From Gallionellaceae bacterium (GTDB taxonomy: Bacteria; Pseudomonadota; Gammaproteobacteria; Burkholderiales; Gallionellaceae): a stretch of DNA of 64,000 nucleotides. Of the stretch, positions 1-64,000 are shown piece by piece. Position 1 is the first letter of the stretch; each line of letters starts with the position of its first letter. Below the pieces are notes generated by a model. The model did not search any database, was not told the origin of the DNA, and saw only the letters and a program-made list of their open reading frames with translations. Where the stretch lies: positions 2,875 to 66,874 of the forward strand of contig JAYUTK010000001.1 of the NCBI GenBank assembly GCA_043755195.1, read 5' to 3'. A program made the position numbers and the translations under genes.

Positions 1-18
1 GGATTTTTAGAGATGCCC
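1..18. repeat. IS/MITE-like terminal sequence (GGCATCTCTAAAAAT family)
   Basis: ggatttttagagatgccc matches 61190-61207, the reverse complement of 17051-17067, and a variant at 4535-4552. Confidence 0.55.
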
Positions 19-74
19 TTGAGAGTGGCTTCTACTATCTCTTCCTTACCAATTCAAGGGGGTTTAGAAAAATT

Positions 75-2912
75 ATGAATGATCTTTCCAGCAAACTCTT
101 GGCTGCACGCGACATAAGTAATCCACTGAAACACACTTCGGTGCTGTATGTCGAGGATGATGCCGATGTCCGTGAACAACTGTCACAGTTTTTGGAGCGC
201 CGGGTAGGCAAGCTATACTGTGCGAGCAACGGTCAGGAGGGTTTGGATGCGTGGCATCAGCACAAACCTGAAGTGGTGGTAACAGACATTCTGATGCCAG
301 TGATGGATGGACTGAAAATGGCCGAGATCATCCGACGGGAGAGTGTATTCACGCCAATCATTGTAACTACGGCATTCGGCGAACCGGAATACCTTCTCAG
401 AGCGATCAACCTGGGCATTGACAAGTACGTCCTCAAACCGATCAATGTCGAACTGTTGGTGCTGGCTATTCAGAAGTGTGCTTGGGAAGTTAAGTCCAGA
501 GTGGAGGTGCAGCTTGCGGCCACAGTATTCGACGCCTCATCCGAGGCCATTCTCATCACCGACAGTGAACACCGCATCATTAATGTTAATGCAGCTTTCA
601 GCCGGATTACTGGCTATGCCAAAGACGAAATAATCGGACAGACCCCAAAAATTTTAAACTCGGGTCGGCACAGTGCCGAATTTTATCAAGCGCAGTGGCA
701 GACTCTGCAAGAAACCGGGCGCTGGAGCAGTGAGGTTTGGAGTCGTCGCAAAAACGGCGAAATTTATGCTGAATGGCAGAGTATTAATACCGCCAAAAAC
801 AATCAGGGTGAAACTACGCATCATGTGGCGATTTTTTCTGACATCACCGAGCGTAAGCAAACAGAGGCTGAGCTGGAGCAACATCGTAACCATCTACAGG
901 AAATGGTGGAAGAGCAGACCGTAGAGGTATTACAAGCTAAGGAAATTGCCGAAACAGCCAATCACGCCAAATCAGAATTTCTGGCCAATATGAGTCATGA
1001 AATCCGCACTCCCATGAATGGGGTGATAGGCATGGTGGATATTTTGCAGGAGACGCAACTTTCTATAGAACAGCGACGTATGGTCAGAACCATACGTGAT
1101 TCCTCGCTAGCCCTGCTGGATATTTTAAATGACATCATAGATTTTTCCAAGGTTGAAGCAGGTAAACTTACCGTTGAAGCCATTCCAACCTGCGTGCGAG
1201 AAATAGCGGAAAGCGTAGCGGAACTCCTAACCTCGGTCACAGCCAATCAGAACATTGATTTGTACGTACTCATTTCACCCGACATTCCACCCTGGATATT
1301 GTCCGACCCAGTGCGGTTGCGACAGGTATTGATAAATCTATTAGGCAATGCGCTCAAATTTATCCATCACGGTGATGGCCGAGGGGGTCAGGTCACGCTG
1401 CGTGCAGAAAAATCCATTTTGGCCGATGGTCAGCCCGGCTTGCGCTTACGCATCATAGATAATGGCATCGGCATTTCGGCAGAAGTCTTAGCGCAATTAT
1501 TTCAGCCATTCACTCAGGCGGATAACAGCACCACGCGTCGCTTTGGCGGCACGGGTCTCGGCCTCAGCATCACCAAACGGTTGGTAGAACTGTTGCACGG
1601 TCAAATTTCTGTACAGAGCACACCGGGGCTAGGTTCGGAATTTACAGTAGAGCTTCCACTGCTGGAATCATCCCCGGCACGAGTATTGCCCACTACACCT
1701 GACTTGGCTGGAGTGCGTGTAATAGCTGTGACATGCGACCCGGCATACGTCGAAATTTTACCGACTTACCTGCGCTACGCGGGTGCCGAAGTAACGGTCG
1801 TCCCTAATATGGAAGTGGCGCGAAAACAATTACAGGATTCGGTCGGCATGACAGTATTGCTGCGTGATAAAAGTGTTGTCTGGAAATCGTCCACAAACGA
1901 AAAAATTGTCCTGCCCGACCAAGTTGGGTTAGTACAACTCATCTGTCGCAGTGGTTCGAGTATTTACCCAAAGGCTGTGACGATCATGGTTAACCCACTC
2001 CTGTATTATGACTTAATAAATGGAGTAGCCATAGCAGCAGGACTGCTCACTGTGCAGGATAGCGTCAAAAAAACTGACCAGCGCAAATATTCACGCAAAA
2101 CCACTCCTAGCGTGGCAGAGGCAGAATCAACCGGTCAGCTTATCTTGCTGGCTGAGGATAATGAAATTAACCGTGAAGTCATACAAGAACAACTGCACTT
2201 GCTGGGTTATGCTTCAGAAGTTGCTGTAGGTGGGTGTGAAGCTTTACAGCGTTGGCGTAGTGGGCGTTATGCACTACTGCTGACTGATTATCATATGCCC
2301 AATATGGATGGCACACAGCTCACGGCAGCAATTCGTGAAGAAGAACCTCTCGGCACACACTTCCCGATAATCGCTGTGACCGCAAATGCTATGCAGGGTG
2401 AGTTGGAACGCTGCCTAGAAAAAGGCATTGACGATTACTTGTCAAAACCGCTACGCCTGAATAAGCTGGGGGCAATGCTGGCAAAATGGCTACCACAAGC
2501 TGAATCGGAGGAAAAGACGATGACTGATACAAACTTCAAAATACCACAAATTACCGATACCCCAACTGTCGTGTGGGATGCCACCATGTTGACACAGATG
2601 ATAGGTGATAACCCTGCCATGCACCGCCGCTTGCTGGACATATTTTTGTCTAGCTCGGAAAAGCATGTGGCAGAAATTAATGCTGCAGTTGCGGCAAATA
2701 ATGCAGTCACCGTAGCAGAAGTGACACACAAGCTGAAATCAGCGGCTCGCACGGTGGGAGCTTTGCAATTGGGAGAACTCTGTCAAGAACTGGAAACCGC
2801 TGCACTCACGGGTAAAATGCAGGACACCCGCACTCGCGCAACAGGACTGAATGGGATTTTTCTGGCTGTTACAGAGCAAATAAATAAATCTAACAACTCC
2901 CCGACTCATTGA
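75..2912 (+). CDS. Hybrid sensor histidine kinase (REC-PAS-HisKA-HATPase-REC-HPt)
   Basis: REC VVTDILMPVMDG; H-box FLANMSHEIRTPMNG; G2 box FGGTGLGLSI; second REC LLTDYHMPNMDG; HPt THKLKSAARTVGA. Confidence 0.95.
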   Translation: MNDLSSKLLAARDISNPLKHTSVLYVEDDADVREQLSQFLERRVGKLYCASNGQEGLDAWHQHKPEVVVTDILMPVMDGLKMAEIIRRESVFTPIIVTTAFGEPEYLLRAINLGIDKYVLKPINVELLVLAIQKCAWEVKSRVEVQLAATVFDASSEAILITDSEHRIINVNAAFSRITGYAKDEIIGQTPKILNSGRHSAEFYQAQWQTLQETGRWSSEVWSRRKNGEIYAEWQSINTAKNNQGETTHHVAIFSDITERKQTEAELEQHRNHLQEMVEEQTVEVLQAKEIAETANHAKSEFLANMSHEIRTPMNGVIGMVDILQETQLSIEQRRMVRTIRDSSLALLDILNDIIDFSKVEAGKLTVEAIPTCVREIAESVAELLTSVTANQNIDLYVLISPDIPPWILSDPVRLRQVLINLLGNALKFIHHGDGRGGQVTLRAEKSILADGQPGLRLRIIDNGIGISAEVLAQLFQPFTQADNSTTRRFGGTGLGLSITKRLVELLHGQISVQSTPGLGSEFTVELPLLESSPARVLPTTPDLAGVRVIAVTCDPAYVEILPTYLRYAGAEVTVVPNMEVARKQLQDSVGMTVLLRDKSVVWKSSTNEKIVLPDQVGLVQLICRSGSSIYPKAVTIMVNPLLYYDLINGVAIAAGLLTVQDSVKKTDQRKYSRKTTPSVAEAESTGQLILLAEDNEINREVIQEQLHLLGYASEVAVGGCEALQRWRSGRYALLLTDYHMPNMDGTQLTAAIREEEPLGTHFPIIAVTANAMQGELERCLEKGIDDYLSKPLRLNKLGAMLAKWLPQAESEEKTMTDTNFKIPQITDTPTVVWDATMLTQMIGDNPAMHRRLLDIFLSSSEKHVAEINAAVAANNAVTVAEVTHKLKSAARTVGALQLGELCQELETAALTGKMQDTRTRATGLNGIFLAVTEQINKSNNSPTH

Positions 2913-3177
2913 AAATCCCATAAACTAGTAAGCGCTGGTCACCAAGATACATATAGCAAACTATTTTCATCTGAAGCTATATGCTTCTCTTGCTTCGCAC
3001 TAACAATAATATTGATCGCTATACATGGCGACATAAACCGTAGCGAACGTATGAAGGTAAGGCGCTCAAAACGTAGGAATCCGAGTGTATCCATAAATAC
3101 ATGTGGATTTCGTGCAACGCTGCCGTTATTTTGCGTAGTAGATTTTGCCGTTATGATTAATTATTGGTTGATATGCT

Positions 3178-4332
3178 ATGGGCACACGCCCCACAATACT
3201 CCTTGTCGAAGACGATGACTTTGCGGCCGAGTTTGTCGAGGGATTGCTATCTGCGGATTATCTCGTACATCGTTTTGCTAATGGGCGATCTGCCTTGAGT
3301 GCATTTTCAACAACCTCACCGGATTTGGTGTTGCTCGACGTTTCCATGCCCGGCCTGTCAGGTTACGATGTTTGTCGGCTGCTACGCGGTGATTCAACAT
3401 TAGGCAATCTACCAATCATTTTTCTGTCTGGCATGGTGAGTGAAAAAGAACGCTTGGCTGGATATGAGGCGGGTGGAGATGATTACCTGACCAAACCGGT
3501 AGCAGCAGGAGAATTGCGCTCCAAGATACATTTAGCGATAAATCATCGTGTCGAACGCCAGCGTCTTAAGTCAGACATCTCCAATGCCTTCACTACCGCC
3601 ATGACTGCTATGACCAGTGCCGCTGAGCTGGGAGCGGTTGTGCAGTTTTTGAGGAAAAGCATTAGTTGCCTCGATTATGTTTCGCTATGCCAGGAAATAC
3701 TGACTACTGTCAGTTCATATGGTTTAGAGGCTAGTGTGCAAATTCGCGGAAAACACAGGACAGTGTCGCGTACCGCAAACGGCCCTTGCTCGCCTCTGGA
3801 AGAATCCGTACTCAGCAATCTATCTACGCAGGGACACATATTCGAATTTGGTCTCTGCACATCTTATAATTTTGATCAAATCACCATCATTACCAAGAAT
3901 AAGCCAAACGACGACGCTGACCACCACGGGCGCATGAAGGACAACCTAGCCATATTGGCCGAAGCAGCAACATCGCGTGTGGCTACACTGGATGACCAGA
4001 TTTCTTGGACACAGCAACAGGACATTTTCAAACAACTGATTTCAAATTCGAAAACAAATTTGCCTGATATCGAGCAACAACGTCTGATGAAACAGCAACA
4101 GTTTCATGCATTATTTGAGGGTTTTTGCAGTGAACTGGAACGCCTATGCTTCAAACTTGGCTTTAATGAAATACAGCTTGAAATGGCGCAATTGATACAA
4201 AAAACATCCACGCATGCGTTTGCATTTTACGACGAAAGATTGGCAGCAGAGGAAAACCTGGAAAGCCAGCTAAAAAAAATAAATCACGTCATGACTACTA
4301 ATTCCAATCCCATTAGAAATGCCAATAATTAA
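3178..4332 (+). CDS. Response regulator: N-terminal REC plus unrecognised helical C-terminal domain
   Basis: ILLVEDDD...LLDVSMPGLSGYD...DDYLTKP receiver motifs. Confidence 0.85.
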   Translation: MGTRPTILLVEDDDFAAEFVEGLLSADYLVHRFANGRSALSAFSTTSPDLVLLDVSMPGLSGYDVCRLLRGDSTLGNLPIIFLSGMVSEKERLAGYEAGGDDYLTKPVAAGELRSKIHLAINHRVERQRLKSDISNAFTTAMTAMTSAAELGAVVQFLRKSISCLDYVSLCQEILTTVSSYGLEASVQIRGKHRTVSRTANGPCSPLEESVLSNLSTQGHIFEFGLCTSYNFDQITIITKNKPNDDADHHGRMKDNLAILAEAATSRVATLDDQISWTQQQDIFKQLISNSKTNLPDIEQQRLMKQQQFHALFEGFCSELERLCFKLGFNEIQLEMAQLIQKTSTHAFAFYDERLAAEENLESQLKKINHVMTTNSNPIRNANN

Positions 4333-4334
4333 GT

Positions 4335-4433
4335 CCGTTCGTGGTGAGCCTGTCGAACCACAGTTACCTTGTAAATACTGGCCTTCGACAAGGCCTTTAG
4401 TCTTGAGCGCAGCCGAAGGGTCAGGCCGAACGG
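4335..4433. repeat. REP-like hairpin pair (CCGTTCG...GAGCYTGTCGAA family)
   Basis: ccgttcgtggtgagcctgtcgaacc ... tcaggccgaacgg begins just after the stop codon at 4332; same family at about 9418, 40119, 42268, 62633, 63778. Confidence 0.8.
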
Positions 4434-4534
4434 TTTGAGATGTCGAATTAATGGTGTTTTTATCTGGAAATGGAATAATAATTGATCGGCGGTTAATTTA
4501 ATCTCGGATAATCCATTCGGGTGAAGTGACGTTA

Positions 4535-4710
4535 GGCCACCTCTAAAAATTCAAAATCCTGATATGTATTGACCTGTCAAGTTTTCCAATAATCAAGCTC
4601 CTAAAAATCATCGTGCAGTGTATGGCTAGCAGAACGGGCAGCATGCCGACGGTTGATCAGTCTGATGCGCGGGTTGGTTACCGCATGACAACCGATTTGC
4701 AGGGGATGCC
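4535..4710. mobile_element. Degenerate IS-end/MITE remnant
   Basis: Left end ggccacctctaaaaattc and imperfect inverted end gatttgcaggggatgcc; no transposase ORF. Confidence 0.35.
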
Positions 4711-4810
4711 TCGCTCTAAGATTGAGGGTCTGTGCGGAGGTCATTAACAGCAACCCATTGTTTTTCTCTGTAAACTCTGTGTTCTCTGTGGCCAAATGTT
4801 TTTTATAGGA

Positions 4811-5914
4811 TCAATGCTGCGAACGCATCGCCGAGGCGATTTTGGCCAGTAATGTTTTGCGATCAAATGGCTTCACAATGAAATTGACCGCGCCAGCTTC
4901 TATGCTTTCTTTCACCGCGTCTTGCGCGCTTTTCCCAGTCATCATGATCACTGGAACATTGGCAAGTTGCGGAATCCGCTTAATACGCCTCGTGGTTTCT
5001 ATACCGTCCATATCGGACATGATGATATCTATAAGTATCAGGTCTGGTCGAATATTGTTTACTATGTTTAAAGCTTCCACGCCGCTACGGGCAAATACTT
5101 TGCGATAATTTTTTTCAGGCAAAAGTTCGTTTATAAATTCGTGCTGGAATTCATCGTCATCTGCAACCAGAATCGTCATTCGAGCACGCTCAGCAAGCGT
5201 ACTCAGCGCTCGTACTGATTCAAAATGCGGTGTACATTCTTCCTTTAATTCTTTAACCCATTTGCTAAGTTGCTGTACTGATTCTTCCATAGTACGAAAT
5301 TGCTGGCCTACTTCATCAATTGCAAAGCGGCCAGCTTCCTGCGCCGAGTCTATCTCTTGCTTGACTTGATGCATGGCACGCAGAACCAGTGCAATTTGCT
5401 GAGCACTTTGTTTTATTTGATGACTGAGTACAGTTTCCAGCTTGGCAAGGCTACGTGTATGCACCGCGAAATCTGTGGCCGACGGCTCACTGCTGTTGAA
5501 CAAGGAATGCTCCAGCAATACACCGTGCACCGCCATTGCCAACCTTTGCGCGTCATGTATCTTCGGCCAGAACAGTACGTAATCATCAAAATATTTTTGT
5601 TGGCACATGCAGCAAACCTGCTCAACTTCATTTTGGTTGCACAAGATCACGGAGCGATACTGACGGAGGGGTAACTGGGTGCTGGTATCCTGTAATTCGC
5701 GGACATAACATTCCGCCTTCTCAAGCGCGTTGAAGGCAAGCACCAAAACTTGTGGTTTGTGCCACTCAAAATCTTTGACCATTTTATGGGCATCAGTTGA
5801 CACAAAGACATGCTGATATTCGCGGTCTAGTAGTTTCTTTGCCTTTTCGGCATCAGCCACGACATCAGAAGCAATCAAAATCGGCGCTGATGAGTAAACA
5901 GTAGTTTTACTCAT
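4811..5914 (-). CDS. Dual-receiver protein (pseudo-REC, coiled coil, REC)
   Basis: N-terminal REC-like region lacks the acceptor Asp (VLVLAFN); C-terminal REC ILVADDDE...LIDIIMSDMDG...FIVKP. Confidence 0.85.
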   Translation of the reverse strand: MSKTTVYSSAPILIASDVVADAEKAKKLLDREYQHVFVSTDAHKMVKDFEWHKPQVLVLAFNALEKAECYVRELQDTSTQLPLRQYRSVILCNQNEVEQVCCMCQQKYFDDYVLFWPKIHDAQRLAMAVHGVLLEHSLFNSSEPSATDFAVHTRSLAKLETVLSHQIKQSAQQIALVLRAMHQVKQEIDSAQEAGRFAIDEVGQQFRTMEESVQQLSKWVKELKEECTPHFESVRALSTLAERARMTILVADDDEFQHEFINELLPEKNYRKVFARSGVEALNIVNNIRPDLILIDIIMSDMDGIETTRRIKRIPQLANVPVIMMTGKSAQDAVKESIEAGAVNFIVKPFDRKTLLAKIASAMRSQH

Positions 5915-6163
5915 AGTACGTTAACGCTTCTAAACATTCTTTAAAGTCACTTTCTTGCAAAAATGTCCAAACAGTCCGCAACTCAGGTGGGTGACTGTGA
6001 CCGATTACATCAAAGGGAAGATTTCTTTGTTGCACACAGTATAGTTTACTTTGAACAATCAATGAAAGCAGTAGCCTAGTCCAATGACAAGTAAGCCTGA
6101 ACGAAGGGGTGTGTTTCCAGCGCGAGATGAGCCTGGAGGAGCGAAAGTTGGGATCATGGAGGC

Positions 6164-6500
6164 ATGATCGTGACTTTACACACCCAAGGACTACAAACAT
6201 TGGCACAGGTGCGAGCCTTTGTGTCGGGCAGCCAGCCCCACTCGTTCACGCTGGAGGATCGCACCTGCTTCTATGACTGGATGGCCTGCACACTTAGGCA
6301 GTTCGGCTACCTGCGCTGCAAGTGTTCCGACAAATGCATCCTGTGGCGATACCTGCGCAAGGTGACCGGCCTGTCCCGCGCACAGGTCGCACGCTGCATC
6401 AAACAGTTCACCACAGACCGCGGCGCTATACGCATGAGGACTTCCGTTTGCTGCTGGTTGAGATGGATGCATTGCATGGGAGCATCGAAGACACTATCAC
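6164..6500 (+). pseudogene. Truncated, frameshifted transposase/integrase N-terminus (IS481/ISNCY-like)
   Basis: LQTLAQVRAFVSG...YLRKVTGLSRAQVARCIKQF, continuing in another frame as YTHEDFRLLLVEMDALHG; no catalytic core. Confidence 0.7.
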
Positions 6501-6578
6501 GCGCAAACAGGACGTTGTTATTTGCTAGTTGCCAGCATATACTCGACACGAGAACGCCTATTTGCTGAACTGGATACT

Positions 6579-7523
6579 ATGACAAGCTCTGCTCCGATAG
6601 AAAAACAATCGCCATTTAGCCTGATGTCAGATATAGATCTGCGCTTAAGGATGCTTTTTTCCAGCCTGGCGACTTCGCAGTTGACCGACTTTCCCGGTCG
6701 CACCACCAGAATATGCAAGGATTTGCAAAGCGCCTGTGAGATGGATGCGGATGCGGCCTTAGGCATGTTGGCGCTGGGTAGTGAAGGGCGCTACACCATT
6801 ACTCATCCTTTGCATGTGGCCATTTTGTGCGAATTGATTGCGAAAAAAAAGGGTATAGCTGACGAGTCGAGATTATCTCTGCTTGCGGCTGCCTTAACCA
6901 GCAATATTGCCATGATAGAGTTGCAAGATACCTTGCAAAAGCAGCAAGCCCCGTTGACTGACGAGCAATCAGAAAAAATTCACCAGCATCCCAAGAGAGC
7001 AGCCGACATGTTGCGCGAAGCCGGGGTGCAAGATAGCGTTTGGATTAACACCGTGCAGAACCACCATGAAAGGCAGGATGGCAAGGGCTATCCCGGCGCA
7101 TTGAGCGGGGACGATGTTTCTCTGCTGGTGCGGATTGAGTCGTTGGCCGATACCTATAGCGCACTGATTTCCCCGCGCAACTATCGAGTGGTAAAATTTA
7201 CGCGGGATGCGCTATGCGACACTTTCCTCAAGCGCGGCGCTGCGATTGATGAATCGCTCCCCAATTTTTTTATCAAGGAACTGGGCGTGTTTCCTCCCGG
7301 TTCTTTTGTCAAATTGCAAAACGGCGAGACGGCGGTTGTGGTTAGACGTGGAGCAAATGCCATGTCGCCACAGGTGCAAAGCATAGTCAGCACTAAGGGC
7401 ACGCCTCTGCCCGTGCCGCTGTTGCGCGACAGCGGGCAGGATGCTTATGCTATACGTGAAATAACGCCGCCCAGCAAAGGTATTTCCATTAATCGCCCAT
7501 TGCTTTGGGGTTATAAAGCATAA
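6579..7523 (+). CDS. HD-GYP domain protein with degenerate HD motif
   Basis: HHERQDGKGYPG motif; LTSNIAM where the HD dyad is expected; ATG 6579 preferred over the ORF-track start 6522. Confidence 0.85.
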   Translation: MTSSAPIEKQSPFSLMSDIDLRLRMLFSSLATSQLTDFPGRTTRICKDLQSACEMDADAALGMLALGSEGRYTITHPLHVAILCELIAKKKGIADESRLSLLAAALTSNIAMIELQDTLQKQQAPLTDEQSEKIHQHPKRAADMLREAGVQDSVWINTVQNHHERQDGKGYPGALSGDDVSLLVRIESLADTYSALISPRNYRVVKFTRDALCDTFLKRGAAIDESLPNFFIKELGVFPPGSFVKLQNGETAVVVRRGANAMSPQVQSIVSTKGTPLPVPLLRDSGQDAYAIREITPPSKGISINRPLLWGYKA

Positions 7524-7696
7524 GGGCATATCTCCATTTCCACCCAGCAACTTCATTGCATTCCCATTGCTGTGTTGCGTAAAACATTTTCAGACTTACA
7601 TATAACCCTTATGCGTTGCGGCAAAATAAATTTTTGGAGCAGGGTTATTTCTAGCTGTGCTGGAGCTAAATTTTTTACGCACTATTCAATTGCCCA

Positions 7697-9055
7697 ATGG
7701 CGAAAATAAAAACAATCTACAGTTGTACTGAATGCGGGGGACAAGTGCCAAAATGGCAAGGTCAATGTCCACATTGCACGGCGTGGAATACGCTGGTTGA
7801 AAGCATTGCAGAATCCGCCCCCAGCGGCAAAAACCGCTACAGCGCGCTGACTACAACCGGCAAGGTGCAGACCTTGGCCGAAGTGGGCGCAGAAGAAGTG
7901 CCGCGCACGCCTACGGGCATCGTCGAGTTCGACCGTGTGTTGGGCGGTGGGCTGGTCAGCGGCGGCGTGGTGTTGATCGGCGGCGATCCCGGCATAGGAA
8001 AATCCACCTTGTTGTTGCAAACGCTGGCGCATCTCTCCAGCCAACAAAAAGTGCTGTACGTAAGCGGCGAAGAATCAGCGCAACAAATCGCACTGCGCGC
8101 CAAGCGTTTAGCACTCGACGCGCGCGGCATGCACTTGCTGGCAGAAATTCAACTGGAAAAAATACAAGCAATCATCGCCCAAGAAAAGCCGGACGTGGTG
8201 GTGATTGATTCCATTCAGACCGTGTATTCCGAGCAGCTCACCTCCGCCCCCGGCTCGGTGGCGCAAGTGCGCGAATGTGCGGCGCAACTCACACGTTTGG
8301 CCAAGACCAGCGCCGTGACCATGATATTGGTCGGCCATGTCACCAAGGAAGGCACGCTAGCCGGGCCGCGTGTGTTGGAACACATCGTGGATACCGTGCT
8401 GTATTTCGAGGGTGACACGCATTCCAGTTTCCGTTTAATCCGCGCATTCAAAAATCGCTTTGGTGCAGTGAACGAGTTGGGCGTATTCGCCATGACTGAA
8501 AAAGGTCTGCGCGAAGTCAGCAACCCTTCCGCATTATTTTTATCGCAGCATGGCGCGCAAGTGCCCGGATCGTGTGTGATGGTGACACAGGAAGGCACAC
8601 GCCCCTTGCTGGTGGAAATTCAAGCCTTGCTCGATGATTCGCATTCTCCCAGCCCGCGCCGCCTGTCATTGGGTCTGGAACAAAACCGCCTGGCGATGTT
8701 GCTGGCCGTGCTGCATCGTCACGCAGGCATCGCTTGCTTTGATCAGGATGTATTCATCAATGCCGTTGGCGGCGTAAAAATCACCGAGCCGGGTGCTGAT
8801 TTGGCGGTGTTGTTGGCTATCGTGTCATCGTTACGCAACAAACCGTTGCCAGAAAAAATGGTGGTGTTTGGTGAGGTGGGTTTAGCAGGTGAAGTACGCC
8901 CGGTACAGCGCGGTCAAGAACGTCTGAAAGAAGCCGCCAAACTGGGTTTTACTCACGCCATCATCCCCAAGGCCAATGCGCCTAAGCAAAAAATCGCAGG
9001 CATGGAAATCATTGCGGTGGAACGGGTAGAAGATGCAGTGGCGAAGATGCGTTAA
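7697..9055 (+). CDS. radA: DNA repair protein RadA/Sms
   Basis: C4 zinc finger CTECG...CPHC, Walker A GDPGIGKST, KNRFG motif, Lon-like C-terminus. Confidence 0.98.
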   Translation: MAKIKTIYSCTECGGQVPKWQGQCPHCTAWNTLVESIAESAPSGKNRYSALTTTGKVQTLAEVGAEEVPRTPTGIVEFDRVLGGGLVSGGVVLIGGDPGIGKSTLLLQTLAHLSSQQKVLYVSGEESAQQIALRAKRLALDARGMHLLAEIQLEKIQAIIAQEKPDVVVIDSIQTVYSEQLTSAPGSVAQVRECAAQLTRLAKTSAVTMILVGHVTKEGTLAGPRVLEHIVDTVLYFEGDTHSSFRLIRAFKNRFGAVNELGVFAMTEKGLREVSNPSALFLSQHGAQVPGSCVMVTQEGTRPLLVEIQALLDDSHSPSPRRLSLGLEQNRLAMLLAVLHRHAGIACFDQDVFINAVGGVKITEPGADLAVLLAIVSSLRNKPLPEKMVVFGEVGLAGEVRPVQRGQERLKEAAKLGFTHAIIPKANAPKQKIAGMEIIAVERVEDAVAKMR

Positions 9056-9145
9056 ACCCAGATTTTCCATTAGCGTACGTAGCGAGGGCGATCAAGTGAT
9101 TGAAGATGTGCGAAAAAAATAAAAAATGTTCGGAGGGCGTAGCCA

Positions 9146-9292
9146 GGGTAAATTTGTTCTCCAAATAATCGTAGGGTGGGCAGACAGCTTTATCGTCTGC
9201 CCACGCGGATTGGTAACCGCGTGGGCACAAAAACGTGCCCACCCTACATTTATTGATTTTAAACATAATTACCTGGAGAACAAATTTACCGT
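9146..9292. mobile_element. Nested MITE with 17-bp IR (GGTAAATTTGTTCTCCA) and 11-bp flanking direct repeat
   Basis: IR 9147-9163 and 9274-9290; direct repeat gggcgtagcca at 9135-9145 and 9293-9303. Confidence 0.7.
9171..9247. repeat. GTAG-type REP doublet (RAYT-family-like)
   Basis: gtagggtgggca ... tgcccaccctac with internal palindromes. Confidence 0.75.
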
Positions 9293-9392
9293 GGGCGTAG
9301 CCACTCTACGTTGACAATTAGACCCAATTACGTCATTCCTGCGAAGGTGGGAATGAGGTAATTCTGCCTAATGGAAAATTAGGGTTCAACCT

Positions 9393-9504
9393 CAATGCTG
9401 TTCACTTAGGCAAATTTCCGTTCGCCCTGAGCTTGTCGAAGGGCTCCAGTTGCGAAGCTAGTGGTTCGACAAGCTCACCACGAACGGTTAAGTGAACAGC
9501 ATTG
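9393..9504. mobile_element. 112-bp MITE, 16-bp TIR CAATGCTGTTCACTTA, 10-bp target duplication
   Basis: Perfect TIRs; TSD ggttcaacct at 9383-9392 and 9505-9514; identical to the reverse complement of 40102-40214 except one indel. Confidence 0.92.
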
Positions 9505-9642
9505 GGTTCAACCTTGCATCTCCAATTTTCAGCATTCAAGGTTGTGTGATGGCAACGAATTTCTCCATCTTTCCAAATAGTGGAAGGAAATATTAGCGGC
9601 GTTTATTTCGCGCAATAAAATTAGTTCAACAGCAAAAGTCAA

Positions 9643-10359
9643 CTATGCGTGCGGTGATTCACGCGAAGCGGCGGGCATTCCATCATCAGCATCCTTCCCA
9701 GAAAACCAATTACGCCAGACTACCACCCGGTATGCGAGCAGTGCGAGCAATACAAGGATATAAGGAAGAGAACGCAGGTCACCCGGCTTGGACATCCACC
9801 ACCAATGGGCAATAGTCAACAACGCAATCAGGTAGATCAGCCGATGAATACGCCGCCAGTTGCGTTTAAGCATGCGTATCATCTCATCGGGGGAAGTGAT
9901 GGCAAGCAACGTGAGCAACGCCAAGCTGAGTACGCCCGCCACAATATACGGCTTTTCATATAGATCGTCGGCAAGCGCATCCCAATCCCAGCTTAGATCA
10001 AATTCCAAATAAACCCCAGCATGAGCAACCCCATAAAAAAAACAAACCAGACCCAACATACGCCGCATGTGTATCATAAAGTTCCAATCCGGCAGGCGTT
10101 TACCCCAGCGCCAGCCGAGTAGCCGGAACAGGCGCAGCAACATCCTGCGCCCCGGCGTAATGAACAATGTCAGAATGAGCAATATCATCGCCCAGCGACC
10201 CGTTACCCGCTCCAAGGTTTCTAGGCCGTTAACACCTAAATTTTTATTGATGTAATCCAGCGCCAAAATTATTGCAGGCAGCAGAGTCAGCATGAGCACA
10301 GCCCACCATAGCGCTCGATAGTATTGGAAGGGCCACGTTTTTAGGGGGGGGTTAAACAT
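9643..10359 (-). CDS. msrQ: Methionine sulfoxide reductase heme-binding membrane subunit (MsrQ/YedZ)
   Basis: TGRWA...RRMLGL...HAGVY...KPYIVAG...WRRIHRLIY...H ferric-reductase-like TM motifs; follows msrP. Confidence 0.9.
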   Translation of the reverse strand: MFNPPLKTWPFQYYRALWWAVLMLTLLPAIILALDYINKNLGVNGLETLERVTGRWAMILLILTLFITPGRRMLLRLFRLLGWRWGKRLPDWNFMIHMRRMLGLVCFFYGVAHAGVYLEFDLSWDWDALADDLYEKPYIVAGVLSLALLTLLAITSPDEMIRMLKRNWRRIHRLIYLIALLTIAHWWWMSKPGDLRSLPYILVLLALLAYRVVVWRNWFSGKDADDGMPAASRESPHA

Positions 10360-10416
10360 AAAGCAGCATAGATCAAGTGCTGGTATTTGTCAGCGTAATA
10401 ATCCGCATTCTACGTT

Positions 10417-11340
10417 TTAAAATTGCAACAGCGGGTCTATGCCTGCATAAAGATGTGCCACCTCTTCGGCATAGCCATTAAAGGGCAATGTTGGGCGCTT
10501 GCGTAACTCACCGATGCGATTCTCGCGTTTCTGTATCCAGCGCGGGTGCGGCACTTCTGGATTAACATTGCCATAAAACCCATACTCGGCAGGAGCAATT
10601 TTATTCCAGCTGGTTTGCGGCTGCTCACGCAAAAAACGAATATGGGTAATGGCCTTGGCGCTCTTGAAGCCATATTTCCACGGCAACACAATACGCAACG
10701 GTGCGCCGTTCTGCTTGGGCAGGGTGTTACCGTACAGCCCGGTTGCGACAAAAGCCAGCGGGTGCATGGCTTCATCCAGGCGCAGCCCTTCTCGATAAGG
10801 CCATTCCAAACTGCCGCCACGCTGACCTATCATTTCTTTGGAACGATGCAGACTAACAAACTCCACATATTTAGCTTGTGCTGTCGGGCGCGCCATTTCT
10901 ATCAAATGGCATAAGGGAAATCCGTTCCAGGGAATGACCATGCTCCAGCCTTCGACACAGCGCAAACGATAAATACGCTCCTCTGAAGGAAATTTTTTCA
11001 GAATGTCTTCTATGCCTATCGTAATCGGTTTGGCGACTTCACCTTCTATCACTACGTTCCAAGGCGAGGTTGTCAACTCTTGCGCGAGTATGCGTACCGC
11101 TTCTTTGTTGGTGGAAAATTCGTAGTAATTATTATAGAAAGTAATTTCTTCAAGCGTGTTGGGTTTTTCACCGGCAGCTTTAAGCGTGTCGGGATTTTTA
11201 AGCAAGGCACAAGCCGGAAAGGCCTGACGATCTACCCAACCTGCCCCCAGCAAAGCGGCAGCAGAGGCAATAAAAAGACGCCGCCCCCGGTAAACTTCCG
11301 GGGGCGTCACGTCGTTTTCAGTCAGGTGCTTGCTCGCCAC
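10417..11340 (-). CDS. msrP: Methionine sulfoxide reductase molybdo-catalytic subunit (MsrP/YedY)
   Basis: Tat motif RRLFI, YNNYYEF, Mo-ligand Cys in RLRCVEGWSM, PWKYGFKSAKAI, NPEVPHPRW. Confidence 0.95.
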   Translation of the reverse strand: MASKHLTENDVTPPEVYRGRRLFIASAAALLGAGWVDRQAFPACALLKNPDTLKAAGEKPNTLEEITFYNNYYEFSTNKEAVRILAQELTTSPWNVVIEGEVAKPITIGIEDILKKFPSEERIYRLRCVEGWSMVIPWNGFPLCHLIEMARPTAQAKYVEFVSLHRSKEMIGQRGGSLEWPYREGLRLDEAMHPLAFVATGLYGNTLPKQNGAPLRIVLPWKYGFKSAKAITHIRFLREQPQTSWNKIAPAEYGFYGNVNPEVPHPRWIQKRENRIGELRKRPTLPFNGYAEEVAHLYAGIDPLLQF

Positions 11341-11349
11341 ACGCCTTCC

Positions 11350-12390
11350 TTAAGGTTTGGGAAGATCAGGCAGGCTGACGGCCTGAAAAGGAGAAGTGAG
11401 TGCATGCAGGAATGATACCAGTGAATCCTTTTCTGCTTGGGTCAATCCTAGCTCCTTAATGCTGGGGGACAAGTCAGTCTTGATTACCCCGCCTTTGTTG
11501 TAATGTTCGACTACCTCCGTTAACGTATGGGCGGCACCATCGTGGAAATAGGGCGCATTGGTGTTGATGTCACGTAATGTTGGGGTCTTGAATGCGCCGC
11601 GCATGGATTTAACCGGCTTTTGCGCGTAACGCCCCATATCTGGTTCAGGCGCGCCATATGAGGGTAAGCCTACATTGTGGAAACCATTATCGGTAAAGTT
11701 TGGGGCAGAGTGGCACTCGGAACAATGGGCTTTTCCAGCAAACAATTTGAAGCCATCTACTTGTTGTGGCGTCATGGCTTTGGCGTCCCCCTTTACCCAA
11801 CGATCAAAGGGGGAGTTGTTGGAAATGGCGGTGCGCTCGAAAGAAGCCATAGCTTTGGACAAGGTCGCTGCGCTGATGTCCTCACCAGGGTAAGCACGAG
11901 CAAACAACATCTTATATCCTGCATTACCATTCAGCCATTCGAACAGGCGCTTGATGTTCATGTTCATTTCAACAGTAGCTTCCATTGGCCCCATGGCTTG
12001 ATCTTCCAGCGACTTCTTACGCCCATCCCACATCTGTATGGTGTTATAGGCGGTATTGATAATGGTGGGTGAGGCGCGTCCCAGCACCATGCTCTTCACG
12101 CCCTTGGCCGTGGCCTGACCGTCTGACCAGCCCAAGCTAGGATTATGGCAATCGCTGCAACTCAGGTTGCCATCGCCGGAAAGACGTGGGTCGAAATAAA
12201 GCATCTTGCCCAGCGCAACGCGATCTGCGTTTGGTTCGTTATCCGCCGGGAAGGGCACCTTATCCGGTAATAACCACTCCTTAAGGCTGGCATGGCCAGG
12301 TTGAAAAGTGTATAAATTATCATCGGCTGCCTGAACATTAAGTGCTGCAATTACCAGTATGTAACTGATCATTATTTTCAGAATACTCAT
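11350..12390 (-). CDS. Diheme enzyme of the bCcP/MauG superfamily, MauG-like
   Basis: Two CxxCH (CSDCH, CSECH), MWDGR, FKTPTLR...PYFHDG...VVEHYN with Tyr at the heme-2 ligand position; signal peptide. Confidence 0.92.
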   Translation of the reverse strand: MSILKIMISYILVIAALNVQAADDNLYTFQPGHASLKEWLLPDKVPFPADNEPNADRVALGKMLYFDPRLSGDGNLSCSDCHNPSLGWSDGQATAKGVKSMVLGRASPTIINTAYNTIQMWDGRKKSLEDQAMGPMEATVEMNMNIKRLFEWLNGNAGYKMLFARAYPGEDISAATLSKAMASFERTAISNNSPFDRWVKGDAKAMTPQQVDGFKLFAGKAHCSECHSAPNFTDNGFHNVGLPSYGAPEPDMGRYAQKPVKSMRGAFKTPTLRDINTNAPYFHDGAAHTLTEVVEHYNKGGVIKTDLSPSIKELGLTQAEKDSLVSFLHALTSPFQAVSLPDLPKP

Positions 12391-12421
12391 CTTCTTCTCC
12401 TCTTAGATTGGTGGTTGGTGG

Positions 12422-13438
12422 TTAATTTTGTGGCGGACGCAAGGTGTTGATATACATAATGGCGGAATCAATCTGAATGTCGGATAGTGTGCCTCCCCAT
12501 GCCGGCATATTTTCAGAGCGGCCTACCGCTGCGCTTCCTTCAGTAATGATCGTTCTCATATACTCATTGGGCAGGCGACTTTTGGTGAGGTTGACTGGTT
12601 TGCTGGAGAGCGACTGTGCTAGCGCGCCATCACCCTGCCCCGTGTCGCCATGACAGGGAACACAATTATCCTTGAACACGGCAGCCCCTTCTTTTGCACT
12701 GGCTTTAGTCGAAAGGGGGGCAGAATCTTTCTGAACTGCTGGACGCAGAGTGTTCACGTAGAGAATAACCGAATCAATCTCTGCTTCTGTCAGCGCTCCG
12801 CCCCAAGTCGGCATTCTGGGCGAGCGGCCTACCGCATCACCACCCAAGGTAATGATGGTACGCAGATAGCTGTCTGGCGCGCGACTTTGGGTCAGGTTGA
12901 CTGGCTTGGGGTTCAAACGGGAAGCCATACGCCCGTCACCCATCGCCTCCATGCCGTGGCACAACGAGCAACGGCTTAGAAAAACAGTCCGTCCGATTTT
13001 GGCCGATGGCTTGGTTTCCTTTGCAGCACTCCATGCAATTTTGAGCGCGCCCTCGGTGTCCTTACGCAAAAATGAAACAAACATGGTCACCGAATCCATC
13101 TGGGTAACGGTAAGCTCATCGCCCCACGGTGGCATCATCGGGCTAATGTCGGCAAAGTGCGAGCCTTCTGTAATAGCACGGCGCAATGATTCATCATCAA
13201 AAGTAACCCGCGGCTCCAACAGATTAGTGGCAGGGTGTTCTTTCACCGATAGCGCCAGTGCGCCCTCGCCCATGCCATCGCTACCGTGGCACAGCGAGCA
13301 CCGTTCCTGAAATATAGCGGCACCATAGCCCATACAAGGCATCGCTTCTACGCCGCAATACTCCACCGAATCGGCCGACCCCTGCAACGGCAACGCGAGA
13401 AGTAATATACTTGAGAACCACCTACGGGCGTTCATCAA
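12422..13438 (-). CDS. Periplasmic triheme cytochrome c (three class-I domains)
   Basis: CSLCH, CSLCH, CVPCH, each followed by MP(P/T/A)WG Met ligand; signal peptide. Confidence 0.9.
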   Translation of the reverse strand: MMNARRWFSSILLLALPLQGSADSVEYCGVEAMPCMGYGAAIFQERCSLCHGSDGMGEGALALSVKEHPATNLLEPRVTFDDESLRRAITEGSHFADISPMMPPWGDELTVTQMDSVTMFVSFLRKDTEGALKIAWSAAKETKPSAKIGRTVFLSRCSLCHGMEAMGDGRMASRLNPKPVNLTQSRAPDSYLRTIITLGGDAVGRSPRMPTWGGALTEAEIDSVILYVNTLRPAVQKDSAPLSTKASAKEGAAVFKDNCVPCHGDTGQGDGALAQSLSSKPVNLTKSRLPNEYMRTIITEGSAAVGRSENMPAWGGTLSDIQIDSAIMYINTLRPPQN

Positions 13439-13756
13439 TTATTCCACCTGAACAGTTAACTGCATGGAGGGATGGATGGCGCACTCTATATCAATTTGCC
13501 CCGCCGTATCGAACACAATACTTTTTGATTCGCCATTGCCGTAGGAACCCAAGTCAAATGTCTTGCTCGCCGACAGACTAAAAATATTATGGAAGAAAGG
13601 GTCGGCATTGGTAAACTTTACCGAATCACCTTTTTTTAACTTAAGCTCCTTCACCGAAAATGTTTTGTTCTTTTGTATCAATTCAACTTCTGCTCCGACC
13701 GCATGCAACGATGCCAGCATGGCGACAGAGGCAGTGATAAAGGCGATACGTTTCAT
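13439..13756 (-). CDS. Amicyanin-like cupredoxin
   Basis: Signal peptide; type-1 Cu ligands HNIF ... CAIHPSM (C-x2-H-x2-M loop). Confidence 0.88.
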   Translation of the reverse strand: MKRIAFITASVAMLASLHAVGAEVELIQKNKTFSVKELKLKKGDSVKFTNADPFFHNIFSLSASKTFDLGSYGNGESKSIVFDTAGQIDIECAIHPSMQLTVQVE

Positions 13757-13785
13757 TTTTGCTCTCCTTATAGTGGGTTAAACAT

Positions 13786-15420
13786 TTAATATTTAAAATT
13801 CTTCATTGCTGAGACAAGCTCCTTTGCCGCCTTGTCTAGACTCTGAGATTCCCCGCCCAAGCGCGTTGCCTGATTGCGATTATCGCTGGCCAAGGTGGCG
13901 AGGTGGCTTGCTTCGCCAGCAATACTGGAAGTCGCTTTTTCCTGTTCGCTGACCAGGCTGACAATATCACGCATGGATTGACTAATGGCTTGGATGCGCT
14001 CGTTACTGACCTGAGTTTGATTGACGGCACCGCTCAATTGTTTAATGTTGCTTTCGGTCTTTTCAAGTACGTGATCTATGGCCGCCACCGTATCATTGAC
14101 GCTCTTGTCAATATTGACTACCAGCATGGATATTTCGTTAACGGCTGTACCAGTATTGCCTGCAAGTTTACGCACCTCGTCTGCCACCACAGCGAAACCG
14201 CGCCCTTGCTCGCCCGCCCGCGCCGCTTCAATGGCAGCATTCAATGCCAGCAAATTGGTCTGATCGGCAATGCCTTTAATAGTCTTGGTAATAGATTGAA
14301 TCTGGCCGGCCAAACTGGATAGTTCCCGGCTTTTTTCTGCGGTGCTTCGCATTTCTGTTTGGAAAGTCTGAAAGCTCTCTACCGTTTGCAGCAGCTCTTC
14401 ACTGGCTACCTGAGCAACGCTGGACGCGGCCGTTGCATTATCACCAGCCACACCCAGCAACTTGAATGCGTTAGATGAAGCATTGCTGAGCGAACCCGTT
14501 TGCGAATAGATCGAACCCGAACTTTCGTCCAAGCGCCCTGCTGCAGCACCCGCTCCCAACGCGCCTTCGGCAATAGCACTGGAATTATTAGAAACATCGC
14601 TTGCTGCATTCGCCACGCTTTGCACGATATTACGCAAGTTGCCGACGGTGAGGTTAATCGCTGTCTGAATTCTACCAATTTCATCCCGGCTGGCATTTTT
14701 CACATCTAAGGTAACAGTCAGGTCACCATTGGCTAACGCGACCATCGCACCTTCAATTTTACCCATGGCTCGACTCATGGAACGCGCCCATAACCATGCC
14801 ATTAACATACCTAAACCTGCGCCGAGAATACAGATCACGCCAAGAAACATCATTTGCTTCTTTGATTCCAGTTTGACGCGAGCCATTTCCGATAGCGCCA
14901 GTTCTTGGCTATGCTGAGTTACGCTCTGCGCCAAATCAGCAATGGTTTTAAATTCACTCGCAGCAACAGAATATAATTGCAGAGCACGTTCATCTTCATT
15001 GGCACGCCCTACACTGACGATTTCCAACTGCTTGGGGCGCAGTGCGGCCATCTTTTCCGCCAGTGATGTAACGTCACTATCATTTTCAAATACCTCTTTT
15101 AATGTGGCTAGGTGTTCGTCTATGCTGGCACCCGCACGTATCGAAGCAATAGCAGCAGCACGAATAGCCCCGGATTCATCAGCCGCAATCAGGGCTTGAA
15201 TATTACGATCCATTTCCACAATGCCGCGCTGTGTCGTGGTGGCGGATTCCACGCGGTGAGTGGCTTGGGTAGCAGCTTGCTCAGCCACACCGCTTTGATG
15301 CAGCATGATAAAAACGCTCAGCGCCAATATCAAGCTCATCACCGCAACCATCCCGCCAAACATGCTTAATATTTTGGTGCGCAAACGCATGTTGGAACAC
15401 ATGGACAAAATATTCTTCAT
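13786..15420 (-). CDS. Methyl-accepting chemotaxis protein (2 TM, periplasmic helical sensor, HAMP)
   Basis: [37 protein letters not shown] signalling hairpin; two hydrophobic helices. Confidence 0.96.
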
Positions 15421-15649
15421 AATTTACCTTTTTACGCTCCCCAGTCGTTCAAAGAAGCTCAATGAACCACATCATCGTATCTATGCAATCCAGGTCAAAT
15501 TTATTGTTAGTTTCAAACGTGATGACCAAGCGCAAGAGGCAGAGGCCTTAATGAGGTTAACGGCAAGAAGAAGGTAAACTTTAACAAAATAATCTATCAG
15601 GAATAGGTCTGGCTTAACCGAATGACACAACCAAACAACCCCCAATGAA

Positions 15650-15675
15650 AAACGGACACCCGAAGGTGTCCGTTT
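15650..15675 (-). terminator. Rho-independent terminator of the porin gene
   Basis: On the minus strand aaacggacacc-ttcg-ggtgtccgttt followed by Ts. Confidence 0.85.
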
Positions 15676-15712
15676 CCATGTTCCATTGTTCACCCCCTGT
15701 CGGGGGCAACGA

Positions 15713-16807
15713 TTAGAACGAGTGCTTCAGGCCGAACGACAAGACGGTCGGTGAATCACCATTATCAACATTTTCATCCGCTTGGGAGTACAAAGCATAC
15801 ACTGTGGTATTTTTGCTCATGCTGTGGTCATAACCGATCGAAATTTGTGTGTTGCCGTCATCAGTAATAGCATCTTTGGTATCACCCACTGTGGTGTAAG
15901 CCAGCTTGACCGCATTGCTGCTGTCGAGGTTGTACTTACCGGCCAGATAGATGTTGGTGTTTTCAGCTTCACCACCGGCTGCCTTATAGCTCAGCATTTC
16001 ATACACCAGATTCAGCGCAATCGCATCCATGGTGTAGCCTACGCCCAGCTTGGTGGCGCTGGCTTTGTCGCCAACTGCTGCGGCGGCAACCAATTTGCCA
16101 AACAATTTTCCATCCGCAGCCAAATCACCAGAGCCATTATCACCCGCTTTGGCATTTTGAATGGCCAAAGTCGCATAGATGTTATCCATGGTGTACATCG
16201 CAGCCAAAGAGGTAGCCGAACCCTTAGCGTCACCATTAGCAGCCGTCTCAGCGCCGAACACGGTGGCAACCGCTACCGACAAGCCACCCATATCCGGGCT
16301 TCTGTAGTTGAGCGTGTTGGAGGCACGCGCATCATGGCCAAAACCCATTCCTTTAAGGCCCAAGCCACCGCGATTGTCGGCAGCGGTCGTAGCAAATACG
16401 TCCAGACCGCGAGTTGCCGACTTGTACGGTGAGTCGTAATTACCCACTAACACGGTACCCATGCTGTCGCTTTTCAGACCGATGAAGGTGTTGCGTGTAG
16501 CCAGCCCGTTATTCGTGTCATCAACACCATCACTGTCTGTATCAATGCCGCTATCATCAGCAGAAATCTCGCTTTCAATTTGCCAGATCGCGGACATACC
16601 GCCACCCAAATCTTCCGCACCCTTGAAGCCCAGGTTCGACTCATTGCTGGTCAGTTCATTGGTTTTGGCAGCACCAACGGCAACGCCATCGTCGGCTCTG
16701 TCAAAGGACACATGCATTTTGCCATAGATGGTTGTTTCGGCCATGGCAACTGGGGCTACAAAAGCACCGGCTACTGCTAAAGCAATCAGACTTTTTTTCA
16801 TGTTCAT
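15713..16807 (-). CDS. Outer-membrane porin (betaproteobacterial general porin type)
   Basis: Signal peptide, TTIYGKMHVS, LGFKGAEDLGGG, AIWQIE, C-terminal GLKHSF. Confidence 0.95.
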   Translation of the reverse strand: MNMKKSLIALAVAGAFVAPVAMAETTIYGKMHVSFDRADDGVAVGAAKTNELTSNESNLGFKGAEDLGGGMSAIWQIESEISADDSGIDTDSDGVDDTNNGLATRNTFIGLKSDSMGTVLVGNYDSPYKSATRGLDVFATTAADNRGGLGLKGMGFGHDARASNTLNYRSPDMGGLSVAVATVFGAETAANGDAKGSATSLAAMYTMDNIYATLAIQNAKAGDNGSGDLAADGKLFGKLVAAAAVGDKASATKLGVGYTMDAIALNLVYEMLSYKAAGGEAENTNIYLAGKYNLDSSNAVKLAYTTVGDTKDAITDDGNTQISIGYDHSMSKNTTVYALYSQADENVDNGDSPTVLSFGLKHSF

Positions 16808-16916
16808 GCAGTTTCTCCTAAAATTAAAATATGGTCTTCACTGGAAAACCCCTCAAACAGTACCGCTTGAGAAGCAGGGCGCATTCTGTCAGTTGGCTTG
16901 GTAGCAAAGCAAGAGG

Positions 16917-16938
16917 GGTGTTGTATTTTTGCAACACC
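16917..16938. promoter_or_regulatory. Palindromic site upstream of the porin
   Basis: GGTGTTG-N8-CAACACC about 110 bp upstream of the start codon. Confidence 0.5.
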
Positions 16939-16986
16939 AGCATCCCCCTGTGCCAAAGTTTAGGATGCATCTAATAATTCAATTTG

Positions 16987-17154
16987 GTCATTCCGGCGCA
17001 GGCAGGAATCCAGTCATAAAAAATGCACCGCGAAGCGGACAAAACTAATAGGCATCTCTAAAAATTCGTCATTCCGGCCTGGCCGAAGGCCAGTTTATCC
17101 TGAGCCGGTCGAAGGGCCGGAATGACGCAATTTTTGCTAATGAACTATCTGGGT
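16987..17154. repeat. Composite of GTCATTCC-type REP hairpins and two different MITE ends
   Basis: gtcattccggcgcaggcaggaatcc; ggcatctctaaaaattc (17051); gtcattccggc...ccggaatgac (17068-17126); gctaatgaactatctgggt abutting the coq7 stop. Confidence 0.7.
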
Positions 17155-17781
17155 TCAAAGCCAATACGAAGTGCGCGTCATCACCCCAGAAGCCATTTTC
17201 ATCAGTTGTTTCACTGGCAGCGGCAGTTCCGCACCGCCTAACTCTGTTGCCATTTGCGCGTGCTGGGTTTCATCCACGACCATCTGGCTCACTACTGCCC
17301 GGCTTTTTTCATCCTGTAGCGGCAAGCGCGCCAGATGGCTTTGTAGGTGTTGCCCCACTTGCCGTTCTGTTTCCGCCAAAAAACCGAGATTCCATTTGTC
17401 GCCCAGCAATCCGGCCAGCGCGCCGATGGCCAGTGAGCTGCCGTACCACAGTGGATTGAGCGCGCTTAGGTGGCCGCCCAAATCGGCTACTCGGTGTGCG
17501 GTCCAGGCAAGATGATCAGTCTCCTCTTGCGCGGCCAAATGCAAGCGATCTTGCACCGCTGGGTCGCGTGCAGTCAGGGCCTGGCCTTGATACAACGCTT
17601 GTGCGCAAACTTCGCCGCTGTGATTAACCCGCATCAGCGCAGCCGCAAGTTTTTTCTCCGACTCGCTCAACACGGCATCGGGCAGACCGGCATCCGGCAA
17701 AGGTCGGTTGCTGTGTGCCTTACCCAGCAGGGTACGCAGGCCTCGGTCAAATTCGATAATTAATTTATCTGGAGTTAGCAT
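17155..17781 (-). CDS. coq7: Demethoxyubiquinone hydroxylase (Coq7)
   Basis: [42 protein letters not shown] diiron motifs. Confidence 0.95.
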
Positions 17782-17795
17782 AAAATTTCTTGGTA

Positions 17796-18530
17796 TTAAA
17801 ATTTATATCCGCGATGCACCGCGACCACGCCACCGGTCAGATTAAAATATTCAACTCGCTCCAATCCTGCATCAATCATCATAGTCTTGAGCTCTTCCTG
17901 CCCTGGGTGCATGCGGATGGATTCTGCCAGGTAGCGATAACTGTCTGCATCTTTGGCAATGAGTTGTCCGATTTTTGGCAGCAGTTTGAATGAATAGGTG
18001 TCGTATATCTTTTCCAGAGGCTTAGCTACTTTGGAAAATTCCAGCACGATCAATCGCCCACCCGGCTTGAGTACGCGCTGCATTTCGCGTAACGCGGCCT
18101 CTTTGTGCGTGACGTTACGCAGGCCGAAGGCAATGCTGACGCAATCAAAATAATTGTTTGGAAAAGGGAGGTGTTCGGCATCGCATTGTGTGACTGGCGT
18201 AGCAATGCCTGCGTCCAGCAAACGGTCACGCCCGACGCGCAGCATGGCGTTGTTGATGTCGGTCAGAATGACTTGGCCGCTGCTGCCCACTTTTTTCAGA
18301 AACAGCTTGGACAAATCGGCAGAGCCGCCCGCTACGTCCAGCACACGCTGTCCCTCGCGTACCCCGCTAACGCTGACTGCAAAGCGCTTCCACAGGCGAT
18401 GCAGCCCTGCCGACATGAGGTCGTTCATCACATCATATTTACCGGCGACCGAGGTGAACACGCCCGCGACGCGCTTGGCTTTTTCGTCTTCAGAAACGGT
18501 ATCAAAACCGAAATGGGTGGTTTGTTTCAT
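17796..18530 (-). CDS. ubiE: Ubiquinone/menaquinone C-methyltransferase
   Basis: [47 protein letters not shown]. Confidence 0.98.
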
Positions 18531-18582
18531 GGCAATATTTTACAGGCTTAATTGTCCAGGTTTAATTGTCCAGGCTTAATTA

Positions 18583-18981
18583 TTAAGTGTGGCACCCTTT
18601 CTTGAACGATGTTTGTGGATCATCATGCTGCGGTTCGCGACTCTCGCCTGCCTCTTCCAGTTGGTGCAAATAATCTTGCCACAATTCTTCTTGATGTTTA
18701 CCCAAACCGTGTAAATATTCCCAAGTGTAAAGACCCGTAGCGTGGGTGTCATCAAAGATTAGCCTGAGCGCGTAGTGGCCGACTGGCTCTACTTCGAGCA
18801 GCACGACATTTTTCTTGCCTATTTGCAATACCTCTTGCCCCGGCCCGTGCCCGCGCACTTCGGCGGAAGGCGAATGTATGCGCAGGAACTCAAAGGGTAG
18901 CGAGTAATTTTCGCCATCATCAAAAGCAATTTCGAGTTGCCGTGATTGTTTGTGTAGGGTGATTCCGGTTGGGATGGGCAT
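18583..18981 (-). CDS. DUF971 / gamma-butyrobetaine hydroxylase N-terminal-like protein
   Basis: EFLRIHSPSAEVRGHG...VGHYALRLIFDDTHATGLYTWEYL. Confidence 0.9.
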   Translation of the reverse strand: MPIPTGITLHKQSRQLEIAFDDGENYSLPFEFLRIHSPSAEVRGHGPGQEVLQIGKKNVVLLEVEPVGHYALRLIFDDTHATGLYTWEYLHGLGKHQEELWQDYLHQLEEAGESREPQHDDPQTSFKKGCHT

Positions 18982-18987
18982 GGGGAA

Positions 18988-19461
18988 TTAGAGAGCGCGA
19001 ATTTTGTTCAATAAAGCGGTGGTTGACCGCTGATGTAAAAATGGAATGCTGTGCACCGTGCCGCCCCAGCCTTGAACCTCTTGGGCACCTACGATATTTT
19101 CTGGCTTCCAGTCGCCGCCTTTCACTAACACATTCGGGCGGCAAGCCAGTATCAGCGACAAAGGGGTGTCTTCGTCGAACTCCACCACCATATCCACCGC
19201 TTGCAGCGCGGCCAGCACCGCCATGCGGTCTGCCAATGAATTGAGTGGTCGGTCATCGCCCTTGCCCAGGCGCTTGACCGAGGCATCGCTGTTCACCCCC
19301 ACCACCAGCGCCGCGCCCAATGCGCGCGCTTGCGCCAGATAGGTGACGTGGCCGCGATGCAACACATCAAAGCAGCCGTTAGTAAAAATCAGCGGACGTT
19401 GCAAGCTGGAAATGCGCTGCTTTAGTTCGGCGCGCGGGCAAATTTTTTGCTCAAAATCCAT
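18988..19461 (-). CDS. rfaE2: D-glycero-beta-D-manno-heptose 1-phosphate adenylyltransferase (RfaE domain II)
   Basis: [38 protein letters not shown]. Confidence 0.95.
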
Positions 19462-19467
19462 GACGGG

Positions 19468-20033
19468 TTAATCTAAATATTCAAACAGGGTCACCACGCG
19501 ATCCACAGACTTTGAATTGCGGGCAATTTCGGTCGCGGCATCGGCTTCCTTGTGATAGACCAGCCCCATCAAAAATACGACATTGGCTTCGGTCACCACT
19601 TTCACATGGTCGGGCTGAAATATTTTATTGCTGAGGAAGCGCAGCTTGACGTTGCTGGTGATGAGGCTGTCATTGCTCCGTGCAGTGAAGTTGCTCAGGG
19701 CAGATACCACCAGCTCATTGCTGATGAGCTTTATGTTTGGTTCTGAATTAACCAGGTTTGCCACCCCTGCTTTGTCGGCCTCGCTGGGAACTTCACCGGT
19801 AAGGAGCACTTGCCGATTAAAGCTGGTGACATTCACATGTACGCTGTCTTTATATTGGTCATAAATCAGCTTGGCGGCACGGGATTCAATGCGGGTATCT
19901 TCGAGGTAGCTGCCCGAAGTGCGGCGATCCGACCCCATCAACACTCCAGCACCTGCACCCACGACAACAATGGGCACACAGCCTTGTAATGCAGCGCACA
20001 GGGCAACAAATGCTAACCAATAACAAGCGCGCA

Positions 20034-20034
<1 letters not shown>
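19468..20034 (-). CDS. dolP: Dual-BON lipoprotein (DolP/YraP)
   Basis: Lipobox LQGC, DRRTSG, VNVTSFNRQVLLTGEV; start 20034 overlaps the gmhA stop (TAATG). Confidence 0.88.
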
Positions 20035-20681
<647 letters not shown>

Positions 20682-20692
20682 TCAGCACCTCC

Positions 20693-21037
20693 TTAGTTGG
20701 TAAAAGCATTCTTAACCCATTCTGGAGTCGCGTTTTCCAAGGTGTCGAGTAACACTGCGTCAAAGCGGCAAGGCGGCGTATAAGCCAGTGTGCCCAAGTA
20801 ATGCTGGGCAGTGCGTATTAAGCGGCCTTGTTTGGCGGCATCAATACTGGCTGCGGCACCGCCAAAATTTTTGTGGTGGCGCAAGCGTACTTCGGCGAAT
20901 ACCAGCGTGTCCGCATCCTGCAAAATCAAATCAATTTCGCCATAGCGGCAACGGTAATTTTGGTGCAGTAGTTTTAGCCCGCGGCCTTGCAAAAATTGTG
21001 CTGCCAATTGTTCGGCCTGTGCACCGCGTGTGCTCAT
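20693..21037 (-). CDS. yraN: YraN (UPF0102) family protein
   Basis: GAQAEQLA, NYRCRYGEIDLI, FAEVRLR, CRFDAV. Confidence 0.93.
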   Translation of the reverse strand: MSTRGAQAEQLAAQFLQGRGLKLLHQNYRCRYGEIDLILQDADTLVFAEVRLRHHKNFGGAAASIDAAKQGRLIRTAQHYLGTLAYTPPCRFDAVLLDTLENATPEWVKNAFTN

Positions 21038-21041
21038 GGAC

Positions 21042-22367
21042 TTAGTGATTTTTTCCAGCCGTTTCTATCACCTGACTGCGCCCCTGTTTAATCTGGGCGG
21101 GAATGGCATCGCGCTGAAACTGCTTGTTTCTCAGATGAATGCGCCCGGTCACACCATCCAAGGGGAGTGCGGTGCGGTAGCTGCTGCTGAGCATGATGTT
21201 GAGCAAGCGGAAGGCATCCACTCCGAGCGCATACAGGCGTTCCCTATCTGGCTCCAGCGCTGGGTTGGCGCGAGGATAAATCATCACTGCCGGATGATCG
21301 GGTTGCAGCAGCCAAGGCATGCCGACAAAACGAATATCATTCAAATCATAATTGACCAGGGTATCGGCATTGCCATTGAATAATTGCGAAGTTGCGTAAA
21401 TCGGTAGCGCCGCATTCAGGTAAGGGCGTATCACCCGCGCTTTTTCTACATCTGCCGCGAGGAACACCATATTGCCCGGCGCAATAGTCGGCGGCGGGAT
21501 GAAATCCGGGTCGGCATCGTCTGACCAAGGGTCGGACTGCTGAGCTGACTCTGGCGCGTCTTCACCCGCTACGGTAGGAAGTAACGCGAGCGCTGCCGGA
21601 TCATTTTTATACAAAATTTCCTCGGTCACGCTGCCGCCCAAGGATGTCCATTCGTCGGCAAAGGCCATCGATAAGCGCTTGGAGAGTGCGGTGCCCGTGC
21701 TGATGATGGTGGCATAGTGCAACTTTGCTGCTGTTGCCAGTTGTGCGATTTGTCTAGCCTCGGCCTCTGCCGACAGGCCAAAAAAATACAGCTTATCGGC
21801 GACTTCGTTTTCAACGATGTTTAACGCCAAAGTCGGCACCTCTATATTCGGATAATCCGCCAGCGCAGAAACACCGTCGCGCGTCAACGGGCCTGCCACG
21901 GCGACCGCACCGTTGGCCAAGGCAATTTTATACAGCGCCACAATGTCTTGGCTCTCATCTATGCTGCCATAGACTCTGATCGGCAAGGTTTGTTGCTGAC
22001 TGCTGGCAGCCGCAAAAAACCCCTGTCGCACTGCATCGGCTGCCCGCTCAAAGGTGGTTGATTTGAGTGGTAACAGCAACGCAATATGGGCGGCTGGACT
22101 CGCGTCCGGCGACTGCTCTAATGGCTCATCCAGAGTTAAAGGTTGAACTTCAACCTGCGGCAAAGGTTGTGCCTCAAGTAGCGGCTCAAGCTCTGCGGGT
22201 TTGATAACCGACTCGACTGGAGCGGCTGGCTGAGGTGTGGGGGGCGCTGCAACAATGGGGGGCGCAGCAAGCTGAGTGGTGGGAGTGGCACAGCCACCCA
22301 CGCTCACGTATAGTGCGGCGGCTAACAGAAACCAACAACAAGAGGGAAAACGGTGCATAGCGGTCAA
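21042..22367 (-). CDS. Penicillin-binding protein activator (LpoA/LppC family lipoprotein)
   Basis: Lipobox VGGC, HIALLLPL, AGPLTR, RLYALGVDA, LDGVTG; rsmI-lpoA-yraN-gmhA-dolP synteny. Confidence 0.85.
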   Translation of the reverse strand: MTAMHRFPSCCWFLLAAALYVSVGGCATPTTQLAAPPIVAAPPTPQPAAPVESVIKPAELEPLLEAQPLPQVEVQPLTLDEPLEQSPDASPAAHIALLLPLKSTTFERAADAVRQGFFAAASSQQQTLPIRVYGSIDESQDIVALYKIALANGAVAVAGPLTRDGVSALADYPNIEVPTLALNIVENEVADKLYFFGLSAEAEARQIAQLATAAKLHYATIISTGTALSKRLSMAFADEWTSLGGSVTEEILYKNDPAALALLPTVAGEDAPESAQQSDPWSDDADPDFIPPPTIAPGNMVFLAADVEKARVIRPYLNAALPIYATSQLFNGNADTLVNYDLNDIRFVGMPWLLQPDHPAVMIYPRANPALEPDRERLYALGVDAFRLLNIMLSSSYRTALPLDGVTGRIHLRNKQFQRDAIPAQIKQGRSQVIETAGKNH

Positions 22368-23222
22368 AAGCAGAAATTGGAATGTGCATTATATGTAGTT
22401 GCCACGCCAATAGGGAATTTACGTGACATGAGTTTGCGCGCACTCGATGTGCTGGCATCCGCCGACACTATCGCCGCCGAGGACACGCGCAACACCGGCC
22501 ATCTGTTGGCACACTACGACATTGCTGCCAACCGACTGATGGCGCTGCACCAACATAACGAACGCGCGGCGGCGACCAAGATCATCGAGCTGCTGGCACA
22601 AGGGCAGGCGGTGGCACTGGTCACGGATGCGGGCACTCCGGCGGTAAGCGATCCCGGCGCGCTATTGGTCGCAGAAGTAAGGGCTGCCGGTTATCGGGCG
22701 ATCCCCATCCCCGGTGCGAATGCAGCCTTAGCGGCCTTGAGCGCTGCGGGCTTGTCTGACCCACATTTTTTATTTTATGGATTTTTACCCAACAAATCTG
22801 CTGCGCGTTGCCGCACCTTGCAGGAACTGGCCGCACTGCCCTATACCCTAGTATTTTATGAAGCCCCGCACCGCATTGTGGAATGCGTGACCGATTTGCA
22901 TCACGTTTTCGGTGACGAGCGGCAGATTGTGTTCGCCCGCGAAATCACCAAGCTGTTTGAAAGCATACACCGCTGTTCTCTGGCCGAAGCACTGGCTTGG
23001 CTGAATGCCGACCCGAACAACCAGCGCGGCGAATTTGTGTTGCTGATTTCGGGTGCAGCAGAGCAGCAGCAAGACTTGGATGCCGAGGCCGAACGCATTC
23101 TTGTTCTGTTATTGCAAGAAATGCCGCTCAAACGCGCAGTGCAACTGGCCGTGCAAATAAGCGGAGCCAGCAAAAATCACTTGTATCAGCGCGCGCTGCA
23201 AATTAAGGGGCAAGCAGAGTAA
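22353..23222 (+). CDS. rsmI: 16S rRNA C1402 2'-O-methyltransferase
   Basis: [46 protein letters not shown]. Confidence 0.97.
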
Positions 23223-23223
23223 A

Positions 23224-24264
23224 ATGACGGCAATGAAAATCACCCTAACCCGCCCCGACGATTGGCATCTGCACCTGCGCGACGGTGCGCTGATGCAATC
23301 GGTGCTACCCGATACCGCGCGCCAATTTGCCCGCGCCATCGTCATGCCCAATCTTAAACCACCAGTCACCACTACCGACCAAGCTTTGGCATATCGCGCA
23401 CGCATCATCGCCGCTATTCCTGCGGGCATGCGGTTTGAACCGCTGATGACGCTGTATCTCACCGACAACACCACCACGCAAGAAATTCGCACCGCCAAGC
23501 AAAGCGGTGAGATACACGCCGTCAAATATTATCCGGCAGGCGCTACTACTAACTCCGATGCCGGTGTGACCGATATGCGTAAAGCCTATCCCGCGCTGGA
23601 AGAAATGCAGCGCTGTGGCATGCCGCTGCTGGTGCATGGAGAAGTCACCGACACGGAAGTGGATGTGTTTGACCGCGAGAGTGTATTTATTGAGCGCGTA
23701 TTGCAACCGCTATTGCGCGACTTGCCCGGCTTGCGCGTGGTGTTTGAACACATCACCACATCGGATGCCGTGCAATTTGTAGCCGAGTCTGGCGACAACA
23801 TCGCTGCCACTATTACTGCCCACCATTTGCTGTATAACCGCAACGCCATGTTCAACGGCGGCATCCGCCCGCACTATTATTGCCTGCCCGTGCTCAAGCG
23901 CGAGACGCATCGCAAAGCGTTAATAGCAGCAGCCACCAGCGGCAACAAAAAATTCTTCCTCGGCACCGACAGCGCGCCACACGCTCAACACACCAAAGAA
24001 ACTGCCTGCGGCTGTGCCGGAATTTATACCGCCCATGCTGCCATAGAGCTGTATGCGGAAGCCTTTGAGCAGGCGCAAGCGCTGGATAAGCTGGAAGGGT
24101 TCGCCAGTTTTTATGGGGCCGATTTTTATCGGCTACCGCGCAACACACAAAACATAACTTTGTACAAAAAACCGTGGCAAGTTCCTGCAACAGTTGAGCT
24201 GGGCGAACATCGCCTGGTGCCTCTTAGAGCGGGGGAGACAATCCCATGGCTACTGGAAAAATAA
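23224..24264 (+). CDS. pyrC: Dihydroorotase
   Basis: [44 protein letters not shown]. Confidence 0.98.
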
Positions 24265-24274
24265 ACGCATAGTT

Positions 24275-24733
24275 ATGAAAATCTTTAAGAGTGCTTTGGC
24301 AGAAATATACCGTCACTTTAGTGATGAATATTTACTGGAAAAGCTAAGATCGGGAACATTGATAGAGATGGCGGTGCAAGTGGTGCAGGAAGAGCTTGAA
24401 AGCAGGGGTGTTTCATATCTACCCTGGCCACCCGATGTGGAGAATGTTGCTGCGCCGATTCATTATGACCCGCTTAATTTTGTCACCGTGGCCAGTTCGC
24501 TTAACAGCATCACTATGCACATACTGCGCGCCCGATTGGAGGCGGAAGGCATACCCGCCATTTTAGCCGATGCCAATATGGCGCAGTCCTACTCTCTCGT
24601 CTCTGTGGCAGTCGGCGGGGTAAGAGTGCAAGTTCCCGCCGAATTTGTGGAAGAGGCCCAGCAAATTATCGCAGACGTAAACTCAGGGGCTTTGATGCTG
24701 ACCGAAGAGGATGATGTGGGGAGTTCGGTTTGA
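24275..24733 (+). CDS. DUF2007 (putative signal-transducing) domain protein
   Basis: HILRARLEAEGIPAILAD...GGVRVQVP; ATG 24275 preferred over 24194. Confidence 0.75.
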   Translation: MKIFKSALAEIYRHFSDEYLLEKLRSGTLIEMAVQVVQEELESRGVSYLPWPPDVENVAAPIHYDPLNFVTVASSLNSITMHILRARLEAEGIPAILADANMAQSYSLVSVAVGGVRVQVPAEFVEEAQQIIADVNSGALMLTEEDDVGSSV

Positions 24734-24760
24734 AACTGACTGCACTTAAGGGGTTGAGGA

Positions 24761-25174
24761 ATGAGTGAGGAAAGCCAGGTTTTCAGTTTACCCATCCGCG
24801 TGTATTTTCAAGATACTGATGCGGGTGGCGTGGTGTATCACGCCAGCTACGTGAACTTTTTGGAGCGCGCGCGGACTGAGTGGCTGCGCGAGTGTTATGG
24901 TTACAGCAATGCCGGCTTGATGAAGGAATTCGGTGTGGTGTTTGTAGTGCGCGCACTCAAGCTGGATTATCTCAAGCCCGCGTTGCTGGATGATATGCTC
25001 ACCGTCAGCGCGCAGTTGCAGAACGCGGGGCGCAGCAGCGTTTCCTTGCAGCAGTCTGTCATGCGCGACGAAGCAACTTTGCTGAAGGCGGAAATTCATC
25101 TGGTGTGTGTGACCATGAATGATTTCAAGCCGACCAGTGTGCCGAAAATTTTACGTGAACAATGGAAAAAATAA
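24761..25174 (+). CDS. ybgC: Tol-Pal-associated acyl-CoA thioesterase
   Basis: RVYFQDTDAGGVVYHASYVNFLERARTEWLR. Confidence 0.95.
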   Translation: MSEESQVFSLPIRVYFQDTDAGGVVYHASYVNFLERARTEWLRECYGYSNAGLMKEFGVVFVVRALKLDYLKPALLDDMLTVSAQLQNAGRSSVSLQQSVMRDEATLLKAEIHLVCVTMNDFKPTSVPKILREQWKK

Positions 25175-25175
25175 G

Positions 25176-25850
25176 ATGGACGTGAGCAAGGATTTATCGT
25201 TTATTCCCCTGATTATGAATGCCAGCCTGCTGGTGCAGCTGGTGATGGGGGTGTTGCTGATCGTGTCGCTGATGTCATGGTGGTACATCTTCCTCAAGAT
25301 GTTTTCTATCCGGCAAGCGGTTAGGCAAAGCCGGGAGTTTGAAGACGCATTTTGGAGTTACTCCGATCTGAACAAGCTCTACCAAGATGCCGTCAAGGAA
25401 AATGAAGATGCGGGCAGCATGGGGCGTATTTTCATTGCTGGTTTTGCTGAGTACGTCAAGCTGAAGAAAAAACCCGGCGTCGAGTCGAGAGCGGTGGTGG
25501 ACGGTACGCGCCGCGCCATGAGTGCGGCCTGTCAGCGCGAGATAGATTACCTCGAATCGAATTTATCCTTTCTCGCCACGGTGGGTTCGGTCAGCCCCTA
25601 TGTCGGGCTGCTCGGTACGGTGTGGGGCATTATGAATGCCTTCCGCAGCTTGTCCAATGTCGGACAAGCCACGCTGGCGCACGTTGCACCGGGCATTGCC
25701 GAGGCGCTCATCGCCACCGCAATGGGCTTGTTTGCAGCGATTCCGGCTGTAGTGGCGTACAACCGCTACGCGCACGATGTGACGCGCTTGTCCTCGCGCT
25801 TTGAAAGTTTTATGGAAGAGTTTTCTAACGTGTTGTTACGCCAGCCATGA
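25176..25850 (+). CDS. tolQ: Tol-Pal inner-membrane protein TolQ
   Basis: FLATVGSVSPYVGLLGTVWGIM, VAPGIAEALIATAMGLFAAIPAV; ATG 25176. Confidence 0.97.
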   Translation: MDVSKDLSFIPLIMNASLLVQLVMGVLLIVSLMSWWYIFLKMFSIRQAVRQSREFEDAFWSYSDLNKLYQDAVKENEDAGSMGRIFIAGFAEYVKLKKKPGVESRAVVDGTRRAMSAACQREIDYLESNLSFLATVGSVSPYVGLLGTVWGIMNAFRSLSNVGQATLAHVAPGIAEALIATAMGLFAAIPAVVAYNRYAHDVTRLSSRFESFMEEFSNVLLRQP

Positions 25851-26269
25851 TTTCTTCGCGCCGTACCAATATGCAGCCGATGAGCCAAATCAATGTCGTG
25901 CCCTACATTGATGTGATGCTGGTACTGCTGGTGATATTTATGATTACCGCACCGATGATGACTCCCAGCCAGATTGATTTACCCAGCGTGGGCAAAGCAT
26001 CCACGCCCCCGGTTGCACCGCTGGAAGTCATTATCAGGAAAGATGCAACTCTGGCTTTGCGCGACCTCAGCCAAGGTGGTCAGGAACAAAATGTAACGCA
26101 CGCTAAATTGATTTCCCTGCTTAAACAAAAACAGTCTCGCAACGCAAATCAGCCCGTGGTTATTTCTGCTGATAAAAATGTGCGCTACGAGGAAGTCATT
26201 AAGATAATGGATGTGTTGCAGCAGCAACAGATCAAAAAGGTCGGCTTGCTGGCGCAGACTAAAGGTTAA
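25847..26269 (+). CDS. tolR: TolR
   Basis: INVVPYIDVMLVLLVIFMITAP. Confidence 0.97.
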   Translation: MISSRRTNMQPMSQINVVPYIDVMLVLLVIFMITAPMMTPSQIDLPSVGKASTPPVAPLEVIIRKDATLALRDLSQGGQEQNVTHAKLISLLKQKQSRNANQPVVISADKNVRYEEVIKIMDVLQQQQIKKVGLLAQTKG

Positions 26270-27081
26270 TGGACGCAATCGCTTATTCACAACCTTACAA
26301 GCTACCCGCCGGGATTTTGGCAGTGGCGATGCATGGCGCGCTGTTTGCGTTCCTGTATTTCAGCGTGCATTGGCAAGCGCAACCGCCGCAAGGCATGGTA
26401 GTAGAAATATGGGAAAGCTTGCCTGATGTGCCTAGCGCGCCCGTTCGGGATGTGCCACCGCCCATGGAAAAACCCGTATTGCCTACACCCAAAGCACCGC
26501 CCAAAATTATTGAGGCTAAGCGCCCCACCCCCGTAGCGCCCCCCAAGGTAGTGCAACCCAAGGTAGTGCAGCCAAAGACTGCGCCGCCAAAAGCTGACAT
26601 AGAGTTGGCCGACAAGAAAAAAACTCTCAAACAGGAAAAAGAAATCGCCGAGCCCGTTGTAAAAGAAAATGTGGTGGATGAAAAAATTGAGCGTAAAGCG
26701 CAAGCCGAACGACTGGCACAAGCCGCGAAAGAAGCGCAGGCTGTGCAGGAACGCGCCGCACAGTCTGCCGCCATAGGCAAAGTTATCAATGAACATATCG
26801 GGAAAATTCGAGCTAAAATAAAACGCAACATAGTCGAGCCGCGAGATCTGCCTACAGGCATTCATGGGAAATTCAGCATCACCGTGTTACCCGGTGGTTC
26901 GGTGCTGAATGTGCGACTGGTTAAATCCAGCGGCAATACCGCTTATGACAACGCGGTGGAGCGCGCCATATTAAAGTCGCAACCTTTGCCCGTTCCAGAA
27001 GATATAGCATTGTTTCAAAAATTTCGTGAGATTAACTTTCCCTTCTGCCCAGATAAAGGCGAAGGAACATGTGAGGAGTAA
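26269..27081 (+). CDS. tolA: TolA
   Basis: N-terminal TM with conserved His, Pro/Lys-rich linker, TonB_2-like C-terminus SSGNTAYDNAVERAI. Confidence 0.92.
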   Translation: MDAIAYSQPYKLPAGILAVAMHGALFAFLYFSVHWQAQPPQGMVVEIWESLPDVPSAPVRDVPPPMEKPVLPTPKAPPKIIEAKRPTPVAPPKVVQPKVVQPKTAPPKADIELADKKKTLKQEKEIAEPVVKENVVDEKIERKAQAERLAQAAKEAQAVQERAAQSAAIGKVINEHIGKIRAKIKRNIVEPRDLPTGIHGKFSITVLPGGSVLNVRLVKSSGNTAYDNAVERAILKSQPLPVPEDIALFQKFREINFPFCPDKGEGTCEE

Positions 27082-27087
27082 TTAAGT

Positions 27088-28353
27088 TTGAAAGCATTTC
27101 AGTATTTCGTATTCAGTTTATTCCTGTGCAGCGCGTTGCCTGCCCATGCTGCATTAACCATCGAGATTATGGGCGCGGGCGAAAATCAAATTCCGATTGC
27201 TATTGTCCCCTTGGCCGGCGATGCAAAACTTGCACTAAGCATCGCTGAGGTCGTGTCTGCCGATCTGGCGCGTAGTGGCCTATTCCGATTGGTTGAAGCT
27301 GCGGGAAAATTGCCGCATGAGCCGAGCGAGGTAGTGTATGACGAGTGGGCGGGTGTGGATGCCTTGCTGATCGGCAGCGTAAAAATTTTGCCGGATGGAC
27401 GAGCCGAGGCCAAAATTCGTTTGTTGGATGCGGTTAAACGGACTGAATTACTGGGTCAGAAAGTGTCAGCCAAAAGTGACCAACCGCGCGCCATCGGACA
27501 CCGTATTGCCGATTTAATTTACGAAAAGCTCACCGGGGATGCGGGTGTATTCAGCACACGCATCGCCTACGTTAACCGACAGGGAAGGGCTAACCGCCTA
27601 GTGGTGGCGGATAGCGACGGTTATGGTGAACAGTCTGTGCGATCAATCAATGAACCCCTCATGTCGCCCGCATGGTCGCCCGACGGCAAGCAGCTTGCCT
27701 ATGTATCATTCGAGCAAAACCATGCGGTCATATATGTCCAATCATTGTTGACCAATCAGCGCACGATATTGGCTAACTTCAAGGGGAGTAATAGCGCCCC
27801 AACATGGGCACCAGATGGAAAAACGCTGGCCATCGTACTGACACGCGACGATAGTTCGCAGATCTATCTGGTGCAGCCTGATGGCAGCAATTTGCGGCGC
27901 TTGACCTTTGGTGGTGGGATTGATACCGAGCCAAATTTCTCGCCTGACGGCAAATATTTATTGTTTACTTCAAATCGCGGTGGCAGCGCGCAGATTTACC
28001 GCATGCCTGTGGCAGGGGGAGCTGCCGAACGCCAAACTTTTGAGGGAGGCAATAATTTTTCACCGCGCTATAGTCCCGACGGCAAAAGTTTTGTTTTTGC
28101 TCACTTCAGCAACGGAAAATTTTATGTTGCCACGCAAGACTTTCAGAGCAAACAGATGCAGTTGTTATCCGAGGGCGGCTGGGAAAAGAAGCCCAGCTTT
28201 TCCCCCAATGGCAGACTGGTCTTGTTTGCCACCGAGGCGCAGGGTCGTGGTATATTAGCGACCGTTTCCAGCGATGGTAGGGTGAAGCAGCGTATGTTCC
28301 CGCAAATCGGTGACATACGAGAACCTACTTGGGGGCCTTTTTTGAAACAGTAA
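27088..28353 (+). CDS. tolB: TolB
   Basis: FSTRIAYV and repeated PAWSPDG beta-propeller motifs. Confidence 0.97.
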   Translation: MKAFQYFVFSLFLCSALPAHAALTIEIMGAGENQIPIAIVPLAGDAKLALSIAEVVSADLARSGLFRLVEAAGKLPHEPSEVVYDEWAGVDALLIGSVKILPDGRAEAKIRLLDAVKRTELLGQKVSAKSDQPRAIGHRIADLIYEKLTGDAGVFSTRIAYVNRQGRANRLVVADSDGYGEQSVRSINEPLMSPAWSPDGKQLAYVSFEQNHAVIYVQSLLTNQRTILANFKGSNSAPTWAPDGKTLAIVLTRDDSSQIYLVQPDGSNLRRLTFGGGIDTEPNFSPDGKYLLFTSNRGGSAQIYRMPVAGGAAERQTFEGGNNFSPRYSPDGKSFVFAHFSNGKFYVATQDFQSKQMQLLSEGGWEKKPSFSPNGRLVLFATEAQGRGILATVSSDGRVKQRMFPQIGDIREPTWGPFLKQ

Positions 28354-28379
28354 CTTTGAGATAAGTAAGGAGAATATAA

Positions 28380-28904
28380 ATGAAGAATTTAGCAATTGCT
28401 ATGGTGCTGGCTACTTTTTTGGTTGCCTGTGCCAGTAAAAAACCAGTGACCACTGCAGATGAATCTGCGCCAGAAAAGGCTGCCGAAACTGTGTCTAGCT
28501 CTGGCTCTGGCTCATCCTCGTCCCCAACTTCCCCTCCATCTGTAGGAGTTGATCCGCTGAATGATCCAAACAGCCTATTGGCTACTCGCAGCCTATATTA
28601 CCCGCTTGATGGCTATGCAGTACAAGCTGCGGATGAAGAAACGGTTCAAGAGCATGCCAAATATCTGGCCACGCATCCAGACCGTAAAATTCGCGTTGAA
28701 GGAAATGCGGATGAGCGCGGCAGCACTGAATACAACCTAGCTCTGGGTCAGCGTCGTGCGGATGGCGTCAAGAAGATGCTGGTTTTGGGTGGCGCTAAGA
28801 GCAGCCAGATCGAAACAGTCAGCTACGGCGAAGAAAAGCCTAAGGCAGACGGACATGGAGAAGCTGCTTGGTCGCAGAATCGACGTGTCGATTTGAACTA
28901 TTAG
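28380..28904 (+). CDS. pal: Peptidoglycan-associated lipoprotein
   Basis: Lipobox LVAC, EGNADERGSTEYNLALGQRRA, SYGEEKP, NRR. Confidence 0.98.
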   Translation: MKNLAIAMVLATFLVACASKKPVTTADESAPEKAAETVSSSGSGSSSSPTSPPSVGVDPLNDPNSLLATRSLYYPLDGYAVQAADEETVQEHAKYLATHPDRKIRVEGNADERGSTEYNLALGQRRADGVKKMLVLGGAKSSQIETVSYGEEKPKADGHGEAAWSQNRRVDLNY

Positions 28905-28919
28905 TAAGATAAGAGCAAG

Positions 28920-29723
28920 TTGAAATTACGCGCCTTATTATTTGCTGGATTGTGTGTAATCGCTGGACAGGCTAATTCTGGCCTGTTCAGCGATGATGAG
29001 GCGCACCAACAGATTCAGCAGCTTGTAGTTCGCATTTCCAAGCTGGAAGAAAAGTTACAAGAAACTAGTAAGCAGCTTGAAGCTGGCAAGCTACAAACCC
29101 AAGCCATGTTTGATCTACAAACGCAGATCGAGGCGCAGAATGTCGAATTAAGCAAGTTGCGCGGACAAAACGAAGAGTTAGTACACAATCTGCAGGATGC
29201 CGAGAAACGGCAAAAGGATTTTTACGTTGACCTCGATACCCGCATGCGTCACTTTGAAACTATAGAAGCGACAGCAGCGACTGCCCCTCCTCCCGCAGCA
29301 CCTCAAATTACCAATGATATAGCTGCTCCACTAGCCGCAGACGACCCTGCCCTGGAAAATCGTGCATATGAGACGGCTTATGCTTTATTTAAAACGGGCA
29401 ATCACCAAAAAGCCGTCAGCGCTTTTCAGGAATTCCCGAAAAAATTCCCGGAATCGGTACATCTGCCTAATGTTTATTTCCAAATGGGCGGCGCTTATTT
29501 TGCCTTAAACGAATACCGGAACGCATTAGACAGCTATCAGCTATTGATACGCAAGTATTCCTACAGCCCCATCGTACCCGATGCCATGTTGGAACTTGCC
29601 GATTGTCAAAAGATGCTGGACGACAAGGTTTCGGCCAAAAAGACACTCCAGCAAATTATCGCCAAATATCCTGGCAGCAAATCCGCTGACAAGGCCAGAA
29701 GCCTTCTCAAGACCTACAAGTAA
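28920..29723 (+). CDS. cpoB: Tol-Pal TPR protein CpoB/YbgF
   Basis: Signal peptide, coiled coil, TPR C-terminus; follows pal. Confidence 0.93.
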   Translation: MKLRALLFAGLCVIAGQANSGLFSDDEAHQQIQQLVVRISKLEEKLQETSKQLEAGKLQTQAMFDLQTQIEAQNVELSKLRGQNEELVHNLQDAEKRQKDFYVDLDTRMRHFETIEATAATAPPPAAPQITNDIAAPLAADDPALENRAYETAYALFKTGNHQKAVSAFQEFPKKFPESVHLPNVYFQMGGAYFALNEYRNALDSYQLLIRKYSYSPIVPDAMLELADCQKMLDDKVSAKKTLQQIIAKYPGSKSADKARSLLKTYK

Positions 29724-29731
29724 AGGCAGCT

Positions 29732-30391
29732 ATGCCTTCGTACTCCACCAGCGCGCAACTGCGCATCACTGAAATTTTTTATTCCTTGCAAGGTGAAAGC
29801 AGCCGCGTCGGTTTGCCGACGGTGTTTGTGCGCCTGACAGGCTGCCCCTTGCGCTGCACCTATTGCGACACTGCCTATGCTTTTAGCGGTGGCAACAATA
29901 TGCCTATTGCAGAGGTACTCACGGAAGTAGCGCGTTACGCAACGCGCTATGTGACGGTAACCGGGGGTGAGCCTCTAGCGCAGAAGGGTTGCCTGCCCTT
30001 GCTGCGCGCCTTGTGCGATGCGGGCTATGAAGTGTCGCTGGAGACCGGCGGGGCACTGGATATATCCGGGGTGGATGCGCGCGTAATGAGGGTGATGGAC
30101 ATCAAGACCCCGGCCTCAGGTGAGATGGAAAAAAATCGCTGGGATAATCTGGCTGTGTTGCATGAGCATGACGAAATAAAATTCGTGTTATGCGATGAGG
30201 CTGATTATATTTGGGCTGTGCAGGTATTGCGCGAACGCAATCTGGCGGATACATGCACAGTATTATTTTCTCCGTCACATGAGCAACTGTCGCCAACCGT
30301 GCTGGCCGATTGGATATTGCGTGACCACTTGCCGGTGCGTATGCAGGTGCAGTTGCACAAGGTGCTATGGGGCGTACAGCCCGGAAAATAA
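29732..30391 (+). CDS. queE: 7-carboxy-7-deazaguanine synthase
   Basis: EIFYSLQGE, radical-SAM CPLRCTYCD, TGGEP, QVQLHK. Confidence 0.97.
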   Translation: MPSYSTSAQLRITEIFYSLQGESSRVGLPTVFVRLTGCPLRCTYCDTAYAFSGGNNMPIAEVLTEVARYATRYVTVTGGEPLAQKGCLPLLRALCDAGYEVSLETGGALDISGVDARVMRVMDIKTPASGEMEKNRWDNLAVLHEHDEIKFVLCDEADYIWAVQVLRERNLADTCTVLFSPSHEQLSPTVLADWILRDHLPVRMQVQLHKVLWGVQPGK

Positions 30392-30397
30392 AAAGCT

Positions 30398-31084
30398 ATG
30401 AAGAACGCAGTGGTGCTGTTATCCGGCGGGCTAGATTCCGCCACCGTATTGGCCTTAGCTCGACAACAGGGTTTTGACTGCTACGCGCTAAGTGTAGATT
30501 ACGGGCAGCGCCACCATGCCGAATTAGCGGCTGCCCAGCGCGTGGCACAGATATTAGGGGCGATCGAACAGCGCGTCATCAAAGTTGACCTGACCGGGTT
30601 TGGCGGCTCCGCCCTGACCGATGCGCGCATTGCCGTACCGCAACAGCTAGCACCGGGCATCCCACTGACCTACGTTCCGGCGCGCAACACCATTATGCTG
30701 TCGCTGGCTCTGGCCTGGGCAGAGGTGTTGCAGGCACAAGATATTTTCATCGGGGTAAACGCCGTGGACTATTCCGGTTATCCCGACTGTCGTCCTGAAT
30801 ACATCGCGGCATTTGAACACATGGCCAATCTTGCCACCAAGGCTACGATTGAAGGTAAACCACTCACTCTACACACCCCATTGCTACACCTGAGCAAAGC
30901 TGACATCATCAAACTCGGTGTGCAGTCAGGCGTAGATTACAGCCAGACCGTGTCCTGTTATCAGGCCGACACCGAGGGCCGCGCATGTGCCGTGTGTGAC
31001 TCGTGCCGATTACGCCGCGCAGGCTTCAAAGCCGCCGGAATAGCCGATCCAACGCGCTATGACACACATGAAAACGCTCGGTAG
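30398..31084 (+). CDS. queC: 7-cyano-7-deazaguanine synthase
   Basis: [37 protein letters not shown]; stop codon supplied by the IS terminus. Confidence 0.98.
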
Positions 31085-31146
31085 TGTCTCAGTTTGAAAT
31101 CCTGAATCGTTGACTGTGCGGCATGAGCGGCTATACTAGCAGCACT

Positions 31147-31377
31147 ATGCCTAAACGCTCAAGCAGACTAGATATGAATCAACTCGCCAAGCGCATTGTA
31201 GATGAAGCGACTGGCGAGGACGAGAAAACTTCACCACCACCGCAAAAGAATCAAGCCGCCGTGGAGCTTGGGCGGCTTGGGGGGAAGAAAGGCGGGAAGG
31301 CTAGGGCTGAAAACCTTACGCCGGAGCAGCGGTCAGAAATTGCTAAAAAGGCCGCTAAATCACGCTGGGATAGATAA
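31147..31377 (+). CDS. Small basic protein with KGG-like motif (IS passenger)
   Basis: AAVELGRLGGKKGGKARAENLTPEQRSEIAKKAAKSRW; ATG 31147 (alternative 31123). Confidence 0.75.
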   Translation: MPKRSSRLDMNQLAKRIVDEATGEDEKTSPPPQKNQAAVELGRLGGKKGGKARAENLTPEQRSEIAKKAAKSRWDR

Positions 31378-32439
31378 TCATCCTCCAACTGGAAGGTACA
31401 TTGTTATCTGCACAGGCTCTTTCCCGTAATGGAGAGCTACTTTTGATCTAAGCTCGTTAATTGTGTGGCAATCTTTCGCCATACCAACAATCTCAAAGCA
31501 TCTTGAAACCAACTGACGCGCACCGTAGTTCTCCGTAAGCTGACTATGCCAGCGTACCCCTGCCGGTGGCTTGTTATCCTTTAGGTAAATTGCGACATCA
31601 GGGTCAAGAGTTTCATAAATCAATTCAATAACCAGCTTTCCCCACCATTTTGGCCTGCTATGCAAAGACCCTTTCCATCCGGTAAGCCTGCCGAACTCTT
31701 CCCACAATTCATCTGGAAATGTTTTTTCCCATGCTCGAAGCTCGTCAGCTATAAAAGCCTTCAATTTAATTTGCAATGCATCACCCTCGCGCACAAATTG
31801 ATAACCAGTGGCCTCATCAATAAGAGCGATTAATCCAATTTTAGCGCATGAAGATAGAAGAATAGCGCAAGACATTGCATTCTCCTTTTGCCGCTCTGTC
31901 TTGAGCGCATCTGACGTAAAGGCCGCCACATACCCCTGACAAACTTCAAGGAATATTTCAGCCGTCAACCCACTACCTTTGAATTGTGTGCCCGGAATAG
32001 AAAAAGACAGAATTTCCCCCAGCACTTTTTCCTTGTTAATAAACAGCTTAAGCGCTTCTACACCTATGTAATCCCCCAGGTTCCCAGAATCAACTTTTGC
32101 TATTGCCTGAACTGCTGATCTCATGCTTATTACCCGTTCACCGGTATTAAGAACATAGCAATCAACCGATGCGCCACCGAGTTGCAATTCTCCTTTGTGC
32201 TTCGCAAAAGTTTCTACTGATTCCGCAGGAATTAGTACTATTTTATTTGACGGCGGCATAAAGTCATGCGGGGATAAATCAATTCCACGTTCCGAGGCTA
32301 ATTCGAGCAATTGCTTGTGCCATTTTTGCGGGATATTTCCTTTCTTAACCCAATACGCAATAGTGCTTTGCCCTTTACTAATCAAAGCGGCAAGTTCAGT
32401 TTGATTGTTAAACTTGGAAATAATCTTTTTAACGTCCAT
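31378..32439 (-). CDS. P63C-domain protein with N-terminal Cro/CI-like HTH
   Basis: QTELAALISKGQSTIAYW HTH; GELQLGG..DCYVLNTGERVIS; ALIDEATGYQ, WEKTFPDE, WWGKL P63C-type motifs. Confidence 0.8.
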   Translation of the reverse strand: MDVKKIISKFNNQTELAALISKGQSTIAYWVKKGNIPQKWHKQLLELASERGIDLSPHDFMPPSNKIVLIPAESVETFAKHKGELQLGGASVDCYVLNTGERVISMRSAVQAIAKVDSGNLGDYIGVEALKLFINKEKVLGEILSFSIPGTQFKGSGLTAEIFLEVCQGYVAAFTSDALKTERQKENAMSCAILLSSCAKIGLIALIDEATGYQFVREGDALQIKLKAFIADELRAWEKTFPDELWEEFGRLTGWKGSLHSRPKWWGKLVIELIYETLDPDVAIYLKDNKPPAGVRWHSQLTENYGARQLVSRCFEIVGMAKDCHTINELRSKVALHYGKEPVQITMYLPVGG

Positions 32440-32552
32440 ACGATCACCTTTTGATAAATTGATAAAACAGATAGTAAACTATCAAAATAACTGTTGTCAA
32501 TATCAAATTTATCAGGCATAATTTCAACCTGAACGATGCTTAAGGGGTTGCC

Positions 32553-33434
32553 ATGAACGTCCTGCCAATTGAAAAACGCGCACAAATCATTAACCTGCTG
32601 GTTGAAGGCAACTCCATGCGCGCCACTTCCCGCCTTGCTGATTGCTCAATAAACACCGTTACCAAGCTGCTTATAGACGTTGGCATGGCCTGTAGCGAGT
32701 ATCAGGACAAGGCCATGCGCAACCTTACTTGCAAGCGCATCCAGTGCGATGAAATATGGGCATTCTGCTACTGCAAGGAAAAGAATGTTGCGCCTGAGCA
32801 TGAGGGGATACTTGGCTTTGGCGATGTTTGGACTTGGACTGCGATAGATGCCGATACCAAACTTGTTCCGTCTTTCATGGTGGGCAAGCGTGACGCAGAA
32901 TATGCGCAAGGCTTCATTGAGGATTTAGCCTCTCGCTTGGCTAATCGCGTCCAACTGACTACAGACGGCCACAAGGCATATTTGACAGCGGTAGAAGATG
33001 CTTTTGGGCGAGATATAGACTACTCCATGCTAGTGAAGCACTACGGCAATCCAGCGGGTGAAATGCAAGGCCAGAAGCGTTATAGCCCTTCCAGTTTTGT
33101 GAGCGCAGAAAAGCGTCATGTTGCTGGCAACCCAGATGTTAAGCACGTTTCCACCAGCTATGTAGAGCGCCAGAATTTAACCATGCGCATGTCCATGCGC
33201 CGCTTTACTCGCCTGACCAACGGCTTTAGCAAAAAGGTTGAAAACTTGGAACACATGGTCGCGCTGCACTTCATGCACTACAACTTTGTGCGCATCCATA
33301 AAACATTGCACACAACTCCCGCAATGGCGGCAGGGGTAAGTGATAAACTATGGAGCATTGCTGATATTGCAGCGCTTGTTCCTGAGCCTGTAGCCGCAAA
33401 GCGTGGCAGCTACAAAAATAAAAAATCAAACTAA
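32553..33434 (+). CDS. IS1-family DDE transposase (single ORF)
   Basis: HTH SMRATSRLADCSINTV; IQCDEIW, TTDGHKAY, VERQNLTMRMSMRRFTR. Confidence 0.93.
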   Translation: MNVLPIEKRAQIINLLVEGNSMRATSRLADCSINTVTKLLIDVGMACSEYQDKAMRNLTCKRIQCDEIWAFCYCKEKNVAPEHEGILGFGDVWTWTAIDADTKLVPSFMVGKRDAEYAQGFIEDLASRLANRVQLTTDGHKAYLTAVEDAFGRDIDYSMLVKHYGNPAGEMQGQKRYSPSSFVSAEKRHVAGNPDVKHVSTSYVERQNLTMRMSMRRFTRLTNGFSKKVENLEHMVALHFMHYNFVRIHKTLHTTPAMAAGVSDKLWSIADIAALVPEPVAAKRGSYKNKKSN

Positions 33435-33687
33435 GTGTGCTGACGCACAGAATCGTGGTAAATTTCCGTATAGCATCATTCACTACGCATTGCAATTTTT
33501 TAAATGCTAGCCATCTTGACTTGACCAACAATTAGCTCTACTCTGCGCGCGTTTATGTATTAACAGACATTTTGAATTAAAGTATCTGCGGATTATTCCG
33601 ATAACGATAGTAAGAACTTTGTGTGGTAGTGGCTGTCATATGTCTGTGCCGCTGATTTTGGTGGAAAAATAGTCCTTGGAGGGAGTT

Positions 33688-33726
33688 ATGTTTAATATCG
33701 CTAAAGAAGAAGGATGGGATGGTTGA
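33688..33726 (+). CDS. Putative 12-aa peptide MFNIAKEEGWDG
   Basis: Strong RBS ggagggag, ATG...TGA, ending 3 nt before the DUF4760 start. Confidence 0.4.
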   Translation: MFNIAKEEGWDG

Positions 33727-33729
33727 GTT

Positions 33730-34239
33730 ATGGATGCACAAGAGCCAGTAAAAATAATTCTCTGGTTCGGTGAGTCAATAGGCTTCTGGATACAAACAGG
33801 AGCCGTTTTTTTATCCGCTGTTGCAGCTATATTTGTTATTCATCATAACGGGGTGTTGGCTAGAAGAAGATCAACGATTGACCATATAATTCACCAAAAA
33901 AGCAATGAGGCCATACTTAATGCGATTCATATCGTGTATAGATTGCACGATGATAACGTGCAATTCAGCCAGTATTTGGATAAACAGGATTCTGATGAAT
34001 TCAAGGCGATATTAAAAGTATTAAATAATCATGAATTCATTGCAGTTGGTATTCGCCGCAAGGCATTTGAAGAGCGTATTTATAAGGAACTTCAGTACTC
34101 TAATTTTGTGAAAGTGTATAATTCTGCCGCTGGGATAATTGCCGAAATAAGAAAAAAACAAAATAGTCATACTTTATTCCAAGAATTTGAGTGGCTAATA
34201 AAAAGATGGGAAAAATGCCCACTCAAGAGACGCACATAA
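33730..34239 (+). CDS. DUF4760-like protein (IS passenger)
   Basis: N-terminal TM, RRSTID, VLNNHEFIAVGIRRKAFEE..YK, FQEFEWL. Confidence 0.75.
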   Translation: MDAQEPVKIILWFGESIGFWIQTGAVFLSAVAAIFVIHHNGVLARRRSTIDHIIHQKSNEAILNAIHIVYRLHDDNVQFSQYLDKQDSDEFKAILKVLNNHEFIAVGIRRKAFEERIYKELQYSNFVKVYNSAAGIIAEIRKKQNSHTLFQEFEWLIKRWEKCPLKRRT

Positions 34240-34252
34240 AATCTGAACATAT

Positions 34253-34277
34253 ATCCCGCTTCGGCGGGATTTTTTAT
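34253..34277 (+). terminator. Rho-independent terminator just inside the right TIR
   Basis: atcccgc-ttcg-gcgggat followed by a T-tract. Confidence 0.85.
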
Positions 34278-34318
34278 TTATATTTCAAACTGAGACACTA
34301 CCAAAACGCTCTATCGCG

Positions 34319-34346
34319 TTGACACGATGAGTCAAGTCCGTATAAT
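34319..34346 (+). promoter_or_regulatory. Sigma70 promoter of the tRNA operon
   Basis: TTGACA-N16-TATAAT followed by a GC-rich discriminator gcgcgcgtcc. Confidence 0.88.
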
Positions 34347-34369
34347 GCGCGCGTCCTTAAATGGGATGT

Positions 34370-34445
34370 GGGTCGTTAGCTCAGCCGGTAGAGCAGCGGA
34401 CTTTTAATCCGTTGGTCGCCAGTTCGAATCTGGCACGACCTACCA
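34370..34445 (+). tRNA. tRNA-Lys(TTT)
   Basis: 76 nt; acceptor GGGTCGT/ACGACCT, anticodon loop CTTTTAA, TTCGAAT, encoded CCA. Confidence 0.97.
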
Positions 34446-34488
34446 CAGCGTAAAAAGTTTTATCAGTCTGTTCTGCATCAGCATCATC

Positions 34489-34564
34489 GCCGCTTTAGCT
34501 CAGTTGGTAGAGCAACCGCCTTGTAAGCGGTAGGTCGTCAGTTCGAATCCGACAAGCGGCACCA
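34489..34564 (+). tRNA. tRNA-Thr(TGT)
   Basis: 76 nt; acceptor GCCGCTT/AAGCGGC, anticodon loop CTTGTAA, TTCGAAT, encoded CCA. Confidence 0.97.
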
Positions 34565-34570
34565 ATATAC

Positions 34571-34599
34571 AAAAGGCTTGCAGCGATGCAGGCCTTTTT
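34571..34599 (+). terminator. Terminator after the tRNA operon
   Basis: aaaaggcttgca-gcga-tgcaggcctttt. Confidence 0.8.
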
Positions 34600-34722
34600 C
34601 ACGTCTAGCAGATTCGTATCTGTATAGGCGCAGTTCAAATTTTGTCCGGTTTTGCGGTATCATTTCCCATCACCACCGATCTTAGCCTACAGTTTCCAAT
34701 TCCCGATCAAAGAGATATTTAC

Positions 34723-34774
34723 GTAGGGCGGGTCACATCCGCCAACGAACAACGGCGGGTGTGACCCGCCCTAC
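34723..34774. repeat. GTAG-type REP doublet
   Basis: gtagggcgggtcaca ... tgtgacccgccctac; half copy at about 44397-44415. Confidence 0.75.
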
Positions 34775-34792
34775 AAATTACTTTACCTTTGA

Positions 34793-34972
34793 ACCCAGAT
34801 TTTCCATTAGCATTCTACTGCGGACGCTCAATAGGCCGAATCTGCACGAAAAAAATCAAAAAATGTTCTGTCAACGTAGAATGACTACGCCCTCCGAACA
34901 TTTTTTGATTTTTTTCGCACATCTTCAACCTCTTGATCGCCCTCGCTACGAGTGCTAATGGAAAATCTGGGT
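34793..34972. mobile_element. 180-bp MITE with ACCCAGATTTTCCATTAGCA termini
   Basis: Perfect 20-bp TIRs; flanked on both sides by TGA (34790-34792, 34973-34975). Confidence 0.85.
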
Positions 34973-35101
34973 TGAAGTGGAAATAAAATGATTGGCAATA
35001 ACATCCACCTTCCCATAACAAATATGGGATTGCCCAACGTCGGGTTCTATATGCTTGCGCTCTATTTCGTGATGTTGATCCACCCTGATTAAGGAGGCTC
35101 T

Positions 35102-36187
35102 GTGAAACGACTCATACTGTGCTGTGACGGAACATGGAACAAGGCCGATCAAGAAGATAACGGCACCCCTTGCCCAACTAATGTCGTCAAGATCAGTTAC
35201 CAGATCGCCAAGCGCGACGGTGATATTCCGCAAATTATTTACTATGACCAAGGAGTGGGTAGCGGAAATGCTTTGGACCGACTGTCGGGCGGAGCATTCG
35301 GGCAGGGGTTGGAGGACAACATCCACGACGCTTATCGCTTCCTGATTGCGAACTACGAGTATGGCGACGAGTTGTATTTATTCGGCTTCAGCCGCGGCGC
35401 GTTCACTGCCCGCAGCATCGCGGGCATGATCCGAAAATGCGGTGTACTGAGGCGCGAATTCGTCAAGCATTATCGCGATGCAATTGCGCTGTACCGCTCG
35501 GAACACCACCCTGCCGACCCCGCCGCTATGAAATTCAGACAGGGTTATTCTGTTTGCAGAGGGGGCGACATCAAGATCAGATTCATCGGGGTTTGGGATA
35601 CAGTTGGCGCGCTCGGCATTCCACTACGCGGCCTGCGATGGCTTACGAGTGATCTGTACGAGTTTCACGACACCGAACTGAGCGGCGCAGTCGAGTATGC
35701 CTACCATGCTCTCGCCATTGATGAACGCCGTGCGCCGTTTGAACCGACGCTCTGGATGTACAAGCCCAAGCCCTGGCAAACAATCGAACAAAAGTGGTTC
35801 TGCGGTGTACATAGCGATGTTGGCGGCGGTTACCCCGAACACGGGCTGTCCGATATCACGCTCGAATGGATGATAGGCAGAGCGCAGGGTGCGGGGCTTA
35901 AATTCGATAGCGCAGCGATGCTTGCCCACGCACTTAAACCCGATCCGTGCGCCTTGTTACATAACTCAAAAACTGGCTTGTATCGGCTGACCACGGGTTC
36001 AGATCGCTCAATAGGCTGGAGCATCAACACCGCGAATGCGTCTGTCGAGGCCAAGTACCAGAACGACCCAACACAATCCCTGCATGACAGCGTACTGACC
36101 CGCTGGGACAACGACACCGCATACCGCCCACCTGCGCTTAGAGATTACTTCAAAAGAATCAGCGACCGCCGGGGTAATGGAAAGTAG
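35102..36187 (+). CDS. DUF2235 (Tle1-like alpha/beta-hydrolase) protein
   Basis: LILCCDGTWN, YYDQGVG, LFGFSRGAFTAR, IGVWDTVGALG, HALAIDERR, WFCGVHSDVGGG. Confidence 0.92.
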   Translation: MKRLILCCDGTWNKADQEDNGTPCPTNVVKISYQIAKRDGDIPQIIYYDQGVGSGNALDRLSGGAFGQGLEDNIHDAYRFLIANYEYGDELYLFGFSRGAFTARSIAGMIRKCGVLRREFVKHYRDAIALYRSEHHPADPAAMKFRQGYSVCRGGDIKIRFIGVWDTVGALGIPLRGLRWLTSDLYEFHDTELSGAVEYAYHALAIDERRAPFEPTLWMYKPKPWQTIEQKWFCGVHSDVGGGYPEHGLSDITLEWMIGRAQGAGLKFDSAAMLAHALKPDPCALLHNSKTGLYRLTTGSDRSIGWSINTANASVEAKYQNDPTQSLHDSVLTRWDNDTAYRPPALRDYFKRISDRRGNGK

Positions 36188-36189
36188 GG

Positions 36190-37206
36190 TTACCCCTTCT
36201 TGGCTAATCTCGATGAATGACAAATAGCCCAATAGTAGCCTGCAAATATCAGTAAAAAAGCGGCGAGCATCACATTTTCTCGTACCTTGAAATACCAACC
36301 CGCCAAACCAATCAAGCCCATTAAAATTGAAATCATCATTATCAGCAGCACGGTTTTTGAAACAGACAGGCCAGCTTGCAAAAACAAGTGGTGTAAATGT
36401 TCGCTGTCTGCCGAAAACGGGCTGCGTCTCTTCAAGATGCGGCGCACCATGCAACGCACCGTATCCATCAACGGGATTGCAAATATCCACACCATGGTGA
36501 CAGGAGTCACGACCTTACCTAGATCAACAGCAAACCACACCAGTGTAAAACCCAGCATCATGCTGCCCGCATCGCCCATAAATATTGACGCTTTTTTGCG
36601 CCAGGGTGAGCGCATATTAAAAATTAAAAAGCCGAGCACGGCTGCTACCAGAATAAAAATGAGGGACGCATGCAAAGCCATGCCAAAAAATAAAGCGATA
36701 GCTCCCAGAAAAAATAATATCGTTAATGAAACCCCGCCCGCCAGTCCGTCTATGCCATCAATCATATTGAGTGCATTAATGACCCCCAGAACAGAAAATA
36801 CGGTGAATGGAATCGCCCAGCCATACAGGTGGACGCTGCCCCCACCGAATAAATTACCCAAATCCTCTATGACTACACCCCCCCATGAGGTCATCAGGAG
36901 CGCGGCAAAAATTTGCGCAATGAACCGACTGCGTGTGCTCAAATCGTGCAAATCATCCAGCAAACCTACCAGCACCAAAATAATCATTGCGGCAAATAAT
37001 GCATAAAACTGATCCAGTGACTGCCCGGAGCTCAGCGCAGCTAACATAAATGCAATAAATATTGCCAGGCCCCCGATTAAGGGGGGCGCTCCAACATGAT
37101 TTTTACGACCTACAGGCGTATCCACCAAGCCCAATTTTATTGCGGGTCGTCTCAGAAAAAGAATCAGCACGATGGTTAGGCAGAACGCAGTCACATAGCT
37201 AAACAA
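36190..37206 (-). CDS. wecA: WecA/MraY-family undecaprenyl-phosphate HexNAc-1-P transferase
   Basis: GLLDD, INALNMIDGIDGLAGG, FMGDAGSMMLG, DSEHLHH. Confidence 0.9.
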   Translation of the reverse strand: MFSYVTAFCLTIVLILFLRRPAIKLGLVDTPVGRKNHVGAPPLIGGLAIFIAFMLAALSSGQSLDQFYALFAAMIILVLVGLLDDLHDLSTRSRFIAQIFAALLMTSWGGVVIEDLGNLFGGGSVHLYGWAIPFTVFSVLGVINALNMIDGIDGLAGGVSLTILFFLGAIALFFGMALHASLIFILVAAVLGFLIFNMRSPWRKKASIFMGDAGSMMLGFTLVWFAVDLGKVVTPVTMVWIFAIPLMDTVRCMVRRILKRRSPFSADSEHLHHLFLQAGLSVSKTVLLIMMISILMGLIGLAGWYFKVRENVMLAAFLLIFAGYYWAICHSSRLAKKG

Positions 37207-37227
37207 TTAAACCCCCTGGATATATTT

Positions 37228-38373
37228 TTATTTCAGTCCTGAAGTGATCTTCCCAATAGCGCGCAAGTATCGCTCGATTACAATTTTTTCATCGAACTCG
37301 CGCTCCATTTTTTTTCGACCTGCAACTCCCATGCGCTCACGCTCGTCCGGGGTCATTGCGATGATGCACTCTAATTTTTCGGCCAAATCAACTGCATCGC
37401 GCACTCGGCACAACAAGCCATTCACCCCATCGTCCACCACATCACGGCATCCGACCACATCCGTTGTTACGATCGGCCTGCCCATAGCTGCCGCCTCTAA
37501 CAAAGAGCGCGGCACACCTTCGCGATAAGAAGGCAGCACCACGCAATCAGCGGCGGCTAGGTGCGGCTTAACATCAACTGCCACGCCAAGATATTCGACT
37601 ACGCCTTCCCTTACCCAATCGTCCATCTCTGTACTTGAAACTGCGGTCTGATTTTTCACATCCAAAAAACCCAGCAGTTGAAACTTTACCGTCGGATATT
37701 GACGTCGAATTATTCGTGCTGCCGCGACGTATTCCCCCACGCCCTTGTCCCACAACAAGCGCGCAACCAGCAAAAAACGAAATGGGTGACCTGGTAAAGG
37801 AGGTATCGGCACAACGCTAAAAATATTCAGATCAATGCCTGAACCCGGCAGACGGCTGATTTTGGCCGGGGAAACCAGGCCGCTTTCGACAAATAAGCGC
37901 ATATCCTCATTATTCTGAAAAAATACATGGCGCGAACGCGATAAAGCAGTCTTGTACAGCAGCCGCACCAATCGGGTAAGCCAGCTATCGCGTATAAATA
38001 CCGTCCCCAAGCCTGCGATATTATTTATCACTGGAATGCCCAACACATGGGCCGCCAAAGAACCATAAATATTAGGCTTGACGGTGTAGCCCAAAAACAC
38101 ATCGGGTTGCTCATGCTTCAGCAATTTCCAAAACCTAAAGAACAGCAACAAATCGCGTCCCGGATGCGTGCCCTGATTATCCATCGGCAGCGCAACAAAG
38201 CGGCAACCCAATGCAGCCAAGCGCGGGGCATATTCATCATTCGGCGCAAGAGCCACCACCTCATAACCTTGGGCAACCAAGGCGCGTATCAAACCCGCAC
38301 GAAAGTTGACCAGGTTCCAGGCTGTGTTGAGAGCGATCACCACCTTTAGTTTGCACAAAGGCGAGTTGTTCAT
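37228..38373 (-). CDS. GT4 glycosyltransferase (PglA/WbnH-like)
   Basis: NTAWNLVNFR, YTVKPNIYG, LPSYREGVPRSLLEAAAMG; ATG 38373 overlaps the asnB stop. Confidence 0.92.
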   Translation of the reverse strand: MNNSPLCKLKVVIALNTAWNLVNFRAGLIRALVAQGYEVVALAPNDEYAPRLAALGCRFVALPMDNQGTHPGRDLLLFFRFWKLLKHEQPDVFLGYTVKPNIYGSLAAHVLGIPVINNIAGLGTVFIRDSWLTRLVRLLYKTALSRSRHVFFQNNEDMRLFVESGLVSPAKISRLPGSGIDLNIFSVVPIPPLPGHPFRFLLVARLLWDKGVGEYVAAARIIRRQYPTVKFQLLGFLDVKNQTAVSSTEMDDWVREGVVEYLGVAVDVKPHLAAADCVVLPSYREGVPRSLLEAAAMGRPIVTTDVVGCRDVVDDGVNGLLCRVRDAVDLAEKLECIIAMTPDERERMGVAGRKKMEREFDEKIVIERYLRAIGKITSGLK

Positions 38374-40508
38374 TGCTTCTCCAACCATGCCTGAAACATC
38401 AACACATTCCACAGCTGTGCCATCCAATTGCGCTTGCCGCTTAGATGCTCAGCCCACAATTGCCGAATGGATGCCGGGTGAAAATATCCCTCGCGCTGCA
38501 AGCGCGCTTCGTCCAACAAGTCTTCCACCCAATCGCGCAATGGCCCGCGCAACCAATTGTCTAAAGGCACACCAAATCCCATCTTGGGGCGATCAATGAG
38601 TTCGCGCGGAACGTGGCGGTAAAGCACCTGGCGCAATGGCCACTTGGTTTGTCCATCGCGCAGTTTGTATTCCAGCGGCAAACTCCAGGCAAACTCGACA
38701 AGCCGGTGATCCAGAAACGGTACCCGGCTTTCAAGCGACACGCCCATCCCCGCACGATCCACCTTGACCAAAATGTCATCCGGCAAGTAGCTGATCGTAT
38801 CCAGTGCCATCATACGTTCCACATCGTTCAACCCTTCCAGCTCAGGTCGCGCTCCCATCAAGTGTGTCGGTGGTTCTTTACCGTTAATCACCCAGTCTGC
38901 CGGATTACGAAGATGCGAAACGATACCCAGGTAAAGATCATCCACTGTGCGACTTGCCAGCACCCCTGCCCCCTTGTGCAATTTATCTCCCAACGGAGAA
39001 TAGCGTGCCGCACCGGGGATGAAACGTGCCAAATCATCCCACTTTTCCGGTGCTATCGAGGTAATACCCTTCGCCATCAACGCAAGCAATGGAGCAGGCA
39101 CGAGCGCCAATTTTCGCCACAAATTTTCCGTAATCTGGTAGCGGTTATATCCGCAAAACAACTCATCCCCTGCATCACCCGACAGCGACACCGTCACATG
39201 CTGTTTAGCCAACTGGCTCACCAAAAAAGTGGGTATCTGCGATGAATCCGCAAACGGCTCGCAATACAAGCCGGGCAAACGCGGAATCACCTCCATCGCC
39301 TGCTGCGGTGACACATACAACTCGGTATGCTCCGTGCCCAAATGCCGTGCCACGGCCTTGGCGTAAACTGCCTCGTTGTAACCTGCTTCGTTGAAACCGA
39401 TGGTGAATGTTTTAACCGGACGTGAAGACTGCGCCTGCATCAAAGCCACCACCGTGCTGGAATCAATACCCCCCGACAAAAATGCGCCCAACGGCACATC
39501 CGCCATCATCTGCTGCCGCACCGCGTCCTTGGCCAAGGTTTCCAGCGCGTCCACCGCTTCATCAGCCGTGCCTGCAAATGGCTTAGTCACACCAGCGCGC
39601 GCCACCTCAACCGAATCCCAATATTTCCGAATCCTGGGCTCAGGCTGTTCCAATGAAACAGACAACAAACACCCCGGCTCCAGCTTGGCGATGCCTTGAT
39701 AAATGGAATATGGTGCGGGAATATAGTTATGACGCAATAGCAAGCAAAGTGCGCCACGGTCTATGTCTGCCGCAAAAGCAGGATGCGCCTTGAGCGCCTT
39801 AAGCTCCGAGCCAAACAAAAACACTCGCTCGTTACCCTCACCCTGCCAGCCGTAATACAGCGGCTTTTCGCCCATCCGGTCGCGCGCCAAAGTCAGCGTT
39901 TGCGTTTCACGATCCCACAAGGCAATCGCAAACATACCGATTGATTTCTTGATCGTGGCCTCCACCCCCCAAGCCTCAATCCCTGCCAGCAAAGTCTCAG
40001 TGTCCGAATGCCCGCGCCACCGAATTGCTCCCTCTCCCACCGGGGGAGGGCTGGGGAGGGGGAGATCCTCCTCCACCCCCTTTGAAAAATGGGGGCTAGG
40101 GCAATGCTGTTCACTTAACCGTTCGTGGTGAGCTTGTCGAACCACTAGCTTCGCAAGCTGGAGCCCTTCGACAAGCTCAGGGCGAACGGAAATTTGCCTA
40201 AGTGAACAGCATTGGGGGCTGGGGGGGATTTGCTCCAACTCCCCCCGCAACTCCAAATGGTTATAAATCTCCCCATTGAACGCAATCACAAACCGCCCAC
40301 TCGCTGACACCATCGGCTGATGACCCGCCGGGGACAAATCCACAATCGCCAAGCGCCGATGCCCAAGCCCAACACGCTGCTCAGCGTCGCACCAAACCCC
40401 GCCATCATCCGGCCCGCGATGAATGAGCGTATCCGCCATGCGCCGCAGCAGGACATCGTTCCCATTCTCACGAGCTAACCCACCCAAAAATCCGACCAAG
40501 CCACACAT
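38370..40508 (-). CDS. asnB: Asparagine-synthase-like glutamine amidotransferase of polysaccharide clusters, with an extra loop of about 60 aa
   Basis: MCGLVG, HRGPD, HRRLAIVDLS, NGEIYNH, SDTE, RDRMGEKPLYY, LSGGIDSS, LSGDAGDELF, KVDRAGM. Confidence 0.93.
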   Translation of the reverse strand: MCGLVGFLGGLARENGNDVLLRRMADTLIHRGPDDGGVWCDAEQRVGLGHRRLAIVDLSPAGHQPMVSASGRFVIAFNGEIYNHLELRGELEQIPPSPQCCSLRQISVRPELVEGLQLAKLVVRQAHHERLSEQHCPSPHFSKGVEEDLPLPSPPPVGEGAIRWRGHSDTETLLAGIEAWGVEATIKKSIGMFAIALWDRETQTLTLARDRMGEKPLYYGWQGEGNERVFLFGSELKALKAHPAFAADIDRGALCLLLRHNYIPAPYSIYQGIAKLEPGCLLSVSLEQPEPRIRKYWDSVEVARAGVTKPFAGTADEAVDALETLAKDAVRQQMMADVPLGAFLSGGIDSSTVVALMQAQSSRPVKTFTIGFNEAGYNEAVYAKAVARHLGTEHTELYVSPQQAMEVIPRLPGLYCEPFADSSQIPTFLVSQLAKQHVTVSLSGDAGDELFCGYNRYQITENLWRKLALVPAPLLALMAKGITSIAPEKWDDLARFIPGAARYSPLGDKLHKGAGVLASRTVDDLYLGIVSHLRNPADWVINGKEPPTHLMGARPELEGLNDVERMMALDTISYLPDDILVKVDRAGMGVSLESRVPFLDHRLVEFAWSLPLEYKLRDGQTKWPLRQVLYRHVPRELIDRPKMGFGVPLDNWLRGPLRDWVEDLLDEARLQREGYFHPASIRQLWAEHLSGKRNWMAQLWNVLMFQAWLEKQ
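40102..40214. mobile_element. 113-bp MITE inserted in frame in the asnB-like gene
   Basis: TIR caatgctgttcactta / taagtgaacagcattg; 10-bp flanks ggggctaggg and ggggctgggg; 113+10=123 nt. Confidence 0.9.
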
Positions 40509-41845
40509 CAGAGATCGCTCCTGCCGGCGTTGAGTCGGCCCACCTGCGCCATCAGACCGTCAAATATCCGCCCGGATACTGCGGTCGGGAACTCCGCCGG
40601 GAGTTCTGCCGCCACTGATTCGATCACTGCGGGTGTCATGGCGGCAATTCGCTGGATGACTGCTTCGAAATCGGATCCCAAGGCATTGGCCTTGGCCACT
40701 GCGTTCCAATGTCGGCGTTGAATCCCGGCGATCCGGTAGTGGGCATTCTTCGCGTGCAGCGCCATAGCCAGCTTCACTTTCTGCCACTGAAACTCGCGAG
40801 CACCCTTTCCAATTACCGGCCAAGCCGACATCACATCGTAGAGCGGCGTGAGCCAAAAGCGACCCTGTGATCCGATAAAAACACTGAAATTTTTGGCGTG
40901 CCCATCGGGAGCAGCGAGCATCCAAAATACAAGCTGAGCCGTCATAAAATTCGTGCGGTCAGATTCGGCATTGTCGCTGCCACGCAATGTGTTAAGGATG
41001 GCCGCGATACCGGGCCCACCCTGCTCTTCATACTTACGTTCCGGCGGCAATCCTGACACCTGGCAAAAATCTTCCTGCGGCAAACGAGCCCACCAGCCGT
41101 TGATGAGGCGGCGGTCAAACCGCGTGACCGCCAACACCTTGTGCCGGCCAAACATCCCATAAGAACAATCCGCGACCGGAAGACCATAAGCACGTACTAA
41201 CTTAGCGCAAAGCCATTCATTCTCGACCGAGGTAGAAAAATCGGCGCGCATTCCACCCACCTCGCCCAACGGCAGCTTCAGAATATGCGTAGTGGGTGTT
41301 GTCCCGCGCGGCCGGCACCATTGATCGTTGTGCCAGAGCAGCGCGGTCTTTTCCTGCGCCCCGGCAATGGAAATTCGCAGCTCATCTTCTTCAGGCACAC
41401 CGATGTTCCGATTGCTTACTGTGTCATCGAGAATTCTTTCGACATCAGATTCGGAGAGTGGCTCGGCATCAATTCGTCGAACATCAGGAGCCGGGCTACC
41501 ACTGGGCAGAAGTTGCAGAGCGCCAACACAATCACGACCAATTTTTTCGAGCAGTTGAAATGCCTGGGTAGAGTCGGTGCCGAATTTGGATGCCAAGCGC
41601 TTGCGGATGCCCTGGCTGTCGGGAAGTAAGTTATCGAAGTAGGACTCGACGATACTCCCTGAAAACGGAGCTGTCCCTTGGGAGAGCGGCAGCGAAAGGG
41701 ATAGTGGCCGCCCCTGCGGATTGTCAAGCCAAGATGAATCGTAGGAAAAGGAATGGCCGCCTGCCGAGGTAAACGTCCAATGGCCGACGAACTCGCCGTT
41801 CATCCAAATATCCAGCACCTTTCTGGATGACGGACGCCCAGCCAT
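40508..41845 (-). CDS. hipA: HipA-family kinase toxin (with N-terminal couple domain)
   Basis: SIAGAQEK, HILKLP, DGHAKNFS, LTPLYDV; start overlaps the hipB stop, stop overlaps the asnB start. Confidence 0.95.
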   Translation of the reverse strand: MAGRPSSRKVLDIWMNGEFVGHWTFTSAGGHSFSYDSSWLDNPQGRPLSLSLPLSQGTAPFSGSIVESYFDNLLPDSQGIRKRLASKFGTDSTQAFQLLEKIGRDCVGALQLLPSGSPAPDVRRIDAEPLSESDVERILDDTVSNRNIGVPEEDELRISIAGAQEKTALLWHNDQWCRPRGTTPTTHILKLPLGEVGGMRADFSTSVENEWLCAKLVRAYGLPVADCSYGMFGRHKVLAVTRFDRRLINGWWARLPQEDFCQVSGLPPERKYEEQGGPGIAAILNTLRGSDNAESDRTNFMTAQLVFWMLAAPDGHAKNFSVFIGSQGRFWLTPLYDVMSAWPVIGKGAREFQWQKVKLAMALHAKNAHYRIAGIQRRHWNAVAKANALGSDFEAVIQRIAAMTPAVIESVAAELPAEFPTAVSGRIFDGLMAQVGRLNAGRSDL

Positions 41846-42135
41846 TACCAAGGCTCCCGAGGTTTCATCTTTTGACTTCCTGAGGCAACCTTTTTTTCCG
41901 CTGCCTTCACCGCAAGGGAATTCCGTGGCTCAACCTGAAGTTCGGCATCCAGCGCCATCAGCACAGTAAGAAGTTGGTCTATGGACATCCTCTCAGGATG
42001 ATTTTCTATCACCGAGATACGCTCCTGGGACAAGCCTATCTTCTGGCCCAGATCAATTTGCGACCAACCCTTGGCCTTCCTTAATTGCTTAAGGATGGGG
42101 CCCAACTGGCCTGTGGTGCGAACATTGTTAGCCAT
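41845..42135 (-). CDS. hipB: HipB-like XRE-HTH antitoxin
   Basis: LKQLRKAKGWSQIDLGQKIGLSQERISVIE. Confidence 0.9.
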   Translation of the reverse strand: MANNVRTTGQLGPILKQLRKAKGWSQIDLGQKIGLSQERISVIENHPERMSIDQLLTVLMALDAELQVEPRNSLAVKAAEKKVASGSQKMKPREPW

Positions 42136-42166
42136 GGTGAATATTCCTTTTAACGAATACGCTAAC

Positions 42167-42215
42167 TATATTCGCTATTCGATATATTTTCAATATATTC
42201 TCTATTGGCTATATT
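42167..42215. promoter_or_regulatory. Duplicated operator-like motif upstream of hipB
   Basis: TATATT-N2-CTATT-N3-TATATT at 42167-42188 and 42194-42215 (27-bp period). Confidence 0.4.
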
Positions 42216-42267
42216 TAATTCCATTTCTTATTTATTCCAATTCCATTTTGAAATGCCAATAATCAAG

Positions 42268-42300
42268 TCCGTTCGTGGTGAGCCTGTCGAACCACAGTTA
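42268..42300. repeat. REP-like half element
   Basis: gtccgttcgtggtgagcctgtcgaaccacagttacc, shared with the copy at about 4333-4370. Confidence 0.7.
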
Positions 42301-42543
42301 CCTTGACACACAGTTATCTTGTAATTCCATTTCCAGTTAAATCCGGCGACAATTCCCTCCCCTTGAAGGGGAAGGTGTAGTGGCGTTAAATTCGCCAGAT
42401 TACAGTGCCAAATGCCGCGCAAATTAGTACCAAATGCGTCGCGGCGTTACAGGCGCGAGAAAAATTTTAGCGCGCCGCATATGTTTGATATGTAAGCGTT
42501 AAAATTTTTGGAACAACGCAGCATCGCGACGGAGTTTGGATTT

Positions 42544-42790
42544 TTAGAGGTGCCCTAATGCCGCAACAATTTGTTTCACTGCTGCCTCCGGCGAAAACAG
42601 CTTGGCCGACAAGGTACGGCAATGGGCGGACACATTTTTTCCAGAGCTAATCTCGTCTGCAAGTTCCCGCGCCAGACGCTGCAAGGTATCAACCGAGTGA
42701 TCCGTGCAGACTCGCCCAACACCTTCTGTTCGTATCAACGCTGCCAGATCATTGCTTGGATTAATGCTCCCCAGCACAGGCAAGCCGGCC
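42544..42790 (-). pseudogene. 3' remnant of a WbuB-like GT4 gene (copy B)
   Basis: YMQAGLPVLGSINPSNDLAALIRTEGVGRVCTDHSVDTLQRLA; closely matches about 44020-44260. Confidence 0.85.
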
Positions 42791-42839
42791 TGCATATATA
42801 AGCTTGCAATTACGGGAACAGGAATCCATAATTGCAAGC

Positions 42840-44018
42840 ATGATAAATCGCTTTCTTTACACCAAGCTATCAGACGCAATCTCACGATCGCCTGCGGTAG
42901 CTTTGATTGGCCCGCGGCAAGTCGGAAAAACCACGCTGGCGCTGGAAGTCGGCAAAAACCATAATGCGCTCTACCTCGATCTCGAATCCGAACAAGATCG
43001 CGCCAAGCTCGCCGAACCGGAGCTATATCTTGCTGACCACCAAGACAAACTGATCATCCTGGATGAAATTCACCGCGCGCCCAATCTCTTTCCGGTTTTG
43101 CGAGGCCTGATAGACCAAGGGCGACGTGCTGGCCGTAAAACCGGCCAATACCTGTTGCTCGGCTCTGCCTCCCTTGACCTGCTCAAGCAATCCGGCGAAA
43201 CATTGGCAGGGCGCATCGCCTACCTGGAACTCGCTCCGTTCAACCTATTGGAAACACAAGCACTACCATCGGATGACCTCTGGGTACGAGGTGGTTTTCC
43301 GGAAAGTCTGCTGGCCGCCAGTGCAACCTGGAGCCTGCGCTGGCGGCAGGATTTCATTCGCACCTATCTCGAACGCGACATCCCTCAGTTTGGACCGCGC
43401 ATAGCCGCCGAAACCCTGCGACGCTTCTGGGGTATGCTCGCCCACTATCAGGGCGGCCTGCTCAACACTGCCCAGTTTGCCCGCAATCTGGGTGTGGATG
43501 CCAAAACCGCTGCAAGTTATCTCGATTTACTCGTTGACCTGCTGCTGGTGCGGCGCCTGCCACCATGGCACGCCAATCTGGGCAAGCGGTTGGTCAAATC
43601 GCCCAAGGTGTATGTACGCGACAGCGGCTTGGTACATGCCCTGCTCAACATTCCCGACAAGGAAACCCTGCTTGCCCACCCAGTCGTGGGACAAAGCTGG
43701 GAATGCTTCATAATCGAAAACCTGATCACCTCCGCACCGGATGGTGTGCAAGCGTATTTCTATCGCAGCAACGGCGGCGCCGAGGTTGATCTGCTACTGG
43801 CTTGGCCAAGCGGAGAACTCTGGGCCATCGAAATCAAACGCAGCCTCACCCCCAAGCTGGAACGCGGCTTTCACGCTGCCTGCACCGACCTCAACCCAAC
43901 CCGCAAGTTTGTCGTTTATCCAGGCACGGAACGCTACCGCATCGCAGCAGACATCGAAGCGATTTCCCCGGCCTGCTTGGCCCTGGAATTAAATCCAGCT
44001 ATTAGGGTGCTGCAATAA
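42840..44018 (+). CDS. AAA_14/DUF4143 ATP-binding protein
   Basis: LIGPRQVGKTTL, ILDEIH, LLGSAS, RGGFPE, KRLVKSPKVYVRDSG, EVDLL...AIEIK. Confidence 0.92.
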   Translation: MINRFLYTKLSDAISRSPAVALIGPRQVGKTTLALEVGKNHNALYLDLESEQDRAKLAEPELYLADHQDKLIILDEIHRAPNLFPVLRGLIDQGRRAGRKTGQYLLLGSASLDLLKQSGETLAGRIAYLELAPFNLLETQALPSDDLWVRGGFPESLLAASATWSLRWRQDFIRTYLERDIPQFGPRIAAETLRRFWGMLAHYQGGLLNTAQFARNLGVDAKTAASYLDLLVDLLLVRRLPPWHANLGKRLVKSPKVYVRDSGLVHALLNIPDKETLLAHPVVGQSWECFIIENLITSAPDGVQAYFYRSNGGAEVDLLLAWPSGELWAIEIKRSLTPKLERGFHAACTDLNPTRKFVVYPGTERYRIAADIEAISPACLALELNPAIRVLQ

Positions 44019-44400
44019 GCCCGCTGCAATTTGTTTTACTGCCGCCGCTGGCGAAAACAGCTTTGCCGACAAGGCACGGCAACGGGCGGATACACTTTTT
44101 CCAGATCTAATCTCGTCTGCAAGTTCCACCACCAGACGCTGCAAGGTATCCACCGAGTGATCCGTGCAGACTCGCCCAACACCTTCTGTTCGTATCAACG
44201 CTGCCAGATCATTGCCCGGATTGATGCTCGCCAGCACGGGCAAGCCTGATTGCATATACGAAAGGAACTTGCCGGGTATGCTGTGGGTTTTGTGGCGCGG
44301 ATCGAGCGCAACAATGCCCACATGGCACTGGCACTGGGCATATAAACCGGGAATTTCCGCAGGATCGATCTCGTCATGGAATACCACGTTATCCAGCGGG
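43989..44400 (-). pseudogene. 3' remnant of a WbuB-like GT4 gene (copy A)
   Basis: HVGIVALDPRHKTHSIPGKFLSYMQSGLPVLASINPGND; 5' part missing, break at a REP half. Confidence 0.85.
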
Positions 44401-44470
44401 TATGACCCGCCCTACAGATTATTTCCTGTTTGCAGGGGAAATGGAATTAGCAAGAACCTGGGGAATCTAT

Positions 44471-44504
44471 TTGACCTTTAGTGGTAAAAGTAGTAAATTA
44501 CCAC
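44471..44504 (+). promoter_or_regulatory. Putative promoter/operator of the mazEF-like pair
   Basis: TTGACC-N17-TAAATT overlapped by the inverted repeat GTGGTAA-N10-TTACCAC. Confidence 0.5.
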
Positions 44505-44528
44505 TTGTAGTAATTGATGGAGTAAATC

Positions 44529-44756
44529 ATGGAATTTGCACGCGTTACGGCCAAAGGCCAGGCAACAATCCCCAAGCGCATCAGAGAAGCCGCCCATATT
44601 CGGGAGGGCGATATGCTGGCGTTTGATCTGGATAGCAACAACCGGATCACCATCAAGCGTATTGATCCGTCTGTTGACGTCGAGTTATCAGCGTTGCAAG
44701 AGACTCTATCTGAATGGAGCTCACCTCAGGACGAGGAGGCGTGGCGTGACCTTTAA
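44529..44756 (+). CDS. AbrB/MazE-family antitoxin
   Basis: ARVTAKGQATIPKRIREAAHIREGD; C-terminal LSEWSSPQDEEAWRDL. Confidence 0.9.
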   Translation: MEFARVTAKGQATIPKRIREAAHIREGDMLAFDLDSNNRITIKRIDPSVDVELSALQETLSEWSSPQDEEAWRDL

Positions 44757-45084
44757 ATCATTTGATGTGGTCGCTGTACCTTTTCCATTCACAGATCGTG
44801 ACGCAACAAAGCGCCGTCCGGCCTTGGTAATTTCCAATGAGAGCTTTAATCAGCAGCACAATCAAATTGTGTTGGCCATGATCACCACGACCACTGATAA
44901 CGTTTGGCTCAGTGATGTTTCATTAACAAATTGGCAAAAGGCCGGGCTAAAAGTCGCTTGCCAGCTTCGTTTGAAATTGTTCACGCTGGATCAAAGCCTA
45001 GTCTTGAAGACTATCGGACATTTATCATCCAAAGATGTTAAATCCGTACAAGCTGCTTTAACTGCGTTTATTGATGTTGGTTAG
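44746..45084 (+). CDS. PemK/MazF-family toxin
   Basis: GTG start overlapping the antitoxin; FDVVAVPFPFTD...KRRPALVIS...LAMITT. Confidence 0.9.
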   Translation: MTFKSFDVVAVPFPFTDRDATKRRPALVISNESFNQQHNQIVLAMITTTTDNVWLSDVSLTNWQKAGLKVACQLRLKLFTLDQSLVLKTIGHLSSKDVKSVQAALTAFIDVG

Positions 45085-45108
45085 CTCTGGACACTCAGTC
45101 CCCAGCAC

Positions 45109-45540
45109 TCAGTCCCCAGTCCATGGATCAAGCAAGACCAGCTCACTTATTTTGCGAAAATCTTTCGTGTTCCGGGTCGCCAAGGCCAAGCCATGACGGA
45201 GTGCAATGGCAGCTATCTGTGCATCCTCAGTAGAAATCGGCATACCAACCTTATTACGGGTGGCAACCAACGCAGCATACCCATGAGCCGCCAACTCATC
45301 GAACGGCAAGCAACGCCCGACAAAATCCTGATCGAACATCTGCTCCACCGCACCGGCAATTGCATCCCTGCGCTTGCCGCCCGGCAACAAAGCCACACCC
45401 AACAACAATTCGGCTTGAGTAATTGCACTGGTATAAAACTCAGTGTCCATTTGTTGCGCAAACCAGGCAAGCACCATCGAAGAAGGCTGGGGGCGCATCA
45501 ACTCAGACAGCACATTAGTATCCAGCAGCACGCCCTGCAT
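45109..45540 (-). CDS. vapC: VapC (PIN) toxin, FitB-like
   Basis: LLDTNVLSE, ITQAE, DAQIAAIA, LATRNTKDF. Confidence 0.95.
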   Translation of the reverse strand: MQGVLLDTNVLSELMRPQPSSMVLAWFAQQMDTEFYTSAITQAELLLGVALLPGGKRRDAIAGAVEQMFDQDFVGRCLPFDELAAHGYAALVATRNKVGMPISTEDAQIAAIALRHGLALATRNTKDFRKISELVLLDPWTGD

Positions 45541-45542
45541 GA

Positions 45543-45788
45543 TCAGCTTTCCATCTTGGGCGGGGTTCTCACTTTTAGCCGCTTGGGAATAGGCAAAGCA
45601 TCCAACTCAAGTGCGGCAAAATGCTTTTGAATACGCTGCGCAAAAGCCGGCTGGTTCCGCTTCGGCAAAACCGCACGCAACAGAATCTCGCGCACCTCCT
45701 GCTCCATAGAGCAACCGTGCTGCGCTGCCTGTAACCGCAAACGGTTTTTGACCTCATCATCAATATTTCTAATCGTAAGTGCCGCCAT
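45543..45788 (-). CDS. FitA-like ribbon-helix-helix antitoxin
   Basis: MAALTIRNIDDEVKNRLRLQAAQHGCSMEQEVREIL; ATG 45788. Confidence 0.9.
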   Translation of the reverse strand: MAALTIRNIDDEVKNRLRLQAAQHGCSMEQEVREILLRAVLPKRNQPAFAQRIQKHFAALELDALPIPKRLKVRTPPKMES

Positions 45789-45855
45789 GTCAGCCCCCGA
45801 AGTGATTGCAATGCCATCATTGTAATCACTTGTCGGCGGTACAGCAATACGTAGT

Positions 45856-45975
45856 TCAGTCCCAACCGGTTGTGGGCATATGCGGCACTGGTGGCATGAG
45901 CGCCAAAACCAGCACAACCAATGAAACGGAGCCAAAGGCTCATCTCCATAGAACAGTCCGATTGCCCTGTTTCAC
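45856..45975 (-). pseudogene. VanZ-family N-terminal remnant
   Basis: VKQGNRTVLWR*AFGSVSLVVLVLALMPPVPHMPTTGWD* with in-frame stops. Confidence 0.6.
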
Positions 45976-46073
45976 ACTGATTGCCTCCCGGTAATTGCTC
46001 CACCAGTTCATTCCGTTCACCCACCTGCCAATTCCAGCAACACCATTGAGGAAACCAACTAAACCACACACAT
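45976..46073 (-). pseudogene. N-terminal remnant of a second asnB-like gene
   Basis: (V/M)CGLVGFLNG matches MCGLVGFLGG of the intact copy, then homology is lost. Confidence 0.5.
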
Positions 46074-46086
46074 TCTCATCACCATA

Positions 46087-47076
46087 TTAAAAGTCGCTAG
46101 CAGCCAGCGTAATGCCGGATAAACCATCAACAATAGATGTGCCGTCCCACGTGGTCATGAAAAATGGAAAAGCTCGTCTTAAAGGTAACTTCCAACATCC
46201 CCTATCTATTTCATTTGCTGCACAGCCAAAACCCGAATGCATAACCAATGTTGGTCGACTCACACTGGACAACACATCACCCAACATAGAAACAGGCGCA
46301 ACAAAATCGACCATCAAATCAACAGGCCCCTTGAATCGTCGCGTCACCCGTAAACCAAGTAAATTCCCACGAGACTCAACAGCGGATACCACATATTTTC
46401 TATGTGGTGCATCAAGAAAGCGCCATGCAATAAATTCAGGGGTGTATTTAAGGTGTGTATCGGGTCTTTCCGTCAAGGATTGCCAGAAATCTGATGGCAG
46501 TTCCCGCAACTGTTCCAAGCTGCTTATGCGCCGGGTATTCCTGAACGGCAGTATCCAATTAAATTTGGCAAGATATAAATGTAATGGATCTCTGAAGTCC
46601 ATCTTTTGTCTCTTCCAACCTGGTACCGCATTAGCATTAGGGTGGCCTAATAACCAGACACCTTGTTCGGCAAGTGTCTGTCGCGCGCATTTAATCATTT
46701 TCACAAATAAGTTTTTTGTTCTGTGGTCTGGATGGGTTAATACGTTTACTGCGAAGCAAGCTTTCTGCAACTTCCCTTTGCATTCCAGAACCGTTGGAAT
46801 CAAAGCAATAAGCCCAATCCAAAGATCCTCTTCATGAGCGATAACCAAGGTTGCCGGCCCATACGGGTTGTCAAGATAGAACCACTTCAAAAAATCCTTG
46901 GACAGAGCAGGATGCCCATCAGGATAGTACCTATTACCCAGCCCAATAAGTGACGTTATGTGACTGCTATCACATGACAATGCGGAAATTTCTGTTTCCA
47001 TAGAATTAGCCCGTCTAATCAGCCAGCCCTGAAATTTGGCTTGTATTAATTCCAGATAATCAAAGCTAAATGCCAA
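46087..47076 (-). CDS. GNAT-family acyltransferase
   Basis: FLKWFY..NPYG, VNVLTHPDHRTKNLF, LLGHPNANAVPGW, IAWRF. Confidence 0.8.
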   Translation of the reverse strand: MAFSFDYLELIQAKFQGWLIRRANSMETEISALSCDSSHITSLIGLGNRYYPDGHPALSKDFLKWFYLDNPYGPATLVIAHEEDLWIGLIALIPTVLECKGKLQKACFAVNVLTHPDHRTKNLFVKMIKCARQTLAEQGVWLLGHPNANAVPGWKRQKMDFRDPLHLYLAKFNWILPFRNTRRISSLEQLRELPSDFWQSLTERPDTHLKYTPEFIAWRFLDAPHRKYVVSAVESRGNLLGLRVTRRFKGPVDLMVDFVAPVSMLGDVLSSVSRPTLVMHSGFGCAANEIDRGCWKLPLRRAFPFFMTTWDGTSIVDGLSGITLAASDF

Positions 47077-48046
47077 CAGACATCGGCATTAATCGACTTG
47101 CATTTCCGACATCGGCCATCGCCACGCTGCGCATCCCATACTTGTCCGCCAGGAATAAATAAAATTTCAATAGTGATTCAAGATTACTCAAGTTCTGCTC
47201 TAAATTTGTTCCAAAATTATGCGGATGCCACCAAAGGTGAAATATCCCATCTGTTCTAGCCGCTTCTAGCATGCCCCGCTTTACTCGCAACAAGTGAAGC
47301 GAATCCAAAATACGAAAATTCGTAGAAGGTCGTAGAAAACAACTTGCTGGAACATTCACCGGCACACCGGCCACAACACATTGCTCTGGATACGAGACAT
47401 GGTCACCCGATAAAGGAAGATAACCGTCTGTTTTTCTAACCAACCTCCCTATTGAACCATAGGGCGTGAAGTGACCATCGCGATACAACCAATGATCTTG
47501 ATTACCCCTGTATGCGGTTATGCCATATGCCGCAGCAATGCGGAGATAGTCCTCCTTCACTTGATTGCGAGGGAGTACCAGACTTGTGGCTTTAATTCCA
47601 TACTCAGAAAAAATTGATTGCTGACATATCACATCTGCGGCAAACTGCTCTGGAGTGGCCCCCGCTTCACCACAATAGAAATGGCTATATGTGTGCGTGG
47701 CTAATTCCTGTCCCTCCGTATCTAAAATCTGTTCAACCAGTGGTCGCGCAAAAAATAGCTTGGGATTTTCTCGTACAACCTCATCCAGTGAATATGTAGA
47801 GCACTCCCTGCGCTCGTAGCCAGGCAATACAGATGGCCTGATTTCACGCCATTGCGAATAGTTGCGACACATCAACATGCCAACAGTTGCCCATGTTGCC
47901 CTGATTTCATACCGCTGAAATAAATCCAGCATCTTTGGTATGGCCTCCCATTCACCTTCAATATTATGCCGATACCCTGCAATGGTGCGTGAATCAGCGA
48001 CACCCCAAAACAACTCGAAATCGAGTGAGATAACAAAATCAGACAT
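47066..48046 (-). CDS. Polysaccharide deacetylase family protein
   Basis: FVISLDFELFWG, ATWATVG, ELATHTYSH, LVLPRNQ, FHLWWHPHNFG. Confidence 0.9.
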   Translation of the reverse strand: MSDFVISLDFELFWGVADSRTIAGYRHNIEGEWEAIPKMLDLFQRYEIRATWATVGMLMCRNYSQWREIRPSVLPGYERRECSTYSLDEVVRENPKLFFARPLVEQILDTEGQELATHTYSHFYCGEAGATPEQFAADVICQQSIFSEYGIKATSLVLPRNQVKEDYLRIAAAYGITAYRGNQDHWLYRDGHFTPYGSIGRLVRKTDGYLPLSGDHVSYPEQCVVAGVPVNVPASCFLRPSTNFRILDSLHLLRVKRGMLEAARTDGIFHLWWHPHNFGTNLEQNLSNLESLLKFYLFLADKYGMRSVAMADVGNASRLMPMSVGI

Positions 48047-48114
48047 TAGGCCACCTCAGTTTTAAAATGCGTACTTGTCTTTTTTCGATCAAAGAATCGG
48101 TCATTTCCCGATCA

Positions 48115-48969
48115 CTAGCGTGCAACCCCATTTTTTGCAAAACCAACCGCACACCAAAACGGATTTTCTTCACTAAACTTGATATTCTCCAACCCAGCCG
48201 ACTCCATCATCTCCTTGATTTTTGCCTTGGTAAATCGCTGCTCAAAGCGTGTACCAAATCGATCCAACGCATCAGTGCGCATCACATAAAATCCGCAATT
48301 TCGATAAGCCGCAAGCGGGAAGTTCTCAACATTGCCCCCCAGATTTTCAGTCAACTTGGCTGATCGAGCTAATGGCCAATAAACCAGAACTGCTATCACT
48401 TGACTCATCGCATATCGCAAACCATGCGGCATGTGCGAAACCACCTTACGAACCAAGTCGCTCAATTGCCAAAGTACTCGAAACCACACTGGCCGATTAT
48501 CGAAGGCATAGTATAAGAACAACAGAAATGGGGCGCCCGGCTTGAGCTTGGACACACAAGCAACTAAGGCAGCGCGGGTATCCGGGATGTGGTGCAGCAC
48601 ACCCAAGCTATAACCGAAATCCATAGACTGATCACCTATTGGAATGTCATCTACTCCCGCTTGATGAAACTCGCAATTAGCAAGTGTGCGCAGGTTCTTT
48701 CGTGCCACCTCGATTGCAACACTCGGATCGATACAGTGCAGCTTGCCCACACGCGGGGCAACTAATTTTGCCCAACGACCACTGCCGCAGCCTAGATCGA
48801 AACCAACCGCATTCTTTGGCAAATCACCCCAAGGGAAGACTGAAAAATAGCTCTCAAAAATTCTCTTTGTATCTTCACCTGACATGCCAGTCTGGTCAAG
48901 CCGCGACCACTCATCACCAAACCCTTCCACAGTTTTAACGTCCAGATTATTAAATTGAGTTCTATTCAT
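48115..48969 (-). CDS. Class I SAM-dependent methyltransferase
   Basis: FDLGCGSGRW, YSLGVLHHIPD, DALDRFGTRFEQRF. Confidence 0.9.
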   Translation of the reverse strand: MNRTQFNNLDVKTVEGFGDEWSRLDQTGMSGEDTKRIFESYFSVFPWGDLPKNAVGFDLGCGSGRWAKLVAPRVGKLHCIDPSVAIEVARKNLRTLANCEFHQAGVDDIPIGDQSMDFGYSLGVLHHIPDTRAALVACVSKLKPGAPFLLFLYYAFDNRPVWFRVLWQLSDLVRKVVSHMPHGLRYAMSQVIAVLVYWPLARSAKLTENLGGNVENFPLAAYRNCGFYVMRTDALDRFGTRFEQRFTKAKIKEMMESAGLENIKFSEENPFWCAVGFAKNGVAR

Positions 48970-50096
48970 TTTCTTGAGACCTCATCGTAAACCTCTTCGT
49001 ATTTTTCCCTGATTTTTTCAATCCCGTATTCTTCTCTTACCTTTTTTGAATTTCTTTCACCAAGTATTTTGCGATCAACTGGGTCAAGGTCACACATTCG
49101 TAGCAAAGCATCGGCAAGGGAAGCTGAATCCTTTACCGGCACGACAAAATCATCTACCCCAACAATATCAGCGGCATCCCCCACCCGCGTTACCACACAC
49201 GGCAGACCCATAGCCATGGCCTCAACCACCACATTAGGGAATCCCTCGCCGCACGCTGATGAAAGACAAAAAATATCCATCGCAGAAAGAAAATATGGAA
49301 CATCTGACTGCTCCCCTAATAACTGGAAGCTCTTTCCGAATCTCGTGCTTTCTATCCATCTACGAAGCGCATTATTAGACCATCCAATGTTGCGTCCAAC
49401 CATCAAGAATTTAACATTAGCCCGCTTAGCAGCTAAGTTAGAGGCGGCAGTTACAAAATTATGATGGTCTTTTATTGGATCAAAACGGCCGACTGCACCG
49501 ATAACTATGTCGCCGTCATTAAATCCCAACTCCATACGAGCCTTAGTCCTTGAATTCAGATGACGGTTAAAAGCGGAAAAGTTGTAACCATTTGAAATAA
49601 CAGTTATTTTGTGCGCAGCGTATCCTAGTTTGATATGGACCTCTTTAGCCGATTTGGCACAGCAGATTATTCTGTGGGGAACAATATGGGAGCAGAATGC
49701 ACAGAGGCGAACGAGCCAAAAAGTTACGCTCAACGGTCCTTGCGGAATAGTGGTACAGCGTATGCCCCACACAACGGCACAAGATCCCGCCAAACGCGCA
49801 GCCAGTCCACCCAAGAGATCGGCGTGATACATCCAGGTTTGCACAATATCCGGGCGCAATGTACGAATCAGCCTGATAAGCCGCCACAGTGCAAGCGGGG
49901 CTTGCATTGCACTATGCATACCTAGTGCATGCACGCATACACCGCGAGCACGCAAAGATTCACCGATCACACCCAAAGATGTAAGCGAGACAACGACGGT
50001 TTCGGGGATACTCGTGGGGTCAGATTCAATCAGCCGTTTGAGCATCATTTCGGCACCGCCCACACCGAGGTCAACGATGACGTGTAAGATTCTCAA
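48966..50096 (-). CDS. GT4 glycosyltransferase
   Basis: ILHVIVDLGVGGAEMML, QTWMYHADLLGG, GEGFPNVVVEAMAMG. Confidence 0.93.
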   Translation of the reverse strand: MRILHVIVDLGVGGAEMMLKRLIESDPTSIPETVVVSLTSLGVIGESLRARGVCVHALGMHSAMQAPLALWRLIRLIRTLRPDIVQTWMYHADLLGGLAARLAGSCAVVWGIRCTTIPQGPLSVTFWLVRLCAFCSHIVPHRIICCAKSAKEVHIKLGYAAHKITVISNGYNFSAFNRHLNSRTKARMELGFNDGDIVIGAVGRFDPIKDHHNFVTAASNLAAKRANVKFLMVGRNIGWSNNALRRWIESTRFGKSFQLLGEQSDVPYFLSAMDIFCLSSACGEGFPNVVVEAMAMGLPCVVTRVGDAADIVGVDDFVVPVKDSASLADALLRMCDLDPVDRKILGERNSKKVREEYGIEKIREKYEEVYDEVSRK

Positions 50097-50106
50097 CTCA
50101 TTCCTC

Positions 50107-51129
50107 TCACACGCATGCGCTACGCAAACATGAAGCTAACCGAGGTGCCAGTGCATGAATACTAAATGATTCAACTGCAACCCGCCGACCAACCGCTCCC
50201 ATATCCAAGCGCATTGATGCACTATCAAGCAAGGCGATCAAGGCATCCAGCCACTGCTCTTGTGTACTGGCTCCAATACCAACATTTCCCATGGCCAACA
50301 CTTCGGCATTCATACCTACCGGTGATGCCACCAGAGGCAACCCACACGACATATACTGAAGCATTTTGAAGCTGCACTTCCCGCGCCCCCATTCTGAGTC
50401 CTCCAGAGGCATGATGCCAACATCCATGCTTTGAATATTTTCCACTTCTATGTTTTCCGACCAACGAACAAATTCACAACGATTCATATCGATCAAACGG
50501 AACTTGGGCATTTGGTCGCAGACTATGCGTATCTTTACGTTCGGTTGAGTTTCCATGACCTTTGCCAATGTAGCTTCTATGGCATACACATACTTCAAAT
50601 TGCCGGATGTGCCAATCCACCCTATCACCTTACCATTCTCGCTTTGACCTCGGGACGCGAGTGGCACATATCGCTCCGTATCTACCGCTGTAGGTAATAC
50701 AGTGACATTGCGATTCCACTTGCCAAACCAATTTGCCAGATAGGTGTTGCCACAGACCACCTGATCAGACATCTGGGCTAGTTTACGTGCAAAGCCACAA
50801 TTCCGAAGCAAGAAAATTGCATCGTCAACATCCAGAACTCTTGGTTTTTTAGTCAGCGACTCCAACGTCACAAAGGTTGACAGCATTTCACGCTGCAACA
50901 GCACCACATCATAGTCATGCGATTTGATTACTTTCGGAATCATCTCCAACAGGGTTGCACCCGCCCACAGGGGTCTTAGCCATTTGTCTTCGGGTGGGTA
51001 TTTTCCAAAGTGAGGGTACATTTCCTCCACCATTACCCCCTCTTTCACCAATGATGGAATGTATTGCCGCACACGGAACCGCGCGCTTGGAACAATGGCG
51101 CCACCTGTTATCGCCGCAACTTTAAGCAT
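50107..51129 (-). CDS. GT4 glycosyltransferase
   Basis: VPSARFRVRQY, LDVDDAIF, IGWIGT, GKCSFKMLQYMSCG. Confidence 0.92.
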   Translation of the reverse strand: MLKVAAITGGAIVPSARFRVRQYIPSLVKEGVMVEEMYPHFGKYPPEDKWLRPLWAGATLLEMIPKVIKSHDYDVVLLQREMLSTFVTLESLTKKPRVLDVDDAIFLLRNCGFARKLAQMSDQVVCGNTYLANWFGKWNRNVTVLPTAVDTERYVPLASRGQSENGKVIGWIGTSGNLKYVYAIEATLAKVMETQPNVKIRIVCDQMPKFRLIDMNRCEFVRWSENIEVENIQSMDVGIMPLEDSEWGRGKCSFKMLQYMSCGLPLVASPVGMNAEVLAMGNVGIGASTQEQWLDALIALLDSASMRLDMGAVGRRVAVESFSIHALAPRLASCLRSACV

Positions 51130-51392
51130 TGTTCAATCCTTTACCAGTGGATTTAACACAGAACTGACGCACCAGCATGGGCACAATCTTGTATATAAAC
51201 ACCAAAAAAATCAGCATCTTGATATGCCGTTCAATCCCAAAAAAAAGTGTTCCCCATGGAAGCTAAATACTAGGGCAACACACATATTCGCGTAGAAAAC
51301 AACCCCAATCACCCCACCCCTCATCGCCTTTCTGTTGAGCACGGTTAAAATCACGCCAAGTCCAAACATGATAATCATTGTTCCAATCCATC
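51130..51392 (-). pseudogene. C-terminal remnant of a Wzy-like polymerase
   Basis: GWIGTMIIMFGLGVILTVLNRKAMRGGVIGVVFYANMCVALVFSFHGEHFFLGLN in a frame not shown in the ORF track. Confidence 0.55.
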
Positions 51393-51691
51393 CGAGCGGC
51401 CAAGCCTCCCAGCAAATCGGCGTGGTACAACCAACTCTGCACGATGTCGGGCTTAACCCTGCGAATCAATAAAACCAACTGGAAAAAATGCGCAATTGGT
51501 GAGTGTTTAAAGTCAAAGACAATTAACTCAACGCCTGCTTCTTCAAAACGATTTCGCATATCTCCCACAGGATCTAGCGAAACACCAAGATGCTCATATT
51601 GACTACTGCGCGCGCTGATGATGAGGCGATGTAACATCATTTCGGCCCTACCAACTTTTAGCCCGCTGATAACGTGCAATACTTTTGGCAT
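51393..51691 (-). pseudogene. N-terminal remnant of a GT4 paralogous to 48966-50096
   Basis: KVLHVISGLKVGRAEMML...QSWLYHADLLGGLAAR, then homology stops. Confidence 0.85.
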
Positions 51692-52222
51692 CAGCGAACA
51701 CCATGCCGAAACGCGCCCACAGATATTGCCACAACGTCGGATGATGCCAGATTTCCGAGGGCAGATCGTCTCTTCGAAGAGTCCGTAAGTTCCCAGAAAT
51801 TACGTCTGCAATTGCGCGCCGCATGAGTTGCCGCAAATAATGAGTGATGCGGAGCGCGCAATGCGGTCTGCACTAGCCCCCCGAGGGCCAAAGAAAATAG
51901 CGTCATCCACATCAAAAACAAAAGGCTTTCGCAACAACGGTTCCCATGTACAAAGAGTCGCCGTCAGATTCCGTTGAAGGAAGCGCAGGTCGTATCGATT
52001 TGCGCGCAGAGTGCGCACAAGGTTTTCAGCCACGGTCATCGCCAGCCATGCCGGTCGACGAATGTGCGCAGCAGGAGCATAGGCACCTAAAGAGCTGCGC
52101 AATTCTGATACTTCGAATCCGTACTTCCTTAAGTCTTCAACGAACTGAGACCATCGAAATCTTGCGCTTGGAACTCTCTCACCTTGTGTTATTCCAATTA
52201 ACTTTGGTGCGTCTATTTTCAT
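51691..52222 (-). pseudogene. Internally deleted GT4 paralogous to 50107-51129
   Basis: VPSARFRWSQF...FDVDDAIF...ICGNS followed by a C-terminal remnant LTDSSKRRSALGNLA in another frame. Confidence 0.8.
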
Positions 52223-52333
52223 GGGAAACTCTAATCGCCAGTAGGTTAAGGGGTATTCTGATGCACAGCGATATAATCATCTGATAAAACATGCAGTGCA
52301 GGTTGTAGTAAGCCAATTTTCAATTCATCCGTC

Positions 52334-53317
52334 TCACCCAAGGCTTGGGTGAATAATTGAGAGCCATGTAAACCGCAGGATGTTCAAATAGGAAAGCAAG
52401 CAAATGAAAGCCAATAAACCAACAAAATTCGGAAGAGATCTTCTATACAAAATCAGCGCGGGCAAAATCAGCAAGCACCATGCAACTTCTAGGTATCGCG
52501 TGCTCGCCGTGACAACCATGCCAGATATGCCAAATGCTATGGCAATCAACCCATAAATTACAGGTTTTGCGATTATTAGGAATTGAATAACAGAATCTGC
52601 TCGCTGGGCGCTGGCAACCCTTTCAAAACGGTAAAACACTAATTGGGAAATAATAAGCGTTGCCATCGGCACAGCGTATGCGAATAAAGTACCCTGATTC
52701 TCCGCGTAATCAGCACCGTGTGGAAATAAGTCAATTAGCAATGCCCCAATCGATGACATCAAAACAGCAATAACCACATACAAAATTTTATGTCTTGCAA
52801 GAAACTTGTTTAATGGGAGGTATGCAAGAAAAACAGCCGGTAGGATTGCCATGTGTGACGCAACCGCCAATAGCGAGAAGACAGTAAAGGGGAGCTTTTT
52901 TTCACTATACGCCAAGGCAAGCATGAGAAAACCAATCGCAAGTCCACCTCGGATTGCAGCAAACTCTAGGCCAGGAGAAAGGAAAATGGCATACATAACA
53001 AAAAAACTCAGTAAATACTGCGGAGCCATTCTCTTAACCGCAAAGTATTTTGTAGCGACAGATAAAATACATACAAGTAGGAATGCCAATTTAGCATTTT
53101 CGTTAAAATAATTCGCCAAAGTGATCAACAAGAGGAAGGCTACATCCTTTGCATAGAATAACTTCAAGGCCATATCCTCAGTCGATAAAACCCCCTCATA
53201 CATCATTAGATAACCTTTACGATCTATACCAACATCCCTCCAGCCAGAAATAAAGGCAAGGGCAATGGCACCGATAAGGGCTATAAGTGCGAATATTTTT
53301 GTGCGCTTAACAATCAT
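52334..53317 (-). CDS. wzy: Wzy/EpsG-family polymerase
   Basis: Multi-TM protein, GWRDVGIDRKGY, AAIRGGLA, LAVASHM; position in a Wzx cluster. Confidence 0.75.
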   Translation of the reverse strand: MIVKRTKIFALIALIGAIALAFISGWRDVGIDRKGYLMMYEGVLSTEDMALKLFYAKDVAFLLLITLANYFNENAKLAFLLVCILSVATKYFAVKRMAPQYLLSFFVMYAIFLSPGLEFAAIRGGLAIGFLMLALAYSEKKLPFTVFSLLAVASHMAILPAVFLAYLPLNKFLARHKILYVVIAVLMSSIGALLIDLFPHGADYAENQGTLFAYAVPMATLIISQLVFYRFERVASAQRADSVIQFLIIAKPVIYGLIAIAFGISGMVVTASTRYLEVAWCLLILPALILYRRSLPNFVGLLAFICLLSYLNILRFTWLSIIHPSLG

Positions 53318-53481
53318 GGCTCATAGTTATATTAGCTTGCAATCAATCAGCGTGGAAATTACTGCTCGCCATAACCACCACGCAACAGCGCCATCACATA
53401 AACGCTCTGCCTTTTGAATGATATGCTTATAGCTTATATTCAGTCTACCCGGGGTATCCCGTATTTTTGGCTTCCCAGCTT

Positions 53482-54576
53482 TCACAAAAGGGTTTTATCG
53501 GCCAGAAGACGCAACATTTTATTGGCAGCAGGTTCCCATCCAAAACCAGCAATATCCTTGGACGCTTTCATCACCTTATCCCTATATTCGCTTCCAGAAA
53601 TAATGTCGTTAACTGCAACAACTATCGAGCTTGAGCTACCGATTTCAACAATCCAGCTATTCTTTTCATCGGCAGGCAAATACCCGGTAGTTACCACAGG
53701 CACACCACACGCCATAGCCTCCATTACGGGGTAATGGGGTGCGCCGTGCTGCACGATACCGGGTGCTAGCATAATGTCCAGTGTGCGATAATAATCAGCC
53801 AACTCTTTGTCATTTTTGGGAATCACAACCCTCAACCCAGGATGAGACCAATCTGCGGGTAAGTTCCCAAATGCAACGTGTAGCTGAAAACGTTGATCCT
53901 GTACATAAAGAGCTTTAAACGCATCTAGCACATACTTAATCCCCTTTGCTGGCTCTGTCCGCCCAATACATCCCAATACAATTTCTTGAGCAGTTACTAA
54001 GTCCTTGTGCACGTTCTTCGAATAGAAAAGGTCAAAATTGATACCTGGAGGCACCCATTCTTTTGCACGAATATTCTTGTAACCGATATATATTGGCGCA
54101 TTGCAAATTTGAACAAGGTCGAAACCGTAACTTCTGGTGGATAACCATTCGATCACCCTAGATTTCAGCCCTTTCTTCAAAGCGGAATACTCAGGCTCAT
54201 ACGCTTGAATGTAATAGAATTTCTTGGCACCGCCGCTATTTGCTAAAGCAACAGGCCATGCTGTTAAGGAGTGATTCGCTAATATAACGTCATAATCCTT
54301 GCCGATTTTAAAGATAGCTTTGTACAAACTAATCAAGTTAATCCAGCCGTTGAACATGCGAGGTGACCTTTCTACACGTTCAGCATCGCTTATTAATTTA
54401 CCTGAATTAGTTACCCATCTTATTCCCGCGTTAGTAGGGAAATATGGCAGCGAGCTGGCTTCGTTAACCAGAAAATTCACTTCATGTCCATCACGTGTCC
54501 AATGATTGGCTAATTCAGCAAGAACACGACTTCCCCCTGCGCGACCAAACCCGAGAATTGGGATAAGAATTTTCAT
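53482..54576 (-). CDS. GT4 glycosyltransferase
   Basis: GGSRVLAELANH, YYIQAYEPE, PVMEAMACGVPVVTT. Confidence 0.9.
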   Translation of the reverse strand: MKILIPILGFGRAGGSRVLAELANHWTRDGHEVNFLVNEASSLPYFPTNAGIRWVTNSGKLISDAERVERSPRMFNGWINLISLYKAIFKIGKDYDVILANHSLTAWPVALANSGGAKKFYYIQAYEPEYSALKKGLKSRVIEWLSTRSYGFDLVQICNAPIYIGYKNIRAKEWVPPGINFDLFYSKNVHKDLVTAQEIVLGCIGRTEPAKGIKYVLDAFKALYVQDQRFQLHVAFGNLPADWSHPGLRVVIPKNDKELADYYRTLDIMLAPGIVQHGAPHYPVMEAMACGVPVVTTGYLPADEKNSWIVEIGSSSSIVVAVNDIISGSEYRDKVMKASKDIAGFGWEPAANKMLRLLADKTLL

Positions 54577-55850
54577 TTACTTACTATCTCCACTTTGATT
54601 TCCATTTTGTTCATTTCATGCCGCACCAGATAAATCATACACACCCAATACACACTATAATTCACGGCATATGCAATCGATACACCCTGCAAACCCCACT
54701 TGCTGACAAAGACCCATGTCAACAAGAAAAAAGAAGCGCAAAAGACAATCTCCGTAATGACAAATAATTTGACCATGGCTCGCCCAAGCATGATGTAGGC
54801 AAGTACAAATGCACCAATTTTGATTACATCTCCCGTGAGCTGCCATGAAAATAACTCGCGCATCGGTAAGAAGTCTGAGGTAAACAAAATTTGGATGATG
54901 AAGTCACGAAGTGCATAAATCGTTATCGCACCCACAATGACAATTGGCATCACGAAACGATAAACCTTGAAAACCTCGGTCTTCAATTCCTCTGCGGACC
55001 TAATTTCAGCCAGACGTGGCAGGTAATAGACGGTTAGCGTGGTGGTTATCAGCATTAAATAAATCTCACTAATCTTCCATGAAGCCTGCCAGTAGCCTGC
55101 GGCAGCTAGCCCCAGATTTGTTGTCAAGTGATTACGGATTAACATGTAGGTGACGGGAACAGTTAAGGCGGAAGTCAATCCCATCAGACCAAAGCCAGCG
55201 AGTTCACGCAATGCTATGCGATTCATCTTTCCCCAAAGAAATTTAGCCTTGAACCAATCGCGTTTCCCAATCATAGCTGCGGTGGAAAGCAGCGTGACAG
55301 CTGGGTTAATCGTGAATGCGACCAACGCACCGTATAACCCAAACATATATGCCAACAAGCCCGTTAACAGCATACTAATCAGGCTGCCGATGATGTTGGC
55401 AATCACATAGATGCCGACTTCTTTTTTGCCATTGACGATGGCGAGCAATAAATTATTTGCTGCCATTGCGGGCAAGGCTAGTGCTAACCATACAAAGACG
55501 CTGGACATGTCCGTGCTATGCAGCAGCCATAACGACAGCCAATCCCCTACAAACAGCAGGCTCACTCCCGCGATTAGCGATGCGCCCAAAGAAAACCGTA
55601 TCGCTGTTTGCCAGACTGCATGTTGCTTGGCTTCATCATCAAAATGCTGGGCGGTCGCCTTGGTGACTCCCGTCGCCACCACACCACCGGCAAGGCTGAC
55701 CACGATGGAAACCGCATTCTGGAACTGCCCGATGATGGCGTAACCGGCTGGGCCAACATAGACTGCCAATATCTTATTGAGTACAAGAGCACTAGCAACT
55801 TTCACTGCAACGGCGATGCCGTTGAGCAGGCTGGTTTTAACCAAACTCAT
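54573..55850 (-). CDS. wzx: O-antigen flippase (WzxE-like)
   Basis: [45 protein letters not shown]. Confidence 0.92.
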
Positions 55851-56953
55851 TCGGCTGCCACCTGCGCTTCGCGACAAGCCACTACCACCTGGTTGGTTTG
55901 CTCCAGTGTCATGCTCGGAAACATGGGTAAACTCAACACCTCATCATGAATTCGTTCAGCGATGGGAAATGCTCCTTTGCCAAACCCAAGGTCGGCATAC
56001 GCACCCTGTAGATGCGGCGGGATCGGGTAATGAATCAGGGTGCCGATACCCGCTTGATTGAGCTGCTGCTGGAATTGTTCACGCGTTTTGCTGCGCACGA
56101 CAAACAGATGCCACACGGGCTCTGCCCAATCCGGAACAACTGGAATCGTCAAGCCGATGTTTGCTAACCCAGCCAGATATTGCGCAGCAATTTTTCGGCG
56201 TACCTCGTTCCAGCGATCCAAGTGTTGCAGTTTAACGCGCAATATTGCCGCTTGCAGGGTATCAAGACGACTATTAAAGCCACGAACATCATTGACATAC
56301 TTCACACGCGAACCGTAGTTACGTAGCACACGAATACGATCCGCGATTACAGGATCATCTGTGGTAATTGCACCGCCATCGCCGAATGCACCCAGATTCT
56401 TGCCGGGGTAAAAGCTCCACGCCACCACATCACCATGCGCACCGAGCCGCTTGCCTTTGTAACGTGCGCCGTGCGCCTGCGCGCCGTCTTCTAGCACTTT
56501 CAAACCATGTTTCCGCGCAATCGCCAAAATCGGGTCCATGTCGGCTGGCTGCCCATACAAATGCACGGGCAGAATGACTTTTGTGCGCGGTGTAATCGCT
56601 GCTTTAATGCACGCCGGGTCTATGTTGTAGGTCGCGGCATCCGGCTCAACCGGTATCGGTGTTGCACCGCACTGGCTGACTGCCAGCCAAGTGGCGATGT
56701 AGGTGTTGCTCGGCACGATGACTTCATCGCCCGCACCAACACCCAAAGCCAGCAGTGCCAGATGCAAGGCATCCAGGCCATTCGCCACGCCCACGCAATG
56801 CTTCGCTTCACAGTAGGCCGCATGCTCTTGCTCAAAGGCATCTACTTCTTCGCCGAGGATATACCAGCCCGAGTCAAGCACGCGCTTTATCGCGGCATCA
56901 ATTTCCTGTTGGAGTTCGAGATAGGCTGCTTTTAAATCAAGGAAAGGTATCAA
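55847..56953 (-). CDS. DegT/DnrJ aminotransferase (FdtB/QdtB-like)
   Basis: [56 protein letters not shown]. Confidence 0.93.
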
Positions 56954-57514
56954 CTATTTCTCCACTTTCAATGAAACCGGCAAGTAACGCCTATAGCGAT
57001 GCATTGATGTACGTATAGCTTCATTGGTTATTATGTATTCGTACTCGACATCATTTTCTGCAATTCGAGTTGCACCGAAACGCTCATGAAATATAGTGAC
57101 TCGCTCGTTTTCTTTGTTAACCTGAAAGTGCGCGGTTAAGAAGCCTAATGTATCAAGTGCGTATGCATACACGATAAGCGCAGATTCGATTGCGACTGAT
57201 TGTGGCACACCATCCTTGATGATCCAGCTGCCCCAACAAAAACTATGCTTTACACTATCATATAACCGAACAGTCCCTAGTGATTCACCCGCTTCATTTT
57301 CAATAATAAAATAAGCCTCGTTGTCACGAAGAGCATATCGTTCCAGCCACAATTCTTGGTCTGAAAGTTGATTGGAAACAATGGATAGATGGCGTGATTT
57401 CTTTACGTCTGTTCGCAGCTCTAAAATAAAGGCGGCATCTGAATATTCGGCATTTCTAAATACAAGGTTTTTCCCAATTACCAGCTTCGCTTTATGCAAG
57501 ATTGGGTATGACAT
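56954..57514 (-). CDS. GNAT N-acyltransferase
   Basis: DAAFILELR, YFII, GTVRLYD, WGSWII. Confidence 0.8.
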   Translation of the reverse strand: MSYPILHKAKLVIGKNLVFRNAEYSDAAFILELRTDVKKSRHLSIVSNQLSDQELWLERYALRDNEAYFIIENEAGESLGTVRLYDSVKHSFCWGSWIIKDGVPQSVAIESALIVYAYALDTLGFLTAHFQVNKENERVTIFHERFGATRIAENDVEYEYIITNEAIRTSMHRYRRYLPVSLKVEK

Positions 57515-58450
57515 TTAAGGCATCACCATCTTAATAAATTCGGAATAATCGCGAATATAGTCGGCCGCATCATAGTGATGCGAAGCAAACACCAGCAGTA
57601 CCGCATCTTTTGAATATTTGTATTGCACCCCCCAAACCATCGGTGGCAGGTAAATTCCTTTGTCAGGGGAATCCAGCAACACTTCTGTGCGATTAACGCC
57701 ATCATCCGCCAAGACTGCACAATTTCCACGCACGCAAATTAAAAATTGATGGCAGACACGATGCGTATGTTCACCCCGCGTCTCTTTGCTTGGAACATCA
57801 AACACCATGAAGTAACGCTTTGGAACGAAAGGTATGTGTTGTTCAAATTCAGCCACCGTGAGACTGCCACGCAGGTCGGGTATCAGTGGGAATTTATGTA
57901 TTGTGACACCTCGTACAACTGTGTCGTCGGAGAATGGTGGTTTGCGTTCATCTTTCGGTAGTTGCTGTTTAATACTTACTTCCAGCTTGGTGTTGGTGTA
58001 ACCCACAATACGCGCCGGATTGCCCTCCACAATTGCATTGGGTGGCACAGAGCGTGTCACGACTGCTCCGGCTCCAATCATCGCACCTTCAGCCACCGTC
58101 ACGCCCGGCAAGATGGTGGCATTTGCGCCAATAGAGGCACCAGCCTTGATAGTAGTTTGCAAGAACTGCTCAGGGTACACCTTGGAACGCGGCATCAGAT
58201 CATTGGTGAAAGTGACGTTTGGCCCGATAAAGACGTTATCTTCTATCCGCACACCATTCCAAAGCTGCACGCCGCTTTTAACTGTGACATTATCGCCAAT
58301 CACCACATCGTTTTCAATCAATACCTGTGCGCAGATGTTGCAGTTCGCACCAATTTTGGCACCTGCAAACACCACGCAAAATTGCCAGATGCGTGTACCT
58401 TCTCCAATGTCATTGCTTTGCACATCGGCTAATGGGTGAAATTTACTCAT
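57515..58450 (-). CDS. WxcM-like bifunctional hexapeptide acyltransferase / FdtA-type 3,4-ketoisomerase
   Basis: [24 protein letters not shown]; C-terminal [19 protein letters not shown] cupin. Confidence 0.92.
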
Positions 58451-58599
58451 TAATTAACCCCATATTGTCGTTTAAAACCATCCCTTTTTTCTCACCAAAT
58501 TTATGACGTAACCAGCTTTTTTTCATATTGTTAACAATTTCTCTGCCATAAGCACATCAAGCCGTAGATAGCACAAATCATTACCCGCAGAAAATTAAC

Positions 58600-58740
58600 T
58601 GCCCCAAGCTCATCCAGGCGCAGGCAGGTGATGTCAGATGTCCAGACCTGATTGGGGGAAAGATCGGGTTGGGGCCAGAATGTTTTGCTGGCCACATCAA
58701 ATCGGAGCACTTCGGGAAGGCGATCATGTGTCGTGCGCTC
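58600..58740 (-). pseudogene. IS3-family transposase core remnant
   Basis: PNQVWTSDITCLR on the minus strand, matching the rve N-terminal motif; no full ORF. Confidence 0.55.
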
Positions 58741-58913
58741 ATGTTTTTTTACTGTGGCATTTTATACATAGCGACATAAATTTACTGCGCGATTCGGGGG
58801 TGGGGTCGGGCAGTTCTCGCGATCCTCACATACGAATGTGTATGCTCCGGGCGCTATGTGCTGGCCTCCCCCGCCCGCAAACCGCTCGCTACGATTTCTG
58901 TCGCCATGTATCA

Positions 58914-59393
58914 TCAAGCCCAGCCCCGCCTCTCGATTTCGGCAATCATTTTGCTGGCTGTTGCGATGAGTGCAGGCACAAAATAATGGCCGCTTTGCAG
59001 GGCATTGCTCAGTATGACTGGGTCTTCAACGTATTCATGGATCATTTGGTTTCTAAGATTGCGCATGGTCATCCATTCATCAGCAGACTTGAGCAGCCCC
59101 AAGCGTTCGGCTCGGTCAAGATTATCAATGGCGGCAGAAGACTTTTCACCCAAGGCGGCGATAAGTAGTGGCAATAATTTGTCGCCCACTGTGTCTTGCA
59201 GGCGGCCAAATCTGCCTACAAAGGCTTCCACTCGTTCTGCCAGGTCTGGGTCTTCTTCGAGCCGGGTTGCTTGCTCCAGGGTAAACAAGCCTTCAAATAG
59301 TCGCTGATCTGTGGTGGTGAGGTGCTGGCATTCTTTGCGCACGACTCTTACCAAAAATTGCAGGCGCAATAGGATTTTTGGCTCCACTGTCAT
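58914..59393 (-). CDS. HEPN RNase toxin (HepT-like)
   Basis: RFGRLQDTVG, RNQMIHEY (RX4HXY); 4-nt overlap with the MNT gene. Confidence 0.85.
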   Translation of the reverse strand: MTVEPKILLRLQFLVRVVRKECQHLTTTDQRLFEGLFTLEQATRLEEDPDLAERVEAFVGRFGRLQDTVGDKLLPLLIAALGEKSSAAIDNLDRAERLGLLKSADEWMTMRNLRNQMIHEYVEDPVILSNALQSGHYFVPALIATASKMIAEIERRGWA

Positions 59394-59689
59394 AACAATT
59401 TCCCTTCTTTGAATGCGATGTCATGAATGGGCAGGCGCATTAGGTTGGGTGCGCTGAGCAGTACATCTACTTTGCGCCCGTGCATAACGCGCGATACTTG
59501 GGCGGACATTTGTGCGGAGATAAGTGCAGGGTTATCCACGGGTTCCGGCAATTCAAGCATGATGTCAATATCTCCACCGTGTGCTGCGTCATCAAGCCTG
59601 GAGCCGAATATTCGCACGCGGGTTTGAGCCCCCGCTACTTGATACGCGAGCTGTCGAATAGTTTTGATTTGATAGTCTGTCAGGCGCAT
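59390..59689 (-). CDS. Minimal nucleotidyltransferase antitoxin (MntA-like)
   Basis: FGSRLDDAAHGGDIDI (GSX10DXD), RKVDV. Confidence 0.9.
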   Translation of the reverse strand: MRLTDYQIKTIRQLAYQVAGAQTRVRIFGSRLDDAAHGGDIDIMLELPEPVDNPALISAQMSAQVSRVMHGRKVDVLLSAPNLMRLPIHDIAFKEGKLL

Positions 59690-59849
59690 GGTTTTCTTGT
59701 GCCAAAGGACTCTACCACGCTTTTGGTGATTTGCTCTTGAGATAGGATCAATCGCATTTGGCTATATTCATCCGTAAACAGACATTTGAATAAACCGTTG
59801 CGTTTGTTGTACTGCCCACGCGGCATCCTCCTCTTCGACTGAATCACCT

Positions 59850-59935
59850 CTGCATCGGCTATTTTCAGCCCCTTTCCAATGCAGTACGGCAGTTGATAGC
59901 CACATAACGTGACGGCTTTGCTGATGTCGGCCAGC
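59850..59935 (-). pseudogene. Second, diverged 3' remnant of a WbpP/TviC epimerase gene
   Basis: ADISKAVTLCGYQLPYCIGKGLKIA aligns with ADISKAATLLGYNPTHHIGEGLKVA at about 61040-61120. Confidence 0.7.
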
Positions 59936-59962
59936 AAGACGGCGGTTGCCTTGTCATTCGAC

Positions 59963-61000
59963 TCAATCAATCTCATTCTCTTCCCATCCCTGCAATCGTT
60001 CCCGAATTTCTTCCTCGCTTGGCAGCAGGTGCTGGTAGGCTGCCGGAAGATGTGAGGTAAGACTGTAGGTGGCGATGCCGATGGGCTGTGTAGTAGTTTT
60101 CAGCGCATATTCGACTACGGTTTTTTTCTTGCTCTTGCAAATGATGATGCCGATGGCGTCGTTTTCGTCCGGCAGCTTAACTTGCTCATTGAGCGCCACG
60201 AGGTAGAACTCCATTTTGCCTTTATGCTCGGGCTGGAATTCACCGATTTTGAGTTCCACAGCGATCAAGCTTTTCAGCGCCCGGTGGTATAGCAGCAAAT
60301 CAATGTAGTAGTCGTTGCCTTCCACGGTCAGCCGGTATTGACTGCCCACAAAGGTGAAGTGCGGCCCCATTTCGGTAAGGAATCTCTGAACATTGGCGAT
60401 CAGGGCAGTTTCGAGTTCGCGCTCCTCGTGTGCGTCGGAGAGTTCGAGAAAGTCGAACGTGTAGTGATCTTTGACCGCCAGTTTGGCTTGCGCGGCGATG
60501 GCTTGCGGCAGGGCGTTGTCGAAACTGGTCTGGTTGAGCAGGTATTTTTCGTAGGTCTGGTTGTCGATCTGGTGCTCCAGTACGCGGCGTGTCCAGCCAA
60601 AGCGGGCAGTGGCGCGCAGGTAGAACTCGCGCTGTAGTGGGTTTGGGCAGCGGTCGAGGATTAGGGTGTTTTTGGTCCAGGCGATTTCTGCAGCCAGTGG
60701 CTGCAGAATTGGCTGCTCCTTGTATTCTCGGTAAAACGTGCGCATATACCAAAGATTGCGCCCGGAGAAGCCGCTCTTTTCGCCGAATTCGGCACGCAGA
60801 TCGGCAGATAGCCGCTCGACAACGGCCTTGCCCCAGCCTTCTGTTTCCTGACGTTCCTCGATCAGTTTGCCAATGTCCCAGTAGAGGGCAATCAGCTCTT
60901 TGTTGACCGCACGCAGCGCGGCATATTGCGCCGTGTGTATGCGGGTTTTGAGTTCGGTCAACAGCGTTCCGTAACCAGTGCCCTTCACTACATCACTCAT
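59963..61000 (-). CDS. DUF1016/YhcG PD-(D/E)XK nuclease-family protein
   Basis: VNKELIALYWDIG, GFSGRNLWYMRTF, KDHYTFDFL, YYIDLLLYHR, VELKIGEFQPEHKGKM, IGIIICK. Confidence 0.93.
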   Translation of the reverse strand: MSDVVKGTGYGTLLTELKTRIHTAQYAALRAVNKELIALYWDIGKLIEERQETEGWGKAVVERLSADLRAEFGEKSGFSGRNLWYMRTFYREYKEQPILQPLAAEIAWTKNTLILDRCPNPLQREFYLRATARFGWTRRVLEHQIDNQTYEKYLLNQTSFDNALPQAIAAQAKLAVKDHYTFDFLELSDAHEERELETALIANVQRFLTEMGPHFTFVGSQYRLTVEGNDYYIDLLLYHRALKSLIAVELKIGEFQPEHKGKMEFYLVALNEQVKLPDENDAIGIIICKSKKKTVVEYALKTTTQPIGIATYSLTSHLPAAYQHLLPSEEEIRERLQGWEENEID

Positions 61001-61190
61001 GCATTGCCTTGTTGCGTTAGGTGTTGTGCATACCCATCCATCGCCACTTTCAGTCCTTCGCCAATGTGATGGGTGGGATTGTAGCCTAGCAGCGTGGCTG
61101 CTTTGCTGATGTCGGCAAACGAGTGACGCACATTACCTGCACAAAAATCACGATACACGGGTTTCGCGCCTTGCATTTGGGCGAACTCTG
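60997..61190 (-). pseudogene. 3' remnant of a WbpP/TviC UDP-GlcNAc 4-epimerase gene
   Basis: AKPVYRDFCAGNVRHSFADISKAATLLGY...GEGLKVAM; upstream part replaced at an IS-like end. Confidence 0.85.
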
Positions 61191-61207
61191 AATTTTTAGA
61201 GATGCCC
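61190..61207. repeat. IS/MITE-like terminal sequence at the epimerase breakpoint
   Basis: gaatttttagagatgccc-tta; same family as 1-18 and 17051-17067. Confidence 0.65.
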
Positions 61208-61283
61208 TTATGCTTAATTTTTTGGTTAATCAATTGCGATTGCCTTGCTTGGCTGAGGTATCATTTTTTCCATTTTAAAAAAA

Positions 61284-62564
61284 TTACAGCCTCCACAATT
61301 TATGCCCCGCAGCTTTAACAACCTCAGGTTGATAGGCAGATTTAATATCAACGAACAAGCCGCCCTGCTTCAGCTTAGTCAATAATTGAGTGGCAGGTCG
61401 GCTGCTATATTCAGTATGCGAAACAGCGGCCACAATGGCGTCCGCCTGATCTGGCAGTGCGTTCCATTCCGTCAACGCTATACCGTATTCGCGCATCGCC
61501 TCGTCTGGTGCAGCTAGCGGATCGTGTACGCTGACATCACAACCAAACTCTTGCAGCTCTTTCACCAAATCAGCAACCTTGCTGTTACGGAGGTCGGGAC
61601 AATTTTCTTTGAAAGTGAGGCCGAGCACGATAACTTTGCAACCTTTGACAGCCACGCCTGACTGAATGATTTGCTTCACGGTTTGCTGCGCCACATAGGC
61701 GGCCATGCCATCATTGATGCGGCGACCAGCCAAGATGACTTGCGGGTGGTATCCCAGCATGTCTGCTTTGTGGGTCAGGTAATACGGATCAACGCCGATG
61801 CAATGTCCGCCAACCAGGCCTGGGCGGAATGGCAGGAAATTCCACTTGGTGCCCGCTGCTTTTAATACTTCCAGCGTGTCAATGCCAATTTTGTTGAAGA
61901 TAATTGCAAGCTCGTTCATCAGGGCGATGTTCAGGTCGCGCTGGGTGTTTTCAATGACTTTGGCGGCTTCAGCAACCTTGATGCTGCTGGCCGGATAAAC
62001 GCCTGCGGTGATGATCGATCCATACACTTCGCTGATAGTTTTGAGCGTTTCCGGTGTGTCGCCCGATACAATTTTGACGATCTTGGTAAGGGTGCGCTCT
62101 TTGTCGCCGGGGTTGATACGCTCAGGACTGTAACCCACAAAGAAATCTTGCTTCCACTTCAGACCGGAATGTTTTTCAATTAGCGGAATACATATTTCTT
62201 CGGTCGCGCCTGGATAGACGGTAGATTCGTAAACCACAATCGCGCCGCGCTTGATGTGCTTGCCGACGATTTCTGAACTCTTGATGAGTGGCGTGAAGTC
62301 CGGTTGATGAGCATCATCCACCGGCGTAGGAACGGCAATCACAATAAAGTCCGCATTGCTCAAACCCCGCGGGTCGGTGTGGCAGCTAAGTTGGGTTGCG
62401 GCACGCAATTCTTCCGTGCTGACTTCGCCGGTTGGGTCAACGAAATTGCGATACGCCGCGATTTTCTCTGCCGAAAGATCAATGCCAACGGTAGGATATT
62501 TTTTTCCAAACTCTACTGCCAGCGGCAAACCAACATAGCCAAGACCAATGACTGCTATTTCCAT
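61284..62564 (-). CDS. UDP-N-acetylhexosamine 6-dehydrogenase (WbpO/TviB family)
   Basis: IGLGYVGLPLA, YESTVYPG, YSPERINPGD, EAAKVIEN, GGHCIGVDPYY, GLTFKENCPDLRNS. Confidence 0.95.
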   Translation of the reverse strand: MEIAVIGLGYVGLPLAVEFGKKYPTVGIDLSAEKIAAYRNFVDPTGEVSTEELRAATQLSCHTDPRGLSNADFIVIAVPTPVDDAHQPDFTPLIKSSEIVGKHIKRGAIVVYESTVYPGATEEICIPLIEKHSGLKWKQDFFVGYSPERINPGDKERTLTKIVKIVSGDTPETLKTISEVYGSIITAGVYPASSIKVAEAAKVIENTQRDLNIALMNELAIIFNKIGIDTLEVLKAAGTKWNFLPFRPGLVGGHCIGVDPYYLTHKADMLGYHPQVILAGRRINDGMAAYVAQQTVKQIIQSGVAVKGCKVIVLGLTFKENCPDLRNSKVADLVKELQEFGCDVSVHDPLAAPDEAMREYGIALTEWNALPDQADAIVAAVSHTEYSSRPATQLLTKLKQGGLFVDIKSAYQPEVVKAAGHKLWRL

Positions 62565-62608
62565 TTTTTATCTTTCCAAGCTTCTATTATTAAACTCACG
62601 TCATGCCC

Positions 62609-62728
62609 CAATACTGTTCGCTTAGCACCTATCCGTTCGCCCTGAGCTTGTCGAAGGGGGTATGAATTGGCGGCTGGTGGTTCGACAAGCTCACCACGAA
62701 CGGTTAAGCAGTTAAGCGAACAGTATTA
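62609..62728. mobile_element. 120-bp MITE variant (TIR CAATACTGTTCGCTTA)
   Basis: TIR caatactgttcgctta / taagcgaacagtatta; 10-bp flanks cgtcatgccc and cgtcatgctc; same REP-pair interior. Confidence 0.85.
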
Positions 62729-62730
62729 CG

Positions 62731-63696
62731 TCATGCTCTCCATTTGAAGGCTATGCGCAACGCCTGCATACGCTCGGCTTGTTCGGGTTGTTGCTGTGCG
62801 CGCAACAAGCCCTCACGCACGAATGCCAAAAGTATAGCGAGGAAGAATGCCACCAGTGTCGCCAGCAGCACAATCACACTGCGCTTGGGTTTGGATTTCT
62901 TTTCTGGCGGTGTCGCCTGATCCAGCACTTGTATCAGCGAGGAGTTTTTGGCTTCGTCCAGCTTGGCCATTTCGAATTGCTTGGCAAGGATCTCCCATAC
63001 CGCTTCCTGATATTTCATGTTGCGCACAGCATCCATATATTGCAAGCTGGTATTGGATGTTTTGTCTAAGCGTGCTTCAGCATCGGTCAGCTTGTCTTTG
63101 GCTTGTTTCATTTGCTGCTCAAAAAATATTCGTTTCTGCGATGCATCGGTAAGCGCGAAGTTTTGCATCAGCTTGGCAAGTTCTTCGACAAAGGCATTCG
63201 CCATGTCAGCCGCGCGTTTCGGGTCAAGATCGCTTACTTCGACGGTGATTACCCCATCTTTTCCAGCGGTAAAAGTTGAGTTGTTCTCGAGTGCTTTCAG
63301 CGTATCGGTCAGCGTCTTCGCTTTATAAAGCTGCTGCAAATCGAAGCGGTTGGCGATTTTTCCCATGAGGGTGCGGCTCTTGAGCATGGCGAGATAGATA
63401 TCGGCTGGATTTTTGATGCCCATCGCTCCGCCCGCCAATCCGGCAAGCCCACCCAGCTGCCCCAACAATGCGCTGGCTGAAGACTGACTTTGCTGTGGCG
63501 GTAGAATCCGGGCCGTGCCGGTATAGACATTGGACATAAGCAGTGTCACTCCAACTGCCAGCAGCGCAGCCCCCAGCGTGACCTTCAGTATCATCGCCTT
63601 GTGTTTTGCAAGGACGATCAGCAAGTCGAGCAGGTTGATTTCGTCATCGTCCGGAATCGCTTGCAAAGGGGGGGGCAAGGTTTGGTTCTCAGTCAT
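62731..63696 (-). CDS. wzz: Wzz-type chain-length regulator
   Basis: DEINLLDLL, two TM, YTGTARILPP, VLDQATPPEKKSKPKR. Confidence 0.9.
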   Translation of the reverse strand: MTENQTLPPPLQAIPDDDEINLLDLLIVLAKHKAMILKVTLGAALLAVGVTLLMSNVYTGTARILPPQQSQSSASALLGQLGGLAGLAGGAMGIKNPADIYLAMLKSRTLMGKIANRFDLQQLYKAKTLTDTLKALENNSTFTAGKDGVITVEVSDLDPKRAADMANAFVEELAKLMQNFALTDASQKRIFFEQQMKQAKDKLTDAEARLDKTSNTSLQYMDAVRNMKYQEAVWEILAKQFEMAKLDEAKNSSLIQVLDQATPPEKKSKPKRSVIVLLATLVAFFLAILLAFVREGLLRAQQQPEQAERMQALRIAFKWRA

Positions 63697-63745
63697 AAAA
63701 TTTGATGGTTACAGTTTTTGGCTCTATGTAAAATACAGTGTGTAG

Positions 63746-64000
63746 TCAACTTTCAATTTTTTGAGGAAGAAGTAAATCCGTTCGTCCTGAGCCTGTCGAA
63801 GGATGGGCGAATTTACTGTTCGCCAAGCGAGAAACTTCCGACCAGTCGCCACGCATCATGGCCTCTTTTTTCTTGCGGCTCCAGCCCTTGATTTGCATCT
63901 CGGCGGACAAGGCTTCTTCTCGTGTGACACATTCCTGCGACCAAGCAAGCACCACCGGACGACGCGTTGCAGTATAACCCTCGCATTCCCCGGCCTGGTA
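63746..64000 (-). CDS. GIY-YIG nuclease (YhbQ/UPF0213-like), 5'-partial
   Basis: GYTATRRPVVLAWSQ...REEALSAEMQIKGWSRKKKEAM; C-terminal HPSTGSGRT encoded by the REP-like repeat. Confidence 0.88.
   Translation of the reverse strand, partial: YQAGECEGYTATRRPVVLAWSQECVTREEALSAEMQIKGWSRKKKEAMMRGDWSEVSRLANSKFAHPSTGSGRTDLLLPQKIES

Follow-up and report, generated by a model that had tools for sequence, protein, structure and literature searches.

A candidate defence nuclease gene between two epimerase gene ends: a probable recombination scar in a surface-sugar cluster

Many defence hotspots carry neither an integrase nor a transposase, and the usual account of how genes enter them goes no further than "recombination in flanking core genes". 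Integrase-borne islands insert at the 3' terminus of a tRNA gene or a protein gene and bring a substitute end with them. In Neisseria, Saunders and Snyder reportedly described in 2002 minimal mobile elements, single-gene cassettes without mobility genes.

Naturally transformable bacteria can integrate foreign DNA by homology-facilitated illegitimate recombination, HFIR (de Vries and Wackernagel 2002; Prudhomme et al. 2002; Meier and Wackernagel 2003, as cited in PMC5361080; also PMC3240628). Orphan 3' modules and arrays of immunity genes are found in Rhs, CDI and T6SS systems, for which a Vibrio cholerae model is available (PMC5361080). Genes for DUF1016/YhcG and RhuM proteins are embedded in type I restriction-modification operons and in capsule loci; in the two sources (PMC9881135; PMC6202450), the passages on these genes record their presence and make no mention of duplicated host-gene ends. 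The YhcG/DUF1016 family itself figures, in two papers, as a predicted nuclease without experimental function (PMC4316617; PMC9881135).

The locus described here lies in a window of 64,000 nucleotides from a Gallionellaceae bacterium (assembly GCA_043755195.1, contig JAYUTK010000001.1, positions 2,875 to 66,874). A candidate phage-defence nuclease gene has probably come into a surface-sugar cluster together with a foreign epimerase end, displacing the old end downstream. Many other bacteria show the same recombination scar at small defence genes.

Anatomy of the locus

All of the genes under discussion are on the minus strand. The first-pass annotation of the window placed a DUF1016 nuclease gene between two epimerase tails, and the nuclease gene does sit between tail 1 (60997-61176) and tail 2 (59857-59934). 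From upstream to downstream, the features are as follows.

61284-62564, minus strand: wbpO/tviB-like UDP-GlcNAc 6-dehydrogenase gene, conserved and lying upstream of the epimerase gene that was lost
61165-61209, no strand assigned: end of a dispersed repeat, at which wbpP breaks off
60997-61176, minus strand: tail 1, the 59 codons at the 3' end of a WbpP/TviC-type UDP-GlcNAc 4-epimerase gene, now an orphan
59963-61000, minus strand: the cargo, an intact gene for a YhcG/DUF1016 PD-(D/E)XK nuclease of 345 aa, with a candidate anti-phage role
59935-59962, minus strand: cargo trailer of 28 nt, which with the first bases of tail 2 makes up a 36-nt stretch common to the related locus L002 (see below)
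59857-59934, minus strand: tail 2, 26 codons (LADISKAVTLCGYQLPYCIGKGLKIA), the displaced and diverged 3' end of a second wbpP allele
59680-59976, minus strand: 98-aa ORF, probably a chance frame over the trailer, tail 2 and the spacer
59690-59856: spacer of 167 nt between tail 2 and the MNT gene
58914-59689, minus strand: second cargo, a gene pair for an MNT nucleotidyltransferase (59390-59689) and a HEPN protein (58914-59393)

Tail 1 is matched by a profile HMM of the WbpP C-terminus (E 5.7e-22), and residues 302-350 of Pseudomonas aeruginosa WbpP (PDB 1sb8, 352 aa) match the ORF at 60997-61233 (E 1.3e-11). Its description as a wbpP-like tail extending to 61190 stands as to its nature but not as to its 5' limit, because true homology begins at about 61176-61177 rather than at 61190 or 61233, and the gene caller agrees in placing a 59-aa ORF here. 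The coupling of this tail to the nuclease gene was read correctly: the stop of tail 1 (60997-60999) and the DUF1016 ATG (60998-61000) overlap in an ATGA at 60997-61000. Contigs from runs of several samples and two studies cover the junctions and show no differences.

What has become of the rest of the epimerase gene? The wbpO/tviB-like gene upstream has three UDPG_MGDP_dh Pfam domains, and in NCBIfam it scores 512 bits with TviB, under the equivalog cut-off, and 383 bits with the NDP-sugar dehydrogenase subfamily. From its stop (61284) to 61176 there is only a repeat-bearing spacer, so that 61177-61283 stands in for about 283 wbpP codons and the remaining epimerase amounts to 59 + 26 codons. 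A full-length SDR (Rossmann fold, catalytic YxxxK) is absent from the locus and neither tail is a working epimerase gene. As the wbpP body is missing, both tails are orphans, and tail 1 is unattached to any epimerase. Summed contig depth is 7,500-21,000 at 61136-61279 versus about 15 alongside, loose contig ends occur at 61165 and 61207-61212 in three runs, and the repeat motif GAATTTTTAGAGATGCCCTT is also found, in full or in part, at 3-20, 17051-17067 (minus strand) and 42540-42561. Similarity to the wbpP gene of L002 begins abruptly at about 61177. This left boundary of the L002 block was considered as a crossover and rejected, since the depth spike and the loose ends indicate truncation of wbpP by the dispersed repeat. 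The wbpP body was probably lost later, at this repeat, and the epimerase step of the cluster has been genetically lost.

The gene between the tails is recognized by DUF1016_N (E 3.2e-47; 160.5 bits against a Pfam gathering score of 32.8) and YhcG_C (E 3.4e-59; 199.6 bits against 32.5), and by the PADLOC model PDC-S02 (6e-145, 481 bits). Its catalytic D...(D/E)xK motif reads YID(234)LL...AVE(249)LK(251), and at least 97% of 152 relatives retain D234 and K251. It is probably a defence or conflict gene, like the adjacent MNT-HEPN pair. Other families carry DUF1016 genes at 88-91% nucleotide identity, with homology confined to the ORF (61000-59950). A 21-nt sequence from the trailer, searched against the genome contigs, matched only in L002.

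A second, more diverged tail was thought to begin about 30 bp after the DUF1016 stop, and tail 2 indeed starts 28 nt past it, within the 98-aa ORF. In a tblastn search of all six frames of the whole window, tail 2 is the top non-self match of tail 1 (E 5e-6); 16 of 26 residues are identical by BLASTP. The DNA of the two tails matches over 24 nt at 92% identity (E 2e-4), and an exact 17-nt core (GCTTTGCTGATGTCGGC) occurs at 59915-59931 and at 61100-61116. Identity is 65% over 78 nt and 76% over a 42-nt repeat, with a dN of 0.27 and a dS of about 2; beyond tail 2, weaker similarity reaches approximately 59842 following a 1-nt indel. The WbpP C-terminal HMM gives tail 2, a short match of 26 codons, a borderline E of 0.05 (10.2 bits), ranking it second among 1911 six-frame ORFs and at the right profile positions (31-56). 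The similarity claimed for 59850-59935 is therefore borderline as a profile alignment, and tail 2 is secured instead by the pairwise and DNA matches and by the remnant in L002. The surrounding 98-aa ORF has no match in Pfam, NCBIfam, PADLOC or PDB, and the exact protein is present only on contigs of the same organism; it is probably a chance reading frame and not a gene.

The MNT-HEPN pair reported downstream of tail 2 is there, its genes lying past the spacer and overlapping by 4 nt. Matches to Pfam NTP_transf_2 and HepT-like are weak and below gathering scores. The MNT gene matches PADLOC PDC-S09 and its translation contains a GS...DxD motif (FGSRLDDAAHGGDIDI), while the HEPN translation contains RNQMIH (Rx4H, a motif of the Rx4-6H class). 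Homology of the pair to relatives is ORF-tight (59695-58912), at 75-85% nucleotide identity among the 40 best alignments listed.

Relatives of the locus and recurrence of its layout

An adjacency of wbpP and yhcG, which had been suggested as something to look for in potential donor genomes, is found in a Gallionellaceae MAG (SCUU01000130, locus L002). Here, a full-length wbpP is followed by the same ATGA junction and a DUF1016 gene, whose protein is 96% identical to that of the window. Downstream of this gene are the same 36 nt and then a tail remnant, GERLKVAMEWY. The alignment spans 61175 to 59924 of the window at 89.3% nucleotide identity, and tail 1 is about 87% identical to the tail of the full-length wbpP; by comparison, the wbpO genes share only 74.5%. 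The right-hand junction is common to both, and thus the window and L002 may stem from one event and not from two independent insertions. No empty-site allele (wbpP without an insert) was found for this lineage, so the donor and recipient copies are not directly assignable. Exact-protein look-ups gave no precursor arrangement and matched only the organism's own contigs.

How general is the layout? Direct similarity between the 500-nt flanks of a cargo was scored and compared with shifted controls. Repeated host-gene ends on both sides were found at 25 of 127 DUF1016 loci in relatives, compared with 6 of 333 controls (odds ratio 13.4, p 2.6e-10). The MNT-HEPN pair had them at 13 of 71 loci, and its controls at one of 129 (odds ratio 28.7, p 6.6e-6). 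Most of these loci are on MAG contigs, but the pattern is also present in at least one genome from an isolate, that of Limnohabitans sp. DM1 (L048). The duplicated host genes are wbpP, ugd, gmd, neuB, fcl, rfbC, DegT, wzm and hsdM, conserved genes that adjoin variable regions. Genes for a DUF4143 ATPase and for RhuM/HigBA have the same flanking duplications without a DUF1016 nuclease. The idea that a repeated layout points to a general mechanism is upheld by the enrichment at both DUF1016 and MNT-HEPN loci; because cargo that is not a nuclease shows the same signature, this mechanism is host homologous recombination and not nuclease action. About one in five DUF1016 or MNT-HEPN insertions has gene-end copies of donor and recipient, which provides a concrete, countable footprint that marks the positions of crossovers.

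A single DUF1016 lineage (at least 88% nucleotide identity) is found with a wbpP tail and a wbpP head, a ugd tail, a gmd head, a neuB head and inside another DUF1016 gene; in total, four loci have DUF1016 inserted within another DUF1016 gene. Arrays also occur, such as ugd-RhuM-tail-DUF1016-tail (L088) and a locus with three wbpP heads (L085). The duplicated copies end at the host gene's own stop in tail cases and at its start in head cases, which corresponds to the point where homology between donor and recipient ends.

Paired copies are 73-97% identical at the nucleotide level and never 100% (maximum 96.8%, over 308 bp in the L076 type). Their dN/dS is 0.05-0.20 at eight loci (L076, L016, L008, L083, L063, L102, L088 and L070) and 0.31 for the window's own first tail-cargo-tail case. 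Since the differences are mostly synonymous, the copies diverged as working genes in different genomes and are alleles from two genomes, not target-site duplications. The loci are also mosaic. Where cargo is 98-99.9% identical, the upstream gene bodies share only 83-93% and the R2 copies 89-90%, and the downstream genes are unrelated. Identity in the L134 group switches on the left-hand side in U or R1 and on the right-hand side in R2; in the L013 group, cargo is 98-99% identical whereas U, R2 and D are lower or unrelated.

Mechanism of capture and competing explanations

The analysis shows how the locus is built, that L002 has an arrangement of the donor type, that the layout is enriched, that the paired copies are allelic and that identity is mosaic. 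It is likely that the stretch is a recombination scar, left when host recombination captured a cargo gene by an anchor of homology. A segment from another strain would have contained that strain's version of the wbpP 3' end and, directly after it, the YhcG/DUF1016 gene. On one side, ordinary homologous recombination of the RecA type would have joined this segment to the resident wbpP; its other end would have been joined within the resident wbpP, at the codons L-A-D-I-S-K-A, either by HFIR or by a crossover in a second copy of the tail already present on the donor. The epimerase would thereby keep a complete, donor-supplied end (tail 1), and the last 26 or more codons of the resident gene would be pushed behind the cargo as the functionless tail 2. 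Subsequent loss of the wbpP body, up to the terminus of the dispersed repeat, would leave two tails beside wbpO. The order of events, the dependence on RecA and the route of DNA entry are what we infer.

We conclude that neither a transposon nor an integrase island nor a homing nuclease accounts for the locus. Among cluster-strand ORFs of at least 90 aa between 46087 and 63696, Pfam identified no gene for an integrase or a transposase, and an integrase island was rejected, there being no recombinase among the Pfam-scanned genes of the locus. Rfam gave no family above threshold over 58400-62800, with two sub-threshold chance matches; a structured RNA or att-like element was rejected on these sub-threshold matches and on the lack of convincing inverted repeats bracketing the cargo. 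Promoter and terminator scans produced nothing informative.

The locus itself is an ordinary scar, but might such units also move on their own? A tail-cargo-tail unit, once it exists, is flanked left and right by sequence of one and the same conserved gene, and a double crossover can then copy it into any genome with that gene, whatever lies downstream. DUF1016 ORFs that are 88-92% alike stand beside at least six host genes, and new gene-end duplications must therefore arise often, which rare illegitimate recombination explains less comfortably. It is conceivable, and proposed here only tentatively, that tail-cargo-tail and head-cargo-head units form a distinct class of recombinase-free mobile cassettes with the duplicated ends as portable homology arms. 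If so, the arms would aim the cargo at a gene end in any genome, leaving the gene intact, transfer would be independent of downstream content, and DUF1016/PDC-S02, MNT-HEPN, RhuM and DUF4143 ATPase genes would travel in this manner between polysaccharide loci and type I restriction-modification operons. The downstream copy would be refreshed continually as it crosses over with tails that still work in recipients, and hence its low dN/dS. Ends that act as transfer arms would also account for the way in which gene-sized, ORF-tight defence cargo hops between distant bacteria, for the preference for conserved sugar-nucleotide genes and hsdM as landing sites, and for the short "hypothetical" ORFs, the 98-aa one among them, that litter these loci. 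For annotation, such short ORFs are scars.

A variant of the capture explanation, which differs in the intermediate, is an event of the Campbell type: a circle with one wbpP tail and DUF1016 would enter by a single crossover in the resident tail and produce two hybrid tails, with loop-out possible through recombination of the tails. The many loci with cargo between direct repeats of equal length, and the exact 17-nt core at the ADISKA codons of both tails, speak for such a circle, and the allelic copies with low dN/dS fit it equally well. However, contigs of four runs contain neither a joint that skips the cargo (59935-61100) nor a circle junction (though contigs hide rare forms), tails that are 65% identical over 78 nt are a poor substrate for looping-out by RecA, and the origin of the first circle is left unexplained. 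This intermediate is considered unlikely.

Capture by host recombination treats the nuclease as a passenger. Could it instead be a homing enzyme, which cuts cargo-free alleles near the gene end and is copied in by repair from the cargo allele with the tails as arms? The gene apparently encodes an active PD-(D/E)XK nuclease, its ORF travels as one block, with the limits of homology tight around it, and DUF1016 genes lie within other DUF1016 genes at the four loci mentioned. Yet MNT-HEPN, DUF4143 ATPase and RhuM/HigBA genes have the same duplications without this nuclease, and one lineage at six or more host genes, at heads as well as tails, has no fixed target site. Homing is highly improbable, and the DUF1016 nuclease is cargo, not the engine of insertion.

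Copies of equal length that directly adjoin the cargo could also suggest transposition with a long target-site duplication, or template switching, followed by decay of the redundant copy. This is scarcely credible and was rejected: no pair is identical, the excess of synonymous differences (dN/dS 0.05-0.31) is not expected from decay of a redundant copy, the duplications stop at gene boundaries, and there are no terminal repeats and no transposase. A merely accidental likeness of tail 2, in a layout without meaning, is exceedingly improbable, for although only 26 codons match with a profile E of 0.05, the tblastn and DNA matches are significant at 5e-6 and 2e-4, the strand, register and position are all right, an independent tail remnant occupies the corresponding place in L002 and the layout is strongly enriched elsewhere.

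Comparison with described systems

How does capture by host recombination relate to the systems described? The neighbourhoods are of the same kinds as in earlier accounts, either between hsdM and hsdS or beside an epimerase gene at the edge of a capsule locus, as in Neisseria animalis (PMC9881135; PMC6202450). The proposed event resembles HFIR in being anchored by homology on a single side, in needing no dedicated recombinase and in placing an insertion beside a conserved gene. It differs in that the evidence here is comparative only, and in that the other joint lies inside the recipient's anchor gene, so that the gene end is present twice.

In Rhs, CDI and T6SS loci, too, a conserved part linked to a new module recombines within the conserved part and the old 3' part is pushed downstream, with arrays arising from repeated events as in L088 and L085. 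Their displaced piece, however, is a working toxin tip or immunity gene. In the present loci, what is displaced is the end of a sugar-nucleotide or methylase gene, without function, and the gene that has come in is unrelated and of the defence type. Integrase-borne islands leave the same order of gene body, element-supplied tail, cargo and original tail as a direct repeat. In contrast to these islands, there is no integrase or excisionase among the Pfam-scanned genes of the locus, repeat lengths and positions differ from locus to locus, and the same cargo uses many host genes.

The minimal mobile elements of Neisseria are likewise said to be exchanged through flanking conserved genes, with mosaic patterns and near-identical cargo in diverged backgrounds. 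Those elements reportedly lie between two different conserved genes, whereas in the present case both arms come from the end of one gene. Insertion would thus not depend on conserved gene order.

The DUF1016 nuclease gene and its epimerase tails

The locus is embedded in an O-antigen/EPS surface-polysaccharide cluster that is transcribed from the minus strand. The sequencing runs point to sediment as the habitat, and the organism is placed among uncultured betaproteobacteria of iron-oxidiser type.

62731-63696, minus strand: wzz, first of the cluster genes in order
61284-62564, minus strand: TviB/WbpO-like UDP-GlcNAc 6-dehydrogenase gene (wbpO), directly before the tail-nuclease stretch
60997-61233, minus strand: 78-aa ORF, tail 1 (a wbpP 3' end)
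59963-61000, minus strand: YhcG/DUF1016 PD-(D/E)XK nuclease, complete, with both Pfam domains
59857-59934, minus strand: tail 2 (a second wbpP 3' end), reading LADISKAVTLCGYQLPYCIGKGLKIA, 28 nt past the nuclease stop
58914-59689, minus strand: MNT-HEPN pair, after the tail-nuclease stretch
then, minus strand: FdtA/hexapeptide acyltransferase, GNAT, DegT aminotransferase, flippase and glycosyltransferases

The first-pass annotation proposed that the DUF1016 nuclease lies between two epimerase tails, the first of them coupled to its start. This observation is confirmed, with tail 1, an intact nuclease gene and tail 2 all found, and the interpretation given to it is supported. The ORF of tail 1 matches Pseudomonas aeruginosa WbpP (PDB 1sb8) over the last 49 residues (E 1.3e-11), and it scores E 5.7e-22 when a WbpP C-terminal profile made from 119 homologues is run against all 1911 six-frame ORFs found in the window. 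Its stop codon and the nuclease ATG overlap as ATGA. The nuclease carries the D...ExK motif, and PADLOC treats the DUF1016 family as defence candidate PDC-S02.

Tail 2 is identical to tail 1 at 16 of 26 positions and contains an exact 17-nt repeat. Among all hits of tail 1 in the window it is the top non-self match (E 5e-6 by translated search, 2e-4 for DNA). With the WbpP profile, by which the first-pass annotation would have had it judged, its score is borderline (E 0.05), at rank 2 in the window and in the correct register. It is established as a tail by its pairwise similarity to tail 1, by the agreement in DNA and by a separate remnant that a second genome has in the corresponding position. 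Both junctions are spanned by contigs of several samples, with no differences. Tail 2 is separated from the MNT start by 167 nt (59690-59856) that match nothing in the libraries and loci searched.

Neither tail is attached to an epimerase body in the window. Similarity to full-length wbpP starts abruptly at about 61177, and the 107 nt from there to the wbpO stop hold the terminus of a dispersed repeat; therefore, about 283 wbpP codons are gone, which leaves tail 1 as an orphan of 59 codons. Summed contig depth at the terminus reaches 7,500-21,000, up from about 15, and loose contig ends lie at 61165 and 61207-61212. The repeat region spans 61136-61279 (core 61165-61209) and its depth in the source metagenomes is 500-1400 times that of the flanks, so that it belongs to a very abundant repeat family. 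Its motif, GAATTTTTAGAGATGCCCTT, occurs in full or part at three further window sites: 3-20, 17051-17067 (minus strand) and 42540-42561, the last just past the stop of the downstream glycosyltransferase tail in the first case of this layout in the window. The 61177 boundary was considered as a crossover point and rejected, as the read data show truncation.

Tail 1 keeps an ORF of 59 codons (60997-61176) that begins at an ATG of its own (MQGAKPVYRDF...) and finishes in the ATGA overlap. Were this ORF translated, the nuclease gene could still be translationally coupled to it.

Relatives of the locus and recurrence of the layout

Is wbpP adjacent to yhcG in a possible donor, as the first-pass annotation suggested checking? 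Such an arrangement exists in the Gallionellaceae MAG SCUU01000130 (L002), in the order wbpO, full-length wbpP, DUF1016, 36-nt trailer, repeat element, tail remnant (GERLKVAMEWY) and next sugar gene. The DUF1016 protein is 96% identical to that of the window and has the same ATGA joint with wbpP, and the trailer behind the nuclease is common to both. Compared with 342-aa homologues, the L002 wbpP (4781-6004) has two in-frame Gly/Glu/Pro-rich insertions of 20 and 34 residues. Window and L002 are 89.3% identical over 61175-59924 and only 74.5% in wbpO; tail 1 and the nuclease gene therefore move jointly and are more recent in both genomes than the neighbouring wbpO. The two loci may stem from one ancestral event. 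Other near copies of the nuclease gene (88-91% nucleotide identity) come from MAGs of the Desulfoarculaceae and Hydrogenophilales and from metagenome contigs that have no assignment; they share the ORF only, from 61000 to about 59950. A trailer search of genome contigs and exact-protein look-ups found no empty-site allele of wbpP.

The occurrence of a second such locus in the window had been taken as a sign of a general mechanism, and the layout is indeed enriched around both cargo families. The census covers relatives of DUF1016 and MNT-HEPN, mostly on MAG contigs; 500 nt on each side of the cargo were compared by tblastx (E <=1e-5, same orientation), with intervals shifted along the same loci as controls. 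Flanking direct similarity is present at 25 of 127 DUF1016 loci versus 6 of 333 controls (odds ratio 13.4, p 2.6e-10), and at 13 of 71 MNT-HEPN loci versus 1 of 129 (odds ratio 28.7, p 6.6e-6). The repeats (40-310 bp, 73-97% identity) are ends of conserved genes at the edges of variable regions: tails of hsdM (type I restriction operons), ugd, fcl, rfbC, DegT and wzm, and heads of gmd, neuB and wbpP. Arrays also occur. One locus (L088) reads ugd-RhuM-ugd tail-DUF1016-ugd tail. Two others of the same layout, L085 (135-5298) and L086, have three wbpP heads, each the first ~25 codons, which precede in turn a DUF1016 fragment with HigBA, a two-gene cargo with DUF1016, and full-length wbpP; here cargo has accreted in series at the head of a gene.

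The first case in the window is of the same kind as the second.

42804-44018, plus strand: DUF4143/AAA_14 ATPase gene, on the opposite strand to its flanking tails
42544-42885 and 43989-44387: glycosyltransferase tails, 89.7% identical over 234 nt, both reaching the gene's stop

The MNT-HEPN pair (58912-59695) is common to loci L162-L241, the best 40 alignments being 75-85% identical in nucleotides. Homology runs from about 6 nt before the MNT ATG to about 2 nt past the HEPN stop. This gene-sized unit lacks terminal features and occurs in neighbourhoods of many kinds.

In four loci next to the O-antigen ABC transporter genes wzm/wzt (L001, 5935-7481; L007, 1588-3419; L082, 2303-4320; L084, 1578-3199), the DUF1016 lineage of the window is inserted in another DUF1016 gene, within its N-terminal domain. 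At these loci, one candidate defence nuclease gene has displaced another.

Probable homology-anchored capture and its alternatives

Four results, all drawn from sequence comparison, point to homology-anchored capture by the host recombination system. No repeat pair is identical and the differences are mainly synonymous (dN/dS 0.05-0.20 in eight pairs, 0.31 in the first case and ~0.14 in the second, where 26 codons are compared and dS is saturated); the copies are thus no duplication made in place, but have diverged in separate genomes while both genes were working, and one stems from the donor, the other from the recipient. Inspection of eleven pairs shows that the repeats mostly end at the host gene's stop or start or only a few bases away, the point where donor-recipient homology ceases. 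Identity is mosaic in two hsdM groups (cargo 98-99.9%, upstream gene bodies 83-93%, downstream copies 89-90%, hsdS unrelated), and in the L134 group the changes are located in or at one or other repeat. Finally, cargo of unrelated biochemistry leaves the same footprint, which is thus not made by the cargo.

A Campbell-type circle is a close variant of such capture; it has a small chance of being correct. No excision joint is seen in contigs, and the tails in the window are too diverged for ready recombination. Homing by the nuclease is unlikely, because one nuclease lineage is found at at least six different host genes and non-nuclease cargo behaves in the same way. The dN/dS data contradict transposition with a long target duplication, and so does the absence of terminal repeats or a transposase.

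For homology-anchored capture, the simplest first event would be homology-facilitated illegitimate recombination (HFIR), anchored in a conserved gene and with the other end joining within the copy of the recipient. A joint lying further downstream would remove the adjacent gene, and selection would eliminate it. Later, the two copies could act as arms, so that ordinary double crossover could bring the cargo into any genome that has the gene. In the window, tail 1 and DUF1016 would have been captured at the LADISKA codons of a resident wbpP, MNT-HEPN, whose homology is likewise ORF-tight (59695-58912), would have arrived separately, and the wbpP body would then have been lost. The locus itself is an ordinary recombination scar, with a defence-type nuclease that is probably functional and an epimerase that is dead.

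In the hsdM-DUF1016-hsdS loci L134, L138 and L151, the hsdM tail copy on the downstream side overlaps the hsdS start. The region where hsdS translation begins may therefore be preserved by the duplicated tail, a possible selective reason to keep it.

Comparison with known systems

In the relevant passages of two papers, DUF1016 and RhuM genes are already placed inside type I restriction loci and at the edge of one capsule locus, and duplicated gene ends are not mentioned there (PMC9881135, PMC6202450). Literature searches on the DUF1016 family, and on defence hotspots together with illegitimate recombination, yielded no account of the footprint. The footprint is recurrent and quantifiable, and the tail-cargo-tail unit possibly serves as a recombinase-free cassette.

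The process is a variant of known recombination-driven gene flow. It resembles the minimal mobile elements of Neisseria, as well as the displacement that creates Rhs/CDI/T6SS orphan arrays. HFIR, put forward in Vibrio as the origin of orphan immunity arrays (PMC5361080; see also PMC3240628), works alike. The process differs from all of these in that a single gene end supplies both arms and the piece that is displaced has no function.
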